DNA of 64,000 nucleotides from Raja brachyura. Taxonomy: Eukaryota. The position numbers were made by a program, and so were the translations under genes. Location: NCBI GenBank assembly GCA_963514005.1, contig OY740806.1, forward strand, positions 15,376,001 through 15,440,000, read 5' to 3'. Numbering within the stretch: the first letter of the stretch is position 1; each line of letters begins with the position of its first letter. The notes beneath the pieces were generated by a model, which was given only the letters and a program-made list of their open reading frames with translations, had not been told where the DNA came from and searched no databases. Below are positions 1-64,000 of the stretch, piece by piece.

Positions 1-125
1 GCTGATCTATCTCTCCCTCCTAACCCCATTTTCCGGCCTTCTCGCCTTAACCTCTGACACCAGTACTAAGAATCGATCTATCTCTGCCTTAAAAATATTC
101 ACTGACTTGGCTCCACAGCCTTCTG
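1..125 (-). mobile_element. CR1-type LINE 3' end fragment
   Basis: gctgatctatctctccctcctaaccccatt is the reverse complement of the CR1-type tail at 580-610. Confidence 0.7.
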
Positions 126-299
126 ATGTCATCCATTGGTCCTAACATAGCACTCTCTGGGATAGATTGTGGAAAGATTTTGCAACAAATCTGGGCATCA
201 TAAGCTACAATTTGCCCTCAGCAGAAGATTCATATTTAACCAAAATCTGTAATCTCAAGGGCCAACATCTCTAAACACTATCATTAGTTATTGGGGAAG

Positions 300-492
300 T
301 TTTGACTGTCTTTACTGGAACTTATCTTGCACTAAGCATTATTCCCTTCGCCCTGTATCTGTACACTGTGGACGGCTCGCTTGTAATCATGTATAGTCTT
401 GATAGCTGACTGGATAGCACGCAACAACAAAAATGTCACTGTACCTCGGTACATGTGACAATAAACAAAACTAAAATTAAACTAAACTGAAC
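300..492 (+). mobile_element. LINE 3' tail (Rex1/Babar-like) ending in (ACTAA)n
   Basis: cactgtacctcggtacatgtgacaataaa followed by an actaa-type tail; related tails at about 13900-13985 (-), 33190-33360 (+) and 61470-61520 (-). Confidence 0.55.
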
Positions 493-544
493 TAGTGCAA
501 AGGCAAGGGAACAACCCTATTTATAGAGGAATTTAGAAGAGTAT

Positions 545-680
545 ACCAGAAGAGGATGTTATGGGGCCAAAGCATGAGAATGGGGTTAGGAGGGAGAGAT
601 AGATCAGCCATGATTGAATGGTGCATAAGCTTGATGGGCCAAATAACCTAATTCTACTCCTATCACTTATGATCTTACGA
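545..680 (+). mobile_element. CR1-type LINE 3' tail
   Basis: gagaatggggttaggagggagagatagatcagccatgattgaatgg...gggcc...ctactcctat, then a cttatga-type tail. Confidence 0.7.
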
Positions 681-1149
681 CGAAGCACCAAGAATACTTG
701 GAAATTAAGCTCCTACCAAGTGAAATCAAGGAGTAGAACAGTATGCCAACTGTATGCATGTTACACAGTGTTGGAGCATGCAATAAACAGAACTACGTAA
801 TCCGACAACCAATGGATCAGATCAAACCTCGGCAACCTTGTCACACTAGATCATGAATTAAATGGACATTTCAACCGCCGATGAAAGTAAGAGGCTCCAT
901 GCAGAAAGCATCCTCAATGTTGCCCAGTACTTCCTTTCTTTTATTTTCTCTCTACATGTGATATCACTAGCAAGGCTGGGATATGATGTCTATCTCTAAT
1001 TGCCACTGAACTGATGAGCCAGTTGAAAGTCAACCACTCCAGTGAAACGTACTAATCATGCTACCTACAGTTACAGACAAATCGTTAATATAAACATGAG
1101 CAAAAATGGACCCAGTACTGAAGATTGTGCTGCACCACATGCTACAGGC

Positions 1150-1580
1150 TACTTGTATTATAAAACAGCTCTCTACCACCACCCTCTGCCTCCCACCTTC
1201 AAGCCAAATTTGTAGACAATTATCTGGGTCATACTGGATGCCATGAGGCATAACCTTCTAGACAAACATGCCATGAGATACTTTGTCAAAAGCCTTGCTA
1301 AAGTATTGATTACCTCTTCAAAAAACTCAATCAAATTGGTGAGATACAATATCCCCACTCACAATGATTATCCCTTATCGTTCCTTGCCTTTCCAAAAGC
1401 ATGTAGACCCTCAGAATCCCCTCCAAACTGATGTAACCGGTCTGTAGTCCACAGGGATTTCCTTGCAGCCTTTCTTAAACAGATGCATGACATTGGGCAT
1501 CATTCAGTCTTCGGACACCTCACCTGTGGCTATCAATGATGGAAATATTCCTGCCAGGGGTTTCACAATTTCATCCCCTG
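1150..1580 (-). mobile_element. CR1-type LINE RT fragment
   Basis: LTNLIEFFEEV and EIVKPLAGIFPSLIATGEVSED are degenerate CR1 ORF2 motifs. Confidence 0.75.
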
Positions 1581-1691
1581 CTTCTGCCGAGGGACCGCGA
1601 GAGGGAGAACAAAGGAGTACCCGGCACAGGGCAACCGCCGAGCAGTAAGGGGGACCACTAGTGGAATGAGTGGGTTTTAAAAAAAAGATTT

Positions 1692-1990
1692 TTAGCGATA
1701 CAGCATGGAAACAGGCCCCACGGCCCACTGTCCATACCGACCAGCGATCGTCGCACATTAACACCACCCCAACACACACTAGGGACAATTTACAAATATA
1801 CCAAGCCAATTAGCCTACAAACCTGTACGTCTTTGGAGTGTGGGAGGAAAGGGAAGATCTTGGAGAAACCCCATGCGGTCACAGGGCGAACATACAAACA
1901 CCGTACAGACAGCGCCCGTAGTCGGGATTGAACCTGGGTCTTTGGCGCTGCAAGCGCTGTGAGGCAGCAACTCTACCGCTGCGCCACCAT
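1692..1990 (-). mobile_element. tRNA-derived SINE (HE1/V-SINE-like)
   Basis: Minus strand: tggtggcgcagcggtagagttgctgcctcacagcgc (A box) ... gacccaggttcaatcccgact (B box) ... central domain and CR1-like tail. Confidence 0.85.
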
Positions 1991-2595
1991 GTTGTCTCAT
2001 GTTAAAAATGGTTTGTGTTAAAATATCGGCGCCCTTTATATGGCAACAATGGATATCACTGTGACATGTGACTAAAGTATCATTCACTCATTCATTCAAA
2101 ATGTCCTAAGATTGATCAGACCCTGAAGATGTATTTAATTTTAAGTTTTTTAAGACCTTCAGTGCCTCTTCTATGTAAAGAGAAGTAGAGATTCATGTGT
2201 ACCTCCAACAACCTGCATCCCCGCTCCTGTAGGCCTCCTCTTTAGACTGTCGGAGTTGTGTGAGGTCTGCAGTAAACCAGGGCTTGTTGTTGTTGAACCA
2301 GATTCTCCAGTGATCTGGCCTGACTGGCTGAGTTACTCCAGCATTTTGGGTCAACTATCAATGTTCTCCAGTGATGCAGACTGACCCGCCGAGAAACTCC
2401 AGCGCTTAGTGTCTTTGAATGGTGGTTGAAGTAGGCTTGGGTCCGAAGAGTTTGTTCCTCTGCCCGTGACTCTGCGGACGGCGAGCTTCCATATGGAGGA
2501 AGTAACTCCAGATGCTGGTGTAAACCGAAGGTAGACACAGAAAAAGCTAGAGTAATTCAGCTGAGTCCGATGAAATAGTCTCGACCCGAAACGAG

Positions 2596-2985
2596 GTCCT
2601 TCTGCAGTTGTACAGAACCTTGTGAGACCACACCTGGAGTATTGTGTGCAGTTTTTTAGTACCCTAATTTGAAGAAGGATATTCTTGCTATTGAGGGAGT
2701 GCAGCGTAGGTTTACAAGGTTGCTGAGAGAATGGAGCAGCTGGGCTTGTATACTCTGGAGTTCAGAAGGATGAGAGGGGATCTTATTGAAACATATAAGA
2801 TTATTAAGGGTTTGGACACACCTAGAGGCAGGAAACATGTTCCCGATGCTGGGGGAGTCCAGAACCAGGAGCCACAGTTTAAGAATAAGGGGTAAGCCAT
2901 TTAGAACGGAGATGAGGAAACACTTTTTCACACAGAGAGTTGTGAGTCTGTGGAATTCTCTGCCTCAGAGGGCAGTGGAGGCAAA
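2596..2985 (+). mobile_element. CR1-type LINE ORF2 3' fragment
   Basis: VRPHLEYCVQF and MFPMLGESRTRSHSLRIRGKPFRTEMRKHFFTQRVVSLWNSLPQRAVEA. Confidence 0.88.
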
Positions 2986-4269
2986 GTGCTGGAGTAAATC
3001 CGCTGATCAGGCAGCTTCTATAAAGAACATGAATAGGTGACATTTGAAGTAGATTGAAGATGGGTCCCGACCTGAAATGTCACCTGTCCATGTTCTCCAG
3101 AGATGCTGTCTGACCCACTGAGTTACTCCAGCACCTTGTGTCCTTTTGTGTAAACAAGCATCTGCATTTCCTTGTTTTGACATTAAGGAAGTCTTACAAA
3201 ATTACACAGAAATCTGACTCCAAGGATTAGAGTGAAAACAGCAGGAGAAATGACCTCTGATTGGGGTCAGTCAGCAGCTGAGCTCCTGGTATGGACATTA
3301 AATCAATGGCAGTGTATTCCATCGTGCTGACTTCCAACTGTAGCTGCTCAGTCAGAATAGTTGCCCATGTTCCATAATTTGACATTCTAGACAGCTCCTT
3401 CAGCTTGTCCGGGCAGGCTATCCACCCAAAACCCTCCGTGGATCATTCAGACCATCTGTGCAACATCAAAGTAAAGGGGAATATTCTTTCAACAGCCAGA
3501 CAGTAGCCACACATTGTAACACAGCACCAGAACATCTACGGACGTGAAATAGGGAAGACATTAGGTTACGTAACTATTCAAATAAATGTTTCAGTTTCAT
3601 ACACGCACACTGTTTATTTTCTGAAGGGTCCCAACCCGAAACGTTGCCCATCCTTTTTCTCTGGAGATGCTGCCTGACCTACTAAGTTACTCCAGCACTT
3701 TATGTCTATATTTGGTAAAAACTCAAATCTGCAGTACACAAACACACTATTTAATGTTGGTGCGCTATACTCAATTCTTAAGACGCAGCAACATTCAAAT
3801 GGACAAGCTGAAATGCCGATCACCCCTTGGTGATGACCCATGCAGGCTGGTGACCCATGCCTTTGCCTACCCCCCACCCCCCCTCCATCCTCCCCAATCT
3901 CTGCACCCCCCACCCTCCCCAAGCCCTTTCAAGTCACTTTAATTTCATGATTCATGTAATTAGTGTTTTTATGGCTGTTGACAGATCAATTTCTCTGCTG
4001 GGATAAATAAAGTTCTATTGCATCGTATTGTATCATGCACCATCACATCTAGTGAATGCTCACAAGGAGGCACCCCTTGAATAACGCATGCAATATGGTC
4101 TCAGCTTAATTAAATCAAGAGTGCATTCTGCGAAGAGACTGATACCTTAGTGACTCTTATTATGTTGGTGCTCAGTTAGTGAGTTTCGAGTCCAAACTGG
4201 TGTGAGGAATGACAGCAGTGGAGGGTGGCTCTTTAACCCCAGGATGGTAAAACATGTTTGGCAATGAAA

Positions 4270-4960
4270 GCACATAGAACATGGAACAGCACAGCACTGG
4301 AACGGGCCCTTCAGCCCATGGTGTCTATACCAACCGTGATGCCATTTTACACTGCACACATGCCTGCACATGTCCGCATCCTTCTATTCCCCCACAGTTC
4401 ACATGCCTGTTGAAATGCTGCTTCAATGTTGCTTCCACCACTTCCCCAGCACCACGTTCCAGATATCGACCACTCTCTCGCACTCAAAGCAAACTTGCCT
4501 CGTAAAGCTTTTTAAAAATGTCTCCCTCTTAAAATTATGCCCTCTAATTGACATTCCCCATCCTGGGAAAATGTCTCTGACCACCTACCCTGTCTATGCC
4601 TCAAACAATCAGTTTGCCTCTCATTCTCTGTTTCTCCAGAGAAAACAATCCAAGTCTTATATCTAATACTCTCTAATTCAGGCAACATTGTGGCAATACT
4701 TGCTGTATCCTCTCCACATCCTTCCTGTAATGAGGCAACCAGAAGAAACATATAATACTTCAAATGTGGCTGACAAAAGTTTTATACAATTGCAACATGA
4801 CTTCCTGACTTTTATACACAACACCCCATCTGATGAAGGTAAATATGTGCTATGGTTTTATTACCCTACCTGCTTGTGTTGCCACTTTTAGGAAGCTATG
4901 GACTTCCACCTCCAAGATCCTTCTATGCATCTATACTCCTGCCGGTCCTATATTTACTGC
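4270..4960 (-). mobile_element. Degenerate CR1-type LINE 3' portion
   Basis: catagaacatggaacagcacagcactggaacgggcccttcagccc tail, then degenerate ORF2 sequence (MLPELESIRYK). Confidence 0.65.
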
Positions 4961-5467
4961 ATACTTTCATTTTACATTTAGTTTCTTTATTGAGATTAGA
5001 TTTTCTTTACATGTTGCAGCACATTCAACCTAGGATCCATGCCAGCTTTCAACACACTAAAATTTATAGCATAATCGTGACTCACCCTCTCTTACTTCCC
5101 TGAGGTCCTGCACGATACAGTATTCTCTCTCACAAGCCTATCAACTCCACTTTGATTCTTTTGCCATCTTCCCACACCTGGAGCAATTTACAGTTACCAT
5201 TTAATATACCACCAAATCTTGAAGAGCTAATGAAAGATAAATGTAAGAAGTCAAGTTTATTCGTCACATATGCATATAAGATATGCAGCGAAATGAAAAG
5301 TGGCCATGCTTGCGGATTGTGCAAAAAAACTACAAAACAGAATGAAACAGAATCAGTAAATACATATTTGTGGGAGAGAAACCCCCCCCCCAAAACTGCA
5401 ATTTTAAAAAGACACCACACAACAGTAAATTGGTACAGTAAGTTAGTCCCTGGTGAGATAGGAGTTT

Positions 5468-7210
5468 AATAATACTAATAATATATTTTATTGTCATTGC
5501 ACATAAGTGCAACGTGATTTGGTTTGCAACTTCCATCCGATGTCATAACTTAAACGACTAATAAATTTAGGTTTAGATACCCCGAGAATATGGTTTGAAA
5601 AAGAACACTAGAACAGTAAAACAGTCAAAACAGACTAAAGTGCAGATGTGTCTGTGCGACGTGACTATCCGATGGAGACAGTCCATGGGGGTGGGGGGCA
5701 CTCAGCAGGGCCGGTTCAGAGCCGCTATAGCTCTGGGAATGAAGATGTTCCTGACTGGAGGTGCGGGCCTAGAAGGCCTTGTAACGTCTGCCGGGAGTAC
5801 TTCGAACAGTCCATTACAAGGGTGAGAGGAGTCTTTATGGATGCTGACGGCTATCCTGAGGCACCGTGTGTGGTAGACGCCCTCCAAGGCTGGTAGCGGT
5901 GTCCCAATAATCTTTTGCGCTCTGTGGACGGTGCACTGAAGAGCTCTCCTCTCTGCCTCTGTGCAGCTGAGATACCACACAGAGATGCCATACGTTAGTA
6001 TGCTCTCTGTCGTGCAGCGGTAGAAGGTTGTCAGCAGCTGTTGGGGCAGACCAGTCCGTTTCAATGTTCTTAAGAAGAACAGTCATTGCTGTGCCTTTTT
6101 GACCAGCGCAGCGGTGTTGGTGGACCATGTGAGGTCCTCTGAGATGTGAGTGCCCAGAAACTTAAAGCTGGACACTCTCTCCACACTGTACCCGTAGATG
6201 GAGATTGGGGCGTATTCCCCATTCTGTGACCTCCTGAAGTCGATAATCAGCTCCTTGGTCTTGGAGGTGTTTCTGCTCTGTATTTTGTTTCATCACCGTT
6301 GGTGATCAGCCCGATCACCGTTGTGTCGTCTGCAAACTTGACAATGGTGTTGGTGTCGAATGCAGGGACACAGTCGTGAGTGAATAGGGAGTAGAGCATG
6401 GGGCTCAGTACACAGCCCTGTGGTGTGCCGGTGCTCAGGGTGATAGTGGAGGACAGGTTCGGCCCCAGTCTCACTGCCTGCGGTCGCTCCGTCAGAAAAA
6501 TCAGGATCCAGTCACATATCGGCGAGCTGAGGCCTAGCTGGTGGAGTTTGGTGGTGAGCTTGGTGGGGATGACCATATTGAAGGCAGAGCTACAGTCAAT
6601 GAAGAGCATCCTCACAGAGGTGCCCTGTCTTTCCAGGTGGGTCAGGACAGTGTGAAGAGCAACAGAGATGGCATCCTCTGTGGATCTATTTGCCCTGTAT
6701 GCAAATTGATGAGAGTCCAATGATGCAGGGATGCTGGATTTGATGTGGGAGAGGACCAGCCTTTCAAAGCACTTCATTGATATTGGAGTTAGGGCAACCG
6801 GGCGGTAATCATTCAGGTTGGTGACTTTAGACTTTTTCGGCACCATGGTAGCTGTCTTCAGGCACTTGGGGACCATTGCCAGAGATAGAGACAGGTTAAA
6901 GATCCTCGTAAATACCTCCGCCAGCTGTACAGCACAGTCCTTTAGTACCCTACCCTGGACTCCATGCGGACCTGCAGCCTTGTGTGGATTGATCCTACGC
7001 AGAGCGCACTGTACCTCCTGGGTACTCAGTGTTAAGGCCTGTCCCTCCGCCATGCCAGGGTTATTCCTCTCCTGGTGGTGCTGCCAGTTTCAAAGCGGGC
7101 AAAGAAGGTGTTTAACTCATTGGCCAGTGTGATATCACTGTGGGGGCAGGCGGGGCTGCTCTTATAGTCAGTGATGTCCCTGACACCCTGCCACATGCTT
7201 CTGGTGTCCA
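5468..7210 (-). mobile_element. Rex1/Babar-type LINE, 5'-truncated, with reverse transcriptase remnant
   Basis: ORF 6247-7053 has [51 protein letters not shown]. Downstream frames give LLTTFYRCTTESILTYGISVWY (Rex1-type C-terminus). Short TAA/TTA-type tail at about 5468. Confidence 0.88.
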
Positions 7211-7249
7211 TGCTTTACAGTCCTAATGGCCTCTGGGAAGAAACTCCTT

Positions 7250-7495
7250 GGCTCGTACGGTAACGGTAGGTACTCAGGAAATCCAGTAAACCCGTGACAT
7301 TTTTTCAACACTGTGAAAAATGTCCATGAGTAAAAAAATACTTGTGATGAAAATAATTGTTATTTTGTACACGTACGAGCCGATACAAGACATCCACGAG
7401 CTCCTACGGACCCGCTACGGACATTCTCCGAGTTTGAATCAGGGGAAAACTCGGGAGAACTCTCGAATTACCTCGTACAGTGGGGCAGGCCCTTA
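7250..7495. mobile_element. One end of a probable PIF/Harbinger-like non-autonomous DNA transposon
   Basis: CpG-rich segment with repeated cgtacg/ctacggac motifs ending ...AGTGGGGCAGGCCC then TTA (Harbinger-type target trinucleotide); the other terminus was not found. Confidence 0.4.
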
Positions 7496-7954
7496 AGTCC
7501 CCACATTTTGGGGTCTCCATTGACCAGAAGTTCAACTAAATCAGCCTTATAAATATCATTGCTGGGTATCCCAGGGCAGGTGCCGGGTATCCTGACAATG
7601 CCTGCCACTTTTAACCATTTACTGGGCAAATCAGAATCACGATGGACTACTCTCACTTGCTGATTCAGTGCAGATCCAGTTACTCCAGATCCAAGGAGTC
7701 TGACATCATCTACGATGAAGAAGGGTCCCAACTGGAACGTCACCCATCCTTTTTTCCCGCATAGATGCTGCCTGCCATGCTGAGTTACTCCAGCACTTTG
7801 TGACTACCTTCTAGGTTAAAGCAGCCTACTTGACTGACACTCTATCCAGCACCGGAAACATTAATTACCTCCACCACCAGTGCAGTGGCTGCAGAGTGAA
7901 CCATTTACAAATGAACGCAGTTACTCACCCAGGCCACTCACTTAAACCTTCTAA

Positions 7955-8226
7955 GTCTGAAGAAGGGTCTTGACCCACAACGTTACCCATTCCTTCTCTC
8001 CAGAGATGCTGCCTGTCCCGCTGAATTACTCCAGCATTTTGCGTCTGGGGTGGGAGATGGCAACCTTCACATGGTTCACCCGGTCTCAACTAATACAATT
8101 ATCCCAACGTGCACAAGCAAGATCAAATAGAACAAGTTGACCTACAACTTTAGGCTGTGCACGCCATATGCAAGAAGAAGATATTATGTCTACCTTTGAT
8201 TTAAACCAGCATCTGCAATTCTTTCC
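7955..8226 (+). mobile_element. Short Penelope-derived insert with a nested unrelated sequence
   Basis: Degenerate hammerhead core at 7957; imperfect ~20-bp TSD cactcacttaaaccttctaa / cactcacttagaccctcctaa. Confidence 0.7.
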
Positions 8227-9334
8227 CACTCACTTAGACCCTCCTAAACCAGCCGTCTCTACCATCAAGAAGGATAAGGGCAACAGGTGCTTAGGAACAC
8301 CAACGCAGAAGAGAGCCTTCTGCCCACTATGTGCATGATGAACATTGAACAAGTTTAACTAATTTGCTCTGCCTACACATAATCCATATAAGTAGTGGGC
8401 AATAACGTGATGCCCGGATCCTGAAAAAAAATTCTTATCTTTCTTCTCTGCCCTTTGTATTCATTGGTCATTCAATTAGAATATGTAATTAGAACATATA
8501 GACATATATATTAGGGTACCTTGTGTTAGTTTGCTATGATTAAAGAATGCAATCCAGCTATGTCAATTAAAACCAGTGAACTACAATGAGAAGATGTTCA
8601 AACTAATATTTTTGAATATATGCCATGTTTAATGTTTTTGACTTATTCATGTAACCCCTCTGGCAATGTAAATCAACATAACTACAGTCATTACTTGCTG
8701 TACCTGCATGTTTTCTGTGTAGTGAACCAGCACATCATTTTTTGCAATAACCTATGGTATTCCTAACATTTAAAAATGATATAAATTAAATCATATCAAA
8801 TATGCAATATGAAAATGTCTCTTGTCCTCCTACCATTGAATAATCCCAAATTCTCCCATGTTGTAATCCATCTGCCAGCTTGTTGTTCTTTCTTTCAACC
8901 TGGCACTGCAGAAATTACAGAGAGCGAGGCTGAAATAATAGCAGAAACTATTGTAAGTACTTGGAAGATCAAGCAACAGCTCGGGACACAAGGAACTACA
9001 GGTTGGAATCTTGAGCAAAACACAAAATGATGGAGAAACTCAGCAGGTCAGGCAGCAACTGTGGAGGGAATTGGACATGTGATGTTTCAGGTCAGGACCC
9101 TTCTTCAGAGAGGCGACAAGCAACAACTGAGGAAAGAGAAGCCTGGTTAAGCATCTGTGATAGCTGAGAGCCCAGTACTGATCCATATGAGACCCAATGC
9201 AAGAATTGGATTCATGAGTTGTAATTTAGAGTCTTTCTACACAGGTGAATGTAACCGAATTGAGTGTCCTTCTTTATTCATCATTGTCCTGTAATGTATT
9301 TTATGCCACGTGCAGTGGAAGGCATCGTGGTCAT

Positions 9335-10400
9335 AAAGTCATGAGTTATACAACATAGAAAGAGGCCATTTGTCCCAACATTTTGTCCTATCTATTCTAT
9401 TCCCATTGCCTGCATTAATTCCATATGCATTTCTCCATGAGCATTGCTCATTCAAGTAGGTATTCAGATGCCTCTTAAAGGTTGTTACAGTTCCTCCACC
9501 ATCATCTCCTCGGGCAGTTCATTCCAGAATCCTATCCCGCTTTTGTGAAAAAGAATTACACATCAAACATTCATTGAACTTTCTCCTTCTGACCTTAAAT
9601 GTATGCCCTTTAGTTTTGGACACCTGTCACTGTAAACAGACACAACCCATTTACCTGTCTATGCCACTCACATATACCTCTAACCTATCACTTCTCAGCC
9701 AGTTTTGCTCCAGGGAAAATACATCCAGCCTATCCATTCTCTCCTTATAACTTAGGTAAATCAATCGAGGCAACATCCTTATTTTGTGTGAACCTCCTCT
9801 AGAATATTCACACCGTTCCTTCAGAGTGGTGACCAAAACTAGATGCACAACTCCAAATGTGGGCTAACCAATATTCTGCACCATTATAAACACGACATCC
9901 CAACTTTTCTTCGTAATGCTTTGGACAATGAAGACAAGCACACTATACACCTTTAAAAAAAGACACAAAATGTTGGTGTAACTCAGCGGGTCAGGCATCA
10001 TCTTTGGAGGTGACATTTCAGGGCTGAATCCATTACACACATTCTTTACCTTTCTGCCCACGTGTTGCCACTTTCAAAGAACTATGCAGTGTACCCAAGT
10101 TATCTCAGTTCAACGACATGCCCCTGGACCCTGCAATTTATTATGTATGTCCAGCCCTACTCTAAGTTGTCAAAGTGCACTTCATAGTTGCCCAAGTTAA
10201 TATTCCATCAGCCATTCCCTTGTTCAATTTCCCAGTTGACCTAGCTCTTGTAGTAACCTGAGACACCAATCTTCAGTCCATTCTACTGCCAATGTTGTGG
10301 TCATCTGCAAACACACTAATCATGCCACCTACATTCTTATCTGAATCATTAATACATGACAAAGAACAGACCAACCCTCGGGTATACCGCTTGTCAGGCC
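9335..10400 (-). mobile_element. Degenerate CR1-type LINE 3' portion
   Basis: RMLPRLIYLSYKERMDRLDVFSLEQ in ORF 9651-9848; gtcatctgcaaa near 10300 is the reverse complement of FADD codons. Confidence 0.75.
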
Positions 10401-11299
10401 ACTAATCTGAAACGCAGTTTCACTTTGAAAATAACAAGTAAAATTCTAGGTGAAAAAAATCATATCATAATTTTTATTTCCGTAGTGGTTAGTACATTTC
10501 TAGCAACATTTTGGAGCTGGTATTATGGGAATTAAGAACTAATCATAGTTCCATGTTGAATGGAGCAAGATCCATGCTGTTGAACATCTTTATAGATTTC
10601 CACTGAATTGCAGGAATTGATGCAGGGCTAAACAAAGGAATAAAGTAGAGACACAATTCTAAAGACACTATGTCTAAAATCTAAAGTCTATGCTCAGTGC
10701 GTCCAACACCTGCAATGCTAGCAAAGGGATGGTCAACAATTTGGATCAAGACCATGAATCAGGACTGAGTGAGTAGAGAGAGTAAAAATGAGAGGAAGGA
10801 GTGAAGCAAGGACTGGTAGGTGATAGATGGAACCAGATAAGGTGGGAAGATGGAGGGTACACAAAATGCTGGAGAAACTCAGCAGGTGCAGCAGCATCTA
10901 TGGAGGATGTGTGGGAAGGTGGGAAGATGATAGGCTGATGGAGTCAGCTGGGGTGAGTGGTAGTGAAGGTAGTGACAGAATGAAAAGCAAACTGCTATGG
11001 AGCCAAAGTGTGTGGCTGATGTTTGAGTTGAGATCCTGCGTCAGTCCTGTTCACACAACGCATGAACATTTGCTGTTTGACCCATTGAGTTCCAGAGGTT
11101 TTTTTTTTTGCTCCACATTATATCATCTGCAGTTTCTTGTATCTCCAAGGTAAAGATGCAGAGTGTAATCAGGTAAGGGAGAGGTGATGGGCAGATGGAA
11201 TCAAGTAGGTGTGGTTGACAGATCTTGATAATGGTAGGGGTGATTGGTAAAAGTCAACAAAGTGAGAGACAATCTGGGTGGATCAGGAGGAATGGAAGA

Positions 11300-11620
11300 G
11301 GATCAAAGAAGGGTATGGGTTCCCTGACAGTGAAAATGTTAACGTCCATACCATAGGATTACAACCCTACTGGAATATGAGTTGTCATCTACTTTGCACA
11401 TGGCCTCATCCTGGCAGTGAAGGCAGAGGATGGACAGGTGACTGTGAGAATGGGAAGGAAAGCTGAAATGTCATGCAACTGGAAGCTCAAGGTGGCTGTT
11501 ATGGTGCTCTCCAAAACCGTCGTCTAGACTACGCTTAGTCTCACTGATGTACAGGTATACATTGTGAACACGGAATGCAACAGCCAAGGTCGGAGGAGGT
11601 GCCCGTGAATCTCTACCCCA
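11300..11620 (-). mobile_element. Old, degenerate Penelope-like GIY-YIG fragment
   Basis: Minus-strand translation YLYISETKRSLDDGFGEH...LPVA resembles YIGETKRRLGDRFAEH...LPVA of the younger copies. Confidence 0.65.
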
Positions 11621-12028
11621 CTGAGCAGGACTGTTTAGGTAACTTGATGGTCGTGAGAGAGGAGGTGTACATCCCACGGGTTCCTGAGGAAGTAAGAGCA
11701 GGAGGAATTAATAGACCAGGGAGAGCAACACCAAAAGTGGAGAGGAGGGGCAAAGACTGGAGAAAAGATAACTGGAGGTGGGATACCAAACACACCTCTA
11801 ATAGATATATTTAAGTCAAACAAAAGGTTAATAAATTACATGGACTGTGAAGTTCAACACTTTTTGGGGACAAGTTCTTCTTTAAAGGATTATTAGCCAT
11901 AAGCTCCTCTTTGTCCCATGATCCTCAAGTTGACATGACTAACGCTATAGTTGTTTGGGGAAAGAGGTCCCCTCCATTTATGTATGGCCAAAATAGTATA
12001 TCCAATGGAACAAATATAAACTCAACAC

Positions 12029-12409
12029 GAAGATAGACATAAAAAGCAGGAGTAACTCAGCGGGATAGGCAGCATCTCTGGGGAGAAGGAATGGGTGACG
12101 TTTCGGGTCAAGACACTTCTTCAGACAGATTATGGATAAGGGAAACGAGAGATATAGATGGTGATGTGGAGAGATAAAGAACAATGAATGAAAGATATGT
12201 GAAAAAGTAACAATGATAAAGGAAACAGACCATTGTCTGAAGAAGGGTCTCGACCCAAAACATTGCCTTTTTCCTTTGCTCTATAGATGCTGCCTCACCC
12301 GCTGAGTTTTTCCAGCATTTTTGTCTACCAGGCCATTGTAAATTGTTTGTAGGGTGAAGGTGAGGAGCTAGTGTGAATTGGGAGAGGGGGGAGGGATAGA
12401 GAGAGAAGG
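12029..12409. mobile_element. Self-inverted Penelope-derived insert
   Basis: Minus core at 12097-12124 and plus core at 12237; TSD aactcaacac (12019-12028 / 12410-12419). Confidence 0.78.
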
Positions 12410-12565
12410 AACTCAACACAGTCTCTTTAGAATGACTGATAATACAACTGCTTCTAATACTATAACACTGCTGTAATGTTATTCCCAGACGGTTCAGTGA
12501 GCAAGGAATGTAGTTGTGTTGGCTCCATCAGTATAGGGGTAACAGCCCCATGTTGAGTCTGCTGT

Positions 12566-12575
12566 CCCACAATGC
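12566..12575 (+). promoter_or_regulatory. ZNF143/Staf-like motif CCCACAATGC (copy 1)
   Basis: Matches the ZNF143 SBS core CCCAYAATGC; just upstream of the first YY1-type motif. Confidence 0.5.
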
Positions 12576-12594
12576 AGCGGGTGGAAGTCACCGG

Positions 12595-13243
12595 CGCCAT
12601 CTTTGAAGGGGGCATCAGCTTCGACCCATATGACCTGCTATCATACAATCTAAAGTACGTAAATCTATGTTTTCAAATTGCATACAGTTCTGAGGCGTGG
12701 CGGGGTAACGTTGCTGATTAAGATGTTTCGGGTTCGCGCGATTCTATTTCGGAATTGCTGATAAATCAGAGAAACGTCTAATCACCTCGAATTAAGCGGA
12801 TTCACTCTGGCTGCTGCCGCCATCTTTGTTTGGGGCACCGGGCCCCCGCAGGGTCTCGGAGACAAACCCGGGGCTCACACGCGTTCCTGTCAGACACGGC
12901 TTCGGAATGTTGTCGATGTTTGTGTCGTTTTAAAGCGCGTTAGCCGAAGTTTGCGTGAATTTACAGGCAGTAATGAAGTGAATGACAAATCGAGGCCGCC
13001 ATCTTTATGCGGGGCGCGATTGCTTCCTCAGCGCTCCGCCGGGTGCAACCTCGCGAATCCCGTTCTACTGTCGCAGGAAGCTTTCAGCGGCCTGACGCTA
13101 CTCTATGAAAGACTTTGGGCCAGTTTCTGTACCTAAACCGCCCGTCAGTCCAATTAAATGAGAGCGCTCGCCATTTTTCAAAGGGGCGCGGGAGGACTGA
13201 CGGCCCCACAATGCTCGCCGAGCCGCCATCTTTGTGCGGGGCA
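12595..13243 (+). promoter_or_regulatory. Cluster of five YY1-type composite motifs CGCCATYTT-N5-GGGGCR
   Basis: Copies start at 12595, 12818, 12997, 13169 and 13224; same strand, identical 5-nt spacer length. CGCCATNTT is the established YY1 core. Confidence 0.8.
13205..13214 (+). promoter_or_regulatory. ZNF143/Staf-like motif CCCACAATGC (copy 2)
   Basis: Identical 10-mer just upstream of the fifth YY1-type motif. Confidence 0.5.
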
Positions 13244-13453
13244 CGGGGCCCTGCTGGCGGAATGGCCGCGGCTCTGCGTTTAAATTGGAGTTTGCGGGTC
13301 GGGATGAAGTAATTGAAGCGTCTGCCGGGCGTTATTTTGTAGCTGTCGGGTGCTAAGGGCTGTGGTATTTGTCCCAGGAGGAGGGGGCTGCAGGGTTTGC
13401 CCCTCTGCATCCCACAGTTCCCGGGGCGAGTGCACGGATGTAGACGGTGGACG

Positions 13454-13825
13454 ATGGCGGCGCCCAGGGCAGCGGACTCCCCGAGTCGGAGCTGGCCGAG
13501 CGCGGCGGCCGATGCCTCGCTCCAAATCGTCGCTCCCACCTGGACAGAAGTGGCGGGCGACCCTGCCAGCGAGCCTCCCACCCCCAGCTGGAGCAGCGCG
13601 GCGGTGGAGAACCCGGCCCCCAGCCCGAGCCGGCCGCCCGCCTGCCGCGGCATCTCCTGGACCCCGGCCGAGACCAACGCGCTGATCGCAGTGTGGGGCG
13701 ACGAGCGGCTGCAGGACGTGCTGGAGGGCAACCTGCGCAACTCGCACATCTTCGACAGGATCTCGCAGGCCCTGCGGGAAATGGGCTACGAGAGAAGCGC
13801 TAACCAGTGCAAGGAGAGGATAAAG
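13454..13825 (+). CDS. MSANTD2: MSANTD2-like coding exon 1 (Myb/SANT-like trihelix domain, N-terminal part)
   Basis: ATG at 13454 (acgATGG, good Kozak) gives MAAP...[24 protein letters not shown]...[14 protein letters not shown], matching the recalled vertebrate MSANTD2 motif [20 protein letters not shown]...QCRERIK. Ends at donor AAG|gtagcc, phase 0; 372 nt; lies in a CpG island. Confidence 0.93.
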
Positions 13826-15756
13826 GTAGCCGAGACTCCTGGCGAGTAAACTAACTGTAACCAATAACCGGGGTCTTGCAGGCACCGTCTCCATGGTTCA
13901 ATGGTACTTTATTGCAGCAGATACAGTGAAAAACGTTGTTTTGCATGTAATCCTGTAAAATCATACCATGCATAAGTACAATCGAACAGGAGTGCGACAT
14001 TGTATGTAGTGCAGTTGGGACTATGTAAATTGGGCACTCTACCGTTTCCAATAGCCCAAACCAACTAATCTGTGTGGTAACTCGTGTTATGTAATTAACT
14101 TGCCATCCATATCATGTTTCCCATCTCTTATTGATTCAATTTAGGCATTTCTAAGCCCCCTTTTTCCCGTACTACTTGTGAATGGTTTCTGTTGTTTTTG
14201 ATATGGAACTGGTACTAAGTGAAGTTGGGCACAAAATTAACCAATTTTCCATTCACACAATAGTTACAGGAGATCTTCGAGGCCTTGCTAACTCTATGTA
14301 AGAGCAATTCGGGTTGACCCATTGCCTGTCCTCTCCTTTAGCCCTGCAAATTAATTCCCTAGAAATACCTATTCAGCTTCCATATGAAAACTACAATTGA
14401 ATTTGCTTAATCCACTATACATTCCAGACTCCAACCATTCTGTTTTCAAAATACAATCACAGGATCATATTTTGATAGTAGGGTTCAATGACGATGTTAC
14501 CTTGTTGGGTAATTTCAGAGGCTAGTCAACTAATTGGATCTAGTGTCGTTGTCAGACTAGAGGTATTTCTACCTTGAGAAAGTTGCTGAACGTAGTTTCA
14601 AGTTTTCCATACTATATCTATTTCTTCCATATCTGTTTCAATCACTTGTATTTAAAATTCCTTTCTGACTTAATAGAGCACAAACATGTTTCTGAATCAC
14701 TGGTGCACATAATTGATGACACCTTACTTACAGTTATCTGAACTTACAGCAGCCTCAATCTATGATCCCACGTTCATAAATGTCAAAAGCTTGTCACGGT
14801 CTATCTACCCATCCTCTGAGTCCTATAGTTTTGTCACAAGCAACATTTTAAACCGTTACCTTTTTGCATGATGATTTCTAATTCCTAAGTTGAAAATCAG
14901 AAACTTTTGCTTATTCCCCACAGTTAGGCTGGATATTAGTTTCATTGTTCCTGTCTTATCATTCAATCTCCAGGTGGGTACATTCCTTTTTTACAAACTA
15001 AGATTGGAATGGGGCTGAGTTTGGAGTTGAAAGAAGAAAATCCATCTTCCTTGGGACAAAAGTAAAGACAATAATGTCTGTCCTTCAAAGGCTGATTTAT
15101 TTTTCAACCTATATTTAATATTTGTAGTTCAGTTGACATTGGTGATTAGCATTAAGTTTTTTCCCCCCCTGGATTGTGTCCAGGTCTTGAGTGATTCTCA
15201 TGTCTGTCTCTAGAACTGACTGCAGTATTCCAGGCGTGGTTTGTGTTGTCTTGTGCCACAGATGAAAGTCATGTTCCAAGTTGTGTTCAACTGTTTCACC
15301 TATAAGGTTGCCATATTATTCTGTTTGTATAATGCCATGCTACAGTTTGGCAAATTTTCTTCAGCTTTAGTTCAGTTGGTTTGATATAATTCATGTGGGA
15401 TATTATATTCTAATGGCATCTTAAAACTTGGTTATAATTTAATCTGCCCAGTTATATTTTATATCAGTAGTTATAACTTTTAGTTCAGGAGTATTTACTT
15501 CTGTTTTACATATCTTTATATAATTTACAATTTTAAGCAGCCTTTTTCTTTCACATCTAAGGTTGTAAGTTCAAGAACACACCCCCAGGGACACAGATTG
15601 GCCAAGGGTAGTTTAAATGCCATGTATCTTTTCTGGTTATAAAAACCGGTGACACGTTGGGCACTTGAGTCTTTGAACCATTGCAACTAGATGTCACATC
15701 CTTTGGTTGTTAAAATAAGACCTATTCCATAAATTTAAGCAGATAATCTGGGTAAA

Positions 15757-15890
15757 CCAGTCTGAAGAAGGGTCTCGACCCGAAACGTCACCTATTTCTT
15801 CGCTCGATAGATGCTGCCTCACCCGCTGAGTTTCTTCACCATTTTTGTCTACCTTCGATTTTTCCAGCATCTGCAGTTCCTTCTTAAACA
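15757..15890 (+). mobile_element. Short Penelope-derived insert
   Basis: Hammerhead core followed by the shared terminal sequence gatgctgcctcacccgctgagttt...cagcatctgcagttccttcttaaaca, also found at the end of the 20492-21154 element. Confidence 0.8.
15762..15789 (+). ncRNA. Minimal hammerhead-ribozyme-like core (Penelope-associated), intron 1 sense strand
   Basis: CTGAAGA A GGGT-CTCG-ACCC GAAAC GTC: CUGANGA box, stem II, GAAA, palindromic ACGT stem III and GUC cleavage triplet; stem I is only about 2 bp. Confidence 0.62.
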
Positions 15891-15903
15891 GTAATATAGG
15901 AGT

Positions 15904-16037
15904 GTTAAAGAAGGAACTGCAGATGCTGGAGAATCGAGGGTTACACAAAAAGCTGGAGAAACTCAGCGGGTGCAGCAGCATCTAAGGAGCGAAGGAGATA
16001 GGCGACGTTTCGGGTCGAGACCCTTCTTCAGACTCAT
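15904..16037 (-). mobile_element. Short Penelope-derived insert, inverted relative to its neighbour
   Basis: Has its own 12-bp TSD taatataggagt (15892-15903 / 16038-16049). Confidence 0.82.
16004..16031 (-). ncRNA. Minimal hammerhead-ribozyme-like core, antisense copy
   Basis: GACGTTTCGGGTCGAGACCCTTCTTCAG is the exact reverse complement of the 15762-15789 core. Confidence 0.62.
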
Positions 16038-16344
16038 TAATATAGGAGTAATGTTTTGTTTTCTAAGAGGACGAATTTTGATTAACTTGTTAACCAGGGA
16101 GTCTGGACAGGTTTAAAAGTTGCATGTTACAAATCTGTATGCATGTCACTGATCGAGTTAACGCCTTTTCAACCTGCCAACAGTGATTGAGTTTTTATTC
16201 ACATTAAAGACCTTATGTAATTGTTTTTTTTAGCTTTGCAATAGTGGCAATGTTTCAGTGGTACTCAAAATATTGCATATTTCCAAAGATTAAATTTTTT
16301 TTTTTTCTAAATTCTTCTGATTTTTGATCCTGCATAACATTTCG

Positions 16345-16550
16345 GAGATAGACACAAAAAGCTGGAGAAACTCAGCGGGACTGGCAGCATCTCTGGAGAG
16401 AAGAAATGGGTAATGTATTGGGTTGAGACCCTTCTTCAGACCTGAAATGTCACCCATTCCTTCTCTCCAGTGATGCTGCCTGTCCCACCGAGTTACTCCA
16501 GCTTTTGTGTCTATCTTTGGTTTAAACCAGCATCTACAGTTCCTTCTTAC
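16345..16550. mobile_element. Self-inverted Penelope-derived insert
   Basis: agatagacacaaaaagctggag...ctccagcttttgtgtctatct inverted arms; flanking taacatttc repeat. Confidence 0.75.
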
Positions 16551-17249
16551 ACGTAACATTTCAGCGAACATGTAACCTTAATAAAATTAAATATAAGTGA
16601 GGCGTAAGGTCTGAACTAATACTTGATGGTCATGAAACAGAAAGAACTATTGAAAATTGACCTGTCAGTTAGAATTAGATTTTATGCATAATCTCACCCT
16701 TCAAATCAAAAAAAGTGTAGTTAGTGTAGTGTGGGATTTTTGTTTTGTATTTCAGTGCATATTCAAATACCTTGGGGGCATTTAGAAAAAAAGCTGCATT
16801 ATGTCTTATTTATCAGAGTAAATAATAACTTCAATGTGGTTCGGGACCAATAAAAGTACATTTAATACTCAGCAGGTCAGTCAGCATCTATAAAGTTCAT
16901 TCTTAGAGAATTTGCTTTCAACTTGGCAATGTTTTATCGGCAAGTTTAATTAAAAAGCTATAGGCAAATGTTATTTATTTGTGAGTTCAATTTTCTTTTT
17001 TACAGCAGGAAACACTATGCTCGAAAGATTTTAAACTTATGTTGGAATTTGTTTGAAAAATTGTAATCGGATATAGTGGATGCACAAGTCAGTAAAGGAA
17101 CTACCTGAAAGCATTTTATATTAGTAAAAACAATAACTTTAACCCATGATTATTATGGTCTGGAAATTAAAAAAACATCTGGCTGCTTTTATTTAAAATT
17201 AAATCGTCATTATTTGAGAATTTGCAATTAAGTCTCACTGACATAATAA

Positions 17250-17495
17250 TGCACAGTGGTGTAGCTGGTAGAGCTGCTGCCTCACAGCGCCAGATTCCCA
17301 CATTCAATCTTGACCTCGGGTGCTGCCTGTGTGGAGTTTGCAGGTTTACCGGTTAATTGCCTATTGTAATTTGCCCCTTGTGTGCACGCACAGTGGATGA
17401 GAAAGTGGGATAACATGGAACTTGTGCGAATGGGTGACTGATGGTCGGCGTGGACTTGTTGAGTCAAAGGGCCTGTTTACATGCTGTTTCTTTAA
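17250..17495 (+). mobile_element. tRNA-derived SINE, internally deleted
   Basis: gcacagtggtgtagctggtagagctgctgcctcacagcgccag...ttcaatcttgacctcgggtgctg. Confidence 0.8.
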
Positions 17496-20491
17496 ATCAA
17501 TCAGTCTTTGCTCACTAAGCTTTATAATTAATAACTTACAATCAGCAACTCTTCATCCAAACTACAGTTCATTTCTCAAGCTGGTGACAGAAAGTAAATG
17601 GGAACTCGCATTCAAATCGTGTTCATGAATGCATATTTTTTAAGTCATTGTTATGTTGGCAAGGTACACGCAGCATGATGCCATTGCAGTACAAAGAGAA
17701 TAACTTGTTGGATCCTGAAATTCAATTGTGCGGTGCATTGTCTTAGCGTGAAGTATTGAATTGATCTGCAAGTTGGATTGGGTACAGCAAATTAGTATTT
17801 TCCATTGTGCACATAACATGGCTATACTTTGACACGTCGGGCATATACAAGTGATGCCATTCTGGCTCATTGGGTGTGCTGGAGAACAATATTGTGGTCA
17901 CAATGTGAAGGCATCAAAAGCTTAATAGATCCTCCATGAGACTCCACATTCCACAGAGAATTGACAATATACTAAATAGTTGCTTACACTTTTGTAACTT
18001 GCCACAGTTAAACCATTTTGAGGGCATGCCACAATCGCCCCCTCTCCTTTCCCCTTACAACAGGAGGAGGAGAAAGAACCCAGTAAATGCTGATAACATT
18101 GAGGTCTGCAGAAATATGCTTAGAGGGTACCTTTAATATTGCTGATGTTTATTTCAGAATTCCACTCGAGCATCGTTGGCCGTTTGGTCACAGTTAATCA
18201 GCCCAGTGCTAAGTGCAGCAAGATTTTGTAACTATTTGAATTTGCAATAATGAAGGACAGATGTGATTGGAATCCTTGGTAATGAGTACCAGCATGATAA
18301 ATGCTTCGGGATTATTTCCATGATATTCATTGCTCTATTTTCCCCACCAGCAATATTCTGGGGCTTTACGTTGGAAAGAGAATTCTTGGAAACAATTGGA
18401 ATTGTTGATTTAAAAGCTTATTTTAGATGGGATGGGCTACATTGAGGGACTTGGCCATCGTCGTGAAGGAATTTGCATCACATCCATGTGTAAAGCTGAG
18501 AGAAGTTATTTGCAGCTATAAAGATATTGACCAATGCTGTATCTTAAACCGCCCCTCCTCCCCTGCAGTATTGGTTCCTGAACTGAAATGTGTCTTTCAA
18601 TACATAATCGAAATAAAGCATTGGTGCTCTGTCACTGTTGGAAAGGCAAGGTAGATAAAGAAATGCAGCCTTCTCTGTTTTGAATGTGTCTCCCTCTCCC
18701 GAGTGCTCAATCATAAGTATACCCTCACCACAATCACTGCACTGGGTCAGATCAGGGCTTTCTTGGTGCATTCAAAAAGTGATGAAAAGTATCTGCCTCT
18801 GCATCTATGTTGCAGTGCAGGGTCAGGGCCAGGGGCATTCATGGGGCATTGGTGTTAAGGCTTATTTTGCAAGGTATGGTTCCATAACTGGGACAGTTGA
18901 GTATGTTTCCCACAATACACTAACAAGCTTGGTAGATATTTTAATTCTGTTGTGAAGTTAGTTGTGTTCCTGCAGCATACACAGCTTCCTGTTAATATTC
19001 ACAATAATTGTAGCTGCTTCCAACAATTTTCTGGTCAATAGTAAGTTGCCATGAATTCTGCTTGTGGGAAATGGACTACAGCAATACCAATCAATGCCAT
19101 GTGGAAATAATGAGACTTCTACAATGCTGATGGTCATAGCCAAGCTTTACTGTCATAACTTCCCTTTCATTTTATTTGCTAATGATTCCAGGTCTTGGTG
19201 TATTTACAATATTCAGGCCTACGAGTAAATGGTCTGAAGGCTCTGTGCAGAGCTTTATGTAATATTAGAAATTGATTATCTCAACCATCTAGACAGTTGA
19301 GCAGGTCTTTGCACAGGTTATGCTCTGTCCCAAGCATCTGATGCATTCTATTCTGGCATGACCTATAAATGGCACCACTGGTTCTTATCTGCCCACTTCA
19401 GTGTGGAATGTGTGTGACTTTTGCCACCAGGGACCTGTACACAAAATAACTTGCCTCCTGGCCTGGGTACCGTTGACTTGCCTGCTTGTAGGTCTCTGCT
19501 GTGAATGATTGCCATAATTTGAGGTGAATCCAAACAAGAGAAGTCATCTTCCAACTCGATTGCTGGGCCCTTGTTAGTGGCAAAGTTCATTATTTTATTG
19601 TCTCCATTGGAAAAGGTGCAATGTCTGAAGTAGGGTCTCGACCTGAAATCTCACCTTTTCCTTCTTTCCATAGCTGCTGCCTCACCTTCAGCATTTTTGT
19701 CTACCTTCGATTTTTCCAGCATCTGCAGTGCTTTCTTAAACAGTTAATGGTCATGGTGACGGGAAGGTTTGTGTTTGGATCAGATGGATGTGTGAAGGAG
19801 AAATCATTGGAAAAAGATGTGCAAGGAAGAGGCATGCAGTGAGGATGAGAATTTGTGCCTACCCATCATTGGTGATTGGTGTGAATGAAAAGTGTGCCTG
19901 CTCCTGTATTTCTACTCTTATAGTTTCTCTGAAAGCTGATTGCTGACCTAGAAATAGCTGGATAAATTAGCAGAAGTGTTTACATGTTCTCCAGAGATGC
20001 TGCCTGACCTGCTGAGTTAACAGCACTTTGTTCTTTTGTGTATTAACCAGCGTCTGCAGTTCTTTGTTTCTACTCCATATAACTACATGCAATGATAATC
20101 CCTTACTTGCTTATAGTGGACAATTGGTAATAACGGGCACCACTCCCCCTCCTGTTCCCTACCCCCCCACCCCCCCCCCCAACACAATGCCTGCTCCTCC
20201 CCAATGCCTGTTATAACGAGGCTTTACTGTACCTATGAAAAGTTACCAGGATTCCTATTTTCCAGACCATCCAAGTGCTAATGCTTGTACAAGATCCCCT
20301 TTCAAAACATGCATTGATAGGACTTGGAATAAATTGAGGGGGCGGGATGTGTCTCTCAACCCTTTCAGCCCAGTCGCACCGACCAGGCACTAAAGTTAAT
20401 GCTGATTTCAGTGTATGATGCTTAGAAACCGTTTGAATAGAAAGTTATATGCTCACTTTCACTTCATTACACAAGAGATAACTTTAACAAT

Positions 20492-21154
20492 TTGTCCCTT
20501 ACCACCCGAACCACCCCCTCCCCGGGCACTTTCCCTTGCAACCGCAGGAAATGCTACACTTGTCGCTTTACCTCCCCCCTTGACTCCGTTCAAGGACCCA
20601 AGTAATCTTTCCAGGTGTGGCAGAGGTTCACCTGCACCTCCACCAACCTCATCTATTGTATTCGCTGCTCTAGATGTCAGCTGCTCTGCATCGGTGAGAC
20701 TAAGGGTAGGTTTGGCGATCGCTTCACCGAACACCTCCGCTCGGTTCGCAATAACCAATCTGATCTCCCGGTGGCTCAGCACTTCAACTCCCCCCTCCCA
20801 TTCTAAATCTGACCTTTCTGTCCTGGTTCTCCTCCATGGCCAGAGTGAGGACCACCGGAACTTTGAGGAACAGCACCTCATATTTCGCTTAGGCAGTTTG
20901 CACCCCAGCGGTATGAACATTGACTTCTCTAATTTCAGGTAGTCCCTACTTTCTCCTCCCCTTCTCAGTTCTCCCTCAGCCCACTGGCTCCACCTCTTCC
21001 TTTCTTTCCCCGCCCCCCGCATCAGCCTGAAGAAGGCTCTCGACCTGAAATGTTGCCTACTTCCTTCGCTCCATAGATGCTGCCTCATCTGGTGAGTTTC
21101 TCCAGCATCTTTGTCTACCTTCGATTTTCCAGCATCTGCAGTTCATTCTTAAAC
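20492..21154 (+). mobile_element. Penelope-like element (Neptune-type) 3' fragment: Cys-rich linker + GIY-YIG endonuclease + terminal region
   Basis: GTFPCNRRKCYTC, NLIYCIRCSRCQLLCIGETKGRFGDRFTEH, EEQHLIFRLGSLHPSGMNIDFSNFR* across frameshifts; flanked by an 11-bp TSD actttaacaat (20481-20491 / 21155-21165). Confidence 0.9.
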
Positions 21155-23497
21155 ACTTTAACAATGCCGTTCATCAGCACTTTTTGAACCTTATTGCTCT
21201 AAGGCAAGTGTTCGCAGATGAGCCTTTAGATGTAGAGATTACAATTGCATACACTGCTTAAAGTGAGGGGTTCCTGAAGTATTGTAAATCTCGGCAAGAT
21301 CTCGCTGCAATAAGTGGCAACAGCCATTTCCCATCTAATTGCTTGTGTGTCCATCTTCTTGCATTTGTTGAGTCACCCCCAGATTCCTCAAATGTTTGCT
21401 CTTTTCCCAGGAAAAAAAATGTTTCAACTAAAAATGAATTAAAATCAGGCACATATTTGTGGGTCACATATAGACCAGACTGGCAAAGGATGAAAGATTT
21501 CCTTGCTTGAAGGATGCTGGGCCAGGTGGATTTTTGTTGCAATCTGTTAGTTTCATGGTTGCACTGGCTTTTTATTCCACTCCATTTGATGAACAATTTA
21601 TCTTTTTTATTTTATGGTTGAGAATTGAACTCTTATCCTTGTATCATTCATCCACAAAAATGGTTTGCATTAGAAAGGAGCTGCAAAGTAACTTTGTTGT
21701 CTATGGATTGAAAGCCCCTTTTTGAGTGGTTTAAATGTTGAATCGCTGGATTCTGGGGAGTGGGGGAGAGAAAGTTATGGCAAGGAGTTCCTAAACTTTG
21801 AAACGAGAGAGAAAATACAATTTTTATATATAACATTTAAAAATAATAATTCATTAAAAAAAAAGACAGCTCCTCACAAAATAAGGTCATGGTAATTTAA
21901 AAAATGGACATAGAACAGTCTTCCCAATTATTTCAACGATAAGTGCAGTGAAGTAACAGTTTGTCCAGGGTTGAACATGCATGTGCTGAGGTGATTTTTG
22001 AACAGCATGGAAGTTGTGCATCACGATTTGCTTTGACATGTTTTAAGCTGAGTAAGGGGAGCAGAAGAGGGACTCAAAATCAGTGTGTCCTTCTCTCTCT
22101 GCCCACATTTTTACTTACTATCTTTTTAAATTGGATATTTTTGGCATGTTGTAAAAATAATCAATTCTCTGTCCTTTGGTGTATGTGAGACAATGTAAGT
22201 CATACTGTTATTATGTGTTACTCAGGAAATCTGTTTTGTAGGTAGACAGAGAGCGCTCTGTACAACTGCATGTAGACTAATGCCTGTGAAAATTGTGTTG
22301 AGGTTTGTAGGCTGCGAAGTAATCGTGTTTAATAAATGTACATCACAGACTTTGGAAACATTAGTTGTTAAACCACCTACAATTTTACATTTAATGTGTT
22401 GCATCTTTTTATAAATGCATTGAAACAGTTTGAATTAAAAACACTTAACACTTGCAGCATCACTGGAGAATATTGAATATCTTTCCCAAATTCCTAAACT
22501 TTTCCACTGGCCTATACTTCTATAGGGACCGGGAACCTTTAATTCATAATGGGCAACATAAGAATCCTTTAATGTTCATACTAGAGTGGCAATTAACATT
22601 ATTAGAGTGAGGAGAATTGTTGTGTGTGGAAATGCAGACCTGAAACATTACCTGGCTTTTTGTCTTTAGAAGCTGTGATGGACCAGGAAAGTATCACCAG
22701 GATTTTCTGAGGGACTTTTACAAAGGAGCTAGGTATTGAACAGCTCTATTTGCAGTATATTGCTCTATGTAACAACAGCAGAATCTCTAAAGTAGCTTTC
22801 CAAATCTCTCAGATTTTGATGTAAGCGTCCATTTTTTCTGCGATGTGAAAACCTGTAAATTTACTACCTAGCTTCACCAAAAGTACACAATAATCATCCC
22901 ACATAACTTTCTTTGTGATTTTAACCACTTCAGGCATGATGTCTAATGAGGCCGTTGCTTTAAAAAATAAATATGTTTTAGCCAGGGTCCCCATAACTTT
23001 GAATGCGTCATAGTGTCAGTATTGTCTCAGCTTTGTATTAAGGGAAGTAAGCAATAAGATTATTTTGCTACTGGTCCTCAGGAAAGGCACTAATTACTGC
23101 TCCACCCTTGGCAGTCTCCTGCCACTATCGGGATAGTACTTGTCTGCTTTCACCATCATCGAACACTATAAGTGTGACAGTGAAATTATGTTTTTACTGT
23201 TTCTTAGATTGGCATGTATCAAGTAAGATTTTTTTTTAACTGAATCAAGTTTTTTTGTTTTTTTTTGTTTACAGTATGAATCTGAAGGGCAAGCTGGGCC
23301 TGTAATGTAGGACAGCACAAGAGCAGGAAATAAAGCATTTTTAGTCAAAATTTAGGAGATCCAATAGGAGTTTCTGGATTTGCACACAGTGGGAGGAAGG
23401 AAAGTAGTCCTTCAGTTCTGGGGTTCTAAGAAAGAATACATTTTAATTTGTGCTTAAAACTACTTTTAAGGTCTGCCTTATTTTCATTCCTATACAG

Positions 23498-23846
23498 ACT
23501 CTAAAGAGGTGCTATAGCCGAGTGAAGGAACGAGGTCGTGGTAAGAGAACCTGTAACTATACGTTTCAACAGCTGGAGCAGGTCTTTGGACGCGTGCCTG
23601 TCGTGTGGGAACCACACGCCTATCAGCCTGTCCTTATTGACAGCAGTGGACTCTACCAGGACACAAAACCTGTCACAATTAATCTGGAAGAAAGCCGGGA
23701 AGCTCAACCAACAGAGTTGGAAGATTGCAGAAACGAAAAACCAGATTTGCACATCAAGCAGGAGGTGCTTATGAATCCGAGGCAGGAGCTGCAGGCCTAC
23801 CAGAGGCAGGATCTCGCTGTGTACCAGGACGCAGATGAGGATGTAG
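23498..23846 (+). CDS. MSANTD2: MSANTD2-like coding exon 2
   Basis: Acceptor ttttcattcctatacag|ACT. Encodes [31 protein letters not shown]...QPVLIDSSGLYQ (recalled human [31 protein letters not shown]...QPVLINSSGLYQ). Donor GTAG|gtgagc, phase 1; 349 nt. Confidence 0.93.
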
Positions 23847-23939
23847 GTGAGCAACCTGTTGGCATTATACTTTTAGTACAACCAGAGGATCATATGTCTG
23901 TGGCATTTCTGGCTTTTGAATCTGTCTGTCGTCTTTGAT

Positions 23940-24570
23940 TTAATCATAATAATACTTTATTAGCCATGTATGTTTTGCAACATACGAGAAATTTCATTTG
24001 CCATAGTCATACCAATAAAAAGCAACAGAACACAAAATACATTTTAACATAAACATCCACCACAGTGACTACTCCACATTCTTCACTGTGATGGAAGGCG
24101 GAAAAAGTTTAAATTCTTCTCTTTTTTCTATCGCGCTCGAAGGCCTCGAACCTTCTGTTGGCGTGGCGACCTTGGTTCTTGTAGCCGGCGGTCCGGCCCT
24201 CTCGTCGGGGCTTTCAAGCTCCTGCATCGGGGGGGGTGGGGCACTCAGCTCCCCTGCCCCGGGCGATCTGACCCTGGGTCGGGGCTAGTCGAAACCTTCT
24301 ATGTCATTTGGAGCTTCTCGAGACTGTGAGCTCCTCGATGGTGAAATCCGCAGTAGCATAGATCCCAGGCAAGGGGTGGCTCTGATGTTAAGTCCACAGC
24401 CCCACAGTGGGGCTCAAAGTCAGTCCTGAGCAAGGCCGCCAGCTCCATAATGTTAGGCCGCAGAGCGACCGGAGATACAATCTGGAAAACAATTGCATCT
24501 CAGGCAAGGTGAGAGATTGAAATCTCAACCTCCACATAAAACAAACCAGAGAACATTAACACATACTTTT
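23940..24570 (-). repeat. Unclassified retroposon-like insert with GC-rich interior
   Basis: taatcataataatactttatt tail typical of LINE-mobilised 3' ends on the minus strand; CpG-rich interior in an otherwise CpG-poor intron; no protein motif. Confidence 0.5.
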
Positions 24571-25437
24571 ATGGCAAAGAATCGCGACAATTAAACTAAT
24601 GGGTTAACAAGAGTAAAATTGGTGTACAATCATGTCTCATTGTTTTCATTGCATGCAATTATTGCCTGGTCATAAATGATCCACATCCATGAATGATACT
24701 CAGCACTGGATCTATTAGCATCACCTGCGTTCATCTAAAGATAGTAGTTTTAGTGCTTGTTTTTATTGAGACCAACTATCTTGGCACTCGGATTCAACCA
24801 AACTAGTCTTCTCTTGCTACCATTTGTAAATGCAGATAGAATGCAGGAGTGTGAGTTTCAGGTTAATTCACCTATTTATTCTTGCTACTAACTTTGTAAC
24901 TCGTACTTTCTTGGATGAAATTGGATATGATCTTTATTAATGGTCATATATATTTTGAAAAGCTTGACAATACTTCTCGAAAGAGACACAACCAATGGGT
25001 CTAATGTGGCACAATGCTTGGGCTGTGGGCCCGGTGCTTTGCTTCAATGACCAAGCTGAAGATACCCTCTGATTGCCGTGCTAATATTATATTCTACAAT
25101 TTGATTTATTGGACATTACATCAGTCACTCGTGTTGTATTTAATGACATTTTTGTTAAACTTTCTGACATGCTCTCACTAATCTAACCAAAGTCAAAATC
25201 CAATTATGTTCTCCTCTGCAGTTGAATGACCAATTGTCTCCCTGTTCTAACTTAATTTAGATATCCTAATTAGTTCCCCTTTGACAGCTGCAAGTTATAA
25301 CCATGCAATCTAGTTCTACCTCTGTAATACTTTACCTTCTAAGATCATTTTATAAAGTAATAAATCTGATAGAGGCTGATAGTTAATTGCACATCATTAT
25401 GCTTAGTGATTGTGTGTTTCTATAAAACCTGTTAAGA

Positions 25438-25722
25438 TTTAGTTTAGAGATACAGCGTAGAAGCAGGCCCTTTGGCCCAAAAAATCCCAGCCGACCAGCG
25501 ATCACCAATGCATTAGTTCTATCGTACACATTAGGGACAATTTATAGAAGCCAATGGACCTACAAACCTGCATGTCTTTGGAATATGGGAGGACACTGGA
25601 AAAAACCCATGTGGTCACAGGGAGAATGTACAAACTCAATACAGACAGCACGCGTAGTCGGGGTTGAGTGCGGGTCTCTAGCATTGTAAGGCAGCAACTC
25701 TACTGCTGCGCTACTGTGCCGC
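25438..25722 (-). mobile_element. tRNA-derived SINE
   Basis: Same family as 1692-1990; tttagtttagagatacagc tail; ggcagcaactctactgctgcgctactgtgccgcc head. Confidence 0.85.
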
Positions 25723-28700
25723 CCAACATCTCCACTAGTTGCAGCCAGTCTCCATTCAGTAGTTGTCACTTTTCCTGTTATGGCATCATGCTGACATATC
25801 TTGGTGTAATGTTTTTGTCTGCTCTTTGATTGTCCATGCCAGTTCATCCAGTAAAAGCTAGTGCAGTATGGCATTAGCATAATGTTTCTTCTTGTGCTCT
25901 TAATGTTTCCACACATCCACCTTCACTGCCCCCTACTTTCCTGTTCTTCCACCTAAATCCCACTCCACACCAATACATTAGCCGAGATAATTTAGGATGA
26001 TTGTAGTACTCCTACACTTCAGTTGCTTGAACTTGGCTTGGATGATGTTTTTGATGGGAATTAAGATAATCTGACAGTACAAAAATTCTTGAATTTCATT
26101 TAGCTATGGGCCATAGTCAAGTCATTTATTAAATTGGTGACATTTAATGTGATAAAAGATGGAACTTTCAAATTTTAAATAAAATAATTTTCTTCTAGTT
26201 TTTGAGTCTTCCGTATCTGGCCGGTCACCAACCAATCCTTCCCCAACCCTAACGAGAAATGGGTACTGTTTTTATGCACCCAAATGTTGTGGTTTTTCAA
26301 ACATGTGAGAATGTTGCCACGTTTCAGTGGATTGTCGAAAACACTAGTTTTATTTCTTATGTAGGGAATTTAAAAAGCAATAACTCCAGTAAGATCTCAG
26401 ACCTACTTAAACGAAAGTTGTCAATCCCAATGAGGCCTGCCTCTATGGACACTTTTTTTCAAATGTGACTATAGCAGGGCGGCATTGCTGATATATATTG
26501 GTGCTAGTCTTACAGGATCATAAGTTCTAGGAGCATAATTGGGCCATTCGGCCCATCAAGCCATTTATTCATGGCTGATCTATCTTTCCCTTTCAACCCA
26601 ATTCTCCTACCTTTGCCCCATAACCCCTGATACCCTTGCTGATCTAGTCTTGTTACAAAGTTGCTTTACCGTTGCTTTTTAAGAGAAAATTCTGTGCATT
26701 AACTGTGCAATTCAAGAACCACCCAAATCAATCGTACTTTTTTTTTCACAGCCAAAGTGTTTTAAATTAAGTATTTAAGTCAAAATTTGTCTGTGAATAG
26801 TTTCTAAGACATGGATCCATTTGGATGAAAACTTAGCAAAGTACCCTTTATTCCAAAAAAAAACAGTATTGGACCCGCATAGTACTTTTGTGGGTGATTG
26901 ACATGGTCACAATGTTGGCATGCGTTTTAGTCCAGAAGTAATATCCTCCATTGCCTTTTAAACCCTGCAACATCACATTACTGGTTTATTTTAATATTAA
27001 AACTTTCATTTGAATTTTAGGTGGATTATATGACCCAAACCTCTTTTTCTCACTTAATACTTGCGTGTGTGCGTGTGCTTCATTTCAAATTAAATAAAAA
27101 TGGTAACTGCAATTTAAAGAAAAATCATGTAAAATCTGAAGGAAAAGCATTTTCGATGACAAGTTTAGAATAAAGGCTAAAGTTCTACTGTGATCACTTT
27201 CTGAATTTCAAATTAAAATTCTCCAGGAATAAAACTCTGGAAATGAGCAGGATATGTTGCAGTATATTTTGAACCACCAATGAATGCGAGTCAGCATGTA
27301 TTGCTAACCTCTAATTCTCCCTTAGCTTGCCAGGCCGTTTCAGATAACAGTTAAAAGCCAACCACTGTGTCCAGAGTCAATTAATGATCCCTCGGGGTAG
27401 GTAAAGATAACTATTCTCCTATCCCGAGGGTTATGATGTGAAACAGGCATCGTTTTATGATAGTCCAGTGTGTTTCATGGTCAGCTGATACTGGTACAAC
27501 CTTCTTTGTTTCTAGAGCTGCCTTGGAGTAATTGAATTTGTTTCCAGATCAATAGTCCAGTGTCATGCTACCATGTCTATAATGTCACCTTTTATAATAT
27601 CTTGTATTTTGCAGTATCCTTTATCATAATAAAGTGTCGCAAAAGACCCTGACCGGAGTGTCATGTTGCATTTGACATTGAGCGATAACATTTTTATTAG
27701 GATTTTAGAGATTTACCTTAATGTCAACCTTAAAATTCAACTTTACAGGAAGGATGAGAAAAAAAAAAACGTTGAAAGGCATGAAGAAGAAATTCCAGAC
27801 TGGTTCCTTGGATTGAGAAGTTGAATGTGAAACTTTAAACCCATTGGCTGTATAAGATTTTCTATACTAAAGACCACTGCGATGCCAAATATCCTCGTTA
27901 TACCACCCAATGGGTGGTTTATGTTTTAACTGTATGGAATTTACTTCTTATGGATATTTCATGAGTCTGTGGATTAGTTGTTGATATTCTCAAAGATTTT
28001 GTCTTGTATTTTCTGATGCAAGGCAATACCTCTGTCAGGATGTGTGCGCCTCTCCTGTTTTCCCTTCATTGTCTCACTAAAAGGATACCACAGTTTCAAA
28101 AACTGCTTTTATTGCTGATAACTACTCCTACCCAATTTGCTGAAATCGGTAATAATTCCTACCATTTCAGCAGGGTATGTCAACTAATTGTATGTTTCCA
28201 CACCTTGCTAGCACAGAATAAGCAAAACAAGCCCAAAGCGGTAGACGCTGAACAAGCGGATCATATATTTACGACTCTACAATTTCCTGCACTTCATAAG
28301 GGAGATTCTGTTTTGCTTTGGGGCAAAGATTATGTGCATGTGTAGCAGACCTATTAAGTTGCTAGGCAGGCTTTGATTCAATGATGAATATTTCCTTATC
28401 AGCCAAATGAAAAGAATGATAATATAATTGGAGCATTGAAAGTATGGAACGATTCTTAACTAATTTGCACATATGTTGTATCAACTTGCAGAAAATTGCA
28501 CCTGAACAGTCCCTGTTGCCATTCAGTTCTTGCCTTGTTCAAACACAATTGTGGTTCAGAGGCAGCCCTGTTTGATGACTTGATGAGGCTTCTACTTGTT
28601 GGCAGATTCTGAAAGCTCTGCACAACCATATTATTAAATACTTGCTTTGGAAAGCCACTATAACAATGTGAAACTGAAGGGCATCGGAGGCAGTGATATG

Positions 28701-29889
28701 TCCTTGTTTATGATGTAGGATTATATTTAGTAGATCATTCTCTCTCAGATGTTTCCTTAAGGTTTTATTGAAACAAAGTAAGTGATACAAATCTGTCGAG
28801 CAACTAATGAACTGAGATATTTGAGGAAGAGTAGTTAATAGCCAGCTGTTTGTAATATGTTTTTAAAATACTCTTAATATTGTTTTAATTATTTTGGGAG
28901 ATATTCTAAGGGAGGAGAAGCTGTACAATCTTTGTGAGCATTCTCTAAATGCTGCTGAAAGCGCCAGAGAAATCATTCCTTATGGTTGCTCCCTGATAAC
29001 TGTCACTGGTAAAATTAATATTGCATTTCTACACCTGCGAAGGCTGTAATGCACCAGTTTAATTCAGCCAGTGCTTTACCTGTGAATTGTTAGTCGGCAG
29101 TTTTTTCTCGCCTTAATGGAGGCTTTGTAGCTAGAAAGGTGTGTTGGTCTGAATTCAATATCAGGTTAAATCTGCTTGGCAGTAGAATATATTGAATTCA
29201 GAAATTAGAGAACTGGCTCAGAAAGCAGTCTGATCCATTTGGAATTTCCTCTTAAAAAATATTCTATTCTAAGCGGAGGTGTCGGCAGTTTAACTTGAGC
29301 CAAAGTATAATCCAGGAGTACGGCTCCATTTGTTCCAGCTACTCTGACCCTCGTCAACTTCTTTCTTGATCTATTCCTCTTCTATTGTATGCAGTCACGT
29401 CTTGGGTTCAATAATTTGTCAGTTGGCGTTATACCAAGCCTTAAATATAGAAGCTAAATTAAGTTTTCACCTCCAGTAAAATTATTTGGTGGATATGGGC
29501 AGCTGCTTTTTTTTAATAGGAGGAATTCTTGTTGAATGTTGCAGATTTTGCTGCTTTATTGGCATAAAGAGATCTGATTTTTCTCCCGACAAGAAAAATT
29601 GTTTGTAATTGATCGATTATCTTCTTGGGAACATGGGGTGCTGTTTGTGTGCACAAGATCTGTATCTTTGCTAATTCAACAATCTCACTGTCAACTAGTT
29701 AATAATTATCCTCCACCCCCTGAACAGCCTCGCAGGAACCCAGCAAGAGGTGTTGGATTTTATGAAGCGTATCCATTTTGATATCTATAATTGCATTAAT
29801 CAACTGGTCTGCAGCATTTCCACGGGCAAAAATAATATTTTGAGTTTCATAGTTGAAGCTTGCCAAAAAAGGTAAGTAAAAACACTTGT

Positions 29890-30190
29890 TTGGGCACAAC
29901 TAGGGTATTGTGACCAGTCTGGGCGTCATGCTTTAGCAAAGATGTAAAGGCTTTTAAGAGGGTGTGAAGAGATTTATTAGTATGATTCCATGGATTAAGA
30001 AACTTTCTAATGTGGGTTGACTGCAGAGACTGGAATGGGTTTCTTTTGAACGCAGTTGGTTGCAGGGGGAGCTAAAAGAGGTATTTAAGTCATTGAGTAT
30101 GGGCAGCATAGTTAGAGAGAACCTGTTCCTTTTGCAAGTATGTTTAATACGCAGAGGTCAGAGAATGAAGTTGATTCCAAAAGTGAATAT
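29890..30190 (+). mobile_element. Degenerate CR1-type fragment (duplicate at about 38108-38408)
   Basis: ggcacaactagggtattgtgaccagtctggg...gagggtgtgaagagatttattagtatgattcc resembles RPHLEYCVQFW...ERVQRRFTRMIP codons. Confidence 0.55.
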
Positions 30191-31889
30191 CCTCTAAAAT
30201 ATACTACCAGGGTTAAGTGGAAGGTGATTTAATTATGGTGTTCACAAATATGAGTTGGATAATATATAAAACTAAATAATTAGCTAATATGGGGAGAAAG
30301 TGGACGACCGCAATTATTTGTGTTACTTTTGCAGAGAGCCAGTATGCATCCAATGGTTTCCTTCTGTGCTGCAACTTTGTACGCACTTGTGTGTGAATCT
30401 GTATCCCTTGGATTCTGAATTGAAGAATTATTCTCGTGTGACTGCACAGATGTGTTTGTGTAATAACAAGGAACTGCAGATGCTGATTTACCATAGAAAG
30501 ACACAAATTGCTGGAGTAACTCAGTGGGTGCGGCAGCATCTTGGGAGAACATGGACAGGTGACATTCGTGGTCTGGATCCTTGAGACTGATTGCAGGGAG
30601 GGATATGGGGGTGGGGGAGTTAACTGGAAGAGAGGAGGGGAAGGGCATGGCATGGCCGATAATAGGTGAATACAGGCGAGGGGGACAGGGACGTTTTGGG
30701 GAAGAAAGAGATGGAGGAAGGCTGTTTTTGGATAGCTACCTGATTTGTGACCTGGTTAACTATGATGAAGTTTATCCTGGTGGTCAGCCGCACATGTCAG
30801 AGATTGTAAATAGTCATACATATTTACATGGTAGGAATGCACATTAAACGTGGGGCAGACCTCTGAGCCAGCAGAATTATCGCAGGGTTTCTGACGTCTC
30901 TAATTCTTGAGCTTACTGGTTGCCAAGTGTGTTCTATTAATTCTAGTGTGAGCTGTATACATGTGACCATTTCTTTTGAACGTAATGCCTACCAGCTTAT
31001 TCAGTTGAGAAAATTGCAACTTTATGAGAATTAGCCAGGTATATTTTTCTTTGGGAAATGGAAAGAAGTTTCCTGATGTTTTTTCGCAATAGGTTAATTG
31101 CATTGCAGCCACCCATGTGGAGATCTGAATATGGCCAGGCTTTGCAAGTTAGGAATGCTTTCTTTATTTTAAGAATAATCAGGAAAGGCTGCTATGCCTT
31201 CCATGGTCCTTTACATAGCTGCAAAATCCAGACAGGTTTTGGAGACCCAAGAATCTGTAGATGCTGAAATCTTGATCAAAAGTGTATTGGAGAAAAGGCA
31301 ATGTTTAGGTTTTTGGACCCGTCTTCGGACCGATTCAGACTTTTAATTCTTTGTAACTGGATGATACTGACTTAATGATTCTGGTTCTGATTAGAATTAG
31401 ATGTGAACATTTTAAAATTTATTGGGCAAGAAATTCTATTTGCATAAAAAAATACCGGAGGAACTTAGCAGGTCAGGCCGTCCCTCTGTGGGGACAGGGA
31501 TAGTCAACATTTTGGATTAAGGTCCTCCACTGAGAGGGACAAGAGGAGATGGCAGTATCAATAGGTGGGGGTAAGGAGTGAACAAGGTTTGTCCGGTGAT
31601 AGGTGGAAGCAGGTGGGGCAGTTGAACATAGCCAGGTAGAGGAAGGAGAGGGTGGGTCAAGCTAGAAACAAGCTGGAAGATGTTCAATGGTAAGGGCAAA
31701 GGGCTGCAGATTCTCAAATCTGATAAGGAAGGTGATAAGTGGCACCAAATAGGGAAAGGATAAAGGGCTGATAGAACCAGGTGGGAGGGGGAAGGTTAAT
31801 AATAGTATGGGTGGCTGGGCTGGTTTGGCACAAAGGAGGCGTGGGAGAGCATGGGTAGATTAGAAAGATAAATAAATAAATAGAAGAGG

Positions 31890-32160
31890 TGTGGGATGCC
31901 TGAGCATAGCATATTCAATGTACACACCTTTGGGTTGCAGACTGCCGGGACTAATTCTTCAAGATTGAATGTTGAATCATCATGTCAGTGGAGAAAGCCA
32001 AGAGCGGGCAGATTGGTGTGGGAATTGAAAAGAGACGTAAAATTATATACAACAGTATTGCAGACAGAGTATCGGGGCTACGTGAAATGATTGCCTAGTC
32101 TATACTTAGTCTTGTCGGTGTTAAAGAAGCCTTATGTTAAACACTGAATGTAATAGACAT
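31890..32160 (-). mobile_element. Degenerate Penelope-like GIY-YIG fragment (duplicate at about 40108-40378)
   Basis: Nucleotide similarity to the reverse complement of 20650-20940 (atattcaatgtacacacctttgggttgcagactgcc; gattgcctagtctatacttagtc). Confidence 0.5.
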
Positions 32161-32234
32161 AAGTTGAAAGGTGCATGTGAATCTCTGGCCATTCAGTGCA
32201 TTCTGCGTATCCTGGATCACAAATTGGGCACCTA

Positions 32235-32670
32235 TGAGGTGCGGTCTGTACGATGTTTGTATGTTCTCACCGGGTGCTCCGGTGTCCTCCCACATTTCAA
32301 AGTCATACAGGTTTGGAGGTTAAGGTAGACAGCAATGCTGGAGAAACTCAGTGGGTGAGGCAGCATCTCTGGAGCGAAGGAAGTGGGCAACGTTTCGGAT
32401 CTTCAGACTGATCTGATGTCTGAAGAGGGGTTTCGACCGGAAACGTTGCCTATTTCCTTTGCTCCATAGAGGCTGCCTCACCCGCTGAGTTTCTCCAGCA
32501 TTTTTGTCTACCTTTGATTTTCCAGTATCTGCAGTCCCTTCTTAAACATAAGGTTTGGAGGTTAATTGACTTTGGTAAAATTGTAAATTGTCTCTAGTGT
32601 GTAGGATGATGCTAGTGTACAGGAGATTGCTGATCGGCGTGGGCCGAAGGGCCCGTTTACACGCTGTGGA
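32235..32670 (+). mobile_element. SINE body split by a Penelope-derived insert (duplicate at about 40453-40888)
   Basis: SINE sequence stops at 32323 and resumes at 32551 with a 15-bp TSD aggtttggaggttaa. Confidence 0.8.
32324..32550. mobile_element. Self-inverted Penelope-derived insert (duplicate at 40542-40768)
   Basis: Inverted arms around cttcagactgatctgatgtctgaag; 15-bp TSD. Confidence 0.82.
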
Positions 32671-34600
32671 CATCTGAAAGGACATTTTTTGCGTAAAAGC
32701 AGCGGCTACTTGCATATGTATTTTAAAAAAATGTAATGATGCCACACCAATGGAAACTTGTGCAAGTGCAGCAGTAGTGTAGCTTCCACATGTGACCGAT
32801 TTCAAGATAATCAAGAGTGAACATTTATTTTGGAGATATAATGAACACTGGTTAAAGGAAAGGCAACAATAAGAATCCTTTGCAAAAGGAGTAATTGCCT
32901 GCACTGTTTGGGAATTTTAATTTTGCCGCTCTAGAGGTAGGAAGTGCTGGGATTTGGGAAAAATAATCATTATCATTGTTGGCAAGAAAATGCAGATGTT
33001 TTAATAGTGGTCCAGTTGTTCACTTATAGCCCAAAAATACATTGAAGGATTCTGTTTCAATGGCTTTACTCCCAAGTAGTTAGCAGCTCTCTTACCAGAT
33101 TTTACCTATCCAAGTCATTCTGTGTTTTGTTTTTAAATTCTGAGTGCTAAGTGGCTTTCCATTAATATTTATTGAGGACCAATGACTTCATGCAAACAAT
33201 GAACTATATTCTGCACTCTTGTCTTTCCCTTTGCTCTATTTATTGTACTTCGGTTTGATTTGATTGTATTTATGCATGGTATATCTGATCTGTTTGGACT
33301 GCATCCAGTACCAAGCTTTACACTATACCATGGTAGACATGGCAATAATAAATCTAAACCTTGTCATCTTAATTCTCAAATCAGTCCATTTATTGCTAGG
33401 CCCGTCCAGAGTTCAGTCTTGTCAAAGTTCAGTACCCAGTGCAAGAATGAAACAACTTGTATCTATCTGTGGATGCTAGTTTGACCAGTAGCAGCCCGCC
33501 TCATTTGGAAAGATGATGGCCATGCGAGCAGCAACACATTGAACCATACCGACCTGTTATGTTAATTGTTCATCACTCAGTGGGGTACTGTGTAAAACTA
33601 ACTTTTCACCACATTGTACAGCGATGGCCAGTTCCAATGTCATTTGTATTTTATGTCAGCTGGGTACCTCTCCTGTAAAATTTTCTCTCGGGATGCTCAA
33701 TTAGAAAATATGTTTTCTTTTATGAACACTATCTCCACCTGAAATTAATACCTATACATTAAATTAAAATCACCCATGTGTGACATTCCCCCTTGGGAAC
33801 TAAACTTTCCTCCTGGTCTGCCCCATTAGCATGGTGATGTACAGGTGGTGTCTCTGAATCTGTTTAATGCAGTGTCAAGACCGAAGCCATGGATAAAATG
33901 GCACACAATGTTTCTACTATTTGTAGTCGCAGTCTGGTGATTCTTCATTGTATGTGGCCATGTTGGTAAGCAACTTAAAAGGCATTCCTGTCATCTGAAA
34001 TTAAAGCTTAGGGATATGAGGGGAAATGTGTGCTAATTAATGAAGCTTTTATTGTAGAGTGTGCTCATTAACGAAGCTTTTATTGTAGAGTAAGTATTCA
34101 ACCTAGCCAGCATCCAGAAATGTAAGCCGAGTAGTTTTTGGGGATAAGGTAAGTAGTTTTTGGAAAGGTATGAGGTGAGGAAGTGTGACATACCAGCGGG
34201 TGAACATGGCTACCATGTGTAGCTGAAGGAAGCGAGATGCAGAAAAATATTTATTGAAATAGATTGGTGTCAGATATTTGGAGGAGAAGGAGGAGCAAAA
34301 TGAATGTGAAATTATCTGCTTCTTGTGTTAGTAATTCTGTTGGATTGCAGGTTTATCAACAAGAGCATAATATATATGTCTTTCTCAAATATGGTTCATT
34401 TGGTACCACTCTTGTCTCTAGGTCAGATGGTTTCCACTCCAATAACTTCAGCTCAAACCTCCAGGGTGACAACCTGGTGGTGTTTTGATACGGGTACTGT
34501 TCATTGCGTGGGATATTAAACTAAAACCCCACTTGATCTTTAGGGACAACTTTGAAGATCCTGTGGGTTTTTTTTTAAGGAGCTAGAGAACTATCAACAA

Positions 34601-34796
34601 GGTAGACACAAAATGCTGGAGTAACTCAGCGGAACAGGCAGCATCTCGAGAGAAGGAATGGGTGACATTTTGGGTCGAGACACTTCTTCAGACTGATGTC
34701 AGGGGAGTGGGCAGGATGGAGATCTGTGGGCGGGACAGAAGGTAGCATTTTGTGTCTACCATCGATTTAAGCCAGCATCTGCAGCTCTTTCCTACA
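34601..34796. mobile_element. Penelope-derived insert (duplicate at 42819-43014)
   Basis: TSD aactatca(a/g)caa (34589-34600 / 34797-34808); degenerate minus-strand core. Confidence 0.75.
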
Positions 34797-35246
34797 AACT
34801 ATCAGCAATGTCATTTTCTTCTACTGGACCATGATTTTGAATGTGTAAATTAAATCTCTCCTGGATGTTGTGTGGTAAGCAGTTGCCATATAGCTTTACT
34901 CATCAGTATAATCACAATTTGCGTCATTCATGGTTTTGTATAACACAAGGTGCTTTACAGAAATAATTATGAAAGAAAATTTGAAGAAGATATTGGGACA
35001 AATGATCAGAATTGGAGGTGAGCTCAATAGAAAGACTGAGGTTTAAGAAGTACAATTTGAAGTTTTGACCTCTAGCAGTTGAAGGCTTCATCGCAATTGA
35101 GAGCAGAGCGTGCAGCAGTCCATGTTTGAAGCGTGCTGAGATTGGAAGCGGTTATAGAACTGGAGTGCATTAGAGAATGGGAACAGCAAGACCATAGATG
35201 GAAATGAAGTGTGCAACATTGCTGAACTGAGCATAAATCTCTACCT

Positions 35247-35403
35247 GTTTAAGAATGAACTGCAGATGCTGGAAAAATCAAAGGTATACAAATGCTGGAG
35301 AAATTGTCTGAAGAAGGATCTGGACCCAAAACGTCACCTATTCCTTCGCTTCATAGATGGTGCCTCACCCGCTGAGTTTTTCCAGCAATTTTGTCTACCA
35401 CAG
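35247..35403. mobile_element. Penelope-derived insert (duplicate at 43465-43621)
   Basis: TSD atctctacct (35237-35246 / 35404-35413); degenerate plus-strand core at 35308. Confidence 0.75.
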
Positions 35404-35420
35404 ATCTCTACCTAATCATG

Positions 35421-35660
35421 CAGGGGTTCCCAACCTTTTTTGTCCCATTTACCCTAGGCAACTTTAATAGCACATAACACTGTTATTTCACTTATTTCTG
35501 AGCAACTAATAATGAACAGACACAGACCGGTATACCAGAACCAAACACAATCAGTCAATGAGAAACAAAACATGTACAAATCCAGAATTAAAATATTTAC
35601 CCCCTGGGTAGGCGAAATATACCCCCTGGGGATAAATTTACCCCAGGTTGGGAACCTTTG
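35421..35660. mobile_element. hAT-like MITE (240 bp)
   Basis: TIRs CAGGGGTTCCCAACCT / AGGTTGGGAACCTTTG; subterminal tttacccc repeats; no clean 8-bp TSD. Confidence 0.72.
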
Positions 35661-36220
35661 AAATTAATAATATACATTTCTAGTTTATTTTTAGTAAACC
35701 TCTTCATCTTGTCATCCTTACTAAAGTGTAAAATACAGAATTAGGAGTACTCTACTGACTAGACCTACCCAATAATTTTATTTTGTTCTTCATGCCTTTT
35801 GCTTAGAAAACTCGAGGATCTGTATCTAATTTTTGTCGCTTTCCAATATGTGCTTGTATCCACGTTTTCTGCCTCCCCATTTAAATTCAATGTTTACACC
35901 TTTTGAAATCTGTAGCATGGTTACAAATTATTTTTAACATTTAAAAGTTGCACAAATTCAATGCGTGTGTGTGTGTTATTAAGTATGGAGGGCTGGAGGT
36001 TTCAATTTATTTTCTTACCAAAGCAAACAGTTGCTGGAAAGAAAATACCAGAAGAAAATGGATTTCTTTGCTGCCGAGGAATGGAGCAGAAAATAAGTTA
36101 ACTGACATAGATTCATGGTCATAGAGTCATACAGCATGGAATAAGGCCCTTCACCCCTTGCCCATACCGACCAAAATGTCCCATCTCCACGAGTCCCACC
36201 TGCCTCTATTTGCCCATATC

Positions 36221-39200
36221 CTTGTATTTTCTGATGCAAGGCAATACCTCTGTCAGGATGTGTGCGCCTCTCCTGTTTTCCCTTCATTGTCTCACTAAAA
36301 GGATACCACAGTTTCAAAAACTGCTTTTATTGCTGATAACTACTCCTACCCAATTTGCTGAAATCGGTAATAATTCCTACCATTTCAGCAGGGTATGTCA
36401 ACTAATTGTATGTTTCCACACCTTGCTAGCACAGAATAAGCAAAACAAGCCCAAAGCGGTAGACGCTGAACAAGCGGATCATATATTTACGACTCTACAA
36501 TTTCCTGCACTTCATAAGGGAGATTCTGTTTTGCTTTGGGGCAAAGATTATGTGCATGTGTAGCAGACCTATTAAGTTGCTAGGCAGGCTTTGATTCAAT
36601 GATGAATATTTCCTTATCAGCCAAATGAAAAGAATGATAATATAATTGGAGCATTGAAAGTATGGAACGATTCTTAACTAATTTGCACATATGTTGTATC
36701 AACTTGCAGAAAATTGCACCTGAACAGTCCCTGTTGCCATTCAGTTCTTGCCTTGTTCAAACACAATTGTGGTTCAGAGGCAGCCCTGTTTGATGACTTG
36801 ATGAGGCTTCTACTTGTTGGCAGATTCTGAAAGCTCTGCACAACCATATTATTAAATACTTGCTTTGGAAAGCCACTATAACAATGTGAAACTGAAGGGC
36901 ATCGGAGGCAGTGATATGTCCTTGTTTATGATGTAGGATTATATTTAGTAGATCATTCTCTCTCAGATGTTTCCTTAAGGTTTTATTGAAACAAAGTAAG
37001 TGATACAAATCTGTCGAGCAACTAATGAACTGAGATATTTGAGGAAGAGTAGTTAATAGCCAGCTGTTTGTAATATGTTTTTAAAATACTCTTAATATTG
37101 TTTTAATTATTTTGGGAGATATTCTAAGGGAGGAGAAGCTGTACAATCTTTGTGAGCATTCTCTAAATGCTGCTGAAAGCGCCAGAGAAATCATTCCTTA
37201 TGGTTGCTCCCTGATAACTGTCACTGGTAAAATTAATATTGCATTTCTACACCTGCGAAGGCTGTAATGCACCAGTTTAATTCAGCCAGTGCTTTACCTG
37301 TGAATTGTTAGTCGGCAGTTTTTTCTCGCCTTAATGGAGGCTTTGTAGCTAGAAAGGTGTGTTGGTCTGAATTCAATATCAGGTTAAATCTGCTTGGCAG
37401 TAGAATATATTGAATTCAGAAATTAGAGAACTGGCTCAGAAAGCAGTCTGATCCATTTGGAATTTCCTCTTAAAAAATATTCTATTCTAAGCGGAGGTGT
37501 CGGCAGTTTAACTTGAGCCAAAGTATAATCCAGGAGTACGGCTCCATTTGTTCCAGCTACTCTGACCCTCGTCAACTTCTTTCTTGATCTATTCCTCTTC
37601 TATTGTATGCAGTCACGTCTTGGGTTCAATAATTTGTCAGTTGGCGTTATACCAAGCCTTAAATATAGAAGCTAAATTAAGTTTTCACCTCCAGTAAAAT
37701 TATTTGGTGGATATGGGCAGCTGCTTTTTTTTAATAGGAGGAATTCTTGTTGAATGTTGCAGATTTTGCTGCTTTATTGGCATAAAGAGATCTGATTTTT
37801 CTCCCGACAAGAAAAATTGTTTGTAATTGATCGATTATCTTCTTGGGAACATGGGGTGCTGTTTGTGTGCACAAGATCTGTATCTTTGCTAATTCAACAA
37901 TCTCACTGTCAACTAGTTAATAATTATCCTCCACCCCCTGAACAGCCTCGCAGGAACCCAGCAAGAGGTGTTGGATTTTATGAAGCGTATCCATTTTGAT
38001 ATCTATAATTGCATTAATCAACTGGTCTGCAGCATTTCCACGGGCAAAAATAATATTTTGAGTTTCATAGTTGAAGCTTGCCAAAAAAGGTAAGTAAAAA
38101 CACTTGTTTGGGCACAACTAGGGTATTGTGACCAGTCTGGGCGTCATGCTTTAGCAAAGATGTAAAGGCTTTTAAGAGGGTGTGAAGAGATTTATTAGTA
38201 TGATTCCATGGATTAAGAAACTTTCTAATGTGGGTTGACTGCAGAGACTGGAATGGGTTTCTTTTGAACGCAGTTGGTTGCAGGGGGAGCTAAAAGAGGT
38301 ATTTAAGTCATTGAGTATGGGCAGCATAGTTAGAGAGAACCTGTTCCTTTTGCAAGTATGTTTAATACGCAGAGGTCAGAGAATGAAGTTGATTCCAAAA
38401 GTGAATATCCTCTAAAATATACTACCAGGGTTAAGTGGAAGGTGATTTAATTATGGTGTTCACAAATATGAGTTGGATAATATATAAAACTAAATAATTA
38501 GCTAATATGGGGAGAAAGTGGACGACCGCAATTATTTGTGTTACTTTTGCAGAGAGCCAGTATGCATCCAATGGTTTCCTTCTGTGCTGCAACTTTGTAC
38601 GCACTTGTGTGTGAATCTGTATCCCTTGGATTCTGAATTGAAGAATTATTCTCGTGTGACTGCACAGATGTGTTTGTGTAATAACAAGGAACTGCAGATG
38701 CTGATTTACCATAGAAAGACACAAATTGCTGGAGTAACTCAGTGGGTGCGGCAGCATCTTGGGAGAACATGGACAGGTGACATTCGTGGTCTGGATCCTT
38801 GAGACTGATTGCAGGGAGGGATATGGGGGTGGGGGAGTTAACTGGAAGAGAGGAGGGGAAGGGCATGGCATGGCCGATAATAGGTGAATACAGGCGAGGG
38901 GGACAGGGACGTTTTGGGGAAGAAAGAGATGGAGGAAGGCTGTTTTTGGATAGCTACCTGATTTGTGACCTGGTTAACTATGATGAAGTTTATCCTGGTG
39001 GTCAGCCGCACATGTCAGAGATTGTAAATAGTCATACATATTTACATGGTAGGAATGCACATTAAACGTGGGGCAGACCTCTGAGCCAGCAGAATTATCG
39101 CAGGGTTTCTGACGTCTCTAATTCTTGAGCTTACTGGTTGCCAAGTGTGTTCTATTAATTCTAGTGTGAGCTGTATACATGTGACCATTTCTTTTGAACG

Positions 39201-42200
39201 TAATGCCTACCAGCTTATTCAGTTGAGAAAATTGCAACTTTATGAGAATTAGCCAGGTATATTTTTCTTTGGGAAATGGAAAGAAGTTTCCTGATGTTTT
39301 TTCGCAATAGGTTAATTGCATTGCAGCCACCCATGTGGAGATCTGAATATGGCCAGGCTTTGCAAGTTAGGAATGCTTTCTTTATTTTAAGAATAATCAG
39401 GAAAGGCTGCTATGCCTTCCATGGTCCTTTACATAGCTGCAAAATCCAGACAGGTTTTGGAGACCCAAGAATCTGTAGATGCTGAAATCTTGATCAAAAG
39501 TGTATTGGAGAAAAGGCAATGTTTAGGTTTTTGGACCCGTCTTCGGACCGATTCAGACTTTTAATTCTTTGTAACTGGATGATACTGACTTAATGATTCT
39601 GGTTCTGATTAGAATTAGATGTGAACATTTTAAAATTTATTGGGCAAGAAATTCTATTTGCATAAAAAAATACCGGAGGAACTTAGCAGGTCAGGCCGTC
39701 CCTCTGTGGGGACAGGGATAGTCAACATTTTGGATTAAGGTCCTCCACTGAGAGGGACAAGAGGAGATGGCAGTATCAATAGGTGGGGGTAAGGAGTGAA
39801 CAAGGTTTGTCCGGTGATAGGTGGAAGCAGGTGGGGCAGTTGAACATAGCCAGGTAGAGGAAGGAGAGGGTGGGTCAAGCTAGAAACAAGCTGGAAGATG
39901 TTCAATGGTAAGGGCAAAGGGCTGCAGATTCTCAAATCTGATAAGGAAGGTGATAAGTGGCACCAAATAGGGAAAGGATAAAGGGCTGATAGAACCAGGT
40001 GGGAGGGGGAAGGTTAATAATAGTATGGGTGGCTGGGCTGGTTTGGCACAAAGGAGGCGTGGGAGAGCATGGGTAGATTAGAAAGATAAATAAATAAATA
40101 GAAGAGGTGTGGGATGCCTGAGCATAGCATATTCAATGTACACACCTTTGGGTTGCAGACTGCCGGGACTAATTCTTCAAGATTGAATGTTGAATCATCA
40201 TGTCAGTGGAGAAAGCCAAGAGCGGGCAGATTGGTGTGGGAATTGAAAAGAGACGTAAAATTATATACAACAGTATTGCAGACAGAGTATCGGGGCTACG
40301 TGAAATGATTGCCTAGTCTATACTTAGTCTTGTCGGTGTTAAAGAAGCCTTATGTTAAACACTGAATGTAATAGACATAAGTTGAAAGGTGCATGTGAAT
40401 CTCTGGCCATTCAGTGCATTCTGCGTATCCTGGATCACAAATTGGGCACCTATGAGGTGCGGTCTGTACGATGTTTGTATGTTCTCACCGGGTGCTCCGG
40501 TGTCCTCCCACATTTCAAAGTCATACAGGTTTGGAGGTTAAGGTAGACAGCAATGCTGGAGAAACTCAGTGGGTGAGGCAGCATCTCTGGAGCGAAGGAA
40601 GTGGGCAACGTTTCGGATCTTCAGACTGATCTGATGTCTGAAGAGGGGTTTCGACCGGAAACGTTGCCTATTTCCTTTGCTCCATAGAGGCTGCCTCACC
40701 CGCTGAGTTTCTCCAGCATTTTTGTCTACCTTTGATTTTCCAGTATCTGCAGTCCCTTCTTAAACATAAGGTTTGGAGGTTAATTGACTTTGGTAAAATT
40801 GTAAATTGTCTCTAGTGTGTAGGATGATGCTAGTGTACAGGAGATTGCTGATCGGCGTGGGCCGAAGGGCCCGTTTACACGCTGTGGACATCTGAAAGGA
40901 CATTTTTTGCGTAAAAGCAGCGGCTACTTGCATATGTATTTTAAAAAAATGTAATGATGCCACACCAATGGAAACTTGTGCAAGTGCAGCAGTAGTGTAG
41001 CTTCCACATGTGACCGATTTCAAGATAATCAAGAGTGAACATTTATTTTGGAGATATAATGAACACTGGTTAAAGGAAAGGCAACAATAAGAATCCTTTG
41101 CAAAAGGAGTAATTGCCTGCACTGTTTGGGAATTTTAATTTTGCCGCTCTAGAGGTAGGAAGTGCTGGGATTTGGGAAAAATAATCATTATCATTGTTGG
41201 CAAGAAAATGCAGATGTTTTAATAGTGGTCCAGTTGTTCACTTATAGCCCAAAAATACATTGAAGGATTCTGTTTCAATGGCTTTACTCCCAAGTAGTTA
41301 GCAGCTCTCTTACCAGATTTTACCTATCCAAGTCATTCTGTGTTTTGTTTTTAAATTCTGAGTGCTAAGTGGCTTTCCATTAATATTTATTGAGGACCAA
41401 TGACTTCATGCAAACAATGAACTATATTCTGCACTCTTGTCTTTCCCTTTGCTCTATTTATTGTACTTCGGTTTGATTTGATTGTATTTATGCATGGTAT
41501 ATCTGATCTGTTTGGACTGCATCCAGTACCAAGCTTTACACTATACCATGGTAGACATGGCAATAATAAATCTAAACCTTGTCATCTTAATTCTCAAATC
41601 AGTCCATTTATTGCTAGGCCCGTCCAGAGTTCAGTCTTGTCAAAGTTCAGTACCCAGTGCAAGAATGAAACAACTTGTATCTATCTGTGGATGCTAGTTT
41701 GACCAGTAGCAGCCCGCCTCATTTGGAAAGATGATGGCCATGCGAGCAGCAACACATTGAACCATACCGACCTGTTATGTTAATTGTTCATCACTCAGTG
41801 GGGTACTGTGTAAAACTAACTTTTCACCACATTGTACAGCGATGGCCAGTTCCAATGTCATTTGTATTTTATGTCAGCTGGGTACCTCTCCTGTAAAATT
41901 TTCTCTCGGGATGCTCAATTAGAAAATATGTTTTCTTTTATGAACACTATCTCCACCTGAAATTAATACCTATACATTAAATTAAAATCACCCATGTGTG
42001 ACATTCCCCCTTGGGAACTAAACTTTCCTCCTGGTCTGCCCCATTAGCATGGTGATGTACAGGTGGTGTCTCTGAATCTGTTTAATGCAGTGTCAAGACC
42101 GAAGCCATGGATAAAATGGCACACAATGTTTCTACTATTTGTAGTCGCAGTCTGGTGATTCTTCATTGTATGTGGCCATGTTGGTAAGCAACTTAAAAGG

Positions 42201-44438
42201 CATTCCTGTCATCTGAAATTAAAGCTTAGGGATATGAGGGGAAATGTGTGCTAATTAATGAAGCTTTTATTGTAGAGTGTGCTCATTAACGAAGCTTTTA
42301 TTGTAGAGTAAGTATTCAACCTAGCCAGCATCCAGAAATGTAAGCCGAGTAGTTTTTGGGGATAAGGTAAGTAGTTTTTGGAAAGGTATGAGGTGAGGAA
42401 GTGTGACATACCAGCGGGTGAACATGGCTACCATGTGTAGCTGAAGGAAGCGAGATGCAGAAAAATATTTATTGAAATAGATTGGTGTCAGATATTTGGA
42501 GGAGAAGGAGGAGCAAAATGAATGTGAAATTATCTGCTTCTTGTGTTAGTAATTCTGTTGGATTGCAGGTTTATCAACAAGAGCATAATATATATGTCTT
42601 TCTCAAATATGGTTCATTTGGTACCACTCTTGTCTCTAGGTCAGATGGTTTCCACTCCAATAACTTCAGCTCAAACCTCCAGGGTGACAACCTGGTGGTG
42701 TTTTGATACGGGTACTGTTCATTGCGTGGGATATTAAACTAAAACCCCACTTGATCTTTAGGGACAACTTTGAAGATCCTGTGGGTTTTTTTTTAAGGAG
42801 CTAGAGAACTATCAACAAGGTAGACACAAAATGCTGGAGTAACTCAGCGGAACAGGCAGCATCTCGAGAGAAGGAATGGGTGACATTTTGGGTCGAGACA
42901 CTTCTTCAGACTGATGTCAGGGGAGTGGGCAGGATGGAGATCTGTGGGCGGGACAGAAGGTAGCATTTTGTGTCTACCATCGATTTAAGCCAGCATCTGC
43001 AGCTCTTTCCTACAAACTATCAGCAATGTCATTTTCTTCTACTGGACCATGATTTTGAATGTGTAAATTAAATCTCTCCTGGATGTTGTGTGGTAAGCAG
43101 TTGCCATATAGCTTTACTCATCAGTATAATCACAATTTGCGTCATTCATGGTTTTGTATAACACAAGGTGCTTTACAGAAATAATTATGAAAGAAAATTT
43201 GAAGAAGATATTGGGACAAATGATCAGAATTGGAGGTGAGCTCAATAGAAAGACTGAGGTTTAAGAAGTACAATTTGAAGTTTTGACCTCTAGCAGTTGA
43301 AGGCTTCATCGCAATTGAGAGCAGAGCGTGCAGCAGTCCATGTTTGAAGCGTGCTGAGATTGGAAGCGGTTATAGAACTGGAGTGCATTAGAGAATGGGA
43401 ACAGCAAGACCATAGATGGAAATGAAGTGTGCAACATTGCTGAACTGAGCATAAATCTCTACCTGTTTAAGAATGAACTGCAGATGCTGGAAAAATCAAA
43501 GGTATACAAATGCTGGAGAAATTGTCTGAAGAAGGATCTGGACCCAAAACGTCACCTATTCCTTCGCTTCATAGATGGTGCCTCACCCGCTGAGTTTTTC
43601 CAGCAATTTTGTCTACCACAGATCTCTACCTAATCATGCAGGGGTTCCCAACCTTTTTTGTCCCATTTACCCTAGGCAACTTTAATAGCACATAACACTG
43701 TTATTTCACTTATTTCTGAGCAACTAATAATGAACAGACACAGACCGGTATACCAGAACCAAACACAATCAGTCAATGAGAAACAAAACATGTACAAATC
43801 CAGAATTAAAATATTTACCCCCTGGGTAGGCGAAATATACCCCCTGGGGATAAATTTACCCCAGGTTGGGAACCTTTGAAATTAATAATATACATTTCTA
43901 GTTTATTTTTAGTAAACCTCTTCATCTTGTCATCCTTACTAAAGTGTAAAATACAGAATTAGGAGTACTCTACTGACTAGACCTACCCAATAATTTTATT
44001 TTGTTCTTCATGCCTTTTGCTTAGAAAACTCGAGGATCTGTATCTAATTTTTGTCGCTTTCCAATATGTGCTTGTATCCACGTTTTCTGCCTCCCCATTT
44101 AAATTCAATGTTTACACCTTTTGAAATCTGTAGCATGGTTACAAATTATTTTTAACATTTAAAAGTTGCACAAATTCAATGCGTGTGTGTGTGTTATTAA
44201 GTATGGAGGGCTGGAGGTTTCAATTTATTTTCTTACCAAAGCAAACAGTTGCTGGAAAGAAAATACCAGAAGAAAATGGATTTCTTTGCTGCCGAGGAAT
44301 GGAGCAGAAAATAAGTTAACTGACATAGATTCATGGTCATAGAGTCATACAGCATGGAATAAGGCCCTTCACCCCTTGCCCATACCGACCAAAATGTCCC
44401 ATCTCCACGAGTCCCACCTGCCTCTATTTGCCCATATC
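36221..44438 (+). repeat. Tandem segmental duplication, copy 2 (8218 bp)
   Basis: Starts cttgtattttctgatgcaagg (= 28003) and ends ...tgcccatatc (= 36220); 1-bp microhomology (C) at the junction. Confidence 0.97.
43639..43878. mobile_element. hAT-like MITE, duplicate copy
   Basis: Same sequence as 35421-35660, shifted by +8218. Confidence 0.72.
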
Positions 44439-44985
44439 CCTCTAAATCATGTACCTGTCCAATTGTTTCTTAAATGTTGCGATATTCTCTGATTCAACTA
44501 ACTCCTCTTCCAGCTCGTTTCATGCACCCACCACCCTTTGTGTGAAAAAGTTACCCTTCAGATTCCTATTAAATCTTTTCCCCTTCACCTTCAACCTATG
44601 TCCTCCGGTTCTTAGTTTCCCTACTTTGGGCAAGAGACTCTGCATCTACCCAATTTATTCCTCTCGTGATTTTATATGCCTCGATAAGATATGCCCTCAT
44701 AATCTTGCGCTCCAAGGAATAGAGTCCTGGCCTGCTCAACCTCTCCCTATAGCTCAGACCCTCGAGTCCTGGCAACATTCCTGGAAATCTTCTCTGTACC
44801 CCTTCCAACTTGACAACATCTTTCCTGTAACATGGTGCCCAGAACTGAACACACTACTCTAAATGCGGCCTCAAGAAGGTCTCTGCAATATGACCTCCCA
44901 GCTTCTATACTCGATACTCTGACTGATGAAGGTCAATGTGCCCAAAGCCTTTTTGACACCACCTTCAAGGAACTATACACCTGCC
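44330..44985 (-). mobile_element. CR1-type LINE 3' portion (its first ~110 bp also present, truncated, at 36112-36220)
   Basis: MEGVQRRFPGMLPGLEGLSYRERLSRPGLYSLERK in ORF 44596-44808; tail catagagtcatacagcatggaataaggccctt. Confidence 0.88.
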
Positions 44986-45414
44986 AAGTTAAAGCTTAAA
45001 ACAATGCGTCATGAATCTGAGAAATTTGGAATGAACTAAGATTTTAACTTTATTTCTCCTGTCAAAGAATTCTGTGTCCTACGCATTTGACTGGTGGATT
45101 AAACTGAGATAAATCCCTTGTAACTTTAGTATAGATTTGAAGTGTGTCATCTGCCGGAATTGATTTGAGCCAACTATTTCTTCCAGCATGGCTTCAAGCA
45201 GTCTTCTGCCAGAGTTCTCGCAACACTTTGACATGGTGTGTGGTGCAGATTAAAAACCAGCTGCACTTATGCAATGTCTTTGTTAGTGAGACCTTGCCCC
45301 AAGTTCACCATCTGATAATGCTGCAACTGGTATTGAAAACTTGTGAATTCTGCACAAATCAATGGTATTTGAAACCTATCAAAAATAACTGAAACTTTTA
45401 TTGAGTCTCAGTCA

Positions 45415-46500
45415 CTTTAAATGTCCTCGTTCTTCAGAGAACGGGGTTTCCCCTCCCCCACCATAGATGAGGCTCGCACCAGGGTCTCCTCCATACCCCG
45501 CAACACTGCCCTCTCTCCCCATTCCCCCACTCACAACAAGGGCCGAGTCCCCCTGGTCCTCACCTTTCACCCCACCAGCCAGCGCATACAACAGATAGTC
45601 CTCCGCCAGTTTCGCCATCTCCAATGTGACCCCTCCACTCGCCACATCTTCCCATCTCCCCCCCTGTCTGCCTTCCGCAAAGACCGCTCCCTCCGCAACT
45701 CCCTTGTCAATTCTTCCCTTCCCTCCCGCTCCACTCCTTCCCCGGGCACTTTCCCTTGCAACTGCAAGAGATGCTACACTTGTCCCTTCACCTCCCCCAT
45801 CCACTCCTTTCAGGGACCCAAGCAGTCATTCCAAGTCTGACAGAGGTTCACCTGCACCTCCTCCAACCTCATCTACTGCATCCGTTGCTCCAGATGCCAG
45901 CTGATCTACATCGGTGAGACCAAGCGGAGGCTGGGCGATCGTTTCGCCGAACACCTCCGCTCGGTCCGCAATAACCAACCCGACCTCCCGGTGGCTCAGC
46001 ACTTCAACTCCCCCTCCCATTCCATATCCGACCTCTCGGTCCTGGGCCTCCTCCATGGCCAGAGTGAGCAACACCGCAAGTTGGAGGAACAGCACCTCAT
46101 ATTCCGCTTGGGGAGTCTGCATCCTCTGGGCTTCTGTCCTCTGGGCAGAATTTTCTCAATTCTGTTAACCCAGAATGCCCCCTCCCCCTCCCCACCTCTC
46201 CCTCAGCCCTCGGGCCCTGACATTCCTTCTCCATCTCCCCCTTCCCCCCCACTCCAGTCGCACTAGCTTCTCATTTTCACACCACAAACAGCTTACAATG
46301 GCCTGTTTCCTTTATCATCAATACTTTATTGCATATCTTTCATTCATTGTTCTTTATCTCTCCACATCACTGTCTATACCTCTCGTTTCCCTGATCCCTG
46401 ACCAGTCTGAAGAAGGGTCTCGACCCGAAACGTCTCCTATCTCCTTCGCTCCTTAGATGCTGCTGCACCCGCTGAGTTTCTCCAGCTTTTTGTGTAACCC
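45415..46500 (+). mobile_element. Penelope-like element (Neptune-type) 3' fragment: RT C-terminus/linker, GIY-YIG, terminal region with hammerhead-like core
   Basis: FRERGFP...RVPLVLTFHP...GTFPCNCKRCYTCPF, one in-frame TGA (45838-45840), then QRFTCTSSNLIYCIRCSRCQLIYIGETKRRLGDRFAEH...VAQHFNSPSH...LEEQHLIFRLGSLHP. Confidence 0.92.
46407..46434 (+). ncRNA. Minimal hammerhead-ribozyme-like core at the 3' end of a Penelope-like element, intron 2 sense strand
   Basis: Identical 28-mer about 280 nt downstream of the GIY-YIG coding remnant; first stem I pair is a U-U mismatch. Confidence 0.58.
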
Positions 46501-47796
46501 TTGGTTAAAATCATGCCGCATAACTGTTTAGATAAAAAGGGAGTAGCCATTGTGCCGCGAATCCTCACCAGCTTCGCTTCCTTGTTTCTTGTTGAGTGCA
46601 CTGACAAAGGATCAACACAATTTCTGGGCTCCAGATGAGCACAGACAACTTTGAAAGGGGGACCCAAGGGTATCATTTTTTTAAATTTGTGAATTATCTA
46701 ACCAACACATTTCATATTCATACAGTTTTCGCTGTTTCTGTTATGCAAAGCAACTTAACTTCATGCACATTGAAAAGGGGGCTGTAACTATATGATGAGG
46801 AAAATAATCTGGGTTATAGAAAAAATGATATTTGGAGTTGATAGTTTTTTGACTGTTGGTGAAATGGCAACCTTTTAGTTGAGGTGCTTAAAAGATCCCA
46901 CTGACTTTTGAAGGCTTGAGAAGTAGTCGTCTGTAGCATGTTCTGGCAGGCGATCCTCCCTTGACCAACAGTACGAAATGAAATGCATTCATTTGGTTGC
47001 ACTTAGTGGCCTTCTAGCATGCTTCTGTTGTATTCTATCTTCTTGAAAGAGTCGATATTCATGAGGGAAGTATGGGTCTGAAGCTATGAAAGAGACCAGA
47101 TAAATCCTCTTTATGTTAAAGAAAATATTAACCCTGTCATGTAGTCTGTAAAATGTCAAAAATATTTTCTATCTTTATATTCTGTTCCTCGTTAAATCTG
47201 GCAGCAGGTGTACAGAGCTCACTGACCCCTGGTTCTTTCAAAAGGGAATATTCCATGATTTGCTGGGCATTAACTAATATTTGTATTTCTAATCTGTGTC
47301 GGAGGATGCTATTTCTCCGTCAGTATGGCCCGTTTTGATGTTCTAGCTTTCTCCTGGATTTTAACAGAAGGGAATGAACTATCATTGAGCAAAAGCCATC
47401 TGCCTGGACCAGAACAGCTGGAAAAAATAGGCAGTCTATTTTAGTTCCTCAGTAGTCTGAATAAATAATGTCTTGTCATTTTTATCTCTAATAAGTAAAT
47501 CTCCTGGTTTGATCACAGCATGTATGAGTTAAATGCTTCTGTTTTCCCTGTTGCAATTGGCCGATGATTAAATGTATTAAAGTTCAGTAGTGTATTTCTC
47601 CGTGTGGGAACTGACTTGACTCGGACAGCTTTGCATTGACCAGATTGCAGCATGTTATGGTACAAGGCCAGGACAGATTCAGAACACATGGTGAATGCTG
47701 TTGTCTGTTAAGTGGGTGAACCTAGCGATGATGTGCACATGTGCTATTCTCTGAAACTCGTCAATTAGCTCACTTTTTAATCTTATTTTTCTTTAG

Positions 47797-47857
47797 AAGA
47801 AATGAATTTTGTAAAGAAGAAGCCAGAAGCACGGCATGATTCCACAGAAAATATGCA
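47797..47857 (+). CDS. MSANTD2: MSANTD2-like coding exon 3 (61 nt; not in ORF track)
   Basis: Strong acceptor tcttatttttctttag|AA and donor CA|gtaagt. 61 nt exactly bridges phase 1 (exon 2) to phase 2 (exon 4), giving (E)EMNFVKKKPEARHDSTENM(Q), the same 21-residue length as the recalled human segment [21 protein letters not shown]. Confidence 0.85.
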
Positions 47858-48794
47858 GTAAGTCACCTTTCTCAATTTTATACGTAAAATTCCTTGCAGG
47901 ATACTGCAGTGGATTTGAAACCACTGTCTGCGAGAATGTCAAATTAATTACATCATTCCCAGGTGTGCAATTGAGTTTTATTTTAAGTGTCTGGTTCGAT
48001 TGCTGATCTGTATTGCAGGGCACTATTCACATGATTACATTCACAGCTGCTGAAGCTCCTTGTCTTGCTGCTGTTAAACGCTGAAACAGTGAAGGTTGGT
48101 AACACTCCCCAATGCTAACCCAGGTGTGAAGAGGATCTCGCTTAAAATTTAGCACGTTGAATGGGATTTGTTGGTTAAGGGTGCCATTTAAGTACATTCC
48201 TGCAAACAGTCAACCAAGAATGAATGAGGGCAGAGGCAGCAGTGACAGTGGCAGGTATATTTGATCTCTGGGATCTCCCATTGCATTTTCTGTTGGTTTG
48301 GCATTTTTGGTTTCCTTTTTAAATAATACAATTCCACAGCTTTATGGAACGCGTTTCACACTGCTCCATATCTAAAATGACACAATCTAGAGTATCATCC
48401 TACTCCGATTAAATAAAGATGAGATTATTTATTGGTCTAAAATTGGTGGCAAAATATACTTCCTGTGGACTGTGAAAATTCTTTTGGTTGTCCAGCTTTG
48501 CTAGGCCTGATAACCTGATGTATCAGAGATACAATGTGTAGCTAAAACTTCTGAAGTCCAGACCCAAACCCCAGGCTGCTCAATCCTGTTTGTACATATT
48601 CACTGATTGCTGGATAAATTCCATTGGCCCAAACGTTGGGTGATGTAATCCTTGGTCAAAGGAATCCTAAATGGTAAGCGCAACAATAGCAATATGGAAA
48701 TGTAAATACTTCATATAAACGCAGTTGTTTACATGCCACATACTAAGTTTTGATAAAGACAAAAATGTTTGCCACTTTAGTTTTTTAGGGACCG

Positions 48795-49022
48795 GTGGTC
48801 CCTGCTATCCTACACTCACTAGGGACAATTTATAATTACACCAAGCCAATAAACCTACAAACCTGTCCGCCTTTCGGGTGTTGGCGAAAACCAGAGATCA
48901 TGGAGCAAACACACACAGGTCACGGGGAGAACGTGCATACTTCGTACAGACAGCACCCAGAGTCGGGATCGAACCTGCGTCTCTGGCACTGTAAGGCAGC
49001 AAATCCACCGCCATGCCACCCC
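48795..49022 (-). mobile_element. tRNA-derived SINE
   Basis: cacacactagggacaatt-like...acctacaaacctgt...gtcgggatcgaacct...ggcagcaaatccaccgcc, same family as 1692-1990. Confidence 0.82.
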
Positions 49023-49819
49023 TGGTCTCAATATTTAGCCTAAATGAATAATTTGTGAAGAATTGGGGTTGATCGAGCCTGGCCAATTTCATTCATCCTT
49101 ATCAGCAAGTTCCTTCCACCACCCTTCCCTGCCCCCCACAGTTGGAGCATTCATTCCACTTCTCCCTTTGCTGAGGAGCCATTCCATTCATACACTGATG
49201 TGACTATTTCTGATTTAATATTGAACAATAATCATAGTCACTCATTGAGCTTTGTCACCTGCTCCATGAGCAAACATCATCTTCTTGAAGCCATCTAGTG
49301 AGGAACAACTGTAATGACTGCTGAAGTAATGGGAAATCTGGTTGTTGGAACACTGATACTGCCACTATGCCTTAACAAGTGATAACCGATGTCAAAGTAA
49401 TGCCTTGACTGGTGAAATATATCCCCTCTCTAATTACATCGGAATTTTCAAAATACATTCAGCTATTTCTCTAAATTTTACAACCTATATAAGTTCTCCA
49501 TGGAGAACTGGATTGGTAATTGGGAGACACAAATTTAAGATAATTTCCAAAAAGAGATGATTTAAAGAATGAAGATATTTACATTCAATGTTGCTATGAT
49601 CTGGACTGTCCTGCTTGATTAGTTTTGGTAGAGTTTTTTTTCGTAGGGAACTGCATGCAGAAAGAAAAATTTGCAGGAATATAATTGATATTAAGTGGAA
49701 CCACTTGGCATGATTTACCAAATGACATGCCTTCTTGCCTCTCTTTAATTCTTTGCATGTTGCAGCCTGCATGCAGTTTATACACTTTTCTGACTTTCCA
49801 CTATTTGTTTTTTTTCTAG

Positions 49820-50687
49820 GAAGCCAGAGATTCTGCAGGCTCTCATGGCACTATTAGACTTGGTTCAGCCGAGGTGGCAGGATTTCCAAAGTTACGACGA
49901 CCTCAGCAGTACGTACTTCGCAAATAAACTTGGTATCTTCGCCATTGGTTATAATACGAGATGGGTAGAGGACATACGATACCATTATACAGAAATCAGC
50001 TCCCAAGTGCCGGTTGGAAAGAGACTGAAGGACTATTTAAGTCCAGAAAAGCCAGAAGGCAAATTGATATCTGCTAAGCGTCAGAAAATGAACTGGAAGA
50101 AAGTTTATTATAAGGTTTTTGAGATCACGAAAAGCGAGGCGCGTTGTCTCGAGCTGCACTTTGCTTTTGAATGGATACCCATCGCACTTTCCCGAGCAGC
50201 CAATGACAACACTGTACAATATCTGCTTCCGGGCGGGATCCCGGATACCAACGGCCTCTATGTCATTGGCTGCGAAGAGGCAGAGAGTGAGGTTTTCTCC
50301 CCTCAGCGAGATTACGGGATTAGGGTGTTGCCGAGGGTTTCCCTGCAGCACGATTCCGGCAGCACTACTGCAGGACCATCGCTTTTGGAGAACGATCTTA
50401 ACCAAGGCAGTGCGATTAAGTCAAAAGTCCGCTACTGTTATCTCGGTGTGGCAGAGGAGAAAACCATTTGTCAGTGCATACTGCAACACTTTCAACCACC
50501 TGTCAAGATGCTGGCCGTGGAGACATGTACCATCAACAGCTTCCTTTCTGAAAACTGCCAACCAGGAGCCATCTCCAGATCTATTTACATCAAATTTATA
50601 GAAGTAGAAAAAGAGTATCTCTCTTCAGGCTGCTTGCAAGAGTGTTTGGAAAAAGCCATGGGGTATTCGTTACGGTTCACAAAGTAA
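49820..50687 (+). CDS. MSANTD2: MSANTD2-like coding exon 4 (C-terminal domain, stop TAA)
   Basis: Acceptor tttgttttttttctag|G. KPEILQALMALLDLVQPRWQDFQS...IGYNTRWVEDIRYHYTEISSQVPVGKRLKDY...SEARCLELH...SIYIKFIEVEKEYLSSGCLQECLEKAMGYSLRFTK*, closely matching the recalled MSANTD2 C-terminal half; 868 nt. Confidence 0.95.
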
Positions 50688-50942
50688 ATTCCAACCATAG
50701 CCAACGTATTCAATTATGACGTGCAAAGATTTCGGCCTGGTCACATTTAGAGCTTAATAATGTCAGGGGTTTGATTTTAAAGCTTCCCACATTCGCTGTA
50801 CTTGAAGGGTTTCAATACCATAATGGCTGAGAGCGAAGATGAAGAAAAAAAAATCGAGCCACTTTGGTCAAAACTGGATGGAGTGGAAGTGCGAGGCAGG
50901 AGCTGAAATGGTGATGGAGTTTGGAGTCGGTCTGTTCTGTGG

Positions 50943-50948
50943 AATAAA
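50943..50948 (+). terminator. First candidate poly(A) signal AATAAA after the MSANTD2 stop
   Basis: AATAAA about 255 nt after the stop. Further AATAAA hexamers occur downstream (e.g. 52011, 54021, 54921), so the true 3' end is unresolved. Confidence 0.3.
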
Positions 50949-53446
50949 AGCTCAACTCTGGAAAGTGGAGCCTCAGTACCTTAAAAAGGCTTTAAGGTCT
51001 AGGTTACAGTCCAGATGATGCACAGTGTACTCTGTAGGTCAATCAGTTTACAGTTGAGGACAAGAATGCAAGCTATGAACATACCTACATGCTACACTGT
51101 GGCAGTATTACTTGTATTCTGAGGTCTTGGCCTTGCCCAACATTCAAGCCCACCTGTCACTTTGGTGGTGATTTCATTGGTTTGTAGGCCATGTCACCAA
51201 TTGAGTAACAGACAAGTATTTCAGTCTGGGCGTAACGTCTAAAAGGCGAGGGGGAAAGATGGAATGGAAATGGGATTTGACTGTGCAAGCACGCCTTTTC
51301 TACTGAAAATATCGTCGAACTGATGAGGAAGAAATCTCTGGTTCCTTTTTCTATTGTTCAGAAGCTGCTCTGGAGTAGCCTCAGTTGGCCAAAGTGTTAA
51401 TCTGATCTTCCTTCTTTGATAAAATATAACCTTACTGTTATCAGAAACATAGTTCAGATAACCTCATTTTGTACGGATCCTAACCGAGCTCCAACCTACT
51501 CAGCTGCACTTGTTCTGGCTCATAAACTGATGTGCACAGTGCCTTTGAAAATATCCTGGGTTTGATTTGAGCGCACACTGAACATTTTGGCCATGGTGGG
51601 TAAATGCAGTGGTAGCAGATGGCCAAGTTTGTGAAGGATTGGAGTCAGGGTGGTGGTGGGGGTGTGAGGTCGAACCCTTAATGAGGAGAATCCTAGTTCA
51701 AACTACTCCATTATGATCTCCTAAGTTTATTGATCATGGTGTCTAAAATAACCAGGTGTGTTGCATCAACCGTTTCTACCTGGACTATTTAAAATCAGTG
51801 ATCAGACCCACCCTTGACATGTACTGATAACATTTACTAACTTTACAAAGAGTGCAGGCAGCGCCTTTTTGAATGAGGTTCAAGGCGAAGCTTCCATGAA
51901 TTTCTACCTTCAATGATACTTTAAATACTTTAAAACAATCATAAAATTCTGCAATTTTCTTTTTCAATTAGCTTATGAAATCGAGTAAGAGCTCTTGCTG
52001 TACAATCAGAAATAAAGCACCAGGCAGTTTAAGGGAAGTTCCTACCCAAGATATCTTCCACAATTAGCTAAGAAAAAGTGCAAAGCGCTGGAGTAACTCA
52101 TCGGGTCAGGCAGCATCTCTGGAGAACATGGATGGGTGATGTTTTAGGTCAGGACTCTTCTTAAAGGCTTAAAAAAACCTGAACAAGCTACTCTTGTGAC
52201 TGGGTTTGTGGATCTGCACAGCATAGTATTATCTGTTATGGTCTTGAACATTTCGGCTAGATTTTGCAACTGGTCAGTGGACACCCGTGAGATGGTGGAA
52301 GCTGGAACTTCAGTGTTGCAGTGTGCTATGAATTAGATTCACTATAATTGTGTGAAATGAAGGCACTTTATTTCCCAAAATAGATTTTGGTATAAATTCA
52401 CTGCTATAAAGGTAGGTCCAATGAAACCATTGTTTCCAAGTTAATATTCCAAACAATTTAAAATAATGGCCATTTCCACCTTATGCCATTGTTTTTCACC
52501 TTTTAAGTTGTAGTACTATAGACAATAGGTGCAGGAGTAGGCCATTCGGCCCTTCGAGCCAGCACCACCATTCAATGTGATTACGCCTGTTGAATTATTA
52601 GTGGAACCTGCTTGAAACATATAATATGGCGAGCCTTTGATATTTGGAAGATATTTTAAAGACTCAAGACTAAAGAATAACAGCTGCAGTCACAGTTCAG
52701 ACCTTTCAGGACAGCTACGTTTGCTGGAGTGAGCTGTGAAGCTATAACTAGCTTTAACCCCAATCCAAGTATTTCAAATCAAGTATAATTGTACTTTGCC
52801 GAATACATTCTCCCTAGTGTAAAAAGGTTGTGAATCTATAACTTCATAGAAAAACCCCCCGTGCACTATTGAGTAGATAATGCTGGAGTAGCTTTAAAAT
52901 TTCATATATATATTGTTTTCTGTTGATAGCCCATGGCTGACAGAACCAAGTGGGAAATATGCTAATATTTTCAAAAATACTGCAAAATAAATTTCATTTC
53001 ATTTTCAGGGTAATAGTGGAAAACCAGAGATTGCAAATCTTTCTTTTCCACCAGTTTAAAATAAAAACATGAAAGACACTGAGTTGGTTTGCTTCTAGAG
53101 ATTCCAAAGCACTACCAAATAGATGAGAAACGTTCCAGATTTGCTCTCCCATCTGTGCTTTTACAATATGGAGATAGCAGGAGTATTACTTTGTGCTTTG
53201 AAGTAAATAGACTATCATGCATTATATTTCTATTTGCTGCTGGGAATTACACATTGGCCCATTACACTTAGACAGTCCACACCTTTGGATCGGGTGCAAT
53301 ACTTTTTCAGGCTGGGTCATGACATGTCAACCTTGTATCCTCCCCTCTTTTGGGCAGCTGCTCGCTGTTTGGAGTTGCACACTACCGGGCCAAGATAATG
53401 AAAGTTATCCAGACTTGTGTCAGAATTCACGAGCTGGTACCTTTGG

Positions 53447-53448
<2 letters not shown>

Positions 53449-53480
<32 letters not shown>
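53449..53480. repeat. (AT)16 microsatellite
   Basis: Perfect dinucleotide run. Confidence 0.95.
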
Positions 53481-53484
<4 letters not shown>

Positions 53485-56400
53485 GTATATAGCAAAAAGC
53501 TTTAAGTATTTTAGGCCATTTAGTCTGAACAGTCATGGTGGGAACATTGATGTTTTGGCAGGCTGGGATTTTTCCCTGTAAATAATTGCAATTTGGATTA
53601 TCATATGGAAAATAGTAAGAGATCGGTCCTGTTATTCTCCCCACGTTGAAAAGAGTTCAGTGTGCTAATTTTATTCCCTTCCAGTCTGTAGGCTAGTGCA
53701 GCACCAATGCAACTTGTTATCTTTTTTTGTTTTATTTAATCTGGCTTTGACTTCCGAACATGATGTTTTTAAGAAGCAGTGCCACATTGTAGTCACAATG
53801 CAACAGTTTTAATGTCCGATGTGCCTTGTTAAACAGGAGCATTAAAGATAACTGAGGCCAATAAACCAATCTGACAACTAAATTGCAAATAAACCCCTAA
53901 TTGTACTAAACCCAATCAAACAAAAATAGTATAAGCTATCAAGGTCCAATGCTTTGAAATTTTACAAGAAGAGAGGAAATGCATTCATCGGAGTTGTCCT
54001 GCATCATTTATTATTATCAAAATAAACAAGTGATATGCAGAGTTTTAGTAAGATTTCATCATAATGTTTATCTGAAACATAGTTCGTGGGAAACTTTGCA
54101 AAGTTGGACATTCACTATCTTTTAATTAGGATTTGATTCCCAGCTTACTGATCCTGAATAAAATGCACCTTATAATTTGTGGGTCCGTCTAACTTAAATC
54201 AAGCTATCTACCTTTCAGAACCAGATTAGTGTATAGATTTGTTACAGTCTTGCTTGAAGCAGCATGCCTCTCGTACCTTCTCCACACTAGTCCTTATGTT
54301 GACTGTTACTTCGTGTGATTCTGCAGGTGGAAGTGGCCTGGTATCTTGCATAATTTTGGTTTTAGTACTTAAACATTGAATGCTGGCACATTATACAAGA
54401 CAACACGGCAGGTGTTGCAAAAAAACTCACATCACCTGCTCACAGAATCTTGCTTTCCTAAGGTATCACTGGATAATGATCAAGAACATTTACATACATT
54501 TAGTTCCCCATCCTCCACGTTGAAGGGCATTGAAACCAATAGCTTTTGCCCAGGATATTAGCTAATGAAATACAGCTCAGGAATTTTGTGGTGTATAAAG
54601 TTTAACACTATACTGGATGGTATCCTTAACCACAAGATTATTGGGGCAGCTTCCAAGTTTATATTAGACTAGAAGATCCCTCCAGTCTCCTTTTGGAAAT
54701 CATTAAATGTTTAATTCTGTTCTCATCGTCAGCTATTCTGTTAACTTTTAATTAGATCTGTGATCCTTCTGTTAAGGAAACCATTGAATGATTGTGCATC
54801 TGTATCCTAATTTTGAAGTGCTGGTGACAAGTTTCAAGAATCTATAACTTGGGCAGTCTGGAAACATTCCAATCCCACGACAAAGTGCTGGACAGTTTTG
54901 TGCGTAGCTTTCGACCAACCAATAAAGGCAGGGATGCTCAGCCTCCTGGACCTGCAATTACAGAGTCGATCTTTCATTGTTTTATTGGGCACACTGTTTG
55001 AAAACTTGCCTCGGTGTAACACCGAGGCAGCGTTGTACAAGCATTCAAATATATCAGTTTTAAGCACTCCCTGATTTACATAGGACCACTGCAATTCTCA
55101 TAAAATTGAAGACCAAATGAAACAGTCAGCAACACAAAACCCAAATCACTGGAGAAAATCCCCAGAGCAACGCACTGTTCTGTGCATTGACCAACCAGGT
55201 AGGCTGAACTGTATCATTCTTAGTATTGACACTGTTGATCATATAAAGATGAAGATATAGCTAGAAGTAACTTTAAACAAAAAAAAGTACATTTCTGTTT
55301 TGATTTTTTCCCAAAGTTTTATTTCCAATGTTTTTCTTTGCTGTAAGCGAACAGTGTAAAGCTTTGATTATAAACAGGGCAGTCATTCCTCTTGTGTTGC
55401 TGACCAATGATGCACATGGACAGTATGACGGCCAGATCAGGACATGGTGTGAAGACATTTCATCAGCGTGCAGCTGACCCTTGCACTAATGTCCAAGTAA
55501 CCACATTTAGTGGTGGTATTAAAACCTAATGTCGAATTTGCAACGAGTAAAAGTAATCACAGAATGGCAACGTGTTTCTTTCCATTTTTTCTCCTGAAAT
55601 ATTATGTCGTATTTATCCCTGCTGTTATTGATTATATTGTAATACTTTATGAAATGATTTATCCTTCAAGGAAAAAAATATGGCATCACTGCTGACTAGC
55701 AAATGCTTGAGACTGAAAAATAAGTATGGTATGGATTAGAATGTTGGTTCCAACATTTTTTTTGATTCACATTATTGAGGTATATAATCCTCTCTCACTG
55801 CCCCCAGTAATGAACTTTGGGGATTTTCCATTATTTTCAATGGAAACTCCTAGTGGCTGGGCTGCTTTGGTGAGATATGTCTTGTACTCTCTTGATGCAG
55901 CATTAAGCTATAAATTATTAGATATTAAAGATCATTATGACTTTATCAACTGTGTGTGTGGATGCCTTATCTAATGAAAGAGACCTTTCAGATTTTGAGC
56001 ACTAGAAGCATTAAGGATTTGTTTAAAAACATTACGAGGTGCACTCTATAACACCTGGACCATAATAACAAAATGTTTCTGTGCTGGGAATTGGTTGACG
56101 AGCTGATGGAAAACTGGCAGTCATTGACATACAGGAGTGGTTATTACCAGGCCCACATGCTATCCGGTCAGTATGGATGAATATGAATCTGAGGAAATGA
56201 TTCTGCTATTCGAGCTGTTTTATCGTACATTTAGTTCAGACCATTTGCATCTTGACTCCATATCACTGGGCTGTTTATCCCTTAATATCCGTAACAGAAA
56301 AAAACAGTTGTGATAGTTATCAATTCGACTAGAGGAACAACTTCGTCATAGAATTTGAGCATGAAGAGATTCACTGACATGGTTAAATCTAAGCATTTTT

Positions 56401-56546
56401 GACAATTCACTCCATCCAATAAATATTACTTTCTATACTCATAATTATGGTGATTCTGCTGCATCCCACAGCTCTTAAAATATAGCTCGATTTGGATAAT
56501 AAGTAATGGGTGATCAAACTTTTGCACACATTGATTCATTGACCTT

Positions 56547-56631
56547 AGGTAGATAAAAATGCTGGAGAAACTCAGCGGGTGAGGCAGCATAGGAATAGGT
56601 GATGTCTCGGGTCAAGACCCTTCTTCAGAAG
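56547..56631 (-). mobile_element. Very short (85 bp) Penelope-derived insert
   Basis: TSD ttcattgacctt (56535-56546 / 56632-56643); degenerate minus-strand core. Confidence 0.75.
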
Positions 56632-56794
56632 TTCATTGACCTTGCTACATTGATGCATGACACCTTAAATTACTTTCTCTCTGGTCCTGAGTTTCTCTTC
56701 ATTTCATAAAATGTAAAATTGGCACATAAGGCCACCAGTACTCTGTTTTCCAATGAACTCTGCTAGAGGAAAAAAATATTAGGTTGCTCTATGA

Positions 56795-57100
56795 CACAAC
56801 AGGTAGAATCACACTGTCTCGGCGCCAGAGACCCAGGTTCAATCAAAGCTTCGGGTGCTGTCTGTGAGGAGTTTGCACAGTCTCCCTGCATGGGTTTTCT
56901 GCAGGTGCCCTTGTTTCCTTTCATCATTCAAAACTCTGCGAGTTTGTAGATTAATTGGCATTTGTAAATTTACTGCAAGTGTATATCGAGTGGACGGGAA
57001 AGTGGGATTACAGAACTAATGTGAATGGGAATCGATGGTCGGCATGAATTCACTGGGCTGAAGGGCCTGATTAAATGCTATTTAAATTAAACTAAACAAA
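56795..57100 (+). mobile_element. tRNA-derived SINE
   Basis: gcgccagagacccaggttcaatc (B box)...gggtgctgtctgtgaggagtttgca...gggctgaagggcctg and an aaact-type tail. Confidence 0.78.
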
Positions 57101-57763
57101 ACTTTTGCACATTGAACTCCATCTGACATTAGAATTGCCCTCCAATGTGTTCTTATCTTGGCGATCTGGAACTTTGACCTCATCTACACTAATTAGAGCT
57201 ACCTATCTTAGTGGTGTTAGTAAACTTCAATATATTTAAATACTCTTTAATCCTTCATATAATTAGATTTTAAACTGTTACATGTAAACCGCTGAATGTG
57301 ATCATTGTCTGTGCGCTATAGATGATGATAGAAATGTAACAGACCACCAAAACCTCAAATATATTTATTAGATGGCTTCAGGCTGTTACACCACTTGGAT
57401 ATTTCAGACACTACAACATTGCTCTTGTATTGCTATGTATTCTCTGTTCAGCATGGTCACATAATCACATGAAATTGTAGTTTTCAGTGTCAACAGGTTT
57501 CAAAATGATCCCTGTTCTTAAACGAGTTCTTTGCACTGATTAGTTCTGACCTGATTTGCAATTTTCTGGTTACTAAGGGAGTCGTCAGAGCCAAGGTTTT
57601 GTTCAGTGGGCTGAGTTATCTCTTCCCAGCAACAGAATCTTTTGCACAAAAATAGGTTTTCTGCCTATACTAGAATGCAATTTGTGGCCTGACATATAAG
57701 TAGCAATGATAATCCCCTTCTATGTTGTTAATCAACAGATTATCTGCTTTATCTGGGTTAAAA

Positions 57764-57870
57764 ATAATAATAATAATAATATATTTTATTGTCATTACAC
57801 ATGTGCAACGAGATTTGGGTTGCAACTTCGAGATTTCGGTTAGCAACCCCCGAGAACAAGGTTTGTAAAA
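57764..57870 (-). mobile_element. 3' end of the same Rex1/Babar-type family as 5468-7210
   Basis: (aat)n + atattttattgtcattacacatgtgcaacgagatttgggttgcaacttc, near-identical to 5476-5533. Confidence 0.75.
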
Positions 57871-59109
57871 ACGAACAGATGCAATCAAATTTTGCAAACA
57901 TTGTTGCTTGGCTAACTCAAAGAAATATTTTCCAGTCAATTAAATGCCGTCCTTAATTATCCACCAACTAATAAGAGTTCAGTACAACTTGCTACAGCAG
58001 TGGTACAATTTTCATAATTCAGTTTTAGCCCTTTCTGACCCCTAATAATTGGTTATACTATGTATTTTTTCTTGATTATAATTTTGACTTAATTCATAAT
58101 TTAATCTTAATTGCAATGAAAGCTAATATATTTTTCATTACTCTTGTTCTTACTTCAACTCCATGTTTTTTGACAATAAGAATATATTAAGGGAGGTTTT
58201 AGTGCCAAATTGCTAGTTTTTTTTTTAAAGGCTTCAATTACAATGGACCAAAGAAAGTTGTCCACGCAGTGAATATTGAAGGGCCAAGAGACAGTCATGT
58301 TCAATATCTTGATGGTTTGGTGGAGTGCATAAATTCTCCATAGGTTAAAATGGTAATAACCAGAGAGACAAATTTAAAGATCACATTTTACAAAATCCAG
58401 AGGAAATATGACTTGCTTTTATGTGGCGAATTACAGCCTGGAATATACAGCCTTGAAGCTATGGAAGCTGATTCAATGATAACTTACAAAATTCTTAGTG
58501 AAGGAAATACTGCGTTACAGCGAATTTCATTCATTAGATACATTACAATAGGGCAAAATTCACTGAAGTGCATTTTCTGTACAAATTTCTGATGTGTCAA
58601 TATTTGCTTTCCAATAATATGTGAATCCCATTTTTGCTAAATCTCCTGGAAAGCTATCTCAGATTCAGATTCAATTTTAATTGTCATTGTCAGTGTACAG
58701 TACAGAGACAACGAAATGCATTACCCACAGCTGAATACCCACAGCTGCTTTGTCATATTAGTAACAGGAAAAATATGTTTTTCCATTACAGATCCATGTT
58801 ACATTTTTCTGGACATTTCATTTGAACTGGGGTCGGTTACTCCAAATCTAAGTAACTATTATTAATACTATTAATAACATAAGGTCATGTGATAGAAGCA
58901 GAATTTGGCCATTCATGTCTACTCTGCCAGTCAATCATGGCTGATCTATCTCCCCCCCCCCCCCCCCCCCAAAATGAGAAATTGGGAACGTTTCCTTGGA
59001 AATCATATTGCCGTGTAGTAGTAGAGCTAATAAGACTTGATGCTTCAATCCCTGTAATAAGTCGGCACTTGCTATTTGCAGTGGGATTGGGGTGGTGAAA
59101 GGTAGGGTA

Positions 59110-60715
59110 GGTACGTCATTGGGGTCATCAGGTGGGCACCCTCCTTCTTTGATGTTTCCTTGATAAGCTCACAACATCTCCAGAAGGTTCAACGGTGATA
59201 CCTGGTGTCCCAGTTACACCCCCCCCCCCTCAATTCCATACCCTCCTGTCTTCATCTTGCAGCCCAATTGTTATCTCTCCTTTTGATCCAAATCCAATGG
59301 CTGCTTTTTTCTGCAGAATTTGATAATGATTTGATTGCTTGTTGGAGGGAGCGACCCCTTACCCCCATTTTCTTTAATAGCCTGGTCATATATGTAGCAA
59401 CAAATCCCCTGCATCCCACTTCGACAGGGAAAATCTTGGTCTTCCAGCCATTCTGGGAAGCTTCAGTTGCCAGTTCAGAGTGCTTGGTCTTTTTTTCCTC
59501 TCATAAACTTCTTCAACATGGAACTGTCAATTCCACAATGTATGCCAACTTGGCTGTTGTGGACCACAGGACCATGTCTGGCCGGAGTGTTGTAGCCACA
59601 ATGTCTGGGGGAAACACAAGCCTTTTTTCTAAATCCACTTCCATTTTCCAATCCCGAGCAGGCTGCAGAATGCTAGCATCCACTAATGTTAGCTGGTGCT
59701 CTGGAGGTTGGCCTGCTGGTACAAATGTTGTGAAGTGGACATTTCCTGCCGATGCTGGTGGGGAAGCATTTGTGATCATTCACCTCTGTTCAAGGATTGA
59801 TGCCAGCTGTCTGAGAACGTGGTTATGCCGCCAAGTGTAACGCTCTTGGCCGAGGCTCTTAGTGCATCCTGTTAAAATGTGCCTTAGTGATGCAGATGCT
59901 TGGCAAAGGGAGCAAGTGGGGTCTTCTCCAAACCACTGCTTCAGGTTCTGGGATGATGGTAGCACATCATAAGTGGCTCTGATGACAAAACTTAGCCGAG
60001 ATCCTTCCATTTGCCAGATGTCACGCCAGCTGAGTTTCCTCTTTTCCAGGCTCCCAGTTAGTCCATTGGCCAAGTTAGCTTGGCCATTGAGACGGCCTTG
60101 GCGTGTCGCTCTGCCTCCTCCCATCTTCTCACCTCCTACACTACGAGCCGTCTTTTCTGCACTGATGTTGCCTTCTACCATTGGGGAGCTTTTGGGACGA
60201 GCCCAAGCCCGGATCTCCCGTGTTGGACTCGGCCAACCACATCCCGGGAATGAAGAGCAGACTTAGCATTCTGAATGGCTTCAGATGGGGCCCACTTCCT
60301 CCCCGTTGCCACACGGGAAGGCGCTGCTCTAATAACAGTATCTTCAGATTCAGTGAGCGTCATGACCAGCCTTGCTTTAGTGCATTTGAACTCTTCCACA
60401 AGTCCTGCAATGGGCAATTCCAATTTGCCACTCCCATGCAGTCCAACAGCACGTAAGCATTGTGGAAGTCCAAGCCACTGTTTCACATGTGTGCTGATCA
60501 TTTTTTTCCAGCTTTTCCACTTTGTTGATGGGGATTTCATACATAGTTAAAGGCCACATGATTCTTGGTAGTATGCCAAATTGGAAGCACCACAGCTTGA
60601 GTTTTCCTGGTAGCAAGGTCTTGTTGATGTGAGCTATGTGCATGATGGTATCCTTTTTCAGTTGTTCAAACTGCTCGGTGTCCTTGAGCTTTGCATCATA
60701 CCATCGGCCCAAACT
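59110..60715 (-). mobile_element. HERO-like non-LTR retrotransposon (RT C-terminus, CCHC knuckle, restriction-like endonuclease), 5'-truncated and frameshifted
   Basis: KSLGRWYD, KLWCFQFGILPRIMWPLTMYEIP, CSLCQASASLRHILTGC...RYTWRHNHVL, LRPDMVLWS...IVELTVP: the C-X2-C-X8-H-X4-C, RHN and PD..E motifs of RLE-bearing elements. Clade call is from recalled HERO signature motifs. Confidence 0.82.
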
Positions 60716-63654
60716 CTTCCGCTTTCCGTTTGGCGACATCTCCGACTCCGGGCTGGGTCGGGTCTCCGATGCTGGGTTGCTGCTTGGGGCTGGGCTGCTT
60801 GAGGCTTGGCTGCTTTGGGTCCCTCAAAGTCCAGTTGGAAACCTGCTCCGGCCATCCTCAGCTCCAGTAAAGAAGCGATGAAGCAGGAAGGGGATGGACC
60901 GTCCCAGGGAGTGACAGGGGAAGAGACTAATCCAAGTGGCGCCAACTGGCAGGAGAAGAGATCGATCTGCGTACGTGCGGTTTTAAAATTTTTGAACCTC
61001 GCGAACGTTTTAGACATTCAACCGATTAGAACAAAACTTGGCACACTCATAGCACAGGAGAACGGTGAGTGAACTGGCAAAAAATCGTTGCGCTATTTTC
61101 AGTGCCCCGGAGTCCAAATTTGGTACAGGGAAGTAGTTGCTATGTTGTCTCCTGAGGGTATATCCTGCTGGATGGGGAATGGGAGGGGGAAATCCAAAAT
61201 CTAATAAGTATTGAGTTCACATTAAGTGGGATGGGGAGGGAAGAGATTGTATGCTGTGAATTATTGAATCTTCTCTCCAGGATAGGAAACAAGCTTACCG
61301 AATTTGGCAAGTGCCTTTTTAACATAACATCAGTGGATAAAAGTAACAATGACAGGAATCTTGAGGCAGATTATAAAATGAGAAATCAGGAACGTTTCCT
61401 TGGAAATCGTATTGCAGTGTAAGAATTATTTGGGTTAACACCAGCATTATTTGTTTCAATGGGTGCAATTTTTAGTTTAGTTTTTTATTGTCACATGTAC
61501 CGAGGTACAGGAAAAAGTTATTGTAAAGAGTTGACTAACTGTTCTGCAAAGAGTTATTGTAAAGAGATCTGCTAACCCGCCCGGTCCTCGTACGGTATGG
61601 AGCTGCCTCATCAACCTTTTCCTCCAAAAAGTTGAAGGCGCAGTTCGGTGAGCCCGACGGGTTACGGGGGGGGGGACACCGTAGGGGAACCCAAAGAAGA
61701 CTGTTGCGGGGGGCGGGATACAAAACGGAACGTGGGGGCAGACCGACACGGGGGGTGGACTGGGCTGGTGGCAGCAGATGCTGGAACAGCAATCGCTTTA
61801 AAGTTGAGTGGTGGGGCATCAGGACCCTGGAGTGCTGGACGCCGTTCCTTCACAGGAAGGAGGTGTTGATGGTTGCATCTATAGATGGTGCAGCTGACAT
61901 CAACCGGGTAGGAACGCGGTTCCTTTGAGGGGCCATAAATGTACCCCAGTTTGGTATGTCCTTTGTCTGTTTGTAGTCGGACCACTGGCCTTGAATGGGA
62001 GGCTTAAGTGGTCTGCTGGTCTTGTCCGCAGCAGGTTACAAGATTTTCAAACTCCTCTTAAATACAATAATGCCTTTCATGACCCAGGGTAACAGTCCTT
62101 TTGCAAACTTATTGCACAGAAGAGCAGTGGCATTAATATCCTAATGTGTATTAAATATGAATGAGGCCTTATCTTCTCAAAGTTGTGGATTGAACAATTC
62201 AGATTATTCCTTGAAAGATAAAGGTTCCTAAACTGAAGTATTTAAATTAGTTTACATTTCATTAAAATATCCCCCATAACAGTCTTTTCGATCCATAATC
62301 AAGTGAATTCATTTAACATTTGCTAATTGTCAAAGGGTCACCAAAGCTGTAGTTTTGAACCTGAACAATAATCTGTTAAACTTTGAGTCATAGTTAACAG
62401 TATTTAAATTTAAGGAGTGCATATATATTAATTGGGAACAGCTGATTGCCAAATAATGGTTTCAAAGGAAGTTCAGTTGCGTTAATCTTAAATTTGTATT
62501 TTGTGTTTGGTAGTAGTAGAAATTGCTGACTTTGTTAATTCATTGTGTGTACACCGTGCCATTGGACGCACAAGATCCATGGATTTTTTGCCGTGGTGAT
62601 TCATGTTGGAGTATATATTGGATATCACACTAGGACCAAATTGGACTTGGTGTTGCTTGCAGTTGAATAGCCGCCTTGTGCTCGGTCCACGGGACCACAC
62701 GTGAGGCGTAACAGAAGGCTGTGTTATACAGCTACAGTCACGAGGCGAGGGGGAAAGCTGGAGTGTGTCATGTTTTAGGAATCTGCTCAGTAATGACTGA
62801 ATCTACTATCTGGCAAGGATAACTCAGTGCTGACGTTTGCCAAACTAAACTGTTGATCTTACTGTTTTACATTATCTTGGCTGTGGACAGACCAAGTTAA
62901 ACATTGCATGAAATTAAAAGCTACCATTCCAAATGCCATTTCTTTCTTGTATTTATTCTTTTGATGTGTGCATGAAGATTAATTACTGAGCATTGCAACT
63001 CTTCGCTGAATTAGATCAATCTAAAATGGTAGAGGATCTCATAAGATGCATGTGCCTACATTGCTCACACCTGTTCACTCCTGTCCTCTGCTCTCCAGAT
63101 GGAGATGATGGGCTTTGTGTGTGTGTAGCACAAATGGACATCTTCAAGTGCAGAAAGGGCTAGGTCATATAACGGGTGAGGACACATTGCATATAATAGA
63201 CACATTCCTTCCAATATTTGACCTAATGTAATTGGTGGAGATAACAAAACAAATTGACGGGAGAGGTATATAAACTTAATGCCTAGACATTCCGGGTTGA
63301 TCTTAAGTGCAGGGTGATGGGATTCTTAAACACTTCCCAAAGACAGCTCAGGAGAAGGATCTAATTTTTGGTAATACTATTTGCAGAGGTGTGGAGTTAA
63401 GAGCAAAGTGGCCGCTAACTAATTGATTGGCAGAATGTGGGAGGGGGCACTAACTAATTGAATGTAGAATGTGCTGTGTGGGGGGGGGGGGGGGGTTGCT
63501 GCAGTGGAGCTGCTGTCCCAATATTATCAAACCACTCTCCTTGTCCCAGCTGGCCCTCAGTATTTTAATGTCATCCCCTCTTCCTACTCTATGGTGGGAG
63601 CTAGCGAGACAAAGTCAACTGCAACAGAAGACCTGGCAACAGGAACCACTCTTT

Positions 63655-63810
63655 AACATACGACATGATACGATCGAACTTTATTTACCCCAAGAGGGAA
63701 ATTGATCCGCCAACAGTCATACAACACAAGATACATGGAACATTAAATTAAAGTGACGAGTGGAAATGATGTACGAGGGGGGAGGAGAGTCAGTATCCTG
63801 ACAGTCTAAC
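63655..63810 (-). repeat. Probable LINE 3' tail fragment
   Basis: (acgat)n-like tail followed by actttatttacccaagagggaaattg. Confidence 0.45.
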
Positions 63811-64000
63811 ATGAAATAATCTCCAACAGACATTTAAGTGGAGAGAGCTCTAGGGGAAAAAATGACATGTCAATCAAATCTTATAAAATATACTGCTGTT
63901 ATTTATCCATTTTATCTCCAGGTTTATATTTGTATGTGGATTAATATCAATCTTTTTGATGGTCACAAGCTTTCTAATGAATATCCCCTCTGATTGCAAG

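Follow-up and report, generated by a model that had tools for sequence, protein, structure and literature searches.

What reads a set of five identically oriented composite sites lying upstream of a single gene in the skate Raja brachyura? We analyzed a window of 64,000 nucleotides (contig OY740806.1; positions count from the first letter of this window). An initial annotation had described five pairs of a YY1 core and a GGGGCR half-site in the MSANTD2 promoter. It had assigned the second half to a factor that cooperates with YY1, possibly MSANTD2 itself or another Myb/SANT protein acting in a feedback loop. We characterized the gene, the sites and their flanks, compared the sites with published binding motifs and with related organisms, and weighed the possible readers against each other.

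The MSANTD2 gene and its promoter

The gene is MSANTD2, in agreement with the initial annotation. Coding exon 1 (13454..13825, plus strand, ATG at 13454) encodes a Myb/SANT-like domain (Pfam Myb_DNA-bind_4, E = 1e-14) and is followed by a GT donor at 13826; two contigs from related organisms join it to position 23498. Exon 2 (23498..23845, 3' end approximate), exon 3 (47799..47858, approximate) and the last coding exon (49818..50687, 5' end approximate) follow on the plus strand. The four coding exons were positioned by tblastn with the MSANTD2 protein of Amblyraja radiata. The best matches of the last exon among 211 proteins are all named MSANTD2, with 95% identity to A. radiata, 94% to Rhinoraja longicauda, 81–87% to other sharks and rays and ~52% to bony vertebrates. 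By eye, the Myb/SANT domain of cartilaginous-fish MSANTD2 (encoded here by 13454-13825) is shorter than that of primates, which has a short additional segment between the first helices.

A CpG island (12701..13900) holds copies 2–5 of the composite and exon 1; copy 1 sits on the CpG-rich 5' margin. Placed relative to the ATG at 13454, the copies sit 230–859 nt upstream, within or edging the island, a CpG-island promoter location like that of the published THAP1–YY1 motif. No divergent coding gene was detected in 1-12500 by a Pfam search of 44 frames of at least 70 amino acids, a search that short exons would escape. The Pfam matches in these frames were a reverse transcriptase, an adjoining ALKBH8_N fragment and one sub-threshold match. 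The reverse-transcriptase frame (RVT_1, E = 1e-25) belongs to a broken LINE remnant at 5702-7089 on the minus strand.

Two further repeats were seen in the window. A 276-nt stretch at 15759-16034 matches its own reverse complement at 86% and probably consists of a short interspersed repeat present twice in opposite orientations. Intron 2 of MSANTD2 contains an 8,218-base head-to-tail duplication (28003-36221 and 36221-44439; 100% identity, gapless) that carries no coding exon; the assembly is probably in error here, or else the duplication is very recent.

Five composite sites with a fixed internal distance

The coordinates of the five composites, their single-strand orientation and their start-to-start spacings of 223, 179, 172 and 55 nt were all confirmed. 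Copy 1 (12595..12614, plus strand, as are all the others) is an exact match and pairs a YY1-type core with a GGGGCA half. It is followed by copy 2 (12818..12837), by copy 3 (12997..13016), which has a GGGGCG half, by copy 4 (13169..13188), with a CCATTTT core and a GGGGCG half, and by copy 5 (13224..13243), 230 nt 5' of the ATG. From the five copies we refined the motif to CGCCATYTTT-N4-GGGGCR, with 14 invariant columns. A spacer of fixed length and variable sequence had been described; the fixed length stood, but the variable gap is 4 nt, since all five copies have T in column 10. In column 21, four of the five have C. ATGs on the minus strand within the motifs open frames of only 6–46 codons.

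We searched the whole 64-kb window for CGCCATNTT-N5-GGGGCR and obtained five matches, all on the plus strand; none of 100 shuffles of the whole window matched. The word CGCCATNTT occurs six times in the window, and five of the six are the composite copies. The cluster is sharply bounded, because the window holds five exact composites and no further one with 1–3 mismatches. A look-alike at 12523-12542, just 5' of copy 1, has five mismatches and a G run shifted by one; it is probably a chance match, given 53 such matches in the window.

Local composition does not account for the cluster. In 5000 dinucleotide shuffles of 12500-13450, composites occurred 0.0002 times on average (maximum 1) and YY1 cores 0.047 times (maximum 2). 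As a guard against post-hoc motif picking, we made ~200,000 random draws of five sites from the island, skipping overlapping draws; no draw shared an invariant run of ≥ 5 nt in 60 columns. The internal distance is equally specific. With spacers of 0–15 on both strands of the promoter, only a CCAT-to-GGGC offset of 13 nt gave five matches, and the one other spacer with two matches reflects a second GGGC in copies 2 and 5.

The flanks had been called unrelated, which was borne out for most pairs of copies (14–43% ungapped identity, the background level) but not for copies 2 and 5. These two are identical at 27 of 30 nt and share a second GGGCCC, 7 nt past the first GGGC (12840..12845 and 13246..13251, plus strand), possibly an extra half-site after copy 2. 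The view that the array is no tandem repeat holds: none overlaps the region, and head-to-tail units with similar flanks were not found.

The initial annotation had also noted that the first three spacings are near nucleosome repeat length. We do not retain this point: the 223- and 55-nt gaps misfit, and four gaps over 630 nt average 157 anyway. The 55-nt gap also changes by 2 and 4 nt in the two relatives described below. In human cells, YY1 sites were reported to lie in nucleosome-depleted DNA (Wang 2012, PMC3431495, from the accessible text).

The composite matches a published THAP1–YY1 motif

The left half of every copy is a good YY1-type core, as had been proposed, and the question is what reads the right half. 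THAP1 is a dystonia gene that is present in cartilaginous fish; its product recognizes a GGCA core and acts together with YY1, a partnership that is documented. We therefore compared the copies with motifs derived from THAP1 ChIP data, which, like the other literature below, are cited from the accessible portions of each source. A gapped motif with a 'GGGC' half, UA4, was reported in THAP1 K562 ChIP data (Wang 2012, PMC3431495), and the first THAP1 motif of Kheradpour & Kellis 2014 (PMC3950668) consists of YY1 plus an apparently HNF4-like part. The supplement of Lu 2017 (PMC5389469) gives a THAP1 matrix derived from the 200 top-ranking peaks in K562. This matrix is ~24–25 columns long, against 11–13 for YY1's own matrices, and its nine readable columns are AGCCGCCAT, that is, it starts with nGCCGCCAT.

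The skate copies follow this motif in both halves. CGCCAT stands in the register of the matrix in all five copies, as judged over its first nine columns, and all five carry the GGGC half-site. Scored on these nine columns, the copies reach 5.8–9.4 bits and rank 1, 2, 3, 6 and 9 of 3184 local 9-mers, with copy 5 scoring highest and copy 4 lowest of the five. Ranks 4 and 5 are YY1-like cores on the minus strand, at 13450-13462 (over the start codon) and 13262-13270, without a GGGC half in register. The likeness to the K562 motif thus covers a YY1-type GCCGCCAT core at the 5' end, a GGGC half, a length of ~24 nt and a promoter location, and the comparison extends over the 5' nine columns of the matrix. 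The skate promoter differs in having five oriented copies.

A second comparison was made with the 24-nt THAP1 site of the human RRM1 promoter, TGCTACCATGTTTTGTGTGGGCAA, the best match of the Lu 2017 matrix in the RRM1 fragment, which scores 14.86 bits against a mean of 9.8 bits per site (Cayrol 2007, reproduced in the Lu 2017 supplement). Binding of THAP1 to the RRM1 fragment was shown by EMSA, competition and ChIP. The site and the skate copies have in common CCAT-N-TTT-N5-GGGC-A with an identical CCAT-to-GGGC offset of 13 nt, found in all five copies and in this one printed reference site. In register, the RRM1 site agrees with 11 of the 14 columns that are invariant in the skate, and copy 2 is identical to it at 16 of 24 positions. 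When the 3' half was slid, there were 4 of 5 matches in register and 3 of 5 at a one-base shift, a control blunted by the G run. The differences are that the RRM1 fragment, 50 nt as printed, contains a single high-scoring site, that TA precedes CCAT where the skate copies have CG, and that the RRM1 site has the T of the THAP1 consensus, which is absent from four of the five skate copies.

The strict in-vitro consensus, TNNNGGCA (Ramage), is present only in copy 2 (12830-12837), so that copies 1, 3, 4 and 5 are not strict THAP1-binding sequences; the GGCA core is found in three of the five. The main evidence for the predicted THAP1–YY1 reading is the geometric match to the independently derived RRM1 site. 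We consider each copy to be probably a THAP1–YY1 composite promoter element. A second factor at GGGGCR, at a fixed distance from YY1, is most likely, given the THAP1 ChIP motif and the RRM1 geometry; its predicted identity is most likely THAP1 rather than MSANTD2 or another Myb/SANT protein, since the composite matches the THAP1 motif instead. A feedback loop becomes unnecessary, because the THAP1 motif and the RRM1 geometry explain the composite.

The same does not demonstrably hold for the human gene. We take human MSANTD2 to lie near 124.8 Mb on chromosome 11, inside an interval without THAP1 peaks in K562 cells, as none falls between chr11:123,062,925 and 124,876,276. The K562 THAP1 peak list (Ramage supplement) has no MSANTD2 row. 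Because there is no K562 THAP1 peak, regulation of MSANTD2 is not demonstrably common to human and skate.

How THAP1 and YY1 would act on the array

YY1 would contact the CGCCATYTT half through its zinc fingers, and THAP1 the GGGC(A/G) half through its THAP domain. At an offset of 13 nt, or about 1.2 helical turns, YY1 and THAP1 would fit next to each other on the DNA, and the fixed offset may reflect a direct ternary complex. THAP1 would stabilize YY1, and HCFC1 would be recruited. Five same-strand copies, presumably occupied by skate THAP1 and YY1, would provide high, redundant occupancy and a steady, housekeeping-type output of the MSANTD2 promoter. We infer that the effect of the array would be activation and that five copies would make it robust.

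The mechanism is taken from the THAP1–YY1–HCFC1 module described at Shld1, Ech1, Cuedc2, Prepl and PSMB5, which is mostly activating. In mouse neural stem cells, YY1 binding fell by >90% at three THAP1 targets when THAP1 was absent, and YY1 co-binds 80.9% of THAP1 target promoters (Yellajoshyula preprint). Shld1 is maintained by THAP1, YY1 and HCF1 jointly (Shinoda preprint). THAP1 mainly activates its direct targets, the promoters of which are enriched for both motifs (Ramage), and a YY1 supershift on a THAP1-site probe was mentioned as data not shown (Aguilo). The majority of THAP1-bound genes did not respond to THAP1 loss (Ramage; Shinoda preprint). The module and the skate array differ in two respects: in their accessible text, the papers on the module treat the THAP1-binding sequence and co-occupancy and not fixed spacing, and human MSANTD2 is absent from the K562 THAP1 peaks.

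Comparison with related organisms

None of the 21 runs listed for related organisms is recorded as RNA. Four of them (X10, X15, X16 and X17) were compared with the skate sequence; no contig was obtained for X10, though this does not prove absence. A single X15 contig (organism E) covers 12400-13900 and shows 72 substitutions and 4 gaps. The X17 contig (organism G) covers 12816-13825, where it differs by 71 substitutions and 5 gap bases, and the X16 contig covers 13325-13825 with no differences. None of the seven indels listed for these relatives falls inside a motif. Four of the seven lie between copies 4 and 5, where the 55-nt gap is shortened by 2 nt in organism E and by 4 nt in organism G. 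The 179- and 172-nt gaps have no indel in either relative, at a divergence too small to test constraint on spacing. The second GGGC after copy 2 is altered at 12840 and 12845 in organism E, and the spacing of the one after copy 5 is one base shorter in organism G.

The 40 itemized differences, out of 130, all belong to organism E and lie at 12442-12978, where the list was assumed to be complete for this organism; copies 3–5 lie outside this stretch. None of the 40 substitutions falls in copies 1 and 2; the base following copy 1 (12615) reads A in organism E. The 141 nt that follow copy 2 hold 23 of the 40. By chance, both copies would be free of substitutions with P = 0.051 for the two 20-mers and P = 0.095 for the fixed positions only, so this is a weak test and the pattern is only suggestive of motif conservation. 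Substitution density against organism E is 16% in 12838-12978 and 3–5% in the 5' flanking stretches.

The X16 and X17 contigs both depart from the compared region after 13825, where the first 30 nt of exon 2 (23498) come next. Because they join 13825 to exon 2, they derive from spliced RNA or from a retrocopy. Transcripts that include copies 2–5 may thus exist, since the organism G contig covers them. The 5' ends of the contigs, 13325 for X16 and ~12800 for X17, are hints only, as contigs cannot show a transcription start. There are 11 upstream ATGs in 12790-13453, all of which open short frames, and only one of them comes after 13325; this distribution makes a main transcription start near 13.3 kb the likelier one. 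The ~650 nt 5' of the ATG in the organism G contig would represent either a long leader rich in upstream frames or merged overlapping transcripts.

Alternative readers of the array

The reading that best survives beside THAP1 with YY1 keeps the geometry and replaces THAP1 by a different reader of GGGC, either another THAP paralogue or an SP/KLF-type factor. In its favor, the T that the THAP1 consensus has upstream is missing from four of the five copies, and two copies have GGGCG at their end. THAP domains are highly similar, the family has expanded by lineage (32 genes in zebrafish, according to the accessible part of a review), and an SP motif also occurs in THAP1 peaks (Lu 2017, accessible part). 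Against this, the two halves stand exactly as far apart as in a THAP1 site and in the register of the THAP1-derived matrix. An SP/KLF reader is further disfavored by the invariant block, which is GGGGC followed by R and not the longer GGGGCGGGG, the sequence of the GC box. We regard a different GGGC reader as unlikely, though it is the first alternative to keep in mind.

In a second reading, the repeats are bound by MSANTD2, a domesticated Harbinger Myb-like protein, either singly or together with YY1, and the protein thereby controls its own gene. The feedback idea is more than a guess, because MSANTD2 is a domesticated Harbinger gene and its ancestor binds transposon ends: the product of the Harbinger Myb-like gene binds transposon terminal repeats (PMC9392472; Sinzelle 2008, cited therein). 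The likeness to that system lies in the ancestry and in repeated, oriented sites at a 5' end, and within the 64 kb the copies occur only at the 5' end of MSANTD2. The skate locus differs in having no terminal repeats. Among nine short inverted pairs in 12300-13900, none is a terminal-repeat-like pair bracketing the copies, although ancient ends may have decayed. The domestication dates to ~500 Mya, and the DNA-binding section of that source gives no MSANTD2 site (PMC9392472, accessible part). The THAP1–YY1 motif, moreover, covers both halves and their spacing. Self-binding by MSANTD2 is accordingly quite improbable in our estimation, and we give just as little credence to the variant in which MSANTD2 reads the array beside THAP1, or competes with it for the GGGC half, and so closes a feedback loop through the YY1 composite. 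If MSANTD2 did read its own promoter, this would be the first MSANTD2 DNA target found in the literature searched, and two transposon-derived DNA-binding families, THAP and Harbinger Myb, would be linked at one site.

A third reading needs YY1 alone, with five strong YY1 sites and the 3' G run as a flank preference. The good core in every copy fits, and CCATCTTGggC forms the end of one YY1 consensus published from ChIP data (X-TFBS preprint, accessible text). The comparison with such an extended YY1 motif agrees in the CCATCTT core but not in the position of GGGC, which directly adjoins CCATCTT in that consensus and does not stand 13 nt from CCAT. YY1's own matrices, as far as they are accessible, span only ~11–13 columns, and GGGGC is invariant in all five copies past a variable 4-nt gap. 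There is thus very little to recommend YY1 as the sole reader.

The array could also have been left behind by local duplication or by gene conversion, most of its copies being dispensable by now. Copies 2 and 5, identical at 27 of 30 nt, look like such a pair, and the orientation on a single strand is how duplication leaves copies. The flanks of the other pairs are at background while 14 columns are invariant across a variable gap, and there are no half-decayed copies at 1–3 mismatches. Duplication may account for how copies 2 and 5 arose, but not for why the pattern has survived; for the array as a whole we consider it no better a candidate than YY1 alone. Finally, an RNA-level element, either a hairpin or a protein-binding site within a long 5' leader, is scarcely credible. 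In its favor, the spliced organism G contig covers copies 2–5, and two copies have complementary ends, CGCC and GGCG. Against it, the five 30-mers fold like shuffles (z from -0.95 to 0.38) and have no common structure, there is no Rfam match, and copy 1 lies upstream of both spliced contigs. The whole of 12800-13460 gave z = -2.0 against 20 shuffles.

Novelty and implications

The class of composite to which we assign the skate sites is already known from human ChIP data, and no new mechanism is proposed. New here are the five same-direction copies in one promoter, an unusually dense example. We found no report of a five-copy array, of the motif in cartilaginous fish or of THAP1 control of MSANTD2, though subscription papers or closed supplements could hold one. 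The papers that name both THAP1 and MSANTD2 apparently do so in gene lists, judging by their listings, and in the accessible parts of the THAP1 and YY1 papers we found no structure or spacing test of the pair.

If the THAP1–YY1 reading is true, a spacing rule for this pair is common to skates and humans and would date to the root of the jawed vertebrates. The five natural variants, with their different gaps and with or without the T of the THAP1 consensus, form a ready probe set for THAP1–YY1 spacing. The target genes would differ between the two lineages, with five copies at skate MSANTD2 and no K562 peak at human MSANTD2.
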